A stretch of 56,992 bases of DNA from Candidatus Ozemobacteraceae bacterium (GTDB lineage: Bacteria; Muiribacteriota; Ozemobacteria; Ozemobacterales; Ozemobacteraceae): contig CALLCO010000118.1 of NCBI GenBank assembly GCA_937998695.1, positions 1 to 56,992 of the forward strand. The letters are read 5' to 3'. Numbering within the stretch: the first letter of the stretch is position 1; each line of letters starts with the position of its first letter. The notes below the pieces were generated by a model that searched no databases, had not been told where the DNA came from, and was given only the letters and a program-made list of their open reading frames with translations. The position numbers and the translations under genes are program-made. Shown here piece after piece: positions 1 through 56,992 of the stretch.

Positions 1-452
1 TGGGCAAAGCAGCGGAAGCCATCTTTCCCGGCAGCCAGGAAGACCGGGAACAGTGGATGGAAACGTGGTGTCATCGTTTGAAGCACGAGCAGACGGGTCC
101 ACGTAGTGTGGTTAAAGAGATGTCCCACCGGAAAAACAGCATGAAAGCCGGTGCCCAGGGAAGAAAGGTGGTGGAGGAGACCATTCAGTATTTCCGAAAC
201 AACCTCCATCGCATGCCCTATTCCCTCAATGTGGATGGTCAACGCCCCATTGGCTCGGGGGTGACGGAGGCCGCCTGCAAAGTCATCATCAAGCAACGTC
301 TCGGGTGTTCTGGAATGCGATGGAAGAAAGAGGGAGCGGGGGTCGTCATATCACTCCGCTGCCTCCACGAAACAGATGGCCGGTGGAACCAGTTCTGGGC
401 CAAGGCAATGGAGGTCGGGTTCCCTGATGGATGGACGAGTACATGTGAATGA
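1..452 (+). CDS. ISKra4-family transposase, C-terminal fragment (5' end outside window)
   Basis: Frame of ORF 57..452 stays open back to nt 3. The tail GSGVTEAACKVIIKQRLGCSGMRWKKEGAGVVISLRCLHETDGRWNQFW is the conserved C-terminus I associate with ISKra4-type transposases. Confidence 0.6.
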   Translation, partial: GKAAEAIFPGSQEDREQWMETWCHRLKHEQTGPRSVVKEMSHRKNSMKAGAQGRKVVEETIQYFRNNLHRMPYSLNVDGQRPIGSGVTEAACKVIIKQRLGCSGMRWKKEGAGVVISLRCLHETDGRWNQFWAKAMEVGFPDGWTSTCE

Positions 453-881
453 GATCGCACCCTTCAGAACTGGGTTGAGGCCTCGGGAAAAAAGCGGAGA
501 CTCTGGTCCGAAACGGGTATCTTCGTGGGCAACAACAGATGCTAAAATGGCAGCCACAGAGGCACCGAGAACACGAAGGAGGACTTTGGAGATGGCTCTG
601 TGACCTCCGTGTGGTCTGTGGCTTCCATTGGTTCCCATACGCAGTTTCGCCTCCCTTGTTGATCACGCCTCGGAAGGCCTGGCCACCGTGGTGCGGGCCT
701 CGGTCGACCGCCCGACCCTCTCGCCCACGCGCTCGGCCTGCCCGTGACCAGCTGGGTCCTGCTGGTGCAGACCGTCGGCCCCCTGCCCTGAGCAAAACGA
801 AGAGAGGGGCCGGCGCCATCGCGGCGGCGAGTTCTCCTCGCAAGGCTTGCCGCCGGTTTCCGCCAAAAACGGTCAGGGCCG

Positions 882-1334
882 TCAGGGCTGGGGAGGTGCG
901 GAGGCGTCGGGGGGGATCGGCTTCGCTTCCAGTTCAGCAATGACCTCGTCGAGATCCTGGCGGAGCGCCTTCAGGTCGTCGGTGCGGTGGTCGAGGACGA
1001 GGAACTGGAAGTTGGGGCGGCGGAACAATGGGCGGTCACGGAGCCCGGCCGGCAGAAAGACCCGGTCGATGAGCCAGTGGATCAGGTTTTGCAGGGGGCC
1101 GAACCGCACGGCCACGACGAGGGCGGGCACCAGGCCGGCCCACCAGGTGTCCAGACCCAACTGTTTCTCGAGAACATTCTCGAGCAGCGTCTCGACCCCT
1201 TTGTAGACGGCCGCCGTGCCGAACGTGAGCAGGGCGTAGAAGACGCCGATGCTCAGCACCACATCGAGGTCGAGCAACCGGTACCGCATGGTGGCGTACA
1301 TGACGATGAACGCTGGCTTGCCCGGGAAGGTCAT
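882..1334 (-). CDS. hypothetical membrane protein
   Basis: ORF 882..1583 trimmed to the Met at 1334 (MTFPGKPAFIVMY...), which forms an ATGA overlap with the nagB stop. Hydrophobic helices present; no family recognised. Confidence 0.4.
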   Translation of the reverse strand: MTFPGKPAFIVMYATMRYRLLDLDVVLSIGVFYALLTFGTAAVYKGVETLLENVLEKQLGLDTWWAGLVPALVVAVRFGPLQNLIHWLIDRVFLPAGLRDRPLFRRPNFQFLVLDHRTDDLKALRQDLDEVIAELEAKPIPPDASAPPQP

Positions 1335-2119
1335 TCCCAGCGTTGCCAGGGCGGCTTGTTCTCGTAGACCTCGCGGTAGTAGTCGCGATGCTGCAGCAGG
1401 GCGGCGGCGTCCTCGTCGACGATGGCGATGGCGTGCTCGTGGAACTGCAGGATGCTGGCCGGACAAGAGGCGGTGACCGGGCCCTCGACCATGTCGCGCA
1501 CCGCCTGCGCCTTGCCGCGGCCGAAGCCCAGCAGAAGGCAAAGGCGGGCCTCCATGATGGTGCCCAGCCCCATGGTCAGGCAATGGTGGGGGACCTTCGC
1601 CGGGTCACCGCCGAAGGGAGCGGCGTTGGCGCGACGGGTTTCCGTCCACAGGGTCTTGATGCGGGTGCGGGACCGGAAGGACGAGCCGGGTTCGTTGAAA
1701 GCGAGGTGGCCGTCCGAGCCGATGCCCAGAAGTTGCAGGTCGATCCCGCCGGCCGCCGCGATCCGGCGCTCATACTCGGCGCAGTGGTCGGGCACGTCGG
1801 TCGTCATGCCGTCGGGCAGGTGGGCCCGCTCGCGGGGCAGGTCGATGTGGCGGAAGAGGTGCTCCTCCATGACCGACCGGAACGAGCCGGGGTGGGCGGG
1901 ATCGAGGCCGACATACTCATCGAGGTTGAAGGTGGTGACGTCGCGGAAGGAAAGGCCTTCCTCGCGGTGCATCCGGACCAGCTCGCGATAGAGGGGAAGG
2001 GGCGAGGAACCCGTCGCCAGGCCCAGCACGGGGGCCGGGCGGGTCCGGATGATCCGGGCGATCAGGCGGGCGCCCAGGCGGCAGGCTTCATCCTGGGTGG
2101 GCTTGATGATGACTTCCAT
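1331..2119 (-). CDS. nagB: glucosamine-6-phosphate deaminase
   Basis: MEVIIKPT..GLATGSSP..TFNLDEYVGL..LLGIGSDGHLAFNEPGSS are NagB/6-phosphogluconolactonase-fold motifs. ORF trimmed from 2173 to the Met at 2119. Confidence 0.85.
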   Translation of the reverse strand: MEVIIKPTQDEACRLGARLIARIIRTRPAPVLGLATGSSPLPLYRELVRMHREEGLSFRDVTTFNLDEYVGLDPAHPGSFRSVMEEHLFRHIDLPRERAHLPDGMTTDVPDHCAEYERRIAAAGGIDLQLLGIGSDGHLAFNEPGSSFRSRTRIKTLWTETRRANAAPFGGDPAKVPHHCLTMGLGTIMEARLCLLLGFGRGKAQAVRDMVEGPVTASCPASILQFHEHAIAIVDEDAAALLQHRDYYREVYENKPPWQRWE

Positions 2120-3206
2120 GCGGCATCTCCTCCGGGGAATGGGCTGGGCGTATTGTATCACGCCGCGGCCCACGGCGGCCCCGGGGGCGGGCCTGACGGC
2201 CCGGTGCCGTCGGGCGGTCGGGGCTGGCTGGTCCGACCCGGGCGACAGGCGGATCGCCGGTTTCTTCCGAGCCGTGCCGCTCCATGATGTCGGCAGGCAA
2301 GCGCCGGATACCGGTCAGATCGGTCAGCCGGAGGGGCCACCAATGCTCGTTGCGGCGGATGAAGCTGACCAGGAAGCGGTCGCGCAATCGGATCTGGCTG
2401 CGGTGAGCGCGCAACGCGGCTTCCTTCGTTCGTACTGCCGCGGCTGAGGGCTCATAGGACACGGGGGGAGGGAATCCGGTGGGGACCAACAGCTCGCCGT
2501 CGGGCTGGTAGGCGAGCCGCCGCGGGAACCGGTACCGGGACCCCTGATGGACCAGATAGCCGCGCAGGTCTCCGGCGAACCCGTGTCGGGTGAGGGTCTC
2601 CCCCATCACCAGGGCGGTGGCGCGGTGATCGGCGTTGGAGTCGCGGGGGTGAGGCAGCAGGATGACGTCCGGCCGGCTGTGCGTCAACACCGCGTCGAGA
2701 TCGGCCTCGAGCCGATCACGGGAGAAGGGGTGAGGTGGTCGCCGTTGCCCTGCCCATTCGGCAATGCCGAACCGTTGGCGGGTGGCCCCGGAACGGATGA
2801 TCTCCTGAGGCCGGGTGGTGGTGGCCAACCGCCACAGCCGTTTGGTCGGGTAAGCCAGAAAGAATCGGCGCTCCGGCGGGATCCCCAGGTGACCGAGGGC
2901 GCGGTGGCCTTCCTCACGTCGCATCCGGCCCAGTTTGAGGAAATGGGTGGCCTTGAGGAACGGGCCCCGCGCCAGGCGGCTGGCCCGTACCGCTTTGGGA
3001 AAGTCTTCGCCATCGGTGAGCACCACCGCCCAGACTTCGGCCCCACTGGCGATGCGGTCGGCGATCCAGCCCCCGAGCGCGATCGCCTCGTCGTCGGGGT
3101 GCGGCGCGACGACCAGGATGCGCTCCGCCCACGCCGGACCCACCCCGCTCAGCAGGCAGGCGGCCAGCAGGGAGGCGGCGAGCATTGGCCAACGGTGAGC
3201 AGTCAT
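2088..3206 (-). CDS. PIG-L/LmbE-family deacetylase, secreted
   Basis: Signal-peptide-like N-terminus followed by ILVVAPHPDDEAIALGG (PIG-L motif). The low-complexity C-terminal tail overlaps the nagB start by 32 nt, so the 3' end is uncertain. Confidence 0.7.
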   Translation of the reverse strand: MTAHRWPMLAASLLAACLLSGVGPAWAERILVVAPHPDDEAIALGGWIADRIASGAEVWAVVLTDGEDFPKAVRASRLARGPFLKATHFLKLGRMRREEGHRALGHLGIPPERRFFLAYPTKRLWRLATTTRPQEIIRSGATRQRFGIAEWAGQRRPPHPFSRDRLEADLDAVLTHSRPDVILLPHPRDSNADHRATALVMGETLTRHGFAGDLRGYLVHQGSRYRFPRRLAYQPDGELLVPTGFPPPVSYEPSAAAVRTKEAALRAHRSQIRLRDRFLVSFIRRNEHWWPLRLTDLTGIRRLPADIMERHGSEETGDPPVARVGPASPDRPTAPGRQARPRGRRGPRRDTIRPAHSPEEMPHGSHHQAHPG

Positions 3207-3313
3207 GGCAAACCTCGTGGATCGTGGCCGGCCTCAGGGACCGGTCGCGGAGGGTGTGAAGATACAGGAATTGGCCCCCCCAGACAAGCCGGGACAGTCG
3301 TGACTCAGGGTCT

Positions 3314-3620
3314 TTGGAAACTCACGTGCTCTTCTGCATGGCCAGGGCCTTGAGCCGGTTTTGCCTCCAGATCCCATTCCGCCGGCTCGCATCGGTTGCC
3401 TCAGGCTCAGCTCGCATCGGCGTCCAACCTCGCAGAATGCCTGGGCGGTCCCCGCCAGCCATGGCGATCTGCGAGGCGCGGGCCGCCCGCGGCCCGGCCT
3501 GGGCGGCCCCGGCCATCCTGGCCTCGCGGGACGCCGATTCGGCGGGGCGGCCATCCGCCTCGCCTTCGGACCGATTCGGCCGGCTTCATGAGGATCTTCC
3601 GGCACATCCGGCCCAAGGTT
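3314..3620. repeat. dispersed intergenic repeat family 1, copy 1 (longest)
   Basis: Aligns by eye in the same orientation to 16291-16500 and 25442-25571. Example shared string: gccggttttgcctccagatcccattccgccggctcgcatcgg. Confidence 0.75.
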
Positions 3621-3756
3621 CCGGGATACTTTTCACCGTCTCTCAACCTTTCAAGCGCCGAGAATCAAATGACCCTGGTCGTGACTTGCTCCGGAGCATC
3701 GGGGATGGTAGCCTCAGGCCCGGAAGCCACCACCCCAGTCGGGAAAGGACGAACCC

Positions 3757-5214
3757 ATGTCGTACGACCATGATTCCGTCGGGACCGCCCCGGTTTCCGC
3801 CACCGTCCCAGCGGTCATCGCCGGCCCTGCGGCACGGAGCCCCTGGAGCTATGTGCCCACCCTCTATTTTGCCGAGGGGGTGCCGTACATCCTGATCAAC
3901 ACGGTGTCGGTCATTCTCTATACCCGGCTGGGGGTCGATACCGCGACCATGGCCTTCTGGACCAGCTGGCTCTACCTGCCCTGGGTCATCAAGATGTTCT
4001 GGGGGCCGCTGGTCGACGTGGTGTCCACCAAGCGCCGCTGGATCCTGGGCACCCAGCTCGCCCTGTTCGCCGTGTTCGCCTTCGTCGCCTTCTCGCTCGG
4101 CTGGGAGCATTTTTTTGCCGCCTCTCTGGCGGGGTTCATCACGGGGGCGTTCATTTCGGCCACCCACGACATCGCGGTTGACGGCTACTACATGCTCGCC
4201 CTCGACAAAGCCGACCAGGCCTTCTTCGTGGGCATCCGCTCCACCTTCTACCGCATCGCCATGATCTTCGGATCGGGCTTGCTGGTCTATACCGCGGGCA
4301 AGCTCGAACAGTTGCCGCCCGCCCCCGCCGGGGCCGCCGCCGAGGCGACGGCCGCCGCTCCGCTCGATGCGTATTCCCAGGTGTTGCGCTCGATCGTGAC
4401 CGCGATGGGGGCTGAGCCGGGCAACCGGGTCCAGGCGTGGATGCTCGTCTTCGGGGCGGTGGCCGTCCTGTTCCTGGGGATCGCCCTCTATCACGCCCTG
4501 ATGCTGCCCTTCCCGAAGGGTGACGGCGCGGCGCCGACCTCCAGCGAGGGGGGCTCGGGCGAGAAGGTGTCCTTTGCCGAGGCCATCGGATCGTACTTCC
4601 GGCAGCCGGGCATCGGCCGGATCCTCGCCTTCATCCTGCTCTACCGCTTCGGCGAAGCGATGCTGGTCAAGCTGGCCTCCCCCTTCCTGCTGGCCGATCC
4701 CGCGGCGGGAGGCCTTGGGCTGCAGACCGACGAGGTCGGGGTCGCCTATGGAACGATCGGGCTGCTGTCCCTGGTCGGTGGTGGCATCCTCGGTGGCATG
4801 GCCATCGCCCGGTTCGGCTTCCGCACATGCATCTGGCCGATGGCCTTCGCCATGAACGTGCCCGATGTCTTCTACGTGTTGATGGCCTACTACCATCCCC
4901 CGAAGGCGCTGGCCTACCTGCTGATCGCGATCGAGCAGTTCGGCTACGGGTTCGGGTTCACCGCCTTTACCGTCTACCTGATGTTCATCTGCGTGGGTCA
5001 GTACAAGACCTCGCATTTCGCCATCTCCACCGGCATCATGGCGCTCGGCATGATGTTGCCGGGGTTCATCAGCGGCTGGGTCCAGCAGGCGCTGGGCTAC
5101 CCTCGGTTCTTCATCTTCGTCTGCCTTTGCACCATTCCCGGCTTCCTGGTCATTCCGTTCATCTTGAAAGATCCCCGGATCGACGAGGGGGAAACCGCCG
5201 CCTGCGGGGGGTGA
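3757..5214 (+). CDS. MFS transporter, AmpG/muropeptide-permease-like
   Basis: Multi-TM protein. YFAEGVPYILINTVSVILYTRLGVDTATMAFWTSWLYLPWVIKMFWGPLVDVVSTKRRWILGTQ follows the AmpG-family N-terminal pattern. Confidence 0.75.
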   Translation: MSYDHDSVGTAPVSATVPAVIAGPAARSPWSYVPTLYFAEGVPYILINTVSVILYTRLGVDTATMAFWTSWLYLPWVIKMFWGPLVDVVSTKRRWILGTQLALFAVFAFVAFSLGWEHFFAASLAGFITGAFISATHDIAVDGYYMLALDKADQAFFVGIRSTFYRIAMIFGSGLLVYTAGKLEQLPPAPAGAAAEATAAAPLDAYSQVLRSIVTAMGAEPGNRVQAWMLVFGAVAVLFLGIALYHALMLPFPKGDGAAPTSSEGGSGEKVSFAEAIGSYFRQPGIGRILAFILLYRFGEAMLVKLASPFLLADPAAGGLGLQTDEVGVAYGTIGLLSLVGGGILGGMAIARFGFRTCIWPMAFAMNVPDVFYVLMAYYHPPKALAYLLIAIEQFGYGFGFTAFTVYLMFICVGQYKTSHFAISTGIMALGMMLPGFISGWVQQALGYPRFFIFVCLCTIPGFLVIPFILKDPRIDEGETAACGG

Positions 5215-5375
5215 GGGTGAGCCGTCCGGATCTGCCCTGCGCGTTTCCCTCCCCGTCCCCACCCTGAACCGCGTTCGGTCCCGATGGCCGGGTTGCCGGT
5301 GAGCGCCAGGAGCGGGTTGAATCGCCGGGCGAATTCTGGAATACTGAGGGAAAGCCCCGAACAACGGAGGAACCG

Positions 5376-5864
5376 ATGAGCATCAACGAAGGATTCACCT
5401 GCCCGGCGTGTCGCAAGCAGTTGCAAACCGTGCGCATTCGCGGGATCGAGCTGGAAGCCTGCACGGACGGCTGCGGCGGGATCTGGTTCGACGCGGCCGA
5501 ACTGTTTCGGCTCGACGAACCCGAAGAGGGGGAGGGCGACCCCGTTCTCGACAAGCTGCTAGCGCTGCCCCGCCAGGGCGCTGCCGGGCCATCGGGCGAA
5601 AAACGGCTCTGCATCAAGTGCGGGGCCAAGATGAAAAATCACGAGCACCGCGAGGGCTCGGGTATCTTCATCGACGAATGCTACGTTTGCGGCGGCATCT
5701 GGCTCGACGGAGGGGAACTGAAAGCCATCCGCGAGAATCCGGTCGTTCGTCAGTCGAACGAGGAGCGCACCCGCATGGCCCGTGATTTCTCACAAAAAGT
5801 GCAGGACGAGAAGAAGCGCCTCGAGGAAGCGGCCAAACGGCCGTTCCGCAAACCGGGACGGTAA
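5376..5864 (+). CDS. TFIIB-type zinc-ribbon protein (two zf-TFIIB-like modules)
   Basis: Two copies of CPxC...C..CGGIW(F/L)D (CPACRKQL..CTDGCGGIWFD; CIKCGAKM..CYVCGGIWLD). GGAGG lies 6 nt upstream of the ATG. Confidence 0.7.
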   Translation: MSINEGFTCPACRKQLQTVRIRGIELEACTDGCGGIWFDAAELFRLDEPEEGEGDPVLDKLLALPRQGAAGPSGEKRLCIKCGAKMKNHEHREGSGIFIDECYVCGGIWLDGGELKAIRENPVVRQSNEERTRMARDFSQKVQDEKKRLEEAAKRPFRKPGR

Positions 5865-6013
5865 GTGGGATCATCGGCGGGTGGCAGGCTAGTCTGGGGC
5901 AACCCGAGGGACTGCCTGCCCTGCCGCAGGTCGCGAACGAGGAGGTGACCGACCTTGCCACCTTCCTGCAGGCGGTTCGCCTGCCTGCCTGACTGACCCG
6001 AGGAGGAGTGCCG

Positions 6014-6403
6014 ATGTCGTTCCGCTTCAACCATTTCAATTTCAACGTGGCCGATCTCGACAAGAGCCTGGCCTTCTATCGCGAAGCCCTCGACCTGCAA
6101 GAGGTGCGCCGGTATTCGCCTCCCGACGGGGCGTTCACCCTCGTCTACCTGGGCGACCGGGCCACGTCCACGCAGCTCGAACTGACCTGGCTGCGCGAGC
6201 GCACCGAGCCCTACAACCTCGGTGACAACGAGTTTCACCTCGCGTTCGCGGTCGATGAGTTCGAGGCGGCCCGGGAACGCCATCGCCGGTTGGGCTGCAT
6301 CTGTTTCGAAAACGAAGCGATGGGCATCTACTTCATCGAGGATCCCGACGGGTACTGGATCGAGATCATCCCTGCCCGGCGAGGCCCGGTGCCCAAAAGC
6401 TGA
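6014..6403 (+). CDS. VOC-family protein (glyoxalase I-like)
   Basis: FNHFNFNVADLDKSLAFYREALDL...ELTW...FHLAF...YFIEDPDGYWIEII is the typical lactoylglutathione-lyase/VOC pattern. AGGAGGAG lies 5 nt upstream of ATG 6014. Confidence 0.75.
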   Translation: MSFRFNHFNFNVADLDKSLAFYREALDLQEVRRYSPPDGAFTLVYLGDRATSTQLELTWLRERTEPYNLGDNEFHLAFAVDEFEAARERHRRLGCICFENEAMGIYFIEDPDGYWIEIIPARRGPVPKS

Positions 6404-6661
6404 TTCCCACGGCGAGAAGGTGCCGAACCACACGGGCTCAGCCTTCCCCAGCCCGTTCCCGGGGCAGCCCGGAACCCTTCACTCGCCGGTCCGGGCCTTG
6501 ACCCGCCCGCCGATATAGGTTACCCTTGTCCATCGCCCTGTTCCGGTGTATCGACGTGAATGCCCACCGGGCCGTGCGGACCGGTCGTGACCGGCCCCCG
6601 CCAAGTTGATTTCACCGCCCGTGTTCCGGAGCATCGCGACATCCACCCCAGGGAGGCACCC

Positions 6662-7171
6662 ATGGAAACCGTCGCCAACGGACATCTCGTCACCGTTCAC
6701 TACACCGGTCGTCTCGATTCCGGGGAAGTGTTCGACTCCAGCGAAGACCGCGAGCCCCTCAAATTCGTCATCGGCCGGGGGACTGTCATTCCCGGGTTCG
6801 AGAACGGCATCATCGGGATGACCGTCGGGCAGCAGAAGAAAGTGGTCATTCCTCCCGCCGATGGCTACGGCGAGCGGAACGAGAAGAGCATGGTCCGCAT
6901 CGATCAGGCCCGCCTCGAAGGGCACGAGCTGAAGGTGGGCATGCACATGCAGGTGGAACTGTCTGATGGCAAACTGGCCATCGCGACGATCACCGCCATC
7001 GAGAACGGCAAGGTCACCCTCGATCTGAACCACCCTCTCGCCGGCCAGACCCTCACCTTCGACATCCGGCTGCTCGAGATCGCCGACGGCAGCACCTGGA
7101 AGGAAGATGACTGCTGCGGCGAGCATGATGGCCCCTGCTGCGGCGAGCACGGAGATTCCTGCTGCGGTTGA
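6662..7171 (+). CDS. slyD: FKBP-type peptidyl-prolyl isomerase, SlyD-like, with Cys-rich tail
   Basis: VTVHYTGRLDSGEVFDSS...PLKFVIGRGTVIPGFENGIIGM, an IF-domain insert, then NHPLAGQTLTFDIRLLEI. Tail is DDCCGEHDGPCCGEHGDSCCG. ORF trimmed to ATG 6662, which has a GGGAGG SD. Confidence 0.8.
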   Translation: METVANGHLVTVHYTGRLDSGEVFDSSEDREPLKFVIGRGTVIPGFENGIIGMTVGQQKKVVIPPADGYGERNEKSMVRIDQARLEGHELKVGMHMQVELSDGKLAIATITAIENGKVTLDLNHPLAGQTLTFDIRLLEIADGSTWKEDDCCGEHDGPCCGEHGDSCCG

Positions 7172-7192
7172 TCCCCCGGTCCTGATCAGGCT

Positions 7193-7225
7193 CCCCTCGC
7201 ATTCGTCATGCGGTGATGCGAGGGG
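7193..7225 (+). terminator. hairpin downstream of slyD (possible terminator)
   Basis: Perfect 10-bp stem cccctcgcat/atgcgagggg with a 13-nt loop. The T-run (gggttttt) comes only ~20 nt later. Confidence 0.3.
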
Positions 7226-7590
7226 GGGGCCGCTCTTCGCGGGTTTTTCCCTCCTGATGCCCTCACCATGATCCCCTCAGCGCGATCGGGGTCCATCCGA
7301 AGATGAAGAGGCCAGGCTGGTCGCCACATTACCCGCGCGAAGGGCCACGTTCCAAAAGGCTTTTTCCATGGGATTCTCCTGCAGCAGGCACTCGTCAGCG
7401 CGGGTCTTAAGGGGAGATGCTAGCACATTCTTGCGGAAGGAATGGAGCTTTCTGGGGGCCATTTCGGGGAGGAATTGCTCGATGCGTGGCAGGGGAACGG
7501 GGGGGCAGGCTGCCCTTGGTGTCGCCCGAAGCGCGGCAACCGAGAGGGCAAAAGACTATCGGCCTGGACGAATTCTCCAGGAAAAAGAAC

Positions 7591-7619
7591 TTGATCTGCA
7601 TACGGCGATCCATTAACAT
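7591..7619 (+). promoter_or_regulatory. sigma-70-like promoter candidate for the OFA transporter
   Basis: TTGATC-17 nt-TAACAT in a locally AT-rich stretch, 50 nt upstream of ATG 7669. Confidence 0.25.
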
Positions 7620-7668
7620 GCCGCTGCTGAGAAAAGTCTCACAAACTAATCGCACAGGAGCTTTTCCC

Positions 7669-9054
7669 ATGTCGGACCCCCCCCCTGAGGCTGCCGTTCC
7701 CAATCGTTGGATGGTCACCCTGATGGCCACCCTCTTGATGCTCCTGCTCGGGACCGTGTATGCCTGGAGCTTTTTCCAGAAGCCCCTGGTCGCGGCGTTT
7801 GGCTGGACCAACACCCAGGTGGCGGCCACGTTCAGCATTACCATCTTCGTCCTGGGCTTCGCTGCCTCATGGGGCGGACTGAACCTGCCCAAATACGGGC
7901 CGACCAGACTGGCCATTCTCGGGGGAGCACTCTTCGGCGTGAGTTACCTGCTGGCCGCCGGGGCCCTCTACATGAAGAACCTCTGGCTCCTGTACCTCGG
8001 CTACGGTCTGGTGGGTGGAGTCGGCCTGGGGATCGGGTATGTGACTCCGGTGGCCACCACGGCCAAATGGTTTCCCGATCGGAAAGGCCTGGTGAGTGGT
8101 ATCGTGATCATGGGGTTCGGGTTGGGCGCCCTCCTGATGTCCAAGATTCTCGGCCCCACCCTGATGAGTTGGTTCAACGGTGATCTGGTGAGCGTGTTCG
8201 CGACCCTGGGGGTCATCTTCCTGGTGCTCAGCGTGTTCTGCGGCTGGTTCCTGGTCAATCCGCCCGCGGGTTTCGTTCCCGCCGGGTACACGCCTCCCCC
8301 GGCGCCGGTCAATGCCGCTGGCCAGGAGATGGAGGAACCGCCTCTCATGTCGGCCATCACCTCCTCGAAAGCCATCCTGATGTGGCTCATCCTGTTCTTC
8401 AACGTGAGCGCGGGCATCGCCTTCCTCAGCTTTCAATCGCCCCTCATCCAGGATCTGTATCAGAAGACCGACAGCCAGTTCGCCGAGTACAAGGCCCTGA
8501 AAGAAAAGACGGACAAGACCCCCGAAGAAGCGGAAAAGCTTGCGTCGATGGTGGCCACCCTAGCCAGTTACGGGGCGTGGTTCATCGCCCTGACCTCTTT
8601 CTTCAACGGCGCCGGACGCCTGTTCTGGGCTTCCCTTTCCGACAAGCTTGGACGGCGGCCGGTCTATCAGATCATGTTCGGGACGCAGATACTGGCCTTC
8701 ATTCTTCTCGCGAATACCACCAGCCCTACGTTGTTCGCCATCCTTGGATGTTATGTCGTCAGTTGTCTGGGTGGCGGATTCGCCACCATGCCTCCGTTCG
8801 TCACGGAGGTGTTCGGACCCAAGCTCATGGCGAAGGTCTACGGATTCATCATGATTGCGTTCTCGTTCGCCGGAGTGGCTGGCTCGCAGATGGTTGCCGT
8901 CCTCACCGACCATTATCCGGCCGATGCCGGAATGTATTCCTTCTATGGCGGGATGGGTCTGGTCCTGTTGGGCCTGATCTGCACCCTGTTCCTCGATACC
9001 AGTCGGTTCACGATCGCCGAAAAGGCGACGGACGGGCAGAAGACGCTGGCCTAG
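7669..9054 (+). CDS. MFS transporter, oxalate/formate antiporter (OFA) family
   Basis: NRWMVTLMATLLMLLLGTVYAWSFFQKPLVAAFGWTNTQVAATFSI is the OFA-family N-terminal signature; 12-TM layout. ORF 7417.. trimmed to the Met at 7669. Confidence 0.75.
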   Translation: MSDPPPEAAVPNRWMVTLMATLLMLLLGTVYAWSFFQKPLVAAFGWTNTQVAATFSITIFVLGFAASWGGLNLPKYGPTRLAILGGALFGVSYLLAAGALYMKNLWLLYLGYGLVGGVGLGIGYVTPVATTAKWFPDRKGLVSGIVIMGFGLGALLMSKILGPTLMSWFNGDLVSVFATLGVIFLVLSVFCGWFLVNPPAGFVPAGYTPPPAPVNAAGQEMEEPPLMSAITSSKAILMWLILFFNVSAGIAFLSFQSPLIQDLYQKTDSQFAEYKALKEKTDKTPEEAEKLASMVATLASYGAWFIALTSFFNGAGRLFWASLSDKLGRRPVYQIMFGTQILAFILLANTTSPTLFAILGCYVVSCLGGGFATMPPFVTEVFGPKLMAKVYGFIMIAFSFAGVAGSQMVAVLTDHYPADAGMYSFYGGMGLVLLGLICTLFLDTSRFTIAEKATDGQKTLA

Positions 9055-9083
9055 CCAGCTTTCCCGCTTCGCTCCGCCGCCAC

Positions 9084-9139
9084 AGCGCCCTGGCAGGGAA
9101 GGGGGGGCATTCCCCGACCTGGGCCAGGGCGCTTGTTTT
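9084..9139 (+). terminator. intrinsic terminator candidate after the OFA gene
   Basis: Stem agcgccctgg/ccagggcgct enclosing an inner hairpin, followed by tgtttt. Confidence 0.45.
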
Positions 9140-9192
9140 GCGCCTCGAGCGAGTTGAAAAGTCCTGACCCGGCATGGTAAAATCTTCGTCGT

Positions 9193-9252
9193 ATCGGGGA
9201 TGGGGTCCCCCCTCGAGCGCCCGAAACGGCTGATGACTCCTACCGAACCTTC
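9193..9252 (+). promoter_or_regulatory. fluoride riboswitch (crcB RNA motif)
   Basis: GGGGAUGGGGUCCCCC...CGCCCGAAACGGCUGAUGACUCCUACC matches the remembered consensus GGCGAUGGnGUUCGCC...GCUnAUGAcUCCUACC. It sits 24 nt upstream of an operon that contains crcB. Confidence 0.8.
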
Positions 9253-9275
9253 CCTTACAGGCCGGAGGAGTGCGC

Positions 9276-10502
9276 ATGGCGGAAACCTGGTTTCTGGCGA
9301 CTCTGTGGCTGGGGCTCGCCCTCGTGGCCACCTTGGTCTCGATCTGGTTGGGCATCGCCACCGCCTTGTCCGAGATCGTCGTCGGCACGGTCGCCCAACT
9401 GTTCATCGGGGCGATGTTCGGCAGCGCGCTGCTGACCGCCGACGTCTCCTGGATCAAGTTCCTGTCCGGGACCGGGGCCATCCTGCTGACCTTCCTCGCC
9501 GGGGCGGAGCTCGACCCGCGCATCTTCCGGCAGCATTGGAAGGAAGCGACCGTCGTCGGGTTCATCAGTTTCCTGAGCCCGTTCCTGGTGTGTGCCGGCG
9601 CGGCCTACTACTTCCTGCATTGGAGCGTGGATGCAAGCTGGCTGGCGGGGGTGGCGCTGTCGACCACCTCGGTGGCCGTCGTCTACGCGGTCATGCTCGA
9701 GTTCGGCCTCAACGAGACGAATTACGGGAAAACCCTGTTGGCGGCCTGCTTCGTCACCGACCTGGGGACGGTTCTGGCCCTGGGCTTCCTGTTCGCCCCC
9801 TTCTCCTCGCGCACCATCCTGTTCCTTGGCGTGTGTGTCGCGGGGTTTTTCGTGTTGCCCTGGCTGACGCCGCGGTTCTTTGCCCGGTACGGGGGGCGCC
9901 CTTCGGAACTCGAAGCGAAGTTTCTCCTCCTCATTCTCTTCGGGTTTGGCGGTCTGGCGGTCTGGGCGGAGAGTGAAGCCGTGCTGCCGGCCTATCTGAT
10001 CGGGATGATGCTGGCCAGCACCGTCGGCAAGGACCACGTTCTGATCAGGCGTTTGCGCACCCTGACGTTCGGGTTGCTGACCCCGTTCTACTTCATCCGG
10101 GCGGGGTCGCTGGTCTCGGTGCCCGCCCTGATCGGGGCCCCGGCGGTCTTCCTGTGGCTGCTGGTCTTCAAACTGATCGCCAAGACGGTCGCCGTCTTCC
10201 CCGCCACGCTGGCCTTCGGCAATGCCCGGTCGGACGGCATGTACACCACCCTGTTGATGTCGACCGGGCTGACGTTCGGTAGCATCTCGGCCCTGTTCGG
10301 GCTGACCCACCAGATCATCGACACCGCCCAATACTCGTTTCTCGTGGCGGCGGTCATCGCGAGCGCGGTGGTTCCCACCCTGATCGCCAATGCCTATTTC
10401 CTGCCCGGGCATCTGCTGCGGGCCCCCGAGAAGGGTTTCGAGTCGCCGGCGGCGGGGCCCGCAGGTGACCAACCGACTCCGGCGGAAGGAGCATCCACAT
10501 GA
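9276..10502 (+). CDS. cation:proton antiporter (Na+/H+ exchanger family, CPA-type)
   Basis: Approximately 12 TM helices. N-terminus MAETWFLATLWLGLALVATLVS..LSEIVVGTVAQLFIG..FLAGAELD is typical of Kef/NapA-type exchangers. GGAGGAG lies 5 nt upstream of ATG 9276. Confidence 0.8.
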   Translation: MAETWFLATLWLGLALVATLVSIWLGIATALSEIVVGTVAQLFIGAMFGSALLTADVSWIKFLSGTGAILLTFLAGAELDPRIFRQHWKEATVVGFISFLSPFLVCAGAAYYFLHWSVDASWLAGVALSTTSVAVVYAVMLEFGLNETNYGKTLLAACFVTDLGTVLALGFLFAPFSSRTILFLGVCVAGFFVLPWLTPRFFARYGGRPSELEAKFLLLILFGFGGLAVWAESEAVLPAYLIGMMLASTVGKDHVLIRRLRTLTFGLLTPFYFIRAGSLVSVPALIGAPAVFLWLLVFKLIAKTVAVFPATLAFGNARSDGMYTTLLMSTGLTFGSISALFGLTHQIIDTAQYSFLVAAVIASAVVPTLIANAYFLPGHLLRAPEKGFESPAAGPAGDQPTPAEGAST

Positions 10503-10915
10503 TCACGCGGATTCTGGCGGCCTATGATTCCTCGGAGCAAGCCCTGAAGGCCTTTCAGTTCGCCCTCGATCTGGCAGGGAAGTTCCAGGCCGACCTGCTC
10601 GCGCTCGCGGTGGCCCGCCCTCCCGAGCCCGCCGAGGACGTGGAGACCGGGGCCGTGTTCGATACGGCCCGCGAGTTCTCCCGGGACCATTTCCAGATGT
10701 TGCGGGAGGTGGCGGCGGCGCAGAACCTGACCATCAATCCCACCATCCTGGTCGGGCATCCCGCCGAGCAGATCCTGCGGGTGGCCGAAGAGGAAAAGGT
10801 CGACCTGATCGTCATGGGGCATCGGGGCAAGAACTTCGTGGAACGATGGTTGATGGGGTCGGTGTCCAGCCCGGTGTTGAGCCATGCCCCCTGCGCCGTG
10901 ACCATCGTGCGGTGA
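10499..10915 (+). CDS. universal stress protein (UspA family)
   Basis: ILAAYDSSEQA...DLIVMGHRGKNFVERWLMGSVSSPVLSHAPCAVTIV is the canonical Usp ATP-binding C-terminus. Overlaps the upstream stop by 4 nt. Confidence 0.85.
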   Translation: MITRILAAYDSSEQALKAFQFALDLAGKFQADLLALAVARPPEPAEDVETGAVFDTAREFSRDHFQMLREVAAAQNLTINPTILVGHPAEQILRVAEEEKVDLIVMGHRGKNFVERWLMGSVSSPVLSHAPCAVTIVR

Positions 10916-10927
10916 CCGGGAGCTGCC

Positions 10928-11302
10928 TTGGAAAATGCTCTGCTGGTCATGGCAGGGGGCAGCCTGGGCGCCCTCAGCCGGTATCTGATTTCGCTGCTGG
11001 CGGTTTCCCTGTTCGGCACGGGATTTCCATGGGGAACTCTGATCGTCAACCATCTGGGTTGCCTGCTCATCGGGTTCCTGCTGACCTTGGCCGAACGGAA
11101 CCTGTTGATCGGTCCTTCCCTGCGTCTGTTCATGGTCACCGGGTTCCTGGGGGCCATGACCACTTTCTCCACCTATGCCTGGGAGAGTGTCCGGGCGGTG
11201 GGAGCGGGTGACGTCCGGTTGGCCGGCACCAACTTCGTGGTGAACAATCTCGTCGGGTTCCTTCTGGTCATTCTTGGGATCTATCTGGCAAAACGGGTTT
11301 GA
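10928..11302 (+). CDS. crcB: fluoride channel CrcB/FluC
   Basis: 124 aa with GGSLGALSRYLIS, FPWGTLIVNHLGCLLIG and GFLGAMTTFSTY motifs. Start is either TTG 10928 or ATG 10949. Confidence 0.85.
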   Translation: MENALLVMAGGSLGALSRYLISLLAVSLFGTGFPWGTLIVNHLGCLLIGFLLTLAERNLLIGPSLRLFMVTGFLGAMTTFSTYAWESVRAVGAGDVRLAGTNFVVNNLVGFLLVILGIYLAKRV

Positions 11303-11315
11303 AAGGGGCGTATCC

Positions 11316-12599
11316 GTGCTGGCCTATTCCCTCATCCGCATCTATACCAGCGAGCGGGCCCGGTTCGACGGGAAACCGCTTTGGGAAGGGGTCATCCAGT
11401 TCGTCACCGAGCTGAAGATCGCGGCCCGCTGCTTCGTCAGCAAAGGGCTGGCCGGGTGCTTCGAGAATGGGGTGGTCGCCATGCCCACCATCGAGGTGCT
11501 GGCCTACGACTTCCCCCTGCGGATCGATCTGCTGCTGCCGACCTCGGAACTGCCGCTCGTGCTTCCCGAACTGGAAGAGATCGTTACCGACGGCCTCATC
11601 ACGGTCGATCCGGTGAATGTGGTGGCTCACAAGTCGAGCATGACCGTGTTGCCGATGCATCTGCGGGTACGGTCGGTCATGACCGGGGAGCCCACCGTGG
11701 TTTCGCCCGACACTGCCCTGGCCGAGGCGGTTCGCCTTCTGCTGGACAAGAACTTCAATGGGCTGCCGGTGGTCGATGACCGGCGCCGCCCGGTCGGCAT
11801 CATCACCCAGGGCGACCTGATGACGCGGGCGGGGTTTCCCCTGCGCCTCGGGCTGGTCGGAGCATTCGGGTCGAACCAAGTGGCCGAGGTGCTGTCCGGG
11901 CTGGCGGGTCGGACGGTGGCCGAGGTCATGACGAAGCCGGTCACCGTCGTTCCCGAAGACCAACCGCTGTCAGAAGCCGTCCAGTCGATGTTGGACCGTG
12001 GTTTGAAACGGCTGCCGGTCGTGGGGAAGGCGGGGGAGATCGTCGGCATGCTGTCGCGCTCCGATGTCTTCCGGGTCATTTCCCGGGAGTCCCCCGATTG
12101 GGGCCAGTTGCGGCAGGGCCGGTTGACCGTGTCCAACCTGACCCGGGTGCGCGACATCATGGAGCGGGACCTCGACACCATCCCCCCCGACACGCCGGTG
12201 GCCGAGGTGCTGCGCAGCCTGTCGTTGCAGGGACGCCAGCGGGTGGCGGTGGTCGATCAGGAGGGCCGCCTGCTCGGGGTGCTCACCGACAAGGACCTGC
12301 TGGCCGCGTTTGCCGATCAGAAGCCGGGGATCTGGGCCTGGCTCGTGGCGAAGGTCCCGTATTTTGATGTCGGGCGTCGCTACCGTGACCTGCTGGAAAG
12401 GGCCCGCCAGACCTGTGCCGCCGATTTCATGCGGAAGGATCCGATCACGGTGCTGGAGGACGCCCCCATCGACGAGGCCATCCGGCTCATGATCCGTCAC
12501 CACCTGAAGCGGTTGCCCGTGGTGGACGGCAAAGGGACTTTTCGCGGGCTGATCAGCCGGGATGCCCTGCTGCGGGCCAACCTGGCTCCGACTCCCTGA
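11316..12599 (+). CDS. DUF190 (PII-like) domain protein fused to two CBS pairs
   Basis: LIRIYTSERARFDGKPLWEGVIQFV is the DUF190 motif commonly linked to crcB, followed by four CBS repeats (e.g. VVSPDTALAEAVRLLLDKNFNGLPVVD). A GTG 11316 start is assumed because the ORF-track start overlaps crcB. Confidence 0.7.
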   Translation: MLAYSLIRIYTSERARFDGKPLWEGVIQFVTELKIAARCFVSKGLAGCFENGVVAMPTIEVLAYDFPLRIDLLLPTSELPLVLPELEEIVTDGLITVDPVNVVAHKSSMTVLPMHLRVRSVMTGEPTVVSPDTALAEAVRLLLDKNFNGLPVVDDRRRPVGIITQGDLMTRAGFPLRLGLVGAFGSNQVAEVLSGLAGRTVAEVMTKPVTVVPEDQPLSEAVQSMLDRGLKRLPVVGKAGEIVGMLSRSDVFRVISRESPDWGQLRQGRLTVSNLTRVRDIMERDLDTIPPDTPVAEVLRSLSLQGRQRVAVVDQEGRLLGVLTDKDLLAAFADQKPGIWAWLVAKVPYFDVGRRYRDLLERARQTCAADFMRKDPITVLEDAPIDEAIRLMIRHHLKRLPVVDGKGTFRGLISRDALLRANLAPTP

Positions 12600-12663
12600 G
12601 GACCCCCGCGGGCGATTTTGGCCGGCCCGGCGGAGCGGGCCTGAAGACCTTTTCAGGCGCGGG

Positions 12664-13371
12664 TCACGGAAGGGGGGGCGGGCTCCGGCGGTCGGTGGCT
12701 CTGGCGACCTCGTAGTCCTGCGGGGAGTTGAGGTTGGTCAGGACCCGGGTCCAGAAGGCAGGATCGATGAGGGTGTCGAGGAACCGGACGGGCCGGTGGT
12801 CGAGAAGGGCGGTGGGGCGTCGCCGCCCCTGCGCCAGGAGGTCCTCGACGAGGGGAAGCCCGTCACGGGGGTAGAGGGCCAGCAACGGATGGAGGCCATC
12901 GGGGCCCCGCGGCATGACGACGGTGCCAGGAGCCGCCAGGGCCCAGAGCCGCCGCAGGGCGGCGGGTTCCAGGAACGGCATGTCGCAGGCCACCAGCGCC
13001 ACATGGGAGTGCAAGGGGGTGGCGGCCGCCAGGCCCAGGCGCAAGCCGCCCAGCGGCCCGACCAGGTCGGGGTCGGGAACGAAGCGGGGGACGGGCGCAT
13101 TGGCGGCCAGGTCCAGGCGCCAGCCGCTCACTGGCCCGATCATCTCGTGGCCGGGAAGGGAACGGAGGGCGGGCCCGCTGGGTGGCAGCTCGCCGGCCGG
13201 ATACCCGCGCCCACCGACGATCAGGAGCTCGGTGGCCACCTCCTGCAGACGGCCGACCACATGCCCGAGCAGGGTGCCGTCGCGCCAGGGCAGCCGGGCC
13301 TTGTCGGTGCCCATGCGGCGACCGGCCCCGCCGGCCAGCACGACGGCGGTAAGGGGAAGTCGGCCGCTCAT
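12664..13371 (-). CDS. mobA: molybdenum cofactor guanylyltransferase
   Basis: TAVVLAGGAGRRMGTDKARLPW...VACDMPFL motifs. Only the C-terminal 235 codons of ORF 12664..14067 are used. Confidence 0.8.
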   Translation of the reverse strand: MSGRLPLTAVVLAGGAGRRMGTDKARLPWRDGTLLGHVVGRLQEVATELLIVGGRGYPAGELPPSGPALRSLPGHEMIGPVSGWRLDLAANAPVPRFVPDPDLVGPLGGLRLGLAAATPLHSHVALVACDMPFLEPAALRRLWALAAPGTVVMPRGPDGLHPLLALYPRDGLPLVEDLLAQGRRRPTALLDHRPVRFLDTLIDPAFWTRVLTNLNSPQDYEVARATDRRSPPPLP

Positions 13372-13946
13372 GCCGGGGTTCCCGTCACTTCCCCGAATCC
13401 CGTCGGGATGAGTGATGGCCATTGGGCGAGGTGGCAGGTCGAATGGACCCCACCCGTCCGGTCGAACCGTGGGGAGCAGCGCTGCAAGGCCCGCATGGCG
13501 GCCACGATCGCGGTCGCTTCGATGGTGGCCGACGAGGTGACCGGGGGGAAGCGTTCCGCCTGCAGGGGGGAGATGAACGTCAGGCCGCGTCCGCACCCCG
13601 TGGTGACCGACCGCACCGGGTCGAGCGCGGGGGGCGGGCGCTCCCCGACCAGTTGCACCATCACGGCCTGGGACTGCGGAACGACGGTGACCTGGGCGAC
13701 CGCCGCCAGGTCGTCGATCACCCCTTCCGTTCGCAGGAAGCCCAAGGCCAGATCCTCCAGGGCGGTGGGCAGGGCCAGCAGGCGCACCACCTCGGTCTCT
13801 CTGATGAACACGGGGATGCGCACTTCCCTCACCACTGTCTCGGTGAGCTGGTCCAGGGTACCTCCTGCGTAGCGGACGGCACGAACTTCCTCGCAGCCCA
13901 CAAGCGGGGGCGGGCAAGGCGGAGACGCAGGGGCAACCATGACCAC
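13368..13946 (-). CDS. fdhD: FdhD-like sulfurtransferase, C-terminally truncated (possible pseudogene)
   Basis: FdhD N-domain pattern (LEDLALGFLRTEGVI), Cys loop TTGCGRG, then TGGVHS. The ORF ends about 20 codons later, where the C-terminal ~90-100 aa of FdhD should follow. ATGA overlap with mobA. Confidence 0.6.
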   Translation of the reverse strand: MVMVAPASPPCPPPLVGCEEVRAVRYAGGTLDQLTETVVREVRIPVFIRETEVVRLLALPTALEDLALGFLRTEGVIDDLAAVAQVTVVPQSQAVMVQLVGERPPPALDPVRSVTTGCGRGLTFISPLQAERFPPVTSSATIEATAIVAAMRALQRCSPRFDRTGGVHSTCHLAQWPSLIPTGFGEVTGTPA

Positions 13947-14201
13947 ATCCTACCGCGAAAGGGTCATCTCCACAAATCCACCCTGGAGGCATTCTCCCCT
14001 CAGCGGTGGCGATCCGGCGAGGTTGTCCCGGGTGGCCACTTGGGTTCCCCGGTACATCTCCAACCAAGACGAAGATCCTCCCGGGGCAGACGGCCGCCTG
14101 TGAGGTGAGGAAGCGATGTGGGGGAGAGCCTGGGGGTTGGTCCTGGGGGAGGGGGTCCGAGACTGTGATAGAATTACAGGGTCTGGGAAGGAGAACGCAC
14201 T

Positions 14202-14921
14202 ATGCTGACCAGGAGCTGCCGCCTGTGGGCGGTCCTTTTCATGGTTGGAATGCTGACCCTGTCTGTGCAACCGGGGGTGACGGCTCCCGAGGTCGATGGG
14301 TTCATGCCCGCCTGGCGGGTAGGGGACGCCTGGGTTGTCGAGGCCCGGTATCGCAACCTGGCCATGGGCGAGGATGCCTGGCTGCCGCCGATCCGTTGGC
14401 GGTTCCACGTGCGCTCGGCCCGGGAGGTCGATGGCGAGCCGTGCTTCCTGCTGCACGTGGTGCCGCTGGGGCGGCCCGACCTGAAGGTGCAGGCCGTCCT
14501 GTGGCTGGCGCAGCGTGATCTGCGGCCGGTGCGGGTGATCGACGTGTTCCCGCTGCGCGGCGTGGCGACGGCCCGTCGACGCGAGTTCGACCCGCGGCGC
14601 CTGACGCCGCTGTTCCCGGAAGGGGCGCTGATTCCCTACGCGCTCCCCCTGTTTCCCTTTGCCGAACCCTCGCATACGACCGGGCCAACCGTTGTCGTCG
14701 GGGAGAAGGCGGTGGCGGTGGCCTCGACCACGTTCGTCGATCGGGTGTCCCAGACCTGGAGCCCGACCCCGCGCGGGTTCGTCGTCGAGCTCGACGACGG
14801 GCAGCCGGGCGGGGGCATCCGCCAAGAATGGTGGAAGGGACTGCCGTGGGCGGTCTCGCAATCGGGCCGGGCCATGGAAGTCCGCCTGGTCGAGCCGGCC
14901 CCGGGGGAGGAACGCCGATGA
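14202..14921 (+). CDS. hypothetical secreted protein
   Basis: GGAAGGAG SD and signal-peptide-like N-terminus MLTRSCRLWAVLFMVGMLTLSVQPGVTA. No family recognised. Confidence 0.5.
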   Translation: MLTRSCRLWAVLFMVGMLTLSVQPGVTAPEVDGFMPAWRVGDAWVVEARYRNLAMGEDAWLPPIRWRFHVRSAREVDGEPCFLLHVVPLGRPDLKVQAVLWLAQRDLRPVRVIDVFPLRGVATARRREFDPRRLTPLFPEGALIPYALPLFPFAEPSHTTGPTVVVGEKAVAVASTTFVDRVSQTWSPTPRGFVVELDDGQPGGGIRQEWWKGLPWAVSQSGRAMEVRLVEPAPGEERR

Positions 14922-16111
14922 ACCGATGCGCCTTGTCCCTGCGATCTGCGGGTGTCCGACGCGGCACCTCTTCCCTGGTTGTGCTCTTAGCCATTTCTGA
15001 TGTCATCGAGGTTTGGTCCTCGCGGCGCGGTGCCCCCTCCGGGGGAGGGAGCCGCCCTCGCCGGGCCGCCCTGACCGGGGCTGTGCTGGTTGGTCTGCTG
15101 GTTGCCGCCCTGGTGGCCAGCTTTCCCGCCGCGGCCGAGGCGCAGATGACCGCCTCCGGCACGTTCAAACTGGCCCCGACCGGTCGGGAGGTGGCGGTCA
15201 TCCGGCCTCATCCGTGGTCGGGCTGGTACTGGCCGTGGGCGCGGGTGCCGTTGGCCAAGGTGCTGGCGAAATACGACACCTTCGTCGCCAAGCGAACCGG
15301 TCGCAACCCTGGCGCCGCTGCCTGGGAGCGCAAGCATCATCGAGGCGGCGAGGACTGGTCGGGCCACTGCAATGGATGGGCCGCCGCCGCCTCGCTTGAG
15401 CCGGAGCCCCGCAACCCCCGAACCGTCGACGGCATGGTCTTCACGGTCGGCGAGCAGAAAGGCTTGCTCAGCGAACTCTACATGGACTGCTACCACCAGT
15501 TCTATGGCACCCGCTGCTATTCGTCGAAATCGGACCCCGACATCCTGCCCCACCATTTCCACCGGTTGTTGCTCGAATACATGAAGGAACGTCAGGTGCC
15601 GATCGTCATCGACGCCGATGCCGGTTCCCCGGTCTGGAATTATCCCGCCTACGCCTTCGAAACGACCTGGACGACCGATGTCCGACGCGGCAAGGCCGAG
15701 GTCACCACCAAGCTCTATCTGGCCGACGACAACGTCGTCGCCGACTTCCTCGGAACCAAGGGCCTGGTCAAGACCTACCGCTACACGCTCGACCTGAACG
15801 TGGCCGGCGAGGTCACCGGCGGCGCCTGGGCCCGCGGCACCGGCAAGAACCATCCCGACTTCGTCTGGGTGCCGACCGCCAACAGCCCCCCGGCGGGCTG
15901 GCAGAACCCCGCCGTCGAAGAGGCCATGGTCAGGGCCATCGTGGGAAGCCCCGCCCCGCCGTCACCGCCGTCGCCGCCGCCGGCTTCGGGGGTGGCAAGT
16001 CTCTCCCGCCTGGCGATGGAAGGTGAGCCGACCCTGGTGCCGGACCAGGCCTACGATACCGTGCTGCAGGAAGCCGGGATCGACCCGGCCCAGCTCTTTG
16101 CGGGGGATTGA
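14918..16111 (+). CDS. secreted protein, candidate GP42/transglutaminase-elicitor-like Cys enzyme
   Basis: ATGA-coupled to the upstream gene. Has a TM/signal segment, WSGHCNGWAAAAS (nt 15365-15379 encode HCNGW), and VWNYPAYAFETTW, which resembles the Phytophthora Pep-13 motif VWNQPVRGFKVYE. Pro-rich C-terminus. Confidence 0.45.
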   Translation: MNRCALSLRSAGVRRGTSSLVVLLAISDVIEVWSSRRGAPSGGGSRPRRAALTGAVLVGLLVAALVASFPAAAEAQMTASGTFKLAPTGREVAVIRPHPWSGWYWPWARVPLAKVLAKYDTFVAKRTGRNPGAAAWERKHHRGGEDWSGHCNGWAAAASLEPEPRNPRTVDGMVFTVGEQKGLLSELYMDCYHQFYGTRCYSSKSDPDILPHHFHRLLLEYMKERQVPIVIDADAGSPVWNYPAYAFETTWTTDVRRGKAEVTTKLYLADDNVVADFLGTKGLVKTYRYTLDLNVAGEVTGGAWARGTGKNHPDFVWVPTANSPPAGWQNPAVEEAMVRAIVGSPAPPSPPSPPPASGVASLSRLAMEGEPTLVPDQAYDTVLQEAGIDPAQLFAGD

Positions 16112-16290
16112 TCCGGCTTCGCGGGGGATCGAGGCACGGTGGATCGGGACCAATAGAACTTCTTCCCGAGGAGTGAGCATTCTCCCCACGTGCCCTAAGA
16201 TGGGCTGCGGGTCCGTTCAGCAATCCTCCTGTGCCCTGTTCACGCATATGAATTCGGTTAATATGACTCCCGCAGTTTCTCAACCCCTGG

Positions 16291-16500
16291 GGCCGGGTTC
16301 GCCTCCAGACACCATTCCGCAGGCTCGGATCGGTGGCCTCGGGTTCGGCTCGATTCGTCGTCCGAACCTTGCAGAATCGCCATCCATGGCGATCTGCGAG
16401 GCGTGAGGCCAGCCAGGCCTCGCGGGACGTCGAAGCGGCCTCTCCCTCGGACCGATCCGGCCTGCTCCATGTGTGTCTTCCGGCGAATCCGGCCCCAGGG
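16291..16500. repeat. dispersed intergenic repeat family 1, copy 2
   Basis: Collinear with copy 1 from gcctccagac..cattccgc through gccatggcgatctgcgaggcg to cttccggcgaatccggcccc. Confidence 0.7.
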
Positions 16501-16522
16501 CGGATGTTTCAAATACGGTAGA

Positions 16523-16638
16523 GGCTGTTGCACGAATGCCAAAAACGGCCATCTTTCCTGTACGGTCTGCGGGCAGACGCGCTCCAGATCGAGGGCACTG
16601 TGTACCGGCAGCCCGAAAATCGGATTCATGCAACAGCC
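16523..16638. repeat. IR-bounded 116-bp element (repeat family 2, copy A)
   Basis: Perfect 10-bp terminal inverted repeats ggctgttgca / tgcaacagcc. The interior is ~70% identical by eye to 43076-43192. Confidence 0.65.
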
Positions 16639-16869
16639 TCAAACGCTTGGCGTTTCCCTGACGGCAGCCTAGCGGCGCTGGCCAACGAAAGCTATCGAGC
16701 GGTTCTCTGCGCCAGAATGTCCCCCCCCTTCCTCAGGCGGGCAGGTGAGGGCGAAAGCCGGGACGAGCGAAGACGAGCGAAATGATGGAAGCAGGAATGT
16801 GGTGGTTGGGCTTTCGCCATGACAGGTCCAGGAGCGGTAATAGCGCTCTCTCACAGCCCGCCGCGGGTG

Positions 16870-18846
16870 TCAGAGCAGGAACGCCAGGCCCGCGGCCAGC
16901 AGGACCATGAGCAAGAGGCCGGTCGAGAACCCTTCGAATCGGGAGATTCCCGCGAGAACCCATTCCACGACAGGCCTCTCTCCCCATGATGGGAGCAGTG
17001 GGTCGAGGGTGCCCGGGATGGAGCATCTCGGGGGACTCACCTCGGAAAGGGGCAAGGTGGGTTGAGAGCCTTGGGGAGTCTCCGTTGGGAGCGGGCAACT
17101 GGCGATTGGCTCGACTCCCTTGTGAGCTGGTGATGGGGGTGAGAGGTCGTTCAGAAAAGGGAGGGCGACGTCTGAGGAGGCAGCGGCGAGAGTGGGCGGC
17201 CGAGCAGGGACGGGGGGCGAGGCCACGAAAAGGCCGACTAGGTGCAGCAGATCGCCGGGGGGCACTTCCAGGCAGGCCCGGAGACGCTCAGCGATGGAGG
17301 GGGCCACCCGCCGGGCGACCGCGGCCATGGCCAAGGCAGCCAGGGGTGGAAGGGCCGCCTTGCCCAGTCCACCAACGGTCAAGCCGAGCGTTGCCGGTGA
17401 AAACCCCCCTGGTCCGAGGAGGGCGACCGGCAGGAGGAACATTCCCAGGAGCAGACCGGCCCAGGGGACGAGCATGGTGAGAGGCGCAGCGGGGAGTCCC
17501 GGCTTTCCTTCACGGGGCAGGAGGGCGAGGAAGCGCAACAGCAACAGCATGGTCGTCACCCCCGACAGCGGCACCAGCACCTCGAGCGTCGGTTGCCAGG
17601 CGGCTCCGGCCAGGGGAAGGGAACCCTTCAGCAGGGCCTTGGCCGCCTGCCCACTGGTCAAGGAACAGCCGGCCAGGGAAGCCCCCAGGAGGCCGAGGCC
17701 CCCCATGACGATCCGGCGGCAGGCAGGGGACAGGCTGGTCTGCGTCAGCCCGACGCCCAGAAAGAGCGCCCCCTTGGTCAGTCCGTGATGGACGGTGAAA
17801 ACTCCCAGGCAGATCAGGAGCGGCTCGATCTCGGCGCCGGATCCGGCATCCGCCCGGAGCCCCAAGCCGGCGGCCAGGGCGACGAATCCCATCTGGCTGA
17901 CGCTGGAGTAGGCCAGCAGCGCCTTGGGATTGGTCTGGGTGAGCCCGGCAAGAGCCGCCCCGAAGGTGCCGGTCAGACCCGCGAGGACGAGGAAGGAGCC
18001 GGGCAGGAGGGCTCCCGTCCCCCACGGGAAAAGGCGTAGCCAGAGCAACAGGCCGGTCTTGATGATGACGCCGCTGAGCACCGCGCTGGCCGGAGTCGGG
18101 GCGGCGGGATGGGCCAGCGGCAGCCAGACGTGCAGCGGCACCAGCCCCAGCTTGATCCCGAAGCCGGCGATCAGCAGCCAGAGCACGGCGTCGCGTGAGG
18201 GACCGGCGGCGAGCGCGGTCGCGGCGGCCGCGAACGTGACCTCGCCCTGGGCCAGGCGGCAGGCCCAGACCAGGCCGGCAAAGGCGACCACCTCACCGAG
18301 GATGGCCAGGGCGAGATAGGCTCTGCCGGCCGCCCGGTTCGGCGCGGAGGGGTGATGGATCACCAGGCCGTAGGCCGACAGGCTCATCACCGTGAAGAAG
18401 ACGGTGAAGGAAACCATGTCCTGGCACGGTATCAGCAACAGGTTCCCGCCCATGGTGGCGAGGAACCATCCCCAGAAACGTCGTTCCTCCGATGGGCGCT
18501 CGCCCGTCGCAGGCAGATAGCCGCGGGCATACCAGCCGGCGGCCAGCCAGACCGTGGCGGTCAGGGCGAGGAAGATCCGGGCGGTGCGGTCGAGGCGCAG
18601 CAGGGTCCCCAGAAACAACCAGGGCAGGTCGAGGGTGAGATCTTCCGGCAGGAAGAGGGCTGCCAGCAGCGCGGGCAAGGGGGCCCAGGGGGCGGCCGCG
18701 AGCCAGGTGGGGGTATTCGGTCCGTGGCGATCGCGGTTTCCCTGCCCGTATTCAAGACCCTCTTCTGTGGTTGAATCGCCGGAGGTCAGGAGCCGGATCA
18801 AGATGGCCAGAGGGGAGAAGAGGGCCAACACCAGCAGCATGCCCAT
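16870..18846 (-). CDS. MrpD/NuoM/N-like proton-conducting antiporter subunit (third copy)
   Basis: Proton_antipo_M-type core (GFGIKLGLVPLHVWLPLAHPAAPTPASAVLSGVIIKTG). Pro-rich C-terminal segment plus a terminal helix. Confidence 0.75.
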   Translation of the reverse strand: MGMLLVLALFSPLAILIRLLTSGDSTTEEGLEYGQGNRDRHGPNTPTWLAAAPWAPLPALLAALFLPEDLTLDLPWLFLGTLLRLDRTARIFLALTATVWLAAGWYARGYLPATGERPSEERRFWGWFLATMGGNLLLIPCQDMVSFTVFFTVMSLSAYGLVIHHPSAPNRAAGRAYLALAILGEVVAFAGLVWACRLAQGEVTFAAAATALAAGPSRDAVLWLLIAGFGIKLGLVPLHVWLPLAHPAAPTPASAVLSGVIIKTGLLLWLRLFPWGTGALLPGSFLVLAGLTGTFGAALAGLTQTNPKALLAYSSVSQMGFVALAAGLGLRADAGSGAEIEPLLICLGVFTVHHGLTKGALFLGVGLTQTSLSPACRRIVMGGLGLLGASLAGCSLTSGQAAKALLKGSLPLAGAAWQPTLEVLVPLSGVTTMLLLLRFLALLPREGKPGLPAAPLTMLVPWAGLLLGMFLLPVALLGPGGFSPATLGLTVGGLGKAALPPLAALAMAAVARRVAPSIAERLRACLEVPPGDLLHLVGLFVASPPVPARPPTLAAASSDVALPFLNDLSPPSPAHKGVEPIASCPLPTETPQGSQPTLPLSEVSPPRCSIPGTLDPLLPSWGERPVVEWVLAGISRFEGFSTGLLLMVLLAAGLAFLL

Positions 18847-18849
18847 GGG

Positions 18850-20577
18850 TCAGTATTCCCCCATCATGATGAAGCGGGCCCAGTACAAAGGGCTGAACGA
18901 GCTGCCGGCAAAGATGCCGGCCAGCAGCGACAGGCCAGCCGTCACGAGTGGGGGGGCCAACAGGAGGGGGGAAATCTCCCACGCTGCCGTGGAAGTTGAA
19001 GCGGGGCTCAGCCCGCCAGGGACGGACGGAGACCCTTCGGAGCCAAAAACGATGGCCGTGGGGGCTCCCGCCTCATGCGAGGCGCGGTGTTTCCCCCGGG
19101 TGGGGGGCATCAGAGGTTCCCGCGGGAGTTTTGCGGGTGGGTTGGCGCAGGTTTCGGTAGCGGACGGCCCTCCCATGTTGGCTGGCGAATCGGGGGGAAA
19201 GTGGATGGAGGTACCAGGAAAGGGGGCCCCGTGGGTCGCCGGCCATGGGCTGGTCCGCTCTGCAAACCAGCCGGCGTACAGGATCGGCAGGAAATACCCG
19301 GCGTTGAGCAGACTGCTGAGGGCGAGCACGGCGATGACCCAGGGCATGCCGGCCTCCAGGGCACCCCAGCCCAGATACCACTTGCTGACGAAGCCGGCGA
19401 CCGGCGGCACCCCGATCATGCCGAGTGCGCCCACCGTGAAGGCCGCCATGGTCCAGGGCATGCGGCGGCCCACCCCGTCGAGCTCGCTGACCCGGTGCAG
19501 GCCGAGTTCTTCGGCGAAATTCCCGGCGCAGAAGAACAGGGTGATCTTCATCAGGCCCTGATGCACGAGATGGACGATGCCGCCGATGGTGGCCTTGGGT
19601 CCGAAGACGGCCGCCCCCAGTACGATGTAGGAGACCTGGCTGACGGTCGAGTAGGCGAGGCGCCGCTTGAGGTCGTCCTGGGTGAGGGCGCGCCACGATC
19701 CGAACAGGATGGTGAGGGCGGCGAGCCCGGCCAGCGGCTCGAGCACTCCCAGCCGCTCGCAGAATTCGATGCCGAAGATGTCGTAGACGACCCGCACGAT
19801 GCCGAACGCCCCCGCCTTGACCACAGCCACGGCGTGCAGCAGGGCGCTGACCGGGGCAGGGGCGACCATGGCGCCGGGTAGCCAGCCGTGCAGAGGGACC
19901 AGGGCCGCCTTGACCCCGAACCCGAGCACCAGCATGGTGAAGATGAGCCGCAGATCGTTGTGCGTCCCGGCCTCGAGCGCGGACAGGCCGCCGCGGGCCA
20001 CGAAATCGATCTCGCCGACGAGGGTCTGCAGCCAGACGACCCCGAGCAGCAACAGGGCGCCACCGCCCAGGGTGTAGACCAGATACCGGTTTCCCGCCGC
20101 GATGGATGTCGGATTGCCGCGATGGACGACGAGGGGCCAGGTGGTCAAAGACAGGAATTCGTAGAAGATCAGCAGGGTGATCAGGTTGCCGGCCATGGCG
20201 ATGCCGATGGTCGTCGAGACGCACAGGCTGAAGAACCCGAAGAAGCGGCTGCGATGCGGGGAATGTTCGAGGTAGCCGATGGCGTAGATGGTGGTCAGGA
20301 ACCACAAGACCGTCGACAGGCCGGCGAACAGCAGCGACAGAGAATCGGCGTGCAGCTTGAAGGTCAGACCTGGCATCAGCGGCACGTGGAAGGCGATCTC
20401 GCGGCCGAGATGCACCTCGTAGAACAACACCCCCATCAGGACGATCTTCAGCACCGCGCCCAGCATGTTCCACAGGGTGCGCCACCCGTGCGACTCCTCG
20501 GCGAGGAAGAAGATGGCGATGGCGGGGCCCGCCGAACTGGCGATCATCAACACCGGCAGCCATTTGTACCAGTTCAC
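18850..20577 (-). CDS. mrpD: MrpD/NuoM/N-like antiporter subunit (second copy)
   Basis: GFGVKAALVPLHGWLPGAMVAPAPVSALLHAVAVVKAG and YSTVSQVSYIVLG motifs. Four-nt overlap with the upstream gene. Confidence 0.8.
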   Translation of the reverse strand: MNWYKWLPVLMIASSAGPAIAIFFLAEESHGWRTLWNMLGAVLKIVLMGVLFYEVHLGREIAFHVPLMPGLTFKLHADSLSLLFAGLSTVLWFLTTIYAIGYLEHSPHRSRFFGFFSLCVSTTIGIAMAGNLITLLIFYEFLSLTTWPLVVHRGNPTSIAAGNRYLVYTLGGGALLLLGVVWLQTLVGEIDFVARGGLSALEAGTHNDLRLIFTMLVLGFGVKAALVPLHGWLPGAMVAPAPVSALLHAVAVVKAGAFGIVRVVYDIFGIEFCERLGVLEPLAGLAALTILFGSWRALTQDDLKRRLAYSTVSQVSYIVLGAAVFGPKATIGGIVHLVHQGLMKITLFFCAGNFAEELGLHRVSELDGVGRRMPWTMAAFTVGALGMIGVPPVAGFVSKWYLGWGALEAGMPWVIAVLALSSLLNAGYFLPILYAGWFAERTSPWPATHGAPFPGTSIHFPPDSPANMGGPSATETCANPPAKLPREPLMPPTRGKHRASHEAGAPTAIVFGSEGSPSVPGGLSPASTSTAAWEISPLLLAPPLVTAGLSLLAGIFAGSSFSPLYWARFIMMGEY

Positions 20578-22295
20578 TTGAGTATCTCCGAGCCGGGCAG
20601 GCGGGGGCCGGTTTCGGGAGCGCCGATGGCGATCATCTGCAAGGGATGGAGAGCCAGCAATCCCAGCAGGAAGGCGGTCATGGCGAGAGTCCAGGTCGAC
20701 CAGACCAGCCCCCGATCGGGAGGGGCGGCCTCGGCGGGCACGGCCGTCATCGCGGCCGAGATCGCCGCGGCAGGAGGCGCGGGAGTGGGATGGCGGGAGA
20801 TGCCAGGGTCTGGCGCCGACGTGGTCGGAGGGGTGAAGGAGGTGGTGGGACCCTCGGTGGGCGCGGTGGGACCGGTCGCCACGGTGGCAGGGGCGGGGAA
20901 GGTGTCGCCGGCGGCTTTCGGAGCACCGTCAGGGAGAACATGGGATGGAGCTGTGATCGATGCGAGATGAGGGGCGAAGGTGGGCGATAGCCCGTCGGCC
21001 ATGGCGCGGGCCAGGATCTTGAAGACGTAGGCACCGGCCAGCAAGCCGCCCACCGCCAGAACGCCGGCCCAGAACCACTGCCGTTCCCGGATGGCGGTGT
21101 CGATCAGCAGGTATTTCCCGACGAACCCGCCGCTGGGTGGCAAGCCGATCAGACTGACCCCGGCGACCCCGAACGAGAAGACGATCTGGGGCAGCCGCTG
21201 GGCGCACCCCGCCAACCGGTCGAGCGAGTCGTGGCCCAGCGTCCGTTGGACGACCCCGGCGCCCATGAAGAGGGCGGCCTTGGCGAAGGCATGCGACAAC
21301 GCGAAGAAGACGACGGCCTGGAGGGCGGGGGTGACATCCTCGGGGTGCATGCTGAGGGCGAAGAACACGAACAGGTAGCCGAGCTGGGCGACCGTGGAGT
21401 AGGCGATCAGCAGTTTGAGCCGGTCTTGTCGCAGGGCCAGCAACGACCCGTACAGGATGGCGCCGGCCCCCAGCAACCCCAGCAACGGTCCGGCCACATG
21501 GGTATGCAGCACCCCGGGAAAGATCCACAGCCACATGCGCAAGGCGATGTAGAACGATGCCTTGACCATCAGCGATGAGAGGAGGGCGCTGACCGGGGCG
21601 GGGGCATTGGCGTGGGCCCGGGGCAGCCAGAAATGCAGGGGGAAGATCGCCGATTTGAGCATCAGGCCGGCGGTGACGAGAGCGAGCGCCATGGCGGCGC
21701 GGGGGCCCTCGGTGAGCACGGTGCGCAGGAACACCCAGTCGAGGGTGCCGCTGGCGCTGTAGATCATGGCCACCCCGAGCAGGTAGCACATCGAGCCGCC
21801 GAGGGCGGCCAGCAGGTAGCGGAGGGCGGCGGAAAAGGCGTCAGAAGTTCCGGCCAGGGCGATCAGCGCCACCGAGAGCAGGCCGAGCAGTTCGAGGGTG
21901 ACGTACATGTTGAACACGTCGGCGGTCAGGAAGAGGTTGTCGAGGGCGGCCCAGACCAGCAGCAGCAAGGGCCAGAAGTGCGCCGCCGCCGGGCGGCCGC
22001 GGAAATAGGCGAGCGAGTACCATCCGATGCCGGCGAGCAGGGCCCAGGTCATGGCCAGCATGATGAACCCGGTGCCGTCGAGGTAGAAGTCGATGCCCAG
22101 CGGCCAACCCCACCCGCCGATCCGGTAGCGGAAGACCCCGGTCGCGATCAATCGCTGGTAGAGGGGAATGAGGAGCCCGCCGACGCCGGCCAGGCAGCCG
22201 CTGAACAACCAGGGGGCGAGGCGGTACGGCAGCAGCAGGCTGGTCAGGGCGGCCAGCAGCGGAAGCAGGACGACCAGAACAGGGGCGTGGTTCAT
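20574..22295 (-). CDS. MrpD/MrpA-core-like antiporter subunit (first copy)
   Basis: KSAIFPLHFWLPRAHANAPAPVSALLSSLMVKAS and YSTVAQLGYLFVF motifs. ATGA overlap with mrpC. Confidence 0.8.
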   Translation of the reverse strand: MNHAPVLVVLLPLLAALTSLLLPYRLAPWLFSGCLAGVGGLLIPLYQRLIATGVFRYRIGGWGWPLGIDFYLDGTGFIMLAMTWALLAGIGWYSLAYFRGRPAAAHFWPLLLLVWAALDNLFLTADVFNMYVTLELLGLLSVALIALAGTSDAFSAALRYLLAALGGSMCYLLGVAMIYSASGTLDWVFLRTVLTEGPRAAMALALVTAGLMLKSAIFPLHFWLPRAHANAPAPVSALLSSLMVKASFYIALRMWLWIFPGVLHTHVAGPLLGLLGAGAILYGSLLALRQDRLKLLIAYSTVAQLGYLFVFFALSMHPEDVTPALQAVVFFALSHAFAKAALFMGAGVVQRTLGHDSLDRLAGCAQRLPQIVFSFGVAGVSLIGLPPSGGFVGKYLLIDTAIRERQWFWAGVLAVGGLLAGAYVFKILARAMADGLSPTFAPHLASITAPSHVLPDGAPKAAGDTFPAPATVATGPTAPTEGPTTSFTPPTTSAPDPGISRHPTPAPPAAAISAAMTAVPAEAAPPDRGLVWSTWTLAMTAFLLGLLALHPLQMIAIGAPETGPRLPGSEILK

Positions 22296-22804
22296 GGCCG
22301 GTGCCTTCCGCCCGGCAGGACGGTCGAGGTGGGGGCCTCGCCGGAAGTGGGGCGGGAAGACCCGCCGGTCGCAGGTAGGGGTTCCTCGCGAAGGATGGCA
22401 TGAGGCGGGAGAGCGGTGAGGGCATCGCCCGAAGAGGTGGCCGGGGGACCGTCTGGTGACCCGGTGGGCTGCTTGGCGGGGTCGAGGGCGGGCAGATCAT
22501 CTTCGGGCAGGGCGAGCCTTCCCGTCGCTTCGTAATACCGCAGCAGGAACGCCAAGCCCATGGCGGTGGCGCTGACCGAGACGACGATCCCGGTCAGGAC
22601 CATGGCCTGTGGCACCGGGTCAGGGGCCTGGGTGACGGGGTCAGGGGAGCGGCGTGCCAGACTGACCAGAATCAGGAAGGTGCCGCTGCTCATGATGTTG
22701 AGCGCGATGATCTTGCGCAGGATGCCCGGGGTGAGGATCAGGCTCGCGAAGCCGATGGCCAGCAGGACGACACCCACCAAGGCATACCACAGAAGGGTGG
22801 TCAT
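22292..22804 (-). CDS. mrpC: Mrp antiporter subunit C (NuoK-like) with Pro-rich tail
   Basis: MTTLLWYALVGVVLLAIGFASLILTPGILRKIIALNIMSSGTFLILVSLA...MVLTGIVVSVSATAMGLAFL. ORF trimmed to the Met at 22804, which is ATGA-coupled. Confidence 0.8.
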   Translation of the reverse strand: MTTLLWYALVGVVLLAIGFASLILTPGILRKIIALNIMSSGTFLILVSLARRSPDPVTQAPDPVPQAMVLTGIVVSVSATAMGLAFLLRYYEATGRLALPEDDLPALDPAKQPTGSPDGPPATSSGDALTALPPHAILREEPLPATGGSSRPTSGEAPTSTVLPGGRHRP

Positions 22805-23751
22805 GGTTCGGCCTCGGGGGTGGGGCGCGGGGTGGCGGGTGGGGTGCCGGCGAGAGAGCCGCCCACGAATAGCAGCACCAGGATGAGCCCGATGGCCAAC
22901 GTTCCGGTGGCTTCGATCAACAGAATCATGGCTCCGGCGTGCGCGGGCGGGAAGGTGAGGAAGGTCTCGCCCCAGGCGAGGCAAGCCAGACCGGCGGCGG
23001 CAAAGGTGAAGATGCCGATGGTCAGGACCAGGCGTTCGGTCAGAACGCCCCAGGCCCTGTCTGGCAGCGCGCCTCCAAGTCGGAGCAGGATGCCGAGGGC
23101 GCCCAGGATGGCACCAGCCTGGAAGGCTCCACCCGGGTGCTCACCGCCCGCCCAGAGGAGATAGCCGGCGAAGATGACGAGGAACGGGGCCAGAACCCGG
23201 ATGAATTCGCGGGCCAGCGGACCCAGGGGCATCGGCGGAGGTTCGGGGACCCGGCTGCCCTGCCGGATCACAAACACCCCCAGAACGGCGATCAACAGGA
23301 CGGTAAGTTCGAGGAGGGTATCGTAGCCGCGAAAGTTGATCAGCACCGCCGTCACCATGCTCTTCGTCCCTGAGCGGGGAAGGTGCTCGCGCACCTCGTG
23401 GAGAAGGCCGGGGGCGGTCGGCGGCAGGCTCAGGATGGCCCAGGCCAGGAGCACCCCGAAGGCCGTGACGCCCACCCCGGTCAGGAGGCGGACCAGGAGC
23501 GAGGGGGCGCGTCCCTCGCCGGTCGGGTCGGCACCTGGGGGGATCTGGCGGGGGGCGCCCCTGGTCGGGTCCACGGTCGGGCCCCATTCCTGGCGCGGGC
23601 GTGGCGGGGGCCCCTCTCGGCCCTCTGACCTGCCTGCAATGGGGTCTGGCGTCGTGCGGGAATCCGTGGTCGCGCGTGGGACCGCCGCGTCCACGCCTTC
23701 CCGAGGAGCGGGCGGAGTGGGGGGGACTTGTCGGTGGCTTCGCCGGCTCAT
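22801..23751 (-). CDS. mrpB: Mrp antiporter subunit B (MnhB domain) with Pro/Arg-rich N-terminal extension
   Basis: TAVLINFRGYDTLLELTVLLIAVLG and GGEHPGGAFQAGAILGA are MnhB motifs. Confidence 0.75.
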   Translation of the reverse strand: MSRRSHRQVPPTPPAPREGVDAAVPRATTDSRTTPDPIAGRSEGREGPPPRPRQEWGPTVDPTRGAPRQIPPGADPTGEGRAPSLLVRLLTGVGVTAFGVLLAWAILSLPPTAPGLLHEVREHLPRSGTKSMVTAVLINFRGYDTLLELTVLLIAVLGVFVIRQGSRVPEPPPMPLGPLAREFIRVLAPFLVIFAGYLLWAGGEHPGGAFQAGAILGALGILLRLGGALPDRAWGVLTERLVLTIGIFTFAAAGLACLAWGETFLTFPPAHAGAMILLIEATGTLAIGLILVLLFVGGSLAGTPPATPRPTPEAEP

Positions 23752-24041
23752 CGGGCGAGGGATTCCGGCGACCCGGGGGGGGCGGTGATCGTCTCTTCCC
23801 TCCAGCGGGCGATGGTGCGCAAACGGCCGGCCGTGTTCAGGAAGAGGGCACCCGTGACGCCGGCGCCGATGGCGGCCTCGGCCAGGGCGATGTCGCCGGC
23901 ATGCAGGCGGGTCCAGGCCAGGGCGGTGAGCAGGCCGAAGACCATGAACAGGATGATGGCCCGCCAGATGCTGCGGGAGGTGGTGACCAGGCCGGCCAGG
24001 ACGATCAGGCTCAGGCCGAGGGCCCCGTCGAGACAGGCCAT
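23748..24041 (-). CDS. DUF4040/MbhD-like small membrane subunit
   Basis: 97 aa. LIVLAGLVTTSRSIWRAIILFMVFGLLTALAWTRLHAGDIALAEAAIGAGV matches the MbhD/MrpA-C-terminal-type pattern. TGATG-coupled on the upstream side. Confidence 0.65.
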   Translation of the reverse strand: MACLDGALGLSLIVLAGLVTTSRSIWRAIILFMVFGLLTALAWTRLHAGDIALAEAAIGAGVTGALFLNTAGRLRTIARWREETITAPPGSPESLAR

Positions 24042-24343
24042 CAGGGTTGCCACGGGCGTTCTCCGGTCTGGAGGGCTTTGGCGGCGATGAGGTGGGAGGT
24101 GGTCGAGCCGGCGCCCATGGCCAGCAACCAGATGGCCACGAGCCTGACAGCTTCGGCAGCCTCCTCGGCCTGCAGGAGAAGGCCCAGCACGACGAGGCCG
24201 AGGCCGAGATTGTCTGATTTGGACAGGGCGTGCAGTCGGGTGAAGAGGTCGGGAAAGCGCCACAGGCCGGCCGTTCCCGCCAGGAAGAAGGCGCAACCGG
24301 CGAACACCAGCACCAGTGAACAGAGATCGCGCAGGAGCGGCAT
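24041..24343 (-). CDS. mrpG: Mrp antiporter subunit G
   Basis: 100 aa. FFLAGTAGLWRFPDLFTRLHALSKSDNLGLGLVVLG is the MnhG/PhaG signature. Confidence 0.8.
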   Translation of the reverse strand: MPLLRDLCSLVLVFAGCAFFLAGTAGLWRFPDLFTRLHALSKSDNLGLGLVVLGLLLQAEEAAEAVRLVAIWLLAMGAGSTTSHLIAAKALQTGERPWQP

Positions 24344-24666
24344 CAGGGATTCTCCTCGGGAGGGGGCGGGCCGGGGTTGCCTTCCCAGCCGCGGGCGACG
24401 AAGGCGATGCCGGCCACCCCGGCCAACAGGGCCAACACCAGTGCGACGTCGAGGTGGCCGGGCAGGGGCAGGCCCGCCCGTCGGGCACCCGTGCCCAGCA
24501 GCAGCAGGGTGGCCACCCCGGCCGTTCCCATCAATTGGGAGGCCAGGATGCGGTCGACGGGGGTTGGCCCCCGGAAGACGAGCCACAGCGAGCACAGCAG
24601 GGCGGCGAGCGCCAGACCGGCCGCCCCCACGAACAGGCTCGGAACGGTCAGAAGGTCAGGCCCCAT
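24343..24666 (-). CDS. mrpF: Mrp antiporter subunit F
   Basis: 107 aa with 3 TM helices. FRGPTPVDRILASQLMGTAGVATLLLL matches the MrpF pattern. Confidence 0.75.
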   Translation of the reverse strand: MGPDLLTVPSLFVGAAGLALAALLCSLWLVFRGPTPVDRILASQLMGTAGVATLLLLGTGARRAGLPLPGHLDVALVLALLAGVAGIAFVARGWEGNPGPPPPEENP

Positions 24667-25144
24667 CGGAAAGCTCCTTCAGGGGCAGGCCGAAGATCTC
24701 AGCCACCCGGGTCTCGAGGTCGCACAGATCCCGGCGATTGTCCTGGGCCCGGTCGAGCACGTGGACCAACAGAAGGTCGTCGCGGGCGGCGGCCGTCAGG
24801 GTGCCGGGGATCAGGCTGATGACCAGCATGAAGAAGCAACGGGCCGGGCCGGGTGGCAGGCGGAGGCGGTAGTCGAGCACCGCGGGGGCCAACCCCGGGT
24901 GTCGCCGGAACGCCCGTCCGGCGACGTCGATTCCGGCCCGCAGGGACTGGGCGAAGAACCAGGGGACGAACCTCCCCAGAGCCAGCCATCGGAAGACCCA
25001 GCACCCGTCCGGGGCGAGGTGCCGGCTGAGCAGGAGCGCGAGGCCGACGGCCGGGGCGCCGACCAGCCAGGAGGCCGGGCTTCCCCCCCCCAGCACGGCC
25101 CACAGACCGGCATATACAGCCCCTTCGAGGAACAACCGCGGCAT
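24656..25144 (-). CDS. mrpE: Mrp antiporter subunit E
   Basis: 162 aa. FFAQSLRAGIDVAGRAF..LISLIPGTLT..LLVHVLD are MnhE motifs. ORF 24656..25639 trimmed to the Met at 25144. Confidence 0.75.
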   Translation of the reverse strand: MPRLFLEGAVYAGLWAVLGGGSPASWLVGAPAVGLALLLSRHLAPDGCWVFRWLALGRFVPWFFAQSLRAGIDVAGRAFRRHPGLAPAVLDYRLRLPPGPARCFFMLVISLIPGTLTAAARDDLLLVHVLDRAQDNRRDLCDLETRVAEIFGLPLKELSDGA

Positions 25145-25441
25145 GCGCTGCCGTTTCCCTTCCACGTCTGGTCGCAGGGCAGTCAGGGTGCCCACGCGCA
25201 GCACCTTCCGAACCCGGCGTTGCCGGGCCCCACCCAGTCGTGTGTCGAACTGTTCAGGATCGCGACCGGCGCACGGGTTGCCGTTGAGCCAGACCTTCGG
25301 GCCATGGCCGGCGCACCTGGAGATGATGCCAAGCGGCACACCGCAGGGCGCCCCGGAACCCCCGCGCACGGCGCGGAACCACCCAAGTGTAGCCAATTCC
25401 CATGACGGATGCAACGCCTGGCGAGCCTGGTGCAGGGTCAT

Positions 25442-25571
25442 TTGAAGCTCACGCGCTTTTGTGCATGGCCAGGGCCTTGGGCCGGTTTTGCCTCCAGATC
25501 CTATTCCGCCGGCTCGAATCGGCCGATGGCGGCCCCGTTGCCTCAGGCTCAGGTCGAATCGGCATCCAACC
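25442..25571. repeat. dispersed intergenic repeat family 1, copy 3 (5' part only)
   Basis: ttgaagctcacgcgcttttgtgcatggccagggccttgggccggttttgcctccagatcctattccgccggctcgaatcgg aligns to 3314-3395. Confidence 0.7.
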
Positions 25572-25846
25572 GATCCCGAGAGCAAGGACCTGCTGTTGCG
25601 GATGGCCAGCGAGGAACTGAAGCACAAGGATTTCCCCATTCGTTGTCACCACGACCCCGGCTCGCCTGAGCTGGTCTTCTTTCCTGCGGGAACGAGGACC
25701 TTGGCTTGACCTAGAGGGTTCCTCTGGACCAGGAGTGATGACGCCGGCCCGCCGGGAGCGGACCGGCGTCGTGACGTGGCCGGAACGACCGGGCCGGATC
25801 GATCAGGCGGTGGCGATCGTCCTCGCTCGGCCTGGAACCGCCGGGG

Positions 25847-26845
25847 TCAGCGGCGGTCGAGGCACTGCAGGGCGGCGTCGAGGCGGCCGAGCACGGCGGC
25901 TTTCTTGGGGTGGTCGACCTTCTGCAGGATGGCCTTGAAATCAGCAACCTCCTGGCGGAAAGCGGGGAAGTCTTCCTTGGGAATTTCGGCCATGGTGTCG
26001 TAGCCCCCCTGCGGTTCGAAGTTGAGCCAGTCCTCGAGCACGGTCAGAACCTCCTCGACGAACAGGCCGTCCGGGTGGCGCTTCAGGTATTCTCCCAGGC
26101 TGAGCCGGGCCCGGGCAATGACGGCGGGAGGATAGCCCTCCGATTCGCCGGGCAGCGGGATGTCGGCGATCTTGCGGGCGAGCCGGTCGCTGAGAACCGA
26201 GGCCGCGCACCGGTCGTGGAGTTCCCACAATGGTTCGGTGCGCGGCAGCCACTGGCCGGCGGGCTCGCTGTAGATCAGCAGGTCGGCGTGCGGCTTGACG
26301 GTCGGGTCCTTGATGGCTTTGTCCTGGTTGTGATCCTTGTCCATCAGACGGCTGGTATACCACGACAGGATCAACGGTTTGTACACGCCGAAGAACAGGC
26401 GATCGTCCTCGGAAACGGCCTTCTTCGCTTGGTCGAGGACCCAGTCGAGAACCACCACGGCATCGGCCGGAACGGTGTCGGTCATCGCGAGGCGGCGGTC
26501 GCAGGCCGCGGCCAGACAGTCGACCGGGCGGGCCGGGTCATACGACATGGTCAGGCCTCCGAACAGCCACCCGGTCTTGCCGTCGGGCAATCTGACCTTG
26601 CGCCAGACGTCCTCCATGCCGGCCACGGTTTCGGGCTTGGCGGTTTTGTCGATGGTCGGCAGGATCTGGCCGAACTTCGTCACGCCGATCTCCCTTCCCT
26701 TGGTGGTTGGTTCGGCCCGTACCCTGACGTTCGAGCCGACGATGAACAGCAGTTCCTCTTCGGCGCAGGCGGGCGAGGGACCGGATACTGACAGGGCGAG
26801 GCAGACGATGGTGCAGACAATGGCGGCGCGGATGGGGGCGGACAT
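25847..26845 (-). CDS. secreted SH3b-domain protein
   Basis: AGGAGGG SD and signal peptide. VGSNVRVRAEPTTKGREIGVTKFGQILP...WRKVRLPDGKTGWLFGG is a bacterial SH3 pattern. The remainder has no recognised family. Confidence 0.6.
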   Translation of the reverse strand: MSAPIRAAIVCTIVCLALSVSGPSPACAEEELLFIVGSNVRVRAEPTTKGREIGVTKFGQILPTIDKTAKPETVAGMEDVWRKVRLPDGKTGWLFGGLTMSYDPARPVDCLAAACDRRLAMTDTVPADAVVVLDWVLDQAKKAVSEDDRLFFGVYKPLILSWYTSRLMDKDHNQDKAIKDPTVKPHADLLIYSEPAGQWLPRTEPLWELHDRCAASVLSDRLARKIADIPLPGESEGYPPAVIARARLSLGEYLKRHPDGLFVEEVLTVLEDWLNFEPQGGYDTMAEIPKEDFPAFRQEVADFKAILQKVDHPKKAAVLGRLDAALQCLDRR

Positions 26846-26909
26846 GGGTCCCTCCTGGGATGAACTTGCCCGGGATCGGCCGTCAGGCACGGCTCCGGGC
26901 GTTTGGCTG

Positions 26910-27362
26910 TCATGAGCGGGAGGGACCGCCCTCTTTGTCGCGGGCACCCTCCCTCTTGTCGGACGGTGGTTTGTGCTGCTCCCGCATGCGGTCGATCAGG
27001 CGCCACAAGCCGATCAGGCGGGCTTCCAGGCGTTCGAAGGCCTCCTGGCGGATGCCGAGGCGGACACAGAGGAGCTCCAGCAGTTCCCGTTCGTTGGGAG
27101 AATACTCGCCGTCGGCGTTGGCCAGGAAGATGCAGTCCTTGATGATCTGCAGCGACGTTTCCGGGGAGATCTCGGCGGCCTCGACGAACGACAGATCGGG
27201 GGGCACCTCGGCCCAGAGCACCCGCTCCTCGAGACCGAGCAGTTCGGCCTGGGCGTTGATGAAATCGATCTCCTCGGGCAGGATCTTGCCGTCGGCCTTG
27301 GCCATCAGGATCAGACAGCGCAGGTAGATACGGCCGAGCGGAGCGGGCAGCTTGGGACTCAT
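26910..27362 (-). CDS. TerB-like (tellurite-resistance TerB family) protein
   Basis: Two LxxADGxxxxxE repeats (LILMAKADGKILPEEIDFI; IFLANADGEYSPNERELL). GGAGGG SD upstream of ATG 27362. Confidence 0.6.
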   Translation of the reverse strand: MSPKLPAPLGRIYLRCLILMAKADGKILPEEIDFINAQAELLGLEERVLWAEVPPDLSFVEAAEISPETSLQIIKDCIFLANADGEYSPNERELLELLCVRLGIRQEAFERLEARLIGLWRLIDRMREQHKPPSDKREGARDKEGGPSRS

Positions 27363-27753
27363 GAAAACCCTCCAGGTCGCCGGATTCGGGGCGGGTTGGC
27401 CCCTTTTCACATCCGGTCGATGTCGCCTTCAGGGTAGTCTCCCACCCGGCCCGACGTCAAGACGAGAGGCCGTGTGGCGACCAGCTGGTGAGGCGAGCCC
27501 ATCCGGATCTTGGCCAATGAACCGCATGAACGCGTTCAGGAGTTTCAGCGGCGGTCTTGAGACTGTGGCGCGAAGGCCCCTCTCTCCATTCCCCTCGCAT
27601 CCTCCCGCGGCCACCGATGGAGGTCACCATTCGCCAATTCTCCTCATTCTCCCAGTTGTTTCAGGCGATCAATTGGGATGCTCGAGTCGCAAAAATGGGT
27701 TCCTGCAACCGGCTCTGAAGTGGTCCCCTGCGAGAATCGCCGGGTTCTTTCTT

Positions 27754-28742
27754 GCTTTTCCACTTGGTTCATGTTAGGCTGGCCTCAGGAGGATGGCGAT
27801 GGCGACAAAGATCCTGATGCCGATGCCGGATTTCCCGGGGGACCTGCCGGAGTTCGAACGGCGATTCGCCGACGAGGCGGCCTGCGCTGAATACCTGCGG
27901 GCCCAGCGGTGGCCGCGGGGGTTCCGATGTCCGGCCTGCGGTCACGACCGGGGCTGGACCAACCGGCGGCGGGCGGTGGAATGCCAGTCCTGTGGGCACC
28001 AGACCTCGTTGACGGCCGGTACGGTCCTGCATGGAACGCGACACCCCCTGCGCCTGTGGTTCCGGGCGATGTGGTGGGTCTGTACGCAGAAGACCGGCCT
28101 GAGCGCGGCCGGCCTCAAGCGCATCCTCGGTCTGAAGAGCATGCAGACGGCCTGGACCTGGCTGCAGAAACTGCGGCAGGCCATGGTGCGCCTGGAGCGG
28201 GAGCCCCTTCAGGGGCGGGTCGAGGTCGATGAGGCCTGGCTGGCCGGGGAGAAGCCCGGCAAGGTCGAGGGCTGGCGCAGCGCCCGGGTGGCGGTGGCGG
28301 TCGAGATGGATCCGGGGGATGGCGAGATGGGCCGGATCCGGCTGCTCGACATCACCCGCTCGCCCGACCGTCTGATGCTCGGCTTCATCCGGCAGGAGAT
28401 CTTCCCACAGGCGACCATCGAGACCGATGCCTGGCCGGGTTACGAGATCCTGGCCGGTGACGGCTACCGGCGGGTGCGGCTGGCCGAGACCGACGATCCG
28501 GCTCACCCGCTGCCGCAGGTGCGGCGGATCGTGACGCTGGTGCGGCGCTGGCTGCTGGGTACGCACCAGGGCCGGGTGGAACGGCGGCACCTGCAGGGGT
28601 ACCTCGACGAGTTCGTCTTTCGCTTCAACCGGCGCAAATCGCCGCAGGTCGGGCTGCTGTTCCAACGGCTGGTGTCGCAGGGGACCCAGGTGCAAGGCCG
28701 TCCCTATCGGCAGTGGGCCGGACATGAGCCAAGTGGAAAAGC
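27754..28742 (+). mobile_element. IS1595-family insertion sequence (989 bp between inverted repeats)
   Basis: 21-bp imperfect inverted repeats gcttttccacttggTtcatgt (27754-27774) and acatgaGccaagtggaaaagc (28722-28742), 20/21 complementary, bracketing the transposase. No target duplication seen. Confidence 0.5.
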
Positions 28743-28761
28743 TCGGCCGGGAAACCGGTAG
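27793..28761 (+). CDS. IS1595-family transposase
   Basis: N-terminal zinc ribbon (FRCPACGH..ECQSCGHQTSLTAGT), then VEVDEAWLAG, and C-terminal YLDEFVFRFNRR, all typical of IS1595/ISXO2-like DDE transposases. The start may be the second ATG at 27799. Confidence 0.85.
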   Translation: MAMATKILMPMPDFPGDLPEFERRFADEAACAEYLRAQRWPRGFRCPACGHDRGWTNRRRAVECQSCGHQTSLTAGTVLHGTRHPLRLWFRAMWWVCTQKTGLSAAGLKRILGLKSMQTAWTWLQKLRQAMVRLEREPLQGRVEVDEAWLAGEKPGKVEGWRSARVAVAVEMDPGDGEMGRIRLLDITRSPDRLMLGFIRQEIFPQATIETDAWPGYEILAGDGYRRVRLAETDDPAHPLPQVRRIVTLVRRWLLGTHQGRVERRHLQGYLDEFVFRFNRRKSPQVGLLFQRLVSQGTQVQGRPYRQWAGHEPSGKARPGNR

Positions 28762-28831
28762 CCGGCTGCCGGAAAATTCCCACCGGCTTCCGTCTTTCGA
28801 CGAGCATCCTCTGTTGATGAGGGTTGGTGCT

Positions 28832-28846
28832 TGGCACGGGCCTTGC
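28832..28846 (+). promoter_or_regulatory. sigma-54 (-24/-12) promoter
   Basis: TGGCACGggccTTGCg matches all fixed positions of TGGCACG-N4-TTGC. Lies 61 nt upstream of ATG 28907. Confidence 0.6.
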
Positions 28847-28906
28847 GACGTTCCCGGCATCATTCGATCCTCATACGATCACCAACATTCAGCAAGCGGA
28901 GGAATT

Positions 28907-29446
28907 ATGAAAAAGGCATCTCTTCTGGTTCTCCTGGCCTTGATGGTGTCCTTCCTGTCCCCCCTGACCGGCTTCGCCGGCCAGTCCCAGACCCCGGCCC
29001 CCGCCCCGGTCCCTGAAGTCGGGCAGGGCCAGGATGGCGGCCAGTCCGACCAGGCCGGGCAGGTCGACCAGATCGGCCAGAGCAAGGGCTGTGGCCTGTG
29101 GGCGTTCATCAAGAAGAACCTCAAGAAACTGTTCGCCAAGAACCCCGAGCAGGATGCCGAACTCCTGAAGAAGCTCCTGATCCTGGCGGCGAAAGACCTC
29201 GAACTGGCCCTCAACGCCATCGACGGCAAAGACAAGTGCTACAAGAAAGCCTTCCCGGCGGTTGCCCACCTCAACCACGCCCTCTCCGCCCTCCACAAGG
29301 GCCGCCCCCCCAAGCACCTGAAACCCGCCTTCAACCAGCTGGAAAAGCGCATCTCCCACGCCAAGTTCTACCTGGTGGTCTTCGACTTCGATGAGGCCTC
29401 CGCCCGCATCGAGGCCGCCAAGGACTACATCGGCGAGCTCAACTAG
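28907..29446 (+). CDS. small secreted helical protein, hypothetical
   Basis: GGAGGA SD and signal peptide MKKASLLVLLALMVSFLSPLTGFAG. Has a Gln/Gly/Asp-rich linker followed by a Lys-rich helical body. ORF 28724.. trimmed. Confidence 0.6.
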   Translation: MKKASLLVLLALMVSFLSPLTGFAGQSQTPAPAPVPEVGQGQDGGQSDQAGQVDQIGQSKGCGLWAFIKKNLKKLFAKNPEQDAELLKKLLILAAKDLELALNAIDGKDKCYKKAFPAVAHLNHALSALHKGRPPKHLKPAFNQLEKRISHAKFYLVVFDFDEASARIEAAKDYIGELN

Positions 29447-29480
29447 ACCCAAGCAGAGAAAACCTCTCTCTCTTCCCCGC

Positions 29481-29509
29481 GCCGGTGGCACCCGCCACCG
29501 GCTTTTCTT
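29481..29509 (+). terminator. Rho-independent terminator
   Basis: gccggtggc-accc-gccaccggc stem-loop followed directly by ttttctt, 35 nt after the stop at 29446. Confidence 0.75.
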
Positions 29510-29987
29510 ATGCCGTGAATCGCTCGAAAGCGATCGTTGGCCGGCACCGCAACAGGTCGCCCAGCTCCACGTTGTCATCGAGAATGGCCAGCCGCTTCAT
29601 GTCACCCTCCGTCCGCATTTCGTCCCAGGCTCCTGCAGGCGGGCGGCTCCCGGCAACGGTCGGCGGGTTCCGGTTCCTCAAGAAAGGCAAATCCGGCGCG
29701 TGTCTTCCTCCCCGGCCAAGGGATCCCGTTCGTAATCGTGATCGGCTGCCGGAGCGGCAAAGCCGCCTCGGCCCCGCCAAGGAAATCCCCGATCTTTTGC
29801 CGGGCCAGCCTCCTCCAGGCTTCCCCGCCACGGGGAAGGTTGCCTGTGCCGGATGACCCTCGGCCTCACTTCGCTTCCGCCGGGGGACGGGGATGGGTTA
29901 CACTGTCTGCCGACCGGCCGAAGAGAAGGGAAGTCGGTCGGGCGTCGTCGGGGTCACCCGGCGTCACGGAAAGGAACGAGGCCGGTC

Positions 29988-32987
29988 GTGTTGGAACAGG
30001 TCAGGAACGGCAGCGGGAGCGGGTTCTGGCGCTCCCTGTTCCCCTATCTCTTGGCCATCCTGCTGTTGCTGTTGCTGCTGGCGATCGTCCACGCCATCAG
30101 TGTCACCGAGACCGCCTGGCGGACCCGGCAACGGGAAGGCCTGTTGGCGCGGGATGCCGCCGCCCAGGTCCAGGGCTTCCGGCACTCGCATACGTTCGCC
30201 GCCCAGGTTCAGGACATGTCCCGGACCCTGCGGGCCCGCCTGGCCCGTCACCTGCGCCGCTCCCTCGACCGGACCGGGGTGGCCGACCTGCGCTTCCAGC
30301 GCGACCGGTTCGTCCACCTGGTGCGCCAGTCGGTGCCGGAGCGGTTCCGGCCGCCCGGCTCGGTGCTCTACCTGTTCTCCTTTGATGCGACCGGGCGGCC
30401 CGTCTGCGAATCCGGACCCGGACTGACGACCCGCAAAGGGCGGTTCATGGCCGGTCTCTTCGGCCAGATCAGCCGTCTGGAGAGCCTGGGGAAATCCGAG
30501 CGGGAAAGTGCCGAGAAAGCCTGTCAAAGTGTCTTTGGCGGGGGGTGCCCGCTTCTGGTCCTGGCCGAGGTCGGGAAGGGGCGGCCGGTGAGTTGCCGGT
30601 TCGAGGAGCGGGGCGGTTTCGTCCTCTGGGATACGCTGGCCGTGCGCGGCCGGGTGGTCGGAGGGTATTTCCTCATCCTGCCCGGCCATGTCATCCGCAC
30701 CGCCCGCCCCCTGCTCGCGGCGCTCGATCGGATGGCCGCCCAGAGCCGGTTGCGGGGCGTGCCGTTCCTGGTCGGCATGGACGGGATCGGCCAACCGATC
30801 CGGGTGTTTCTGCCGACGGGGGTGCCGTCCCGGGGGGTGCGACAGAAGATCCGGCAATGGGTCATGCCAGGACGGCGCGAACGGGATATCCCGCTGGCCA
30901 CGCTGACCCGGTGGGGCGACTGGTACCTCTTCCGCGACGTGCTGAAGGTGGGGAGCGGGTATGAATTCTGGGTAGCCTATCCCGCGCCGTCTTCCGGCCG
31001 GACGGGAAGCCGGCATCGGGCGTTCCTGCCTCTCGCCTTCCTGACCGGCGGGCTGGCTGCCCTCATCCTCGCCCACCTGTTGGTCTTCGGCGCCCCCCCG
31101 TTCATCAGCCTGCGTCTCTGGCTGCCCCTGGCCATCATCCTGATGGGGGGCGTTCCCCTGGTGGTGCTGTATGACGTCGGGATCATGCAGATCCAGATCT
31201 CGCGGATGCGCGAGACCCGGTCCCTGCTCGATGGCGCGGTGTCGCGCCTCGAGGAGATCGATGCCGGGCATACCGCGATCTTCGCCCAGTTCACCGCTGC
31301 GGCCCGTCGGATGATCACCGACCCCGGGTGGCGGCAGATGGTCCTGGGGGAGACCCCTGCCCTGCTCCGCCGGGCCGGCGAGCGGGGGCTCGAGATGCTG
31401 GCGCAGGCCGGCCTGCGGGCTCGGGCCCTGTCGATTCTGCCTCCCGTCGGGGAGGCGGTGATCCTCTCCGATCCCAAGGTTCGTCTTCGCTCGGTGGGAG
31501 CGATGCGCGAAGGGTTCATGCGGTCGATCCGCGATGCCTGCCTGTCCTCATTAGGACTCGCACTGCCGGGAGAAACGGGAGATCCGGTTCTGGCGGCGAT
31601 CGGTCGCTGGATGTCCACCCTGGGCATCTTCATGGAATCCCGTGACAAACGGGAGGAGGTCCTGTTCGGGATGATACATCAGGGATCCCTGGCGGCGGCG
31701 GTCGGCCCCCCCGAACTGCATTTCCACGACATCCTGTATGAGCGGGGCCGGATCCACTCGTTCGTCAGTCTTATCGTCGGGGCCGACCCGGTGCTCGAGG
31801 GGCGGATGCGCCACCTGGCCGACCACTTCAACGCGTCGGTCGGACCTTTCCACTGGTTGGGAGTTCTGCGCCGGGAACGCGGAGAGCTGATTCCCGTGGC
31901 CCCCCACCCCCGCGAAAAGTTCTGGCGGACCGGCTTCGGCCGCACCCTCCGGCGCTTTCTGGTGCGGGCCGCCCACCGGGAATCCCTCCAGGTCGGGCGG
32001 ATCGGGTCCCACCTGTACGTCGCCGACGTGTGCAAGTCGACCCCGAACCTCTTGCTCGGGGTCCACGTTCCCCTGCAGGAAGTCGAGGACCGGGCGGCCG
32101 AGAGCCTGTTCCGTCTGCGCTGCCTGACCGTTTTGCTGGCGCTGTTCATCGGCCTAACCGGGACGGCCCTCGCCCGTTTTTTTCTCGTTCCCCTCGAACA
32201 GGTCCAGCATGGACTGGCCCTGGTGGGCGCGGGCGATCTTGCCATCCGGGTCAGGTTGGCGCGCGACGACGAACTGGGGCGGCTGACCGCCTCGTTCGAC
32301 GAGATGATCGACGGGTTGCGCAAACGTCAGGATCTGGGCCAGTTCGTCTCGGGCACTCTCGAGGAGCGGGTGTCCACCTCCGCCCCGGCCGGTCTGGCCG
32401 AGCCCCTGACCCGCACGGGAGCCATCCTGGTTTCGGACGTGCGCGGCTTCACGACGATGTCCGAACGGCACCCTCCCGAAGAGGTCGTGGCCATGCTCAA
32501 TCAGCACCTCGAGGAGATGGTCGAGGAGATTCGTCGGCAGGGGGGAATGATCGAGAAGTTCATCGGCGATGCAATCGTCGCCGCCTTCTACGATGCCCCC
32601 GGCGGTGAGCGCGGCCTGGTAGGCGCGTTGCGGGCGGCCACGGGCATGCGCCGCCGGCACGATGCCCTGCAGGCATCGCGGCGGGAGACCGGCTGGTTCA
32701 CCTATGAGATGGGCATCGGCATCGCCGAAGGCACCATCCTGTCGGGGACGGTTTTCTCGGCGGGTCGCCTCGAGCACGTCGTGCTGGGGCGGGTGCGGGC
32801 CGCCGCCGAGGCCATGGAGAGCCTGTCCAAGCGGGGGAACCGCACCCGGGTCGTGCTGTCCCCTGAGGCCGCCCGCCTGGCGCAGGAGGCTCTTCCCGGC
32901 ATCGACCTCCATCCCATCGGATTCGACGAAGGCTGGGAACTGGGGACCCTCCGCGTCCTCGCCGGTTCGCCGGAGGTGTCGGCATGA
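29988..32987 (+). CDS. membrane HAMP + class III nucleotidyl cyclase, 'C1-like' paralog
   Basis: N-terminal TM helix and a ~700-aa unknown sensor region. HAMP domain (LGRLTASFDEMIDGL), then a cyclase domain with VSDVRGFT and KFIGDA. Frame is open from 29853; GTG 29988 after GAGG is preferred as the start. Confidence 0.75.
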   Translation: MLEQVRNGSGSGFWRSLFPYLLAILLLLLLLAIVHAISVTETAWRTRQREGLLARDAAAQVQGFRHSHTFAAQVQDMSRTLRARLARHLRRSLDRTGVADLRFQRDRFVHLVRQSVPERFRPPGSVLYLFSFDATGRPVCESGPGLTTRKGRFMAGLFGQISRLESLGKSERESAEKACQSVFGGGCPLLVLAEVGKGRPVSCRFEERGGFVLWDTLAVRGRVVGGYFLILPGHVIRTARPLLAALDRMAAQSRLRGVPFLVGMDGIGQPIRVFLPTGVPSRGVRQKIRQWVMPGRRERDIPLATLTRWGDWYLFRDVLKVGSGYEFWVAYPAPSSGRTGSRHRAFLPLAFLTGGLAALILAHLLVFGAPPFISLRLWLPLAIILMGGVPLVVLYDVGIMQIQISRMRETRSLLDGAVSRLEEIDAGHTAIFAQFTAAARRMITDPGWRQMVLGETPALLRRAGERGLEMLAQAGLRARALSILPPVGEAVILSDPKVRLRSVGAMREGFMRSIRDACLSSLGLALPGETGDPVLAAIGRWMSTLGIFMESRDKREEVLFGMIHQGSLAAAVGPPELHFHDILYERGRIHSFVSLIVGADPVLEGRMRHLADHFNASVGPFHWLGVLRRERGELIPVAPHPREKFWRTGFGRTLRRFLVRAAHRESLQVGRIGSHLYVADVCKSTPNLLLGVHVPLQEVEDRAAESLFRLRCLTVLLALFIGLTGTALARFFLVPLEQVQHGLALVGAGDLAIRVRLARDDELGRLTASFDEMIDGLRKRQDLGQFVSGTLEERVSTSAPAGLAEPLTRTGAILVSDVRGFTTMSERHPPEEVVAMLNQHLEEMVEEIRRQGGMIEKFIGDAIVAAFYDAPGGERGLVGALRAATGMRRRHDALQASRRETGWFTYEMGIGIAEGTILSGTVFSAGRLEHVVLGRVRAAAEAMESLSKRGNRTRVVLSPEAARLAQEALPGIDLHPIGFDEGWELGTLRVLAGSPEVSA

Positions 32988-35983
32988 CCGGCCGCCCCTG
33001 GGGACGCCTGCTGCTGGCCCTGGCCTTCCTGACCTTCCCCGCGGGGCTCCTGGTGTTCCAGCTGGCCGACATGGACCGTCTCGCCCGTACCGTCTGGGAG
33101 GACGAAGTGGTCGAACGGTCCGGCAGCCGGCTTCTCGACGAGCAGCGGAACTCCCAGGTCATGGTGCAGGTCCGGGGGGTGATCGACCGGTTCACCCAGG
33201 GGCTGGCCGGGACCCTGGCGGGCCGGCCGGACCCTGCCGAGATGCGCGAGGCGGCCCGCCGGCAGGCCCGCGAGGCGCGTCGCTGGCTTCCCCCCCACGA
33301 TCTGGCGTTGGTCGAGGTCGAGGGGAACCGGGCCCGGATCCTGTTCCGGCAGGCGTCGCGGCGATTCTTCCCCACCCCGGGCCTGTTGCGGGCCTTCGCC
33401 CGGTGGGGGGCGACCGGCCGAGTGGCGCCCGCCGACCTGGCGACCCGGCTGTCCCGCGCCATGAACATGCTCCATTCCTTGAGCGATTTCATGCATTCCT
33501 GGTGGCGGGGGGAGTTTCGCTATTTCGCGATGGGGACGACCTCGGCGGCCGGGATCTGGGACGTGTTGCCCACCGGGACCGCCGGTCGCGTGGTGGTGAT
33601 GGTCTGTTTCCTCGATCTGACCTTCCTGGCCGATGACCTGGGACCCCGGCTGGCCGTGAAAACCTGGAAGGATCCGGCATGCGGGATCGCCTTCCTGCCC
33701 CGGGACCCCGCCCGGCCGGTGATCGTATCCTCGCTGGTGCGGCGGGCCGGGCCGGTCCTGGGCCGTTTGCGGTCGGCGGTGGCCGGTGATCGCCCGTTGG
33801 CTCCGGTGGAAAACCTCGAGGGCTGGGTGGTGGCCACCGGTCACTCCCATCCTGAATTCGCCCATCGGGTCGTCCTCGTCTACCATCCTCCGTCCCCCGA
33901 CCGGCTGGGGACTCCCGCCCGCCGGCTCTGGTTGGCGGCCCTGGGGTTGATCTGGTGCCTCGGAGCCTGGCTGGTGACCGAGCGGATGTTGTTCGGGCGC
34001 GGGCTCGGCCTGTCGGTGCGGGTCACCCTGCTGGGTTCGTTCATCCTGGTGGCCCTCCTTCCCGTGATCGCCGGGGCCGGCGCCGGCCGGCGACTGGTGT
34101 CCGACCAGTTGCGGAGCGAGCGGATGGCGACGGTCCAGGAACTCAGCCAGGATCTCGACCGTCTGGATGGCTGGTCCACCATGGTGCAGGCCCGCCTGTT
34201 CCATGGGATGCGCAACGCGGCCAAGGCCCCCGCCATGCTCCGGGCCCTCCGGGGGCTCGAGCAGGTGTGGGCCGCCCGGGGGTGGCAGGAAGGGGCGGTC
34301 GATCGGGAGATCGCCGTTCTGCTGGCCTCCTGGGTGGCCGCGGTGGAAGCCCACGGTCAGGGGGAAAGGCCGGCCCGAGTGATGCTGATCGGGCCGAATG
34401 GCTTGTACGGACAATGGGAAAATGACTCCCGGGGGACCGCCCCCCTTCCCAAGGATACGATCTTCCCTGCGGTGGCCCGCGATTTCCTGCAGCGGGCCTC
34501 CCCTCACATCCGCTTCGCGCCCCGGCGGTCTTCGGCGGCCAATGGCCAAGAAGCGCAAGAAGAGGAAGAAGGCAAGATCACCGGGGTGGTCCAGGAGAAG
34601 ACCAAACAGATGCTCCTGGAAATGACCGGCCCGCTGACCTTCTCCCGTCTGGCCCACTACCCCTCCGCGGTATGGCAGATCAAGGTCGATGTCGTGAGCT
34701 TCTTCATCACTTCCTTCCCGGTGCTGTGGCAGAAAGCGCTGCGGTATGGCTTCACCGTCTTCTGGTCGGAGGATTTCTTACTGGACACCTACCTGCGGGA
34801 GTGCTTCGGGCCGACGGGTCGTTGGCGCGGGTTTGCCGATCGCGGCTTCTTCGCCGTCAGCACCTGGGGAAGCCGGGAACGGATGCTGGCGGGCAACCCC
34901 AGCCATCCCCCCGGCATCGGCCAGTTCCCCCAGTTGGTCGCCTTGACCCAATCGGCCCGGGCCCTGCGCGGGCCCATGCGTCGCTCCGACGAGGCGGTGG
35001 GCGTGCTGTACGAGGCCCGTCCCTCCACCCGAACCGGGCGGATCTACCTGGCGGGATGGCGGTCGATCGCCCATCTCGAGCAGGAAGCGACGGCAAGCTG
35101 GTATCGCTTCCTTTGGGCTTTGCTGGGGCTGTTGGTCATCGCTCTGGCGGTGGCCATCGGGGCGGCGGGGCACGTGCTCGACCCGTTGGCCACCCTGCTG
35201 TGGGGCATCGAGCGGATCAAGGCGGGTGATTTCACCGCCCGTCTCGGTCTGCGGCGGAGCGACGAGTTCGGTGCCCTGGGCGAAGCGTTCGACGCCATGG
35301 CCCGCAAGCTGAACGAAATGGCCCTGCTCGGGCGGTACGTGTCGGGGGCGGTCCGGCAGGCGATCGAGGACGAGGGGGCGCTCTCTTTGGCTCATCGGGG
35401 GCATGCTACCGAGGTGACCGTGCTGTTCTTCCATCTGCTCGGATTCGAACGGTTCGAGGAGCAGGAGTCGCCGGCCGAAGTGTTCCGCGTGCTCAACCTT
35501 TACCTGGACGCGGTCGACCGGGCCGTGCGCCGCCATGGGGGAGAGATCGACAAGGTCATCGGCGAGAAGATCCTGCTGCTGTTCGCGCACGACACCCTGG
35601 GCAGCGGAGAGGCCGCTGTGGCCGCCGCCCTGGCGGTGGCCCGGCAGGTGCGGGCCGACCTGGCCGGCCGCCTGCCTCTGACGGTCGTCTCCGGGTTGAA
35701 CTCCGGCCCCGCCGTCGTGGGCATCATCGGCGCGCGCGGCGCCAACGTCGATTTCACGGCGATCGGCGATACGGTCAATCTCGCCTCCCGACTGGCCACG
35801 CTGGCGGCCACCACGACGGGGTCGCAGCTGGTCCTGTCGGGGAACTCGCTGGCCCTAGCCGGGCCCGGGGTGCGGGCTGAGCGGCTCCCGTTCAAGCGGG
35901 TCAAGGGCAAGACCCAGGAAGTCGAGGCCTGGCTCTGGCTCGAACCGGGGGCTTCGGGTATTCCGGGATACGGCCGCCGTTGA
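32984..35983 (+). CDS. membrane HAMP + class III cyclase-homology protein, 'C2-like' paralog
   Basis: ATGA-coupled to the upstream paralog and has the same architecture. HAMP (FGALGEAFDAMARKL). Cyclase domain has LFFHLLGF and VIGEK but a canonical IGDTVNLASRLA. Confidence 0.75.
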   Translation: MTGRPWGRLLLALAFLTFPAGLLVFQLADMDRLARTVWEDEVVERSGSRLLDEQRNSQVMVQVRGVIDRFTQGLAGTLAGRPDPAEMREAARRQAREARRWLPPHDLALVEVEGNRARILFRQASRRFFPTPGLLRAFARWGATGRVAPADLATRLSRAMNMLHSLSDFMHSWWRGEFRYFAMGTTSAAGIWDVLPTGTAGRVVVMVCFLDLTFLADDLGPRLAVKTWKDPACGIAFLPRDPARPVIVSSLVRRAGPVLGRLRSAVAGDRPLAPVENLEGWVVATGHSHPEFAHRVVLVYHPPSPDRLGTPARRLWLAALGLIWCLGAWLVTERMLFGRGLGLSVRVTLLGSFILVALLPVIAGAGAGRRLVSDQLRSERMATVQELSQDLDRLDGWSTMVQARLFHGMRNAAKAPAMLRALRGLEQVWAARGWQEGAVDREIAVLLASWVAAVEAHGQGERPARVMLIGPNGLYGQWENDSRGTAPLPKDTIFPAVARDFLQRASPHIRFAPRRSSAANGQEAQEEEEGKITGVVQEKTKQMLLEMTGPLTFSRLAHYPSAVWQIKVDVVSFFITSFPVLWQKALRYGFTVFWSEDFLLDTYLRECFGPTGRWRGFADRGFFAVSTWGSRERMLAGNPSHPPGIGQFPQLVALTQSARALRGPMRRSDEAVGVLYEARPSTRTGRIYLAGWRSIAHLEQEATASWYRFLWALLGLLVIALAVAIGAAGHVLDPLATLLWGIERIKAGDFTARLGLRRSDEFGALGEAFDAMARKLNEMALLGRYVSGAVRQAIEDEGALSLAHRGHATEVTVLFFHLLGFERFEEQESPAEVFRVLNLYLDAVDRAVRRHGGEIDKVIGEKILLLFAHDTLGSGEAAVAAALAVARQVRADLAGRLPLTVVSGLNSGPAVVGIIGARGANVDFTAIGDTVNLASRLATLAATTTGSQLVLSGNSLALAGPGVRAERLPFKRVKGKTQEVEAWLWLEPGASGIPGYGRR

Positions 35984-36406
35984 GGCGATCGTGGTTGTAC
36001 CGCCCGGGCGGGCCGGCTTCCCCTGAGGGAGGGGTGCTACCCGTGCGGGAGAGCCGGCGAGCGGGCGGCTCCAGGATACCACCCTCGGCCGCCCGTCGGG
36101 AAGGAACGCTGTTGGCTCGCAGGAATGCTCCATTGGGCCAACGAGGCGGGTTGGCAGGTCGAATCGCGATCGACCTGCCAACCCGCGTGAACAGGGCAGT
36201 GGAGGATCGCCGGCCGTCGGGAAACGGCCCGTCGGACCAAATGATCTGACGGGGTCGGGCGCGGGCCTTCAGTCCGGCCGGACGGTGACGGTCAGGTCGA
36301 AGACCTGGCTGGCATGCAGGAACCGCTCGACAGTCAGGAGGACTCCTCCGGCGACTGGACTGGCCGTGGGGGGCGGGTCTCCCGTGGTTCCGGCGATGGC
36401 CCATCC

Positions 36407-36464
36407 GGCGGGAACGAAGGCGGTGACGGCGTGCCGGCGGGAACGAAGGCGGTGACGGCGTGCT
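36407..36464. repeat. 29-bp perfect-but-one tandem duplication
   Basis: ggcgggaacgaaggcggtgacggcgtgcc followed by ggcgggaacgaaggcggtgacggcgtgct, then ggcggg again. Confidence 0.85.
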
Positions 36465-37092
36465 GGCGGGCCGAGGTGCTCGATCTCGACGGCCCGTGTG
36501 GCGGGTTCAACCTGCAGTGGGCCTTTTCCAGCGGATTCCTGGCGGGGCATGTGGGGGATTCTCCGGTTCGGAGCGGGTCTGGAACCTGATCAATTCCAGG
36601 CGTCGCGATATCGCCATCGGGGGCGAGCCTCTCCAGCCGGCTCTGCCAGCGGACAACGAGAAACTCCCGGCTCCCTGGTATGATCGTTTGCCTGCGGGGC
36701 GGAGAGGCGCTCCTTGGAAGGAAAAGCGCCTTCCCTCGGGCCCTATCTCGACCGTGCCTTCCTCCGGATGCGCCAGGGGATCTTCCTGCGCCTTCTGCTC
36801 CTCGACCGGGGAAGCCGGATTCCCGAGGGCCTGCGGCAACAGATGAAGGCGCGTATCCGGCAACACATCCTCCAGGGCATGATCGATTCGGGCGAACTCA
36901 CGCGGAATTTCTGAATTCCGGTGACGGTCAGGAGCGTGCACCCGGAAAGGTGGGGGCGCCGCAGGTTCCCGCCCGCCCGGTTGCCTCGCCCTACCCATGG
37001 GGCGGGTCCAGGTCGGAAGCCCTGCCCGGAAAAAGCGGCGCCGCCCCCGGGTGATCCTGGGCGTCGCGCCAAACCGACCGTGGGGTGGGGTG

Positions 37093-37644
37093 TCAGGGAG
37101 CGGTGGATTCCGTGGCAGAGCCGGTCACACAGGATCCGTCCCGGCGGCGGAGCCGTTGGCCGCGACCCTGGCCACCCTGGCCATTCCGGCTGCCTTGGTT
37201 GCTCCAGCCACCCTGCCGGAACCGGCCGCCCTGCCGGAACCGACCGCCCTGGCCCGGTCTCTGGCCCCGTCCCTGGCCCGGTCCCTGGCCTAGGCCCAAC
37301 CCCTGGCCGCCCCCGCCGCGGCGGGCGTTCCGGCTGGCCCCGAACCCGGTGCCGTCGCGAGGCCGCGGCCGCGTGCCGTCTCCGAACCCACGGCCCTGGC
37401 CAGGGGTGGGGCAGGTGGCGGTGGCTACCGCGGTGGTCCCGAAAGTGGCCCGGAAATCAGGGTCGAGCCGATTGGGAATGCCGTCCCGGTCGTGGTCTCC
37501 GTCGGGTCCCATGATGGCGAGCGAGTCAGGGACGGAACCGGGGCTGATCGGGGAGGAAGCCGGCCCCGAGACCGGAACCTGGGCCAGCGCTCCGCTGACC
37601 GTGGCGAGTGCGGCCAGAAGCAGGACAATCCAACGATGGTTCAT
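37093..37644 (-). CDS. secreted Gly/Arg/Gln-rich protein with one TSP3-like Ca-binding repeat
   Basis: AGGAGG SD and signal peptide MNHRWIVLLLAALATVSGALA. DGDHDRDGIPNRLDPD motif, followed by GQGRGFGDG...GQGLGLGQGPGQGRGQRPGQGGRFRQGGRFRQGG. Confidence 0.55.
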   Translation of the reverse strand: MNHRWIVLLLAALATVSGALAQVPVSGPASSPISPGSVPDSLAIMGPDGDHDRDGIPNRLDPDFRATFGTTAVATATCPTPGQGRGFGDGTRPRPRDGTGFGASRNARRGGGGQGLGLGQGPGQGRGQRPGQGGRFRQGGRFRQGGWSNQGSRNGQGGQGRGQRLRRRDGSCVTGSATESTAP

Positions 37645-37705
37645 GACGTACCTCCTAGATGGAATTATCGATAGCCAGGGGATCATTCCGGCCACGGATA
37701 CACGC

Positions 37706-38437
37706 TCAGCGACCGCCGCGATACCGGTACTGGCGACCAGACCCCGGATCGGAACAGGTGATTTCACCCTCGGCGGTCCAGCGGCCCGGAAAGGCGGACC
37801 CACCGGACGGGATGACCGTCAACTCTCCCGCGGCCGACTCGGTCACGGTCAACACACGTCCCGAGCGCGTGTTGGTCAGGGTGGCGAGGGGGCCATCCCC
37901 GGTGTCGAACACCACCTGCCAGGGGGTGGTACCGATGGTGAGTGAGGTTGTTCCGCCTTCGGCAGGTATCTGACCAACGGTTATCTGGGTGCCGTTGCCG
38001 CGGGTGATGACCAGGGAGCTGTCTTCCAGGCGGGCGGCGGTGCAGGATTCCGCCCCGGCCAGGACGCGCCACCCGGCTTGACCGGGTTCCACGGCCACCG
38101 GGCAGGAACCGTCGGCCCGCCGGACCTGCCAGCCGTTTTGCAGCCGCCGGCGGAGATAGGCCCGGTCCCGACGCTGGAAGGGGGCCTCCCCGGTCTCGGC
38201 TTCGGCCTCGACCACGGAGGCGGCGACGGGGGCGACGGCCAGGGTCGGGGACACCGACAGGCTCTGGGCGGCCTCGACTCGGTCGGCCAGGAGGACCGCT
38301 TCCACCGCGGCTAGGTCTTCCGTGGTCAGTGGATCGGAAAAGGGGGTGGCCGGTCCTCCTCCAGATGAGCCTCCGCACCCGTTCAGGGAGCAGATGCCAA
38401 GAGCCAGGAAAAGGAACCCGAGCACACGCTTGATCAT
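37706..38437 (-). CDS. lipoprotein, hypothetical
   Basis: AGGAGA SD and lipobox MIKRVLGFLFLALGICSLNGC. ORF 37706..38578 trimmed to ATG 38437. Confidence 0.6.
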   Translation of the reverse strand: MIKRVLGFLFLALGICSLNGCGGSSGGGPATPFSDPLTTEDLAAVEAVLLADRVEAAQSLSVSPTLAVAPVAASVVEAEAETGEAPFQRRDRAYLRRRLQNGWQVRRADGSCPVAVEPGQAGWRVLAGAESCTAARLEDSSLVITRGNGTQITVGQIPAEGGTTSLTIGTTPWQVVFDTGDGPLATLTNTRSGRVLTVTESAAGELTVIPSGGSAFPGRWTAEGEITCSDPGSGRQYRYRGGR

Positions 38438-38475
38438 GAAGATTCTCCTGGGGCAATGAGATGATGATGCATTGG

Positions 38476-38492
38476 TAGCACATTCCGTGCCA
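38476..38492 (-). promoter_or_regulatory. sigma-54 (-24/-12) promoter
   Basis: The minus strand reads TGGCACGgaatGTGCTa, with GG-N10-GC spacing and one mismatch to TGGCACG-N4-TTGCW. Lies ~40 nt upstream of lipoprotein ATG 38437. Confidence 0.55.
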
Positions 38493-38952
38493 ACGTCGTG
38501 CCCCCGACCTTGGCTTGGGTGATTCCCGGCGTTGCGGCATGGACCGCGAGCTTTTCCACATGAGGGGAGGTCAGCCATCGCCGGTCCGGTTTCCCGCCGC
38601 CCTGCCTTGCGGAATGGATCAGAAGCCCGATTGATCCCTGTGTGGTTCTGCGGGCTCTCCTGCCCGGGTGCAGATCCCGGAGAGATCGTCCTTGCCCGGG
38701 CACCTGCCCCCGGACCAAAAGAGCCGGCAGCTTGTCCTGGCGAGACAGTCGAGGGAAAACTCCCGGCAGGGAAATTTATTTCTCTCCTGATGAAATGGGT
38801 TTCATTCCGGTTTCCCGCCTCCTACAATAATGGTGGCGGACTGCGGCTCCTGCCGGAGCGCGGACCGGGCCGGGGGCCCGCTGGAACCTGGACGGCAGCG
38901 CTATTGCTGGGCAAGGAGCGAGTTCCCCGGAATTCCCGACAGGAGTGTCTCG

Positions 38953-40302
38953 ATGCCAGGTTCCCCGAGATCTGAGCGGTTGTTCGATCTGCTGCCCATG
39001 GCCGTCACCTTGCCCCTGGTCGTGGTCATCATCCTGTGGAATCTCGGGCAGGCGGCCGACCTGTCTGCGCGGTGGCTCGAGCGCGAGGCGCAGGAGATCG
39101 GGCGGGAGGCGCTGGCCGACTTCCTGCCCGACCTTCGCGGCTGGGTGAACGATGGCGGGCGGTTCGTGGAGGAGCTGGCCACCGGCCCCTTGCAGGCGGC
39201 GGGGCTGCGCTCTGCCGTGGGCTGGCGGTTCTCGACGCCGGACCCTTCGGTGCGCCAGACGTTCGAGCGGTGGGCGGTCGCGGGCACGGGCACCTTCCAC
39301 ATTCTGGCCCCGAACCTGGTATTCCTGCGATGGCCCTTGCGGGTCGGTCCTCCGGCTGGCCGGGGTGGGTTCCAGGGAGGGGGGCCGCCGCCCTGGAGCC
39401 GTGGAGGACAGCGGTTCCCCCAGGAGGATTCCCCCCACGACCGGGGTCCCGCGCGGGGGCCCTTCGAACTTGCGCTGTTGATCGAGGTTCACGGCACCCC
39501 GCCGGTCTGGCCCTTCCACGCGCAGGCGGGGCTCTGGGGGCTGGCCTGGTTGGCAGGGGGCACCGCCTGGATCTGGGGACGAGGCGTCCAGCGGCGGGCC
39601 CGGGCGCTCGAACTCCAGGGGCAGCAAGAGGCCCACCTGGCCGCGATTGGGCGCATGTCCGCCCGGCTGGCCCACGAGATCCGCAATCCGCTCGGGATGG
39701 TCCGTGGGGCCGCCCAGCATCTCCGCAGCCCCGGCCTTCCCCGATCGGATCGGGAATCCCTGCTTTCCCTCATCGACCAGGAGACCCGCCGGCTGGAACA
39801 CCTGAGCCAGGAGGTGTTGAGCTTCTGTCGCCCGCCCCCGGTCACGCCGGCGCCGATGGAGCTGGTCGCCTTCCTGCACGATTTCGTGCGGCAGGCCGCC
39901 CTGGACCCAGGTCAGCCGCCGGTGGTGGTAGAGCCGCTGCCCGATTCCTGTCGCGTCCAGGCCGATGCCGACGCCCTTCGTCAGGTGGTATGGAACCTGG
40001 TCCGCAACGCCCGCGAGGCGACGGTGGCCGCCGGTGTCGCCGCGGCGGTGCGCCTCTCCCTGGCGCCGACCCCGACCGGGGTCGCTCTCCGGATCAAAGA
40101 TCGGGGAATCGGCCTGTCGCCAGAGGTCCAGGAGCGCTTGTTCGAGCCGTTCTTTTCCGGCAAGGCTCGGGGGTTCGGTCTGGGGTTGGCGATTTCGCGC
40201 CGTCTGGTAGAATCGATGGGCGGCCGCCTCACCCTCGACCCCGATCCCGAAGGTGGCTGCTTGGCGGAGGTGATGCTGCTCCATGACCGGCCCACGCCCT
40301 GA
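38953..40302 (+). CDS. sensor histidine kinase (HisKA + HATPase_c)
   Basis: H-box MSARLAHEIRNPL, N-box VWNLVRNAREAT, G1 DRGIG, G2 GFGLGLAISRRL. N-terminal TM helix. AGGAG lies 7 nt upstream of ATG 38953. Confidence 0.85.
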   Translation: MPGSPRSERLFDLLPMAVTLPLVVVIILWNLGQAADLSARWLEREAQEIGREALADFLPDLRGWVNDGGRFVEELATGPLQAAGLRSAVGWRFSTPDPSVRQTFERWAVAGTGTFHILAPNLVFLRWPLRVGPPAGRGGFQGGGPPPWSRGGQRFPQEDSPHDRGPARGPFELALLIEVHGTPPVWPFHAQAGLWGLAWLAGGTAWIWGRGVQRRARALELQGQQEAHLAAIGRMSARLAHEIRNPLGMVRGAAQHLRSPGLPRSDRESLLSLIDQETRRLEHLSQEVLSFCRPPPVTPAPMELVAFLHDFVRQAALDPGQPPVVVEPLPDSCRVQADADALRQVVWNLVRNAREATVAAGVAAAVRLSLAPTPTGVALRIKDRGIGLSPEVQERLFEPFFSGKARGFGLGLAISRRLVESMGGRLTLDPDPEGGCLAEVMLLHDRPTP

Positions 40303-41686
40303 CGGGGAACCGGCCGGCGCGATCCTCGTCGTCGATGACGAGGCGGGCTATCGGACCCTGTTTTCCTCGGTGCTGCGCCAGGCGGGATACACGGTCGTCA
40401 CCGCCGACAGCGGCCGGGAAGCCCTGGAACTGGTTGGGCGTCGTCCCATCCGGCTGGTGGTGCTCGACCTCGTCATGCCCGACCTCGATGGCCTGGAGGT
40501 CTGTCGCCGGCTCCGGGCACGCGATCCCGCCCTGCCCGTGGTGTTCCTGACCGCCTACGGGTCGATCCCGTCGGCGGTCGAAGCGATGCGGGAAGGGGCG
40601 GCCGATTACCTGACCAAACCCCTGGACCGGATCGACCAGCTGCCCGAGATGGTGACCCGCATCCTGGGGAGGGCCGCCGCTTCCCCTGCCGTCAAGGAGA
40701 AAGCGGGGCCAGCCATCGGCCCGGTCGGCGGCCAGCCCGGGCCGACCATTCTGACGGCCGATCCAGGAATGTTGGCCATCCTCGAGCAGGCCCGTCGCAT
40801 CGCCCGGAGCGACGTGACGGTCCTGCTCACCGGCGAATCGGGAACGGGGAAAGAGGAACTGGCGAAGTTTCTGCACGCCCACAGCCCGCGACAGGGGCGG
40901 CCGATGGTGACGGTGAACTGTGCCGCCATTCCCGAGAATCTGATTGAGAGCGAGTTGTTCGGGCACGAGAAGGGGGCCTTCACGGGGGCCGTCGACACTC
41001 GGGCGGGACGGTTCGAGGAAGCCCACCGGTCGACCCTGTTCCTCGACGAGATCGGGGACCTGCCGCTGGCCCTGCAACCCAAGCTGCTGCGGGTGCTGCA
41101 GGATCGGGAGGTGCGCCGGGTGGGCGGCCGGGCCCCCTTCGGGGTGGACTTTCGCCTGATCGCGGCCACCAACCGTTCGTTGCGGGACGAGATCAAGGCG
41201 GGGCGCTTCCGGGAAGATCTGTTCTACCGACTGTCGGTGGTATCCCTGCATCTGCCCCCCCTGCGGGAACGTCCTGGGGACATCGCTCTGCTGGCCGGCC
41301 ATTTTGTGACGGTGTTCGCCGCCCGGGCGGGACGGTCCGACCTGCGCCTGGCCCCGGAAACGCTCGCCGCGCTGCGCGAACATTCCTGGCCGGGCAATGT
41401 CCGCGAACTCGCCAACTGCCTGGAGGCAACGGTCCTGCTGGCCGAGGGCCCGCTCATCCGGCCGGGTGACATTCATGGTTGGGGAGTGACGGGCAGTGGC
41501 GGACCGGCCGATGAACCATCGGTGACCAACCCTCGCGAGGAGGCCGAGAAGCGGGTGATTCTCGAGACGCTGGCCCGCGCGGGGGGGTCTCGGAAAGAGG
41601 CCGCCCGCCTTCTGGGGATGACCCCCCGCAATCTCTTCTACAAGCTGCGAAAGTACGGGATCTCGAAAGGGGAAGCCCCCCGCTGA
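40283..41686 (+). CDS. sigma-54-dependent response regulator (NtrC family)
   Basis: Receiver domain (ILVVDDE..VVLDLVMPDLDG..LTKP). AAA+ domain (VLLTGESGTGKE, ESELFGHEKGAFTGA = GAFTGA). C-terminal HTH (AARLLGMTPRNLFYKLRKYGI). Confidence 0.9.
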   Translation: MTGPRPDGEPAGAILVVDDEAGYRTLFSSVLRQAGYTVVTADSGREALELVGRRPIRLVVLDLVMPDLDGLEVCRRLRARDPALPVVFLTAYGSIPSAVEAMREGAADYLTKPLDRIDQLPEMVTRILGRAAASPAVKEKAGPAIGPVGGQPGPTILTADPGMLAILEQARRIARSDVTVLLTGESGTGKEELAKFLHAHSPRQGRPMVTVNCAAIPENLIESELFGHEKGAFTGAVDTRAGRFEEAHRSTLFLDEIGDLPLALQPKLLRVLQDREVRRVGGRAPFGVDFRLIAATNRSLRDEIKAGRFREDLFYRLSVVSLHLPPLRERPGDIALLAGHFVTVFAARAGRSDLRLAPETLAALREHSWPGNVRELANCLEATVLLAEGPLIRPGDIHGWGVTGSGGPADEPSVTNPREEAEKRVILETLARAGGSRKEAARLLGMTPRNLFYKLRKYGISKGEAPR

Positions 41687-41716
41687 GTCGTTGCCGAGCT
41701 GCGCGCGGCGTGGGGG

Positions 41717-42710
41717 TCAGAGCGAGAAGCGTTCCTCGTAAATCCGGCTGGCGGGAACACCCAGCCGGCCGAGGGCGACCCGGAGTTTCTCCATCATCGG
41801 CGGTGGCCCGCATTGGAAGACCTCCCGCTCGGGCAGATCGGGAACGAGGGCCTGAAGCCTGGGTTCGTCGAGGTAGCCCTTCTCCCCGGTCCATCCTGGG
41901 TCGTCGGACAGAATATGGATCAGTCGGGCCCGACCATGCGCGATGGTTTCCAGTTCGGTGCGGAGATGGATTCCCTGCTCGTTGCGGTTGGCATAGAGCA
42001 GGATGACGTCTTTGCTGGCTGCCAACAGATCTTCAAAAATCGACCGAATGGGGGTGATGCCGATCCCGCCGGCGATCAGCAGAACCTTCGGGCCGACCGC
42101 CCGGGAGGCGGTGAAGATGCCGTGAGGACCGTCGATCAAGACGGGCGTTCCGGGGGGAAGATCGGGCAGGCGAGAGGTGAAATCCCCGAGGCGTTTGACG
42201 GTCAGACGGAGCGACCGCCCGTCGGGGGGGGCCGACAGCGAGAAAGGATGTGTAGGAGATGAACCGGCGCAGCGGCCTCAAGGCCGCCACGGTCAGCAGA
42301 ACCAGCAGGACCGCGCCGACCATGGCTTCCGGCAGGTCATGCCAGGTGCGCCAGAAATCAAGAAGCTGCTCGGACATGCTGACCAGGGCGTTCTGGGCGT
42401 TGGCCCAGGTGACGAGCGGGGCATGGAGCAGCAGGCAGAGAACGGCCACGAAGGCGTTGAGATGGTGCCAGCGCGTCAACCGGTCGAGGCCGAACCGGCC
42501 CTCGAGCAGCTTGACCCGGCTGATGAAAAGGATCTGCCAGACCAGGCAGACCGCTCCCACCAAACCACAGAGCCGACCCCAGGCCAAAGCCCGGGCTGTC
42601 GAATCGAGACCGGTCAGGAAAGGATGGGTAACCCGCCAAACCCAGAAGGGAACAGCGAGCGAGAGGGCATACGTCAGGGCCGTCCACCAGCCAGCCATGG
42701 TTCTCTCCAT
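41717..42710 (-). pseudogene. ferric-reductase-like (FRE TM + FAD/NAD-binding) gene with internal deletion/frameshift
   Basis: The upstream frame gives a heme-TM domain ending RRFISYT. At ~42246-42254 the reading switches frame to HPFSLSAPPDGRSLRLTVKRLGDFTS...LIDGPHG...LLIAGGIGITP...QCGPPPM. The last TM helices and the N-terminal half of the FAD domain are absent. Confidence 0.55.
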
Positions 42711-42802
42711 CGGCGATGGGGCTCGCCGACCCGAGTAGTCGGTCTGCCCAAGCGCGAACTCCGCCCGCCGGGGCACGACGACCGGCGGGCGGCAAGATCA
42801 TC

Positions 42803-43075
42803 CTACTTAATCGTTTCGAACTTTTCGCGGGGGGAATCACACACGGGACACTTCTTGAGGTCCATGTCGGTGGTGGTCTCGCCGCACACGAGGCAGACGA
42901 GATATTCGGTCGCGGCCTCTTTCATGCTTTCGAGGTTGGCCAGGGCGTCCTGGTACATTTTGGCATGGTTGCCTTCAACGATGGCAGTGCTCTTGAAAAT
43001 CTTGGCGGCCATTTCCTGGTTTTCTTCATCAGCCTTTGCCGCAAAGGCGGGATACATCTTTTCGCTTTCGTATGA
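42803..43075 (-). pseudogene. rubrerythrin, 3' half only
   Basis: 84-aa ORF has the second ferritin-like half (MYPAFAAKA..EGNHAKMY) plus the rubredoxin-like CLVCGE...CPVCDSP. An in-frame TAA lies only 20 codons upstream of the Met, and homology ends at the family-2 repeat. Confidence 0.55.
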
Positions 43076-43192
43076 GCCTGTTGCACGAACGCCCCAAACA
43101 GCCCGTCTTTATGTGCCGTCCACTCGGAGATGTCGACCGGATCAGGGGCGCCATGGACACGACGAGCGAAAAACCCGATTCATGCAACAGGC
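43076..43192. repeat. IR-bounded 117-bp element (repeat family 2, copy B)
   Basis: Perfect 10-bp terminal inverted repeats gcctgttgca / tgcaacaggc. Collinear with 16523-16638. Confidence 0.65.
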
Positions 43193-43288
43193 GCAACCGT
43201 CAGGGATTCGGGGGCCCGCGCCGCTGTGGATCCCCTGGCGCAGCGCCGTAGGATTCAGACAAGCGCCTGAGCCGGGCGGCCCCTTGCG

Positions 43289-44401
43289 TTAAAGGTGCTT
43301 GCCGAGGATCTTCACATGGAAAACCCCGTTGTTGTCGAAGTGACCGAAGCAGCGGCGGGCGTCGCCGTCGGACCAAGCATAGAACTCGTGGGTGCAGCCC
43401 GGCACCGGTTCGCCCTCCAGGGATTTGAAGCGCAGGCTGCTGGGAATGCGGTTGGGATCGCGGTCCGATTCCAGGTAGCGGGCCAGCTCATCGATCCGCT
43501 CGTTGAGGTCGAACCGGCGGCGCAAAGGCAGGTCGGCGCAGTGGTTCAGGAACTGCCCGGCCAGCTGCAGTCGGGGGGAGGGGGAGTCCCAGATACGTTC
43601 CTTGTACAGCGTCTGCTTGGATGTCTCCCAGTACAAGCCGCCCCAGGTCGACAAGCCGGCGCGGCCCTCAAGAACGGTCAGCAATGCCTCGGGAATGCCG
43701 GCGGTCTCGGCCGTGGGCACCTCGCCTCCCCAGCCCAGGCGACGGAACAGCGGCAGCCTCGACCGGACCAGCTCCCCGTCGTCGATCCGCAGGGGCAGCC
43801 GTGGGATGCGTAGCATCTCGGCGCTGCTCTCGAACCGATAGACGATCTCGTCGGCCCACAGCATGCCGAGAGGGACCATTGCGCCCATCAGTCCCTTGAA
43901 CGCCCCGGTCAGGTGGAAGACGACCCGGTACTGGCGGTCCCGGTAGCCGGGAATGGTCGTGGCGACCCACCGGACCAGGTGATCGATGCCCGAGTGGAAC
44001 TCGGCCAGGTCGGTGACCACCAGATCGGTGATCGGTACGGCGCTGGCCGCCAACCCCTGTCGCCGCAGCCAGTCGGCCAGCACCTCGCCGGCCCGCTGGC
44101 CCAACCAGGTGGCGGTGGTCAGGAGAAAATGCTCGTCGCGTCGGTCGGCGGCCGGGTCGGGCGTGGCAAGGCCCCGCAGACCGTTGATCTCGGCGCTGGT
44201 GCGGGGATCCGCCTGGCGCAGGCTCACCCCCTCCAGTCGTCGCGCGGCACGGTCGACCAGCTTTTCCAGGTTCTGGGCTTTCTGGCGGTCGGGGATCGTC
44301 GCCAGGTTCCCCGCCTGCCCCAGCCATTTCCGCTCCTCGTCTGTGGCAGAATTGAGAAACAGACTGATCCCGCAGGTGGAAACGATGACGCGGGGTGTCA
44401 G
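43289..44401 (-). CDS. CARF (APE2256/CARF7-type) - RelE-like fusion, Cami1-like ancillary effector
   Basis: N-terminus RVIVSTCGISLFLN. C-terminus LRFKSLEGEPVPGCTHEFYAWSDGDARRCFGHFDNNGVFHVKILGKHL is RelE/ParE-like. Start inferred as CTG 44401 overlapping the upstream TGA; the 144-codon leader in the ORF track is rejected. Confidence 0.6.
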   Translation of the reverse strand: MTPRVIVSTCGISLFLNSATDEERKWLGQAGNLATIPDRQKAQNLEKLVDRAARRLEGVSLRQADPRTSAEINGLRGLATPDPAADRRDEHFLLTTATWLGQRAGEVLADWLRRQGLAASAVPITDLVVTDLAEFHSGIDHLVRWVATTIPGYRDRQYRVVFHLTGAFKGLMGAMVPLGMLWADEIVYRFESSAEMLRIPRLPLRIDDGELVRSRLPLFRRLGWGGEVPTAETAGIPEALLTVLEGRAGLSTWGGLYWETSKQTLYKERIWDSPSPRLQLAGQFLNHCADLPLRRRFDLNERIDELARYLESDRDPNRIPSSLRFKSLEGEPVPGCTHEFYAWSDGDARRCFGHFDNNGVFHVKILGKHL

Positions 44402-47049
44402 GGGGTTCTCCTTTCCGGTCTGCGGGTGGGCGGGCGGCGGGGCGAGGCGGGCTGGGCCTGCACCAGCTCCCTGGCTTTGCGGTATTTGTTCCGCTCTTCC
44501 GGATCGAGAAAGGGGAGATGGCGCCGCAAGGCCTTCAGCATTCGCTGAAACGTCTCCTCCGCACCGAAGAAGTTTTCTCCCTCCAGTTCGTGGAACACGA
44601 TCTGGCGGGAGCCCTGACGGACCGTCACCTCGTCGAGATACAGGCCAAACTTCGACTGAAACAGGTCCTGGTCGACATGAACCAGCGGCAGAAACGTCCG
44701 GCGGTTGTGCAAGGTCAGAACCGGGGCCAAAGTATGGGGGGCGGGCAGGCTTTCGCCGTCCAGCAGGCGCACCAGTTCGGCCAAGGCCTGCCGGGGTCGG
44801 TTCCAGGCTGTGGCGGGCACGAACACTTCCCATTCGGGGCGCTCGGCGGTGGCATGGTTTTTCGCCTTGGGGCCCTTGTAGCAGAGGGTTCGCCTGGTTC
44901 GGCCGCGGATCAGCTCGGTGCGGAAGCGGATGCCCTTGCCCTGATGGAAAAGGTCCAGGTCCTTGGTGTCGAAATAGAGGTCTTCCACCTGTTGCTCTTC
45001 CCGCTTGTCCCGTTGGGGCCAGCAGCCCGCCAGATCAGACCAGGCGGCGTCCACGGCGAAGAACCGCTGGGCTGCCGTCCACTGCGCCGGCGTCAGGGCG
45101 AACTTGGCTTCATGCTCGCGGGTCGTCATTCTTTCGATCCTGACGTGGTTGACCCGTACTTTGGCCTTCTCCAGGATGCCATGGGTGAGATCGAGGTCGT
45201 CGGTAATGTTCTGGCGAATTTGTCTGAGATACTGGGCCTGACGCAGGGGATCGCCACTGATTGGCCCAGGCCGCACGATGATGGCCGGCGGTTTGATGAT
45301 CACCTGCGCCGATTGGTGGTGGAGCAGGTAGTGGTTTTGATACTGGTCACCCATCAGGCGAAGTTCCTTGGCCAGATCGAGGAATCGCTGGTCCTCCTGC
45401 TTCTGGTGGGATTTGTCGGCGGTTTCGAGAAAATCCAGGGCGCTGAGGGCCTTCCCCAGCCCTTCATCGGTTGCCGTGAACGTCGGCTCTTGCCAGCCGA
45501 TGGCGCGGGCGAACCGGGCCGCCAACGGCCATCGGCGCCGGGCACCCCGACGTCCCAGGAGGAGGCTGACCCGGTCGATGAGCGCGCGGAAGACCCGGTC
45601 CATCTCTGCCCGGGTCCGGTTTTGCTTCTCTTGGGCACTGATCATTAACCGCTTCTCTTGGACGTCGCACGCATCGCACAACTGGAGGACCGCGGCCAGT
45701 AGCCGGGTCCGGATGACGTGCCGACGGCTTTTTCCGTCGGTCAAGGTCAGGCAGACCTGCCGTGATACGGGAATCGGCGGCAGGTTCTTGCCGGTGCTGG
45801 CGGCCTGTTCCTCATCGAGCGGCCGGTCCTTCTGATGGTAGGAGACGATCTCGCCCACCACCGGGGCCAGAGCGCGGAACCGGGGGTCGATCTCGGGGCC
45901 CCCCCGTTCGACCATCCGATCGATGAGTTTCTGTGAGATCTGGCCGTGTTCCTTGCGGATCTTGAGGTAGGGGGTTTCCCCGCCATCGCCCGACATGCCG
46001 ATGTCATGAAGCCAGATCGCCGCCACCAGGGCGAAGACCTCGACGTCGCTGAGCCGCGGCCGGATCAGGGGGTGGATACTGCTGGCATGGTGCAGCACGC
46101 TGCAGGCATGTTGGAACCCGTGATCGACGAAATAGCGGTAGACGTCCCCCCCCCACAGCCGTTCCTGGCCGCTTGCGCTGCTCCAAGAGGCGATCAACTG
46201 GATGAGGGTTCCGCGTAGCCCGGGGTCCTTGATGGCACCGACCAGCGTGAACGACTGGGCGGCGTTGGCGGCCATGGCACTGGTGACGGGGGCGATGATC
46301 TCGTTGAACCGATCGAGCTCGGTGAGCGGGAAAACCCCGGCCTCGACCAGCGATCCGAACAGCCCGGACAGCGAAGGAGCCGGATACTCGACCAGGAAAA
46401 AATCCCGGGCCGGGCTGGCCAATCTGGCCTTGGCATGGTTCGGGCTGGGTGGCCCGGTGGACGGGTTGGGAGGCGGCGCGGGCCGGCCCGTTTCGGGCTG
46501 GGGTTCCGGCGAGGGGTGCAGATGATACAGGCGATTGTTGTCCTCGGGGTTGACGAACAGATGGTAGACCCGGTCATCCTCCTGGCGCGTCAGCATGGAC
46601 GCGAGCATCAGATCGGACGACATGGTCTTGCGCCCGCCCGCCAGACAGTAAAGGAACCGCGGCGGGGAAGTTCCTTGGTCAGATGATGGTCGGTACTTCT
46701 GGTTGAGATCTTGGATCGTCTGCAGGATCGTGGCTTTGCTGGAAGCCGCATCCTCGCTCGTCTTGATGTCCTCGAGCTCCTTCCCGTTCCGGTCTTTTAG
46801 GTAGACCATGGTCAGAGCCTCGCGGGGAAGGGGAGGGGCATCCTCGGCGAGCCGCTCCCGCAGGTGCTTTTCTTCCTCGGCCCAGTTGCGGCGCCCGCCC
46901 GCAAAGCGGGTGGCGAAGGCCCATACCCGGGTGATCGGGCCGTCCCGCCGCTCTTGTTTCACCCGCCAGGCATCGAGGAACTCCGTGAGCGTGGCGAACT
47001 GTGCCCCGAGGGTGATGAACAACCAGTTTTCGCGCCTTTGCCTGCTCAT
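44398..47049 (-). CDS. NE0113/Csx14-type CARF-like domain - HD phosphohydrolase - CYTH (triphosphate tunnel) fusion protein
   Basis: LFITLGAQFATLTEFLDAW and CLAGGRKTMS (nt 46621-46641). FQHACSVLHH, WLHDIGM (45994-46014), LLAAVLQLCDACD. EHEAKF = ExExK (45100-45117), DLYFDT, GIRFRTE, TLCYKGP. Confidence 0.7.
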   Translation of the reverse strand: MSRQRRENWLFITLGAQFATLTEFLDAWRVKQERRDGPITRVWAFATRFAGGRRNWAEEEKHLRERLAEDAPPLPREALTMVYLKDRNGKELEDIKTSEDAASSKATILQTIQDLNQKYRPSSDQGTSPPRFLYCLAGGRKTMSSDLMLASMLTRQEDDRVYHLFVNPEDNNRLYHLHPSPEPQPETGRPAPPPNPSTGPPSPNHAKARLASPARDFFLVEYPAPSLSGLFGSLVEAGVFPLTELDRFNEIIAPVTSAMAANAAQSFTLVGAIKDPGLRGTLIQLIASWSSASGQERLWGGDVYRYFVDHGFQHACSVLHHASSIHPLIRPRLSDVEVFALVAAIWLHDIGMSGDGGETPYLKIRKEHGQISQKLIDRMVERGGPEIDPRFRALAPVVGEIVSYHQKDRPLDEEQAASTGKNLPPIPVSRQVCLTLTDGKSRRHVIRTRLLAAVLQLCDACDVQEKRLMISAQEKQNRTRAEMDRVFRALIDRVSLLLGRRGARRRWPLAARFARAIGWQEPTFTATDEGLGKALSALDFLETADKSHQKQEDQRFLDLAKELRLMGDQYQNHYLLHHQSAQVIIKPPAIIVRPGPISGDPLRQAQYLRQIRQNITDDLDLTHGILEKAKVRVNHVRIERMTTREHEAKFALTPAQWTAAQRFFAVDAAWSDLAGCWPQRDKREEQQVEDLYFDTKDLDLFHQGKGIRFRTELIRGRTRRTLCYKGPKAKNHATAERPEWEVFVPATAWNRPRQALAELVRLLDGESLPAPHTLAPVLTLHNRRTFLPLVHVDQDLFQSKFGLYLDEVTVRQGSRQIVFHELEGENFFGAEETFQRMLKALRRHLPFLDPEERNKYRKARELVQAQPASPRRPPTRRPERRTP

Positions 47050-47372
47050 AGATGCACCCGCTTGTGGTTGGAGAGGTCGAGATCGACATAGCGTTTGGTT
47101 TCGAGGTCGAGGTAGGCGAAGATGATGTTCCGGCTCGAATGGGCAAAGGCCTGACCAAGGATGTAGGCGATGGCCACAGGCCCCGCCACCACCAGCCGGA
47201 TCGTTTCGCCCATGGCCGAGCCGGCGATGACGGCCCGCCCGAACTCGAGGGCGACCTCCAGGAACGGCTTCATGTCATGTTTGCAGGAGAACAGCACAAT
47301 TTCGTCCTGGGGGAACGAAACCGCCACGTCCTGTCGGATATGCTCGCGATTGGCCAGCACGAAGATCTTCAT
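47046..47372 (-). CDS. 108-aa hypothetical protein, translationally coupled between cas6 and the CARF-HD-CYTH gene
   Basis: GGAGGGA SD and ATG 47372. ATGA overlaps at both ends. Beta-alpha alternation with LVVAGPVAIAYILGQAF...IIFAY. Confidence 0.6.
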   Translation of the reverse strand: MKIFVLANREHIRQDVAVSFPQDEIVLFSCKHDMKPFLEVALEFGRAVIAGSAMGETIRLVVAGPVAIAYILGQAFAHSSRNIIFAYLDLETKRYVDLDLSNHKRVHL

Positions 47373-48352
47373 GAGATAACTCCCTCCACCGGATGCCAGG
47401 AATAGCGGCCCAGTCCGAACACGCTCCCTTTGCCGAGGTGCAGGGGCTGGGCGGCGGTCACGAAGGGGGTGAACCCCGCCGGGATGCCGGTCAGGGTGAA
47501 CGAGCCGACCCACCCCTCCAGCGGGATTTTGGTGCCCTGACTGAGAGAATAGCGGGACAGGCTCTCCCAATGCAGGTCGGGGTCGCGGACCGCCGCCCCC
47601 TCCAGATGCTGTAGGACCGGGCCGAAGGGAAAGTCCCGCCACTCGTCCTGGTCCCAGAATGCCGATAAGGACGAGACCCGGCGCAGCACTGATTTCAGGA
47701 AAGGCCGGGCTTCCATGGGGGTTCGCGCATCGACGCTGTTGGCCCAGCGGGTGGGGGTGTGCAGCACCACCCGGACGGCCCCGGGATCCTGAGGCGTGCC
47801 GCCGGCACGGGCTGGGCTCTTCTCGTCGGCTAGCTGCAGGGGTTTGATCTCAGGAAGGGGAAGATCCTCGAGCGTCGCCCGCTGCAGGGTGCCCTGAGCA
47901 TACAGGGCGACCGGCCCGGCAAGGGTGGACATCTCGATAGTCTCGAGACGGAAAGGATACCGACCGACCCCGAACCCCCGCTCGCCCGCCTCGGCGAGTG
48001 CAGCAGCGATCGCCGGGGCCCAACCGATGGCGCGGCCGATCAACACCACCTCGAAGGGCAGCGGGTCACCCGGCCGGAAGGCCGTCTGCTCGGCCTCGCA
48101 GCGGATGACGTAGGGATGGGGCGGCATCCGCATGTTGCCGAAGCGTGGAAGTTCCTCCTGGAAGGCCACATACAAGCCGAAATACAGGCATTCCTTCCGG
48201 TGCGGGCAATTGTCGCAGGGCGGCTGTCCCCGCCGGCAGCCGATCCGCACCAGGGCTCGGCCCAACGCCCCCCGCAACATCGGCGCCTTGAACGGCGGCA
48301 ACCGCCCTTCGCGGTTGGCCTGATAGTTCACTCGCAACGGCAGGATCTGCAT
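47369..48352 (-). CDS. cas6: Cas6 pre-crRNA endoribonuclease (RAMP)
   Basis: N-terminus PFKAPMLRGALGRAL with Cys cluster CDNCPHRKEC. C-terminal glycine-rich loop HLGKGSVFGLGRY. Confidence 0.75.
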   Translation of the reverse strand: MQILPLRVNYQANREGRLPPFKAPMLRGALGRALVRIGCRRGQPPCDNCPHRKECLYFGLYVAFQEELPRFGNMRMPPHPYVIRCEAEQTAFRPGDPLPFEVVLIGRAIGWAPAIAAALAEAGERGFGVGRYPFRLETIEMSTLAGPVALYAQGTLQRATLEDLPLPEIKPLQLADEKSPARAGGTPQDPGAVRVVLHTPTRWANSVDARTPMEARPFLKSVLRRVSSLSAFWDQDEWRDFPFGPVLQHLEGAAVRDPDLHWESLSRYSLSQGTKIPLEGWVGSFTLTGIPAGFTPFVTAAQPLHLGKGSVFGLGRYSWHPVEGVIS

Positions 48353-48364
48353 GGCGTCTGAAAA

Positions 48365-49789
48365 TCAGCCAAGGCCCAGGATGGTAAAATTGTTGCCGTC
48401 CCGCTGAACCCTGACGGTCAACGTGACCGACCTTTTCTTTGCCACCTGCTTCCGAATTTCTTCAAGCCGGTTGCCGAGCCAGCCGCCATCCTTGATCTCC
48501 ACGCTCTTTGGCTTGCCATCGAGTTGGAATTGGACCTTCCATTTCTGGCTGCCGGGATTGAACGTCACGGTGGCCTCAACCGGAGGGAGTTCCTCGGGGC
48601 GAATGGGAGTCGGGGCACGGGTGGTTGCCTGGCCTGCCTTCCCTGACGCTGACACCGTGGGAATGGGTACGGACCAGGGCTCGAAGGAGGGGAGCGTCTG
48701 GGGAAGGTTCTGATCGAGGGGGGCAAGGGGAACCCGGGGATTCTGCCCGAACCAGTCGGTCGAGGGATAGCGGCGATTGATCGGATCGGGAAACCGGAGA
48801 ATGGCTCGCAACGCCTTCAAATGGGGAAGCCCCATGTTCGGGGCGAGTCGCTGGTAGATCTCGGTGATCCAGGAGGTGAGTGCCTCGCCGGTCAGATGGT
48901 GTTCCCCACCTTTCCAGCTCTTGAACCGGGCGACGGGGTCGGGGAAGAGGTCGGCTTCGGCCAGCTGCAGCTGCACGCTGCCCAGCCCGGCCGCTTTCCT
49001 CTGCCCCAGCCGATGGGCCATGGTGCTCTCCAGGAGGAGCGAATAGACCAGGATGTCGAGGGCGCCCTTGTCCAGGTTGGTTAAAGAGATGACGAACCGG
49101 AAGGTCGCGTCCTTGGGGATCACCCGATCCAGGCACTTTTTCCGCGCATGATTCGAGGTGCGCACCTGGGAGCCATGGAAATAGAATTTGCGCCCGATGC
49201 GCTGGTTGGGCGGAAGAACGTAGAACGCCCGATGATGCGGCCGAGGTTGCATGAGTGGAATGATGGAAAAACCCCGCGCTGGCTGCAAATCCGGGTCTTC
49301 CGGCCGTGCCTCTCCGATCGCCACCTGGCCGAGGTGGTTCCTGCCGCCGGCTACCATGCCGAAGACCCGACAGGCCAGACACAGGTTGGCCGGATCCTGG
49401 CAGCCGCTGACCCCCTTTTCCTGCGTGACCTGGGGCAGATGGGCCGCCGGGACCACGTAATTCTGCGGCGTCCGGGTGCGGTACTCTCCCTTGTAGAGCC
49501 GCAAGCAGCTCTGGGAAACCGCCTCGAAGGTCGAGCGGATCATCCCCTTCAGGCTACTGCCAGGGATGACTAGGCGGCCGGCACTGGTCAGAAGGTACTG
49601 TTGTTCTTGATCCTGTTCCTTTTCCCCTCCCCGGCCGATGAACAGGGGCGACAAGGTGCGCAGGCGAACCACCAACCGGCCCGATGTGGTCTGGAAGCGA
49701 TCGTGTGGGGGGGCCGCTTGGCGGTCGACCCCGCTCTCCGGAAGAGGCACAAAATGGTAGGGGCTGTTGGGGTAGGCGGATTCAGGCAT
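48365..49789 (-). CDS. type III RAMP (Cas7-like) with C-terminal Lys-rich extension
   Basis: NSPYHFVPL, VIPGSSLKGMIRS, CLACRVFG, GRKFYFHG, GQRKAAGLG. GGAGGGAAG SD upstream of ATG 49789. ORF 48365..49954 trimmed. Confidence 0.7.
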   Translation of the reverse strand: MPESAYPNSPYHFVPLPESGVDRQAAPPHDRFQTTSGRLVVRLRTLSPLFIGRGGEKEQDQEQQYLLTSAGRLVIPGSSLKGMIRSTFEAVSQSCLRLYKGEYRTRTPQNYVVPAAHLPQVTQEKGVSGCQDPANLCLACRVFGMVAGGRNHLGQVAIGEARPEDPDLQPARGFSIIPLMQPRPHHRAFYVLPPNQRIGRKFYFHGSQVRTSNHARKKCLDRVIPKDATFRFVISLTNLDKGALDILVYSLLLESTMAHRLGQRKAAGLGSVQLQLAEADLFPDPVARFKSWKGGEHHLTGEALTSWITEIYQRLAPNMGLPHLKALRAILRFPDPINRRYPSTDWFGQNPRVPLAPLDQNLPQTLPSFEPWSVPIPTVSASGKAGQATTRAPTPIRPEELPPVEATVTFNPGSQKWKVQFQLDGKPKSVEIKDGGWLGNRLEEIRKQVAKKRSVTLTVRVQRDGNNFTILGLG

Positions 49790-50318
49790 GCTCACTTCCC
49801 TCCAGGTCCATGAACCTGATCCACTCGACCAGGCCTGACGCTTTCGACCGATACCGGCAGGCCCGAATCCAGGCCATGGTGCCGGGGCTTGCAAGGGGAT
49901 ACTGGCCGACTCCCGGGATCCGCTCCTCCCGGAAGGGTTGGCCCTCCGCCCCACGGCGCCCCCAGAGCTTATACCGAAGCGGCTGCCCGTCGGGGAAGGT
50001 CGTTTCGATCTCGTAGGCTTCCGGGGTCAGCACGGTCTGGGCCATCGGCCGCGGGCCGCCGCTGGACTCGGCCACCTGGCCGAGGGCCAGGCCGTGCCAG
50101 CGACCGTCGCTCCGTGGCCGCAGCCGGATCTCCCGGGTCGGGCCGAAGAACAGCAACCGATCGTGCCGGAGCCAGTCTTCGGGCAGGGCGATCTCCCGAT
50201 CGAACAACACCCGCAGCGGCGAATCCGCATACCGGAACGTCAGGCCGTCCTGATGTTTCTGGAACCACGCGGGCAGCTCGCCCGGGCCAAGGTCATACGC
50301 GATGACGCGCTCGTTCAT
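49782..50318 (-). CDS. csx19: Csx19-like type III-D-associated protein
   Basis: 178 aa in the position Csx19 occupies in III-D loci. YKLWG...EERIPGVGQYPL...WIRACRY...VEWIRFMDL resembles my recollection of the Csx19 pattern; no search was possible. Confidence 0.4.
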   Translation of the reverse strand: MNERVIAYDLGPGELPAWFQKHQDGLTFRYADSPLRVLFDREIALPEDWLRHDRLLFFGPTREIRLRPRSDGRWHGLALGQVAESSGGPRPMAQTVLTPEAYEIETTFPDGQPLRYKLWGRRGAEGQPFREERIPGVGQYPLASPGTMAWIRACRYRSKASGLVEWIRFMDLEGSEHA

Positions 50319-50334
50319 TTCGCTCTCCCGTCGT

Positions 50335-51264
50335 TCACTGAGCCACTCTGGGCAGCTTTCCCCCTTCGGCACAGGCAACGAAGATCTCGCTCAGGCTCGC
50401 GAGCACCGTTTCCCGGTCCGCGGCGGGAATGGCCAGGGACCATCGCAGGCCCTCCCGCTGCCAGGACTGGCCGAGCGCTTCGGACAGGTTCAGCGAATCC
50501 GGACCATCGACCAGACGATACGCCTTTCCCGTCTGGCCCAACTGGGCGCCGATGCCCCGCATTTCCCGACCGGGGGAACTCTTGCCGAACTGGTACAGAT
50601 GCCACCCGGTCAGGTGGGCCTTGATGCCGCCCAGCCCCCGCGTCTTCCCCGAACCGATCCGGATGAACCCCCCCATGAAATCGCGCAGCGTCAGGGCCAG
50701 CAGACCCATCTGCCACATCTCGAAGTTCTGGATGGCGATCCGCGTGCGGAACACGCTTCCCGCCGGGACCACCGAATACTCGAATTTGGCCCCAGGGTAA
50801 GCCCCCCCGGAGATCCGGTCGATCCCGACCCCGTCGCGCGACTCGGTCAGCAGCTTCCGATCGGGCACCGCATCCGCCGACTGGAACCGGCCGATGAAAT
50901 GGGTCGAGCCGAACAGGCGGCAGGCCGGGCAGGAGTCGGCGTAAGCCTCGCTGGGCGAGACTTTCTTGTCACCGTGGCTGCGCTGGTCGAAGGCCCGACC
51001 GCAGAAGCGGTCCGCCCCTTCCCGCACGAAGGGGTTGCAGACCGGCAGGTTCAGCGTGCGCAGGATCTTTTCCCCGTGGGCCCGGAACGCGCCTTTGAGA
51101 GTCGTTCCCGGAATGACCTGCACGGCCTCTCCTTTGCGGTTGCGCGTCTCTAGCCATTGGGCGTCGGGCCCGGACAGGGTGATGCCGCCCGCCTTGACCA
51201 GCAGGGGGTCGATCGCTTCGAGGTCGAGATCCCAGATCGATTCGTTCACCAGGGTTTTCAGCAT
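50335..51264 (-). CDS. cas7: Cas7 (Csm3/Cmr4-like RAMP)
   Basis: VIPGTTLKGAFRA, CPACRLFGS, SRDGVGIDRISGGA, IGSGKTRGLGG. AGGAGAGG SD. Confidence 0.8.
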   Translation of the reverse strand: MLKTLVNESIWDLDLEAIDPLLVKAGGITLSGPDAQWLETRNRKGEAVQVIPGTTLKGAFRAHGEKILRTLNLPVCNPFVREGADRFCGRAFDQRSHGDKKVSPSEAYADSCPACRLFGSTHFIGRFQSADAVPDRKLLTESRDGVGIDRISGGAYPGAKFEYSVVPAGSVFRTRIAIQNFEMWQMGLLALTLRDFMGGFIRIGSGKTRGLGGIKAHLTGWHLYQFGKSSPGREMRGIGAQLGQTGKAYRLVDGPDSLNLSEALGQSWQREGLRWSLAIPAADRETVLASLSEIFVACAEGGKLPRVAQ

Positions 51265-51277
51265 GTTCCTCTCCTTG

Positions 51278-52078
51278 TCAGGCCAGGCTCTCGGCATGCT
51301 GCACGAGGAACCCGATGGGGTTGGGAACCAGAGGCACCTGCCCGGTTTTCAGGTATTCCTTCCGGAGGCCGGGGTCGGCCAGATTCAGGGCGCGCACCTC
51401 GATCTCCCCTTCCTCGATGAAGACCTTTCCCAGGCCTCTGGAGGTCAGGCCGCCGAGCGCGATGTGACCCCGGGCCAGTTCCAGCATACCGAGGGAGGCA
51501 ATGCCGAGGGTGCGGGGGTCGGGAGCCTCCAGGGTGATCTCCAAGTCGAAGACCGCGTAGGAGGATACCACTTCGTAGTCATACTTGATGCCATCGACGG
51601 CCCGGTGGCTGTCCCGGTCGATCCCCACGCCGTCGCGGGTCTCGACCAGCGGCAGGCCAGGGTTGCGCAGGGGGGCGTCGGCGAAGAACACCCGGGCTTG
51701 GTTGAAGCTCGAGCCGAACGTCAGGCACATCGGACAAACGCTTTTCTTGATCAGGTCATGGCGGGCCTGGGCGTCTTGCCGCAGCGGCTCCAGGCGCTTC
51801 TGGAGTTCTTTGGCCGGGGGGGCGGCGGGGTCGGCCCCGGGGCAGGTCGAAGCCGGGTCGAACAGCCGGCAGGTAGGCAGGCCGATGACCGGCAGGAGGC
51901 GTTCCAGATGGGAGCGCATCGCCCCCTTCAGCGAGGAGCCGGGGACGAAAGGCTGGTGAAGGAAGTCTTTCAGAACCGGGCTGTCCACGGTCTCGCCGCG
52001 CTCGCCCGAGCCGATGTGCAGGGCCGACCGCAACCGGAGCGGAGCCCGGAAAACGTACCGATGCAGGGGTGCAGACAT
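51278..52078 (-). CDS. cas7: Cas7 (Csm3-like RAMP)
   Basis: LHIGSGERGE, FVPGSSLKGAMRS, CPMCLTFGS, TRDGVGIDRDSH, GGLTSRGLG. Confidence 0.8.
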   Translation of the reverse strand: MSAPLHRYVFRAPLRLRSALHIGSGERGETVDSPVLKDFLHQPFVPGSSLKGAMRSHLERLLPVIGLPTCRLFDPASTCPGADPAAPPAKELQKRLEPLRQDAQARHDLIKKSVCPMCLTFGSSFNQARVFFADAPLRNPGLPLVETRDGVGIDRDSHRAVDGIKYDYEVVSSYAVFDLEITLEAPDPRTLGIASLGMLELARGHIALGGLTSRGLGKVFIEEGEIEVRALNLADPGLRKEYLKTGQVPLVPNPIGFLVQHAESLA

Positions 52079-52080
52079 GG

Positions 52081-52566
52081 TCAGAGACCTCCTTGCGTGG
52101 CGTCGAGATAATCGTGGTGGGCGCGCAGATGCTGGCAGAACTCCCGGAACAGATCCAGGAGCAGCCGGTCGCGGGACAGTTGAAGAAGCGTGGATGCCGC
52201 GCTTTTCCCGCTTCCGATCAGGGCTAGAACCTCCTGCTCGACCTGCGGCGCCAGGGTGGTCTGCCACTCCTGGAACATCTTGGCCAGGGGGCCATAGAAT
52301 TCAGCAAGATCTTGCCGGCCGGCCTGGTGATCCAGATAGTGCTTGATCTCCTGAGGATTTTTGGCCGCCAGGGCGAGGTTCATCAGGTTGGCCACCTGAT
52401 GCTTGGTGTGGGAGGCGGTCTTGCCGCCCTTGCCGGATGCTCTGCCTTGCCCCCCCTTGGTCAGAACTTCCTGGGCCAGAGGATACAACCGGAGTTGGGA
52501 GATTCGCCGCTTGACCCGGTGCCAGGCGGCCTGTTCGGCTTCCAACCACAATGCGTCGGCCATCAT
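52081..52566 (-). CDS. Cas11-like small helical subunit (copy b)
   Basis: 161 aa, all-helical and charged. Sits in the position of csm2/cmr5 between csx10 and cas7. No motif-level proof. Confidence 0.45.
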   Translation of the reverse strand: MMADALWLEAEQAAWHRVKRRISQLRLYPLAQEVLTKGGQGRASGKGGKTASHTKHQVANLMNLALAAKNPQEIKHYLDHQAGRQDLAEFYGPLAKMFQEWQTTLAPQVEQEVLALIGSGKSAASTLLQLSRDRLLLDLFREFCQHLRAHHDYLDATQGGL

Positions 52567-52576
52567 CGCCCTCCTG

Positions 52577-53041
52577 TCATGCCGCGGCGAACCGGGCATG
52601 GGCGACCAGGTGGGAGATCGTTTCCCGGGTCAGCTCGAGCCAGATGAGCAGTCGCAGCTCCTCCGGGGTGTGCGAATTGCCGGAAATCCTGGCCAGGACC
52701 GGACTGCACGCCAATTCGTCGGCCCGCTTCCGGAGCGGACCTTCGAGAAACTCGACCAGATCGCGCCCGAAATGCCGAGCCTGCCAGCGCTCGGACGAAC
52801 CCTTCTTGCCGGTCTGGCGCTTCACGAAGTCGAGGATGTCGGTGACCAGGTCGGTCCGCAGAGCCAATCCTTCCAGCTTCTGCAGGGAAGTGTGGGCTTT
52901 CTCCTGGCCGAAGATGGCCTGGGCATTCTCGGCCAGGGCCTTGATCTCCGGCATGACTTTCATGCCGTGCGGATACAGGCGCTCCTGCTCGAAGCGCAGG
53001 AGCTGTCGGATGGCGGCTTGCACTAGCAGCTCATTGGACAT
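52577..53041 (-). CDS. Cas11-like small helical subunit (copy a)
   Basis: 154 aa, all-helical. Overlaps the csx10 stop by 11 nt. Confidence 0.45.
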   Translation of the reverse strand: MSNELLVQAAIRQLLRFEQERLYPHGMKVMPEIKALAENAQAIFGQEKAHTSLQKLEGLALRTDLVTDILDFVKRQTGKKGSSERWQARHFGRDLVEFLEGPLRKRADELACSPVLARISGNSHTPEELRLLIWLELTRETISHLVAHARFAAA

Positions 53042-54224
53042 GTTCTCTCACCTCGCAATGAATCGGATGGGCGAAGACAACGATCCCCAGCCCTTCGGCC
53101 CGGCGATACCCCAGGCCCTTCCGTTCGACCTCGGACAACACCTTGGCCACCGCGCCAAGGTCGGCCGTGCGGGCCTTCCAGACCAGCACGGAACCGGGCA
53201 TAAAGGCCAGATCGCTGGGCGCCGGCAGCTGCGGCAGCGAGTTCCAGCCACCAACCCGCTCGAGATCAGCCATGGTCAAAACCGGCGCGAGCCGCTCTGC
53301 CGTCAGGCAGGTGCCGGCCGGATCAAGGGCGTTGGCCATGGTGAAGGGGTCGGGTTCGATCGTGAACCGTCCCAGGGCGTCGGGGAGCACAACGGGGGTC
53401 ACGCACAGCATGGGAAGCAGCAGCTCGCCGGCTGGTGGGCCGGCCACTTCTTGAAACCGCTGCAACCGCTCCGCCAATGGAGGCAGCCCCCAGGGCTGGC
53501 GCTCGGGCTCGACCGTGGCGATCTTCCATTGGCCAAGGCCCCGGGTGCGTGACGCCCCGATACGCACCGTCCGCCCGGTCAGGGCGGCCTTCACCTGGGC
53601 GCCTCGCCCGGCCGGCAGGGTGAGCACTGCCGACCAGCCTCCGGTCGGGAGAATGAACTCCTCGTCATACAGAAAGCCGGGGGCCACCGTTCCCAACAGG
53701 TGGTCCATGGCGGAGTGGGTGCGGTCACTGATTTCCATCTTGACCTCGCGGTACAACGGACGGCCTGACCCCTGCACGCGCTGAAAACCCACCCCCCGCA
53801 GGGGTTTCAACGGAGTCAGGGCATGGTCCGGTCCTTTTTCGCAGATGGGGCAATGGCTGGGGATGCTGACCTTCGGGTCCCGCTGCCGGCGCAGGAGGGT
53901 GAGCAACAGGTCGATGAACCCGTGCTTCTCCTGGCCGATGGCCAACCCGGGGAACCGCTTGCACGACCGCAGGGAAGCCGGAATCGGCAGGGTGGGCCAG
54001 CCCTCCGGTGTCGGGCGGGCATCCCCGATGACCAGACGCCCGGCATACAGATCCTCGGCGAGTGCCGCATCGGCCGCCTGGAGCAGGCCAGCCAGCGCCC
54101 CCCGCAGAGTTCGGCCCGGAATCCGCTGTTCGGTCTCGCGCAGGTTGCCCAGACTCAACCGCCGGCTGACCAGGAAAGGCGCTTGCGGTTCGAAACCGAT
54201 CGTCCACCGTTCCATGGCGGTCAT
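53031..54224 (-). CDS. csx10: Csx10 (Cas5-like RAMP of type III-D)
   Basis: IPGRTLRGALAG near the N-terminus, Cys cluster HCPICE, internal IGASRTRGLG, C-terminal GLGYRRAEGLGIVVF glycine loops. Follows cas10 and one intervening cas7 gene. Confidence 0.65.
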   Translation of the reverse strand: MTAMERWTIGFEPQAPFLVSRRLSLGNLRETEQRIPGRTLRGALAGLLQAADAALAEDLYAGRLVIGDARPTPEGWPTLPIPASLRSCKRFPGLAIGQEKHGFIDLLLTLLRRQRDPKVSIPSHCPICEKGPDHALTPLKPLRGVGFQRVQGSGRPLYREVKMEISDRTHSAMDHLLGTVAPGFLYDEEFILPTGGWSAVLTLPAGRGAQVKAALTGRTVRIGASRTRGLGQWKIATVEPERQPWGLPPLAERLQRFQEVAGPPAGELLLPMLCVTPVVLPDALGRFTIEPDPFTMANALDPAGTCLTAERLAPVLTMADLERVGGWNSLPQLPAPSDLAFMPGSVLVWKARTADLGAVAKVLSEVERKGLGYRRAEGLGIVVFAHPIHCEVREHVQ

Positions 54225-54874
54225 ACGACTCCCTCCTTGCCTTCCCCTGGGGCACTCCAGCGCCAGGGCTCAGGCCCGAGGCGGCCTTCCACCCTGACCA
54301 CCCGACAGGCCCCGAGACCCCGTGAGGTTTCCGCCCCCAACCGGTTCAGACTGAGCAATGCCGCCTGCAGCAGCGGCAGATCCTCCTCCTGAACCTGGCC
54401 GGCGACCGCGAACGCGAACTCCAGCCCCGACGGCAGCGTCTCCGTCCGTACCAGCAGTCCCGGCATGGCCGTGCCCAGGATCCGGTCGATGCTGACGTGG
54501 GCGCGGGAAGCGCTTAGGTGGCGCAAGGCGGCCGTCGCCGCCTGCCCGTCCCCCATGATGGGCAGGGCATCCCGGAAAAAAATCGGCCCCGGGTGCCGTG
54601 GGTTGCCGAACATGCGGCATACTGCGCAGGGCTCCCCGGGGCAGAGATCGAAGGGTGACCGGCACCCGGGCCTGCCTGTTACCGGCTGGCAAAGGCGCTC
54701 GGCCAGGTCGCGCAAGGCCCCTTTCAGGGCCGAGGCGGGCACCACCGGACGGCCGTCCGGGGTGCGCTGGACCAGGGCCTTGAGCCCTGGCCGAGCCCGG
54801 CCCGACCCCAGACGAAAGGCGGTCCGAAAGCGGAGAATGACAGGGTCAAGCTGGATCTCCAGCATCGTGGTCAT
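54221..54874 (-). CDS. cas7: Cas7 (Csm3-like RAMP)
   Basis: FRLGSGRA, VVPASALKGALRD, CAVCRMFG, HVSIDR, GAETSRGLG. Confidence 0.75.
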   Translation of the reverse strand: MTTMLEIQLDPVILRFRTAFRLGSGRARPGLKALVQRTPDGRPVVPASALKGALRDLAERLCQPVTGRPGCRSPFDLCPGEPCAVCRMFGNPRHPGPIFFRDALPIMGDGQAATAALRHLSASRAHVSIDRILGTAMPGLLVRTETLPSGLEFAFAVAGQVQEEDLPLLQAALLSLNRLGAETSRGLGACRVVRVEGRLGPEPWRWSAPGEGKEGVV

Positions 54875-54880
54875 GGCTGC

Positions 54881-56452
54881 TCACTCCTTCTCCACCGGAA
54901 CCAGGTCGGCCAGTTCCAGCAGGTCCCATAGGGGGGTGGTCCAGGGGGGGGTTCCGGCGGTTTCCCGCCAGGGATACCGGTGCCTCTGGAAGCCCTGGGC
55001 ATCCCCCTCGAAGATCTTCAGCAGCCGACGCTTTTCTTCCGGTTTCATGCGGGCAGCCTGCTTCATGAAGGTGGCCATCGCCTCCTCGCGGGAAACGGTC
55101 AACGCCTCCGCCAGCTCGTGCCGTCGGCGGGCGGGGATGGCGGCCAGGCCGCCGGCCAGCCGCCAGGCCGTTTCCAACGTCTCCAGGTCGTAGGGGCGCT
55201 CGATGATCTGGGCCAGTTCGGTGGTGCCGTCCCGGTCGCGCAAAGTGCAGGCCTGGCGCCGAAAGTCCTCGATTGAATGGGCCGACCCCGTGTAGAGCAG
55301 ATGGAAATCGAGACAGCCGCCGAAGCCCGGACTGTCCTTCCCCTTGGTCTTGCGAAAGGCAAGCTTCTTGGCGCTTTGCACCAGTTGTTCGGCCATATCG
55401 TGTATCGCCGCGATCGGGTAGGAGGCGGGCGCGACCACGATGCCAGCCGACAGGGTCAGGCCGACCTTCCGGCCCAGCCCCGTGGCCGTCAAATCGCGGA
55501 ACGCCTTCATGATGCTCATCGCCAGCGGGAAGATCCGGTCGGCCGCCGCCACCAGGATCAGGTCGTCGCCGCCGCACATCAACGGCAGGAAGGGAGCCGG
55601 CCGGCCAGGGTGGCCCGGGAAGACCTCTCGCACCGCCTGGCATACCGCATCTCGCATTGCCCGCTTGACCGTCTCCGAAAACGTCCGGAACGCTTCCCGG
55701 GTTTCCAGGCTCTGGAGGATGTTTCCCATGCCGTTGCCGTCGGCGTAGAGAAACCCCATGGCCGAACCCGAATCGCCGCTTCCCACCAGGTCCTGGAAAT
55801 CGTCGGGAAAATGGCCTTGCGGCATCTGGGCGGCGGCCAGAAATTCCCGGTCCTGTTTCGCCATCTCCTCCCGCAGCTTGTCTTTGCGCGCGCAGAGCCA
55901 GCACAGGGGCAGGCTGGCCGCCTCATGGTCCTGCGCCATCACGGAAGCCGGTTCCCCACACCATTGGCAGGCCTGCAAGAACGGGAACTGGAGATCGGCG
56001 ATCGGCCTCGACCGCCGCTGGCTCTTGGCCAGGGCCAGCTTTTCCCCCAGCCGCGCGAAGGCCCGCTTGAAGCCGGCGCCGGCCAGTTCCGCTTCGGTCA
56101 CCTGATCCTGGACCATGGTGACCGAAGCCACCCCGTCCGTTTCCCGCGCAATGTACTGCCGGGCTTCCCGCAGAAAACGATCGACCTGGGTCTCCTCCTG
56201 CCCTTCGAGCAACCCTGACCCGCCCGCCAAATAGACGGTTCGCAGGCCCAGGTCCTCGGCCTTCTTCCGCAACGCGGCATCCAGGCGGGTGAGCATGAAG
56301 CTCCCCGCCCGGATCTGCCGGAGTTTGCGGGAGGAGTAGATGAATTCCTTGATGGAGTCGGTATCCAGGGAAATGAGATACACGGTCCGGGGCTCCTCCC
56401 TCTCGACGTAGGTGTGTCGGTCTTGGTAGCACAACTCCTCGACGGGTGGCAA
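54881..56452 (-). CDS. cas10: Cas10, minimal (no HD domain), GGDD cyclase motif intact
   Basis: LISLDTDSIKEFIYSS (Palm1), Zn cluster CQWCG..CWLC, FLYADGNGMG, MCGGDDLILV (GGDD = nt 55562-55573). Only 523 aa from TTG 56452, or 500 aa if GTG 56383 after GGGAGGAG is the start. Confidence 0.8.
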   Translation of the reverse strand: MPPVEELCYQDRHTYVEREEPRTVYLISLDTDSIKEFIYSSRKLRQIRAGSFMLTRLDAALRKKAEDLGLRTVYLAGGSGLLEGQEETQVDRFLREARQYIARETDGVASVTMVQDQVTEAELAGAGFKRAFARLGEKLALAKSQRRSRPIADLQFPFLQACQWCGEPASVMAQDHEAASLPLCWLCARKDKLREEMAKQDREFLAAAQMPQGHFPDDFQDLVGSGDSGSAMGFLYADGNGMGNILQSLETREAFRTFSETVKRAMRDAVCQAVREVFPGHPGRPAPFLPLMCGGDDLILVAAADRIFPLAMSIMKAFRDLTATGLGRKVGLTLSAGIVVAPASYPIAAIHDMAEQLVQSAKKLAFRKTKGKDSPGFGGCLDFHLLYTGSAHSIEDFRRQACTLRDRDGTTELAQIIERPYDLETLETAWRLAGGLAAIPARRRHELAEALTVSREEAMATFMKQAARMKPEEKRRLLKIFEGDAQGFQRHRYPWRETAGTPPWTTPLWDLLELADLVPVEKE

Positions 56453-56759
56453 GAAACTCGGAATGTTTTTTTAGCGCCAGCGACCCGGCATGACCCTCTG
56501 CCTGGGCCACTGACCGGGCGGAGGATTTGGGAATTCTTCATAAGCGGACCGCCGGCCGGTTCTGGCCAGGTCCCCTCGTCGTCGATACAGAAGCCGCCGG
56601 GCGCTTTCCCGGCTGGCTACGAGACCGTCTCCCAGTCGGGAGCCGGTTCGCCGCCGGCACCCCATCGGGGCCCGGCAACGACCGCGGCACCCCGGCCTGA
56701 CAAATTTGGCAAAAATCATAGTAACAGCGCCCTAGGCGCCGAAAGGAGGTGAAGAACCG

Positions 56760-56855
56760 ATGAACCCTCGCACCGCTCTGGCTACGCTGAAAGCCGCGAT
56801 CGAGGTGGCGATCGCGGCCAAAGATCTGTATGACCGGCTGAACGAACGTATCTGA
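56760..56855 (+). CDS. 31-aa helical micro-ORF candidate
   Basis: AGGAGGTGA lies 7 nt upstream of the ATG. Sequence MNPRTALATLKAAIEVAIAAKDLYDRLNERI. Followed by a GC hairpin at 56878-56907. Confidence 0.25.
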   Translation: MNPRTALATLKAAIEVAIAAKDLYDRLNERI

Positions 56856-56932
56856 AGGGATACACCGCCGGTGGCGCGGCCGCCCCGCTCCCCACGACGG
56901 GGCGGCCAGACCTGGACCATAGGAGGTGAACC

Positions 56933-56992
56933 ATGAGCCGTCGCCAAGTCCTGAAGCAGGCCAAGCAGACCCTTGACCTGATCGACCGCATC
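56933..56992 (+). CDS. ORF start, runs off window (MSRRQVLKQAKQTLDLIDRI...)
   Basis: AGGAGGTGA lies 4 nt upstream of the ATG. Only 20 codons are visible. Confidence 0.3.
   Translation, partial: MSRRQVLKQAKQTLDLIDRI

Follow-up and report, generated by a model that had tools for sequence, protein, structure and literature searches.

A predicted CARF-HD-CE-CYTH protein encoded in a type III-D CRISPR operon of a Candidatus Ozemobacteraceae bacterium

The window analysed, the whole stretch of 56,992 nucleotides from contig CALLCO010000118.1, carries on its reverse strand, where all features described below are located, a run of CRISPR-associated genes that can be assigned to type III-D, with a Cas10 that is predicted to be cyclase-competent yet HD-less. 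Cas10d of about 520 aa (54881..56452), recognized by Pfam Cas10-Cmr2_palm2 and by the PADLOC Cas10 (E 1.4e-73) and Cas10d (E 1.5e-43) models, has an intact GGDD cyclase motif (CGGDDLILV) and no HD domain. The effector-complex genes (48365..54874) were delineated by Pfam RAMP and Cmr3 matches, PADLOC Cas7_IIId and Cas5_IIId/Csx10 models and synteny with the loci L001 and L003, and comprise a Csm3-like Cas7 (54221-54874), Cas5/Csx10 (53031-54224), two Cas7 proteins (51278-52267 and 50335-51297), a candidate small subunit (49782-50378) and a large Cas7 (48365-49954), the starts of these ORFs being maximal and not curated. They are followed by Cas6 (47369..48352; Pfam CRISPR_Cas6, PADLOC Cas6 E 1.5e-70) and by a gene for a mini-SAVED-like protein of 108 aa (47046..47372; PADLOC SAVED4--SAVED E 9.2e-6), the C-terminal part of which matches Pfam SAVED (E 0.0012). 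Only 7 members of this small family were found, and the protein is 82% and 72% identical in two syntenic loci.

The gene of interest (44398..47049) starts with ATG and encodes 883 aa. An ATGA overlap couples the upstream 108-aa gene to it translationally, and its TGA stop is overlapped by CTG 44401, the probable start of the downstream gene, which is preceded by AAGGAG. Both couplings had been anticipated in the original prediction, as had the identity of the downstream product as a CARF-RelE protein. This Cami1-like effector of 370 aa (43289..44401) matches PADLOC CARF7--CARF_RelE over its full length (E 2e-96), as well as Pfam Cas_APE2256 and the PDB profile of Cami1 (8phb, E 1e-4). The four-region anatomy proposed for the single 883-aa ORF was likewise recovered: CARF, HD-CE and CYTH domains each exceeded the respective Pfam gathering score, a Pro-rich linker is present, the catalytic motifs are complete, and every motif quoted earlier lies at the nucleotides given for it.

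The N-terminal CARF sensor (residues 1-177, 46519..47049) belongs to the Cas_NE0113 or CARF5-CARF3 clade. Cas_NE0113 (PF09623) covers residues 84-172 (E 3.3e-13, 50.3 bits, cut-off 23), and PADLOC CARF5/CARF3 models match with E-values of 1e-10 to 1e-15. Its motifs are ITLGAQFATLTE and CLAGGRKTMS; the GGRKTMS part occupies residues 138-144, and G139, R140 and K141 are invariant in an alignment of 5 lineages. The closest solved relative is the CARF of Cad1 (9c69, E 1.4e-4), a CARF-adenosine deaminase (Crf5/CARF5) that shares the PADLOC CARF5 clade with the 883-aa protein. Cad1 is a cA4/cA6-activated effector acting on the nucleotide pool by conversion of ATP to ITP (Makarova 2025 Supplementary Table 2). 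Its effector domain, however, is a deaminase instead of HD plus CYTH, and no sequence similarity between the two proteins was found beyond CARF. The Pro-rich linker (residues 178-216, 46402..46518), correctly located beforehand, is not a general part of the architecture: it is an insertion specific to the 883-aa protein, largely missing from P0002, P0003, P0005 and P0007; a 58%-identical homologue lacks most of it.

The HD-CE catalytic core (residues 300-470, 45640..46152) was identified by PF24391, which covers residues 306-468 (E 4.1e-15, 56.6 bits, cut-off 27). Its key residues, H310, H314, E337, H348-D349, R365, H368, H405, D459, D462 and R467, are invariant or nearly so in alignments of 29 HD-CE sequences and 7 family members, and WLHDIGM corresponds to residues 346-352 (nt 45994-46014). 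The proposed affiliation of this domain with SAMHD1/Dgt-type enzymes was not upheld. SAMHD1, EF1143 and Dgt share the HD superfamily with HD-CE, but the SAMHD1-type HDxGHxPFSH is replaced by LHDIGMSG, the profile is similar to the dNTPase EF1143 (E 0.0017) and to PDE6 (E 0.0015) to the same low degree, in both cases within the H..HD..H core alone, and Foldseek returned no significant HD match for the model, with PDE10A as the sole HD hit (E 0.066). The domain is predicted to be a metal-dependent phosphohydrolase rich in conserved His and Asp residues that does not look specifically SAMHD1/Dgt-like, a cNMP phosphodiesterase and a dNTP triphosphohydrolase being equally distant. Unlike SAMHD1, EF1143 and Dgt, HD-CE has its own C-terminal extension (residues 471-634, 45148..45639), delimited by family conservation and a high-confidence model and consisting of long helices, a conserved Q569-x3-H573-Y574-x2-H577 motif and a beta-hairpin that ends near P594. 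Sequence search yielded no solved relative of this extension, which is common to most CYTH-less HD-CE proteins, with profile matches reaching about position 570-590.

The C-terminal CYTH or triphosphate-tunnel domain (residues 635-865, 44455..45147) is supported by Pfam (residues 685-826, E 1.1e-9, 38.9 bits, cut-off 23.2), by the PDB profiles of PH1819 (E 6.7e-6) and SaTTM (E 4e-4), and by structural comparison. EHEAKF forms residues 645-650 (nt 45100-45117). The key residues are E645-x-E647-x-K649, R708-x-R710, K725, R737/E739/E741, R784 and E821/E823/E825; five lineages of only 17-51% identity keep all of them unchanged apart from R737, and this last one does not vary among the three sequences of alignment A1. 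The AlphaFold2 model of residues 225-883 (pLDDT 88.3, pTM 0.88) places HD, extension and CYTH in what appears to be a single rigid body, and its CYTH part is best matched in Foldseek by the E. coli inorganic triphosphatase YgiF with PPPi (5a60, E 6.6e-8, 22% identity), in agreement with the CYTH fold foreseen from the sequence. YgiF, SaTTM, AtTTM3 and PH1819 share this fold (E 6.6e-8 to 1e-5, TMt up to 0.72), and the full acidic and basic tunnel residue set of YgiF and other TTMs is also found here. We propose that this part of the protein works as a triphosphate-tunnel enzyme of the YgiF type and is competent for catalysis. In contrast to the YgiF-type TTMs, which are stand-alone or CHAD-fused housekeeping enzymes, it occupies the C-terminus of a predicted CRISPR effector and contains helical insertions (about 230 aa versus about 180). 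In the searchable literature we found no CRISPR effector that contains a CYTH domain and has been characterised, as had been supposed.

The CARF-HD-CYTH fusion is very rare, and all relatives with usable context lie within or adjoin type III genes, in line with the linkage originally expected. In Ca. Ozemibacter sibiricus and around a 30%-identical homologue the gene order Cas6, 108-aa gene, CARF-HD-CYTH and CARF protein is kept, while more distant members from Wallbacteria and UBP16 adjoin related operons with HD-less Cas10. The CYTH catalytic residues are lost in the aligned P0015, a member with degenerate CYTH adjoins Card1, P0005 carries an extra CYTH copy at the N-terminus, and in Wallbacteria a stand-alone CYTH gene lies directly upstream. 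At each locus of a CYTH-bearing member with context, a further bona fide CARF effector (RelE or Card1) is present as well. CYTH has joined CARF-HD-CE repeatedly, including in a separate CARF7 lineage (PADLOC CARF7--CARF_CYTH_HD), which argues that the HD-CE and CYTH chemistries are coupled.

Most HD-CE effectors have no CYTH. Among the partners of HD-CE are CARFs of the APE2256 type, in a III-D operon without other recognised effector (in the III-D operon L021 CARF-HD-CE is the sole recognisable CARF protein); HD-CE is further fused to an NE0113 CARF adjoining Csm6, and to STAND NTPases, in which it holds the N-terminal effector position, as well as to HEPN and Schlafen/AlbA domains. These fusions suggest that HD-CE acts as an autonomous conflict effector domain. 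The CYTH-less effectors and the loss in P0015 also indicate that removal of PPPi is not essential to HD-CE function.

We consider, with a probability of about 80%, that the 883-aa protein is an HD-CE effector gated by cOA and equipped with an active CYTH enzyme in an accessory role. Having no HD nuclease, the type III-D Cas10 would work through signalling only, with this protein as its ancillary effector. Upon binding of target RNA, Cas10 would synthesize cyclic oligoadenylate, most likely cA4, since a Cami1-like CARF-RelE is encoded in the same operon. Cami1 is a cA4-activated type III ancillary effector, and its counterpart immediately downstream, a separate protein that gives the operon two CARF proteins, bears on the identity of the signal. 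The CARF5-type domain would bind the signal as a dimer and turn on the HD-CE module, a toxic output domain in other systems. The protein is probably an infection-triggered effector against nucleotides or nucleic acids.

The specific chemistry NTP to PPPi to PPi is more tentative, falling somewhat short of even odds. In the most likely division of labour HD-CE would split (d)NTPs into nucleoside and inorganic triphosphate, and CYTH would hydrolyse the released triphosphate, after which the HD-CE reaction could no longer run backwards or be inhibited by its product; the nucleotide pool would collapse and phage replication stall. The alignment of the HD-CE profile with the dNTP triphosphohydrolase EF1143 and the closeness of the sensor to the CARF of Cad1 speak for this reading. 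Depletion of dNTPs is an established antiviral strategy. This two-step scheme, part of the original prediction, fits the YgiF-like CYTH but not the common absence of CYTH from HD-CE effectors, and it stands as plausible.

An unlikely but substantial alternative is that cOA activates HD-CE as a nuclease comparable to Cas3/Cas10-HD or RNase Y, which would stand in for the nucleic-acid degradation that the HD-less Cas10 lacks, with CYTH acting on nucleic-acid ends, e.g., stripping the 5'-triphosphate of primary transcripts in the manner of TTM RNA triphosphatases and thereby licensing degradation. The HD-less Cas10 of the operon is consistent with this explanation, and so is the conserved His/Asp pattern, which suits an HD phosphodiesterase with a binuclear site. 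In STAND NTPases the N-terminal effector position is usually held by a nuclease, and the co-occurrence with HEPN and Schlafen/AlbA points in the same direction. The HD-CE of P0012 is weakly matched by PADLOC Cas3-HD (E 9e-4), whereas the PADLOC models gave no such match for the 883-aa protein itself. CYTH matches the RNA triphosphatase Pct1 (E 1.3e-3, Foldseek) and giant-virus mRNA 5'-phosphatases (E 4e-5 to 1e-3), but much more weakly than YgiF and small-molecule TTMs; no nucleic-acid-binding domain was detected in the protein, and we know of no bacterial CYTH acting as RNA triphosphatase.

It is rather improbable that the protein is no toxic effector but a signal-clearing off-switch that resets the neighbouring Cami1-type effector, its CARF binding and perhaps cutting cA4, its HD phosphodiesterase degrading cyclic or linear oligoadenylates, and its CYTH taking the 5'-triphosphate off the linear intermediates, pppA(pA)n, that Cas10 sets free. 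To our knowledge, known ring nucleases are far smaller than this three-domain enzyme of 883 aa. HD-CE widely serves as output of STAND NTPases without cOA signalling, the sole CARF protein of L021 is a CARF-HD-CE, and the mini-SAVED protein is already a separate candidate for signal handling in the operon. Such a role would nevertheless agree with the weak similarity of HD-CE to cyclic-nucleotide phosphodiesterases and with the second CARF effector accompanying every CYTH-bearing member with context, which also fits a regulatory role. Ring nucleases do occur among NE0113/Csx15-type CARFs (NCBIfam TIGR02584 name; Makarova 2025 Supplementary Table 2), and 9ebt, the closest solved CARF, is annotated 'ring nuclease and adenosine deaminase'.

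Very unlikely is a signal converter in which cOA turns on a nucleotide cyclase activity of class IV type in CYTH, producing cAMP or another cNMP as secondary messenger, and HD is the matching, limiting phosphodiesterase. Class IV adenylate cyclases do belong to the CYTH superfamily and are matched by the model (3n0z, E 1.6e-5; 2fjt, E 2.7e-5), and class I cNMP phosphodiesterases resemble HD-CE as closely as anything else. The fit is better, however, for TTM triphosphatases (TMt about 0.7 versus 0.55-0.57), and the protein reaches only 11.8 bits with the NCBIfam cyaB model, which has a cut-off of 57.95. The operon shows no evident receptor for a secondary messenger, and HD-CE occurs mostly without CYTH, so that its substrate cannot be a CYTH product.

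The cOA-gated HD-CE effector proposed here is not the new class that had been suggested, as the combination of CARF, CYTH and HD has already been catalogued computationally, with uncharacterised members, in the PADLOC model PDLC01929 'CARF7--CARF_CYTH_HD', which is part of the CARF/SAVED profile set. UAS-59 'CARF_CYTH_HD' is likewise listed, with 3 loci (Altae-Tran et al. 2023, PMC10910872). The catalogued proteins are CRISPR-associated like the present one, which forms a distinct lineage of the same kind. Searches of its HD-CYTH part against PDLC01929 and PDLC01933 gave nothing significant (best E 0.09). The catalogued CARF7--CARF_CYTH_HD sensor is of CARF7/APE2256-type versus CARF5/NE0113-type here, the domain order differs in that CYTH is C-terminal in the 883-aa protein, and UAS-59, compared by its description, is longer at 1078 aa.

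Translation of 44398..47049 on the minus strand yielded a genuine open reading frame of 883 aa with an ATG start, and every motif quoted in the original prediction was found where it had been placed. The multi-domain anatomy proposed there agrees with three Pfam domains that exceed their curated thresholds (Cas_NE0113, HD-CE and CYTH), and the proline-rich linker exists as well, alignment with homologues revealing it as an insertion peculiar to the protein of the window. The observation as such was confirmed, and the interpretation placed on the protein was partly supported.

The N-terminal sensor expected from the NE0113-type CARF-like signatures was recovered with the Cas_NE0113 model (PF09623, residues 84-172, E 3.3e-13; score 50.3 bits, cut-off 23), and the CARF5 and CARF3 models of PADLOC matched the protein as well (E 1e-10 to 3e-12). 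Both motifs of the CARF ligand site are present, namely the N-terminal G-x-S/Q loop, which reads ITLGAQF, and the GG[RT]K motif after beta-4, which reads CLAGGRKTMS, with G139, R140 and K141 of the latter invariant across five lineages in the alignment. The nearest solved CARF domain is that of Cad1 (9c69, E 1.4e-4). Judged by these profile matches, the N-terminus is assigned to the Cas_NE0113/CARF5-CARF3 clade as a domain of the type that senses cyclic oligoadenylate (cOA). The NE0113/Csx15 ring nuclease equivalog of NCBIfam (TIGR02584) was rejected, since the score of 38 bits fell short of the 80.65 required; the protein is related to that family without being an equivalog.

The central part of the protein matched HD-CE (PF24391) over residues 306-468 (E 4.1e-15; score 56.6 bits, cut-off 27). 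The generic HD model of Pfam narrowly missed its threshold, with 19.7 bits of the 22 required. The H...HD...D metal-binding set (H314, H348-D349 and D459/D462, together with H310, H368 and H405) is present and is invariant or nearly so in 29 HD-CE sequences, the conserved residues of the domain being H310, H314, E337, H348-D349, R365, H368, H405, D459, D462 and R467. A C-terminal extension with conserved Q569, H573, Y574 and H577 and a beta-hairpin follows; it is also found in most HD-CE proteins devoid of CYTH, so that the region formerly regarded as a gap belongs to the HD module. Sequence searches of the PDB returned nothing meaningful for the extension and no close solved structure for HD-CE. 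The HD-CE profile matched PDE6 at E 0.0015 and, at E 0.0017 across 76 positions, the dNTP triphosphohydrolase EF1143, in both cases through the H..HD..H core only. Foldseek, in a list dominated by CYTH hits, returned PDE10A alone for the HD part (E 0.066), and no SAMHD1-like fold was among the hits for the model of residues 225-883. The SAMHD1-type motif HDxGHxPFSH is absent from the protein, the corresponding motif reading LHDIGMSG. Thus, of the SAMHD1/Dgt-type HD enzyme originally proposed, the residues of the HD superfamily were found and the likeness to SAMHD1/Dgt in motif and fold was not; with EF1143 and PDE6 as equal, core-only matches and PDE10A as the sole Foldseek match, the assignment is neither borne out nor refuted.

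The C-terminal domain conforms to the predicted CYTH/triphosphate tunnel metalloenzyme (TTM) in profile, tunnel residues and fold. CYTH (PF01928) was detected at residues 685-826 (E 1.1e-9, 38.9 bits against a cut-off of 23.2), and profile searches of the PDB returned PH1819 (E 6.7e-6) and the Sulfolobus enzyme SaTTM (E 4e-4). The whole catalytic set, consisting of E645-x-E647-x-K649, R708-x-R710, K725, E739/E741, R784 and E821/E823/E825, is invariant in five lineages whose mutual identity is 17-51%. In the AlphaFold2 model the domain is composed of antiparallel strands (pLDDT 88) with a predicted beta-barrel tunnel fold. Foldseek against the PDB placed E. coli YgiF first at E 6.6e-8, an inorganic triphosphatase whose structure was determined with inorganic triphosphate (PPPi). 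The search returned 28 chains of the TTM/CYTH type at E < 1e-3; TMt reached 0.72, other TTMs lying at about 0.7.

Full-length modelling with AlphaFold2 on a three-sequence alignment gave an unusable model (pLDDT 45.6) with a poor CARF region. A second run on residues 225-883 with 28 homologues, trimmed HD-CE homologues having been added, reached a pLDDT of 88.3 and a pTM of 0.88, and in it the HD module is predicted to form one body with its extension and with the CYTH domain. Since the alignment with trimmed CYTH homologues (A7), in which MAFFT put CYTH rows on HD columns, was dropped, the CYTH part of the final model is based on five sequences.

The gene is the penultimate one of a minus-strand type III-D operon identified by Pfam and PADLOC. 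Cas10d (54881-56452 (-), about 520 aa) comes first in transcription order, followed by a Csm3-like Cas7, Cas5/Csx10, two Cas7 proteins, a small-subunit candidate, a large Cas7, Cas6 (47369-48352 (-)), a 108-aa gene, the gene under study and, as the last gene, a CARF-RelE protein of 370 aa with an end-to-end match to the PADLOC model CARF7--CARF_RelE (E 2e-96). All of these genes lie on one strand and overlap or adjoin each other, and the ATGA overlap with the upstream neighbour was seen in the sequence. Cas10d lacks an HD domain and retains an intact GGDD cyclase site, which indicates that, beyond cutting of target RNA, the complex acts through signalling only. A CRISPR array is absent within the window, and a perfect tandem duplication of the 29-nt unit CCGGCGGGAACGAAGGCGGTGACGGCGTG at 36405-36462 (+) is not a CRISPR repeat. 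The TGA stop codon overlaps a CTG (44399-44401 (-)) that, as predicted, is apparently the start of CARF-RelE; an AAGGAG Shine-Dalgarno sequence lies 7 nt upstream, and ATG, GTG and TTG are all lacking before the conserved N-terminal strand of that protein.

The 108-aa gene (47046-47372 (-)), translationally coupled to the gene under study, is the most conserved of the operon: its product is 82% and 72% identical in two loci in which Cas10 is 68% and 41% and the CARF-HD-CYTH protein 58% and 30% identical. A minimal SAVED4 model of PADLOC matches the product (E 9.2e-6), which belongs to a family of only seven members and has no PDB relative detectable by sequence; at locus L017 it is encoded directly upstream of an APE2256 CARF gene, with no CARF-HD-CYTH protein. 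The protein is possibly a mini-SAVED that binds cOA or acts as a ring nuclease.

A word-indexed search of 5.8 billion clustered proteins returned three to five proteins even with a seven-sequence profile, and only two of them were full-length relatives: one from Ca. Ozemibacter sibiricus (Rifleibacteriota, 58% identity) and one from an uncultured bacterium (30% identity). Both loci share the order Cas10, Cas7s/Cas5, Cas6, 108-aa gene, CARF-HD-CYTH and APE2256 CARF protein. To reveal the family, 1.84 billion representatives had to be searched exhaustively with a profile, which, with Pfam checks, added the AT-rich members P0007, P0005, P0006 (a fragment) and P0015. In Wallbacteria (P0007) a stand-alone 170-aa CYTH gene with intact ExExK (L006, 8884-9396 (+)) lies between cas6 and the fusion gene, and in UBP16 the 967-aa P0005 (L008, 285-3188 (+)), which precedes cas10, has the architecture CYTH-CARF-HD-CYTH with an extra N-terminal CYTH; both therefore supply two CYTH domains per HD. 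P0015 has lost the CYTH catalytic residues, and its gene adjoins the Card1 nuclease. Searches by tblastn with the Cas proteins of the window recovered related Cas10, Cas7 and Cas6 at the Wallbacteria, UBP16 and ADurb.Bin243 loci. Type III linkage was found at L001 and L003 (the two full-length relatives), L006, L008 and probably L007, in addition to L015 next to Card1, and CARF-HD-CE relatives at L020 and L021 are likewise type III-linked. Every member with usable context is accordingly linked to type III systems, as the original prediction anticipated, in a raw tally of fewer than ten loci. A metagenome scan contributed a single truncated locus (L014), and tblastn against plasmids gave matches at the level of CARF only.

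HD-CE occurs far beyond this architecture. It is fused to APE2256-type CARF domains in P0036, P0042, P0043 and P0059, and P0036 (L021, 8001-10052 (+)), whose gene immediately follows Csx19 in a type III-D operon where no further effector was recognised close by, is apparently the sole CARF effector of its locus. An NE0113 CARF-HD-CE fusion devoid of CYTH adjoins Csm6, and HD-CE also occupies the N-terminus of STAND NTPases, where HEPN or Schlafen domains accompany it, and occurs on beta-propeller proteins. From its domain partners, HD-CE is best described as a portable output, a putative general conflict effector domain that is CARF- and STAND-linked, and its fusion to many partners without CYTH argues that it is an effector in its own right, CYTH being accessory. 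Literature searches for the protein domain HD-CE and for CARF-HD gave no papers, and CARF-HD-CE effectors as a whole appear to have gone uncharacterised so far.

The combination of CARF, HD and CYTH has reportedly been listed in computational catalogues since 2020. PADLOC v2 contains the models CARF7--CARF_HD and CARF7--CARF_CYTH_HD, the naming of which is said to follow the 2020 CARF classification, and P0036 and P0042 match both strongly. UAS-59, "CARF_CYTH_HD", is recorded with three loci among CRISPR-linked CARF proteins by Altae-Tran et al. 2023 (PMC10910872). UAS-59 corresponds to IMG 3300002498, TOLCLC_10008146, 3727-6961, and the PADLOC model CARF7--CARF_CYTH_HD is PDLC01929. The proposal of a new class of effector is consequently overstated, the combination being catalogued already and CARF-effector fusions being known in general. 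In contrast to P0036 and P0042, the full protein of the window gave no match to either model at E ≤ 0.01; its HD-CYTH part matched CARF7--CARF_HD at E 0.09 only and its CARF is from another clade, so that it represents a separate lineage of a catalogued, unstudied kind. CYTH is not mentioned in the 2024 effector survey, the 2022 review or the 2025 classification, and a CARF-HD effector family is described in none of them, although HD-family DNases are named among effector domains in the 2025 classification. No paper characterising a CARF-HD-CYTH type protein was found by literature search.

Type III CRISPR systems delegate defence to CARF and SAVED effectors, whose characterised outputs (RNases, DNases, proteases, membrane pores, an ATP deaminase and an NADase) each showed new immune chemistry, and we know of no characterised effector with HD-CE or CYTH. 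The present protein unites in one polypeptide a sensor domain of the cOA type with an HD-CE site and a triphosphate tunnel that are both intact, and is encoded with a signalling-only Cas10 in an operon of conserved synteny. We therefore favour, with a probability of about 0.8, a cOA-gated HD-CE effector in which binding of cOA to CARF would release or activate HD-CE and CYTH would handle the product or a co-substrate. By analogy with the Cami1-like neighbour and the Cad1-type CARF, the ligand would be cA4, presumably activating the protein allosterically. As regards the substrates, we infer tentatively, at somewhat less than even odds, that HD-CE would convert (d)NTPs into nucleoside and PPPi and that CYTH would then hydrolyse the PPPi, which is the simplest chemistry using both domains; if the CYTH fusions arose independently, as it appears, their recurrence argues for coupled HD/CYTH chemistry. 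Against this model, HD-CE mostly functions in the absence of CYTH, the CYTH of one member is dead, HD-CE shows no specific likeness to SAMHD1, and another CARF effector is encoded at each CYTH-bearing locus. That the pair constitutes a previously unrecognised, cOA-released two-enzyme cassette of nucleotide destruction in prokaryotic immunity is rather less likely than not; in a variant of this reading, CYTH may act on a triphosphorylated signal or Cas10 by-product and so provide a second, catalytic checkpoint. A rival, an HD nuclease with CYTH working on 5'-triphosphate ends, is fairly unlikely; Foldseek against viral models returned CYTH proteins and giant-virus mRNA 5'-triphosphatases. An enzyme clearing the signal, by acting on cOA and pppA-oligomers, appears more improbable. 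A cyclase/phosphodiesterase signal converter is the least probable: class IV cyclases ranked below the triphosphatases in Foldseek (TMt about 0.55), and the class IV adenylate cyclase (CyaB) reading was down-weighted on this ranking and on a TIGR00318 score of 11.8 bits against a cut-off of 57.95.

The HD-CE/CYTH pair promises chemistry new to CRISPR immunity, a question now open to direct testing by means of the confident structural model and the complete set of conserved catalytic residues; our analysis also provides evidence for HD-CE as a general CARF- and STAND-linked conflict effector domain and for repeated recruitment of CYTH to it. If the NTP/PPPi mechanism were true, CRISPR signalling would be linked to SAMHD1-like nucleotide depletion, inorganic triphosphatases would gain a first clear biological role in immunity and a ligand-switchable nucleotide hydrolase would become available as a tool; the two-enzyme cassette, if real, would bring triphosphohydrolase chemistry to CRISPR effectors for the first time and give CYTH enzymes their first part in immunity.

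The CYTH domains nearest to that of the present protein belong to several fusions, among them YgiF-like CYTH-CHAD and tandem CYTH joined to SIR2, in a defence-island-like setting, or to an MCU-like membrane domain. A further one is an 815-aa protein (P0139; L023, 4029-6476 (+)), whose gene is flanked on each side by a 496-aa gene and cas2; it consists of an unknown 244-aa N-terminus, bearing no similarity to the NE0113-type CARF profile, CYTH and an inosine-uridine nucleoside hydrolase, and is another CRISPR-linked CYTH fusion with a flavour of nucleotide catabolism. That CYTH recurs in such conflict proteins hints that the fold may serve immunity more broadly; no paper linking CYTH to CBASS or defence was found by literature search.

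Elsewhere in the window, two adjacent overlapping genes (29853-35983 (+)) code for proteins about 1000 aa long that combine HAMP with class III adenylate/guanylate cyclase domains, and are followed by a histidine kinase and sigma-54 response regulator pair (38830-41686), neither having an evident link to the CRISPR operon. In Ca. Ozemibacter sibiricus a second, divergently oriented type III locus with Cas10-like, RAMP and Csx19 genes (L001, 13937-22149 (-)) lies directly downstream of the syntenic operon, and the counterpart position in the window is occupied by a ferric-reductase-like gene and a two-component system.
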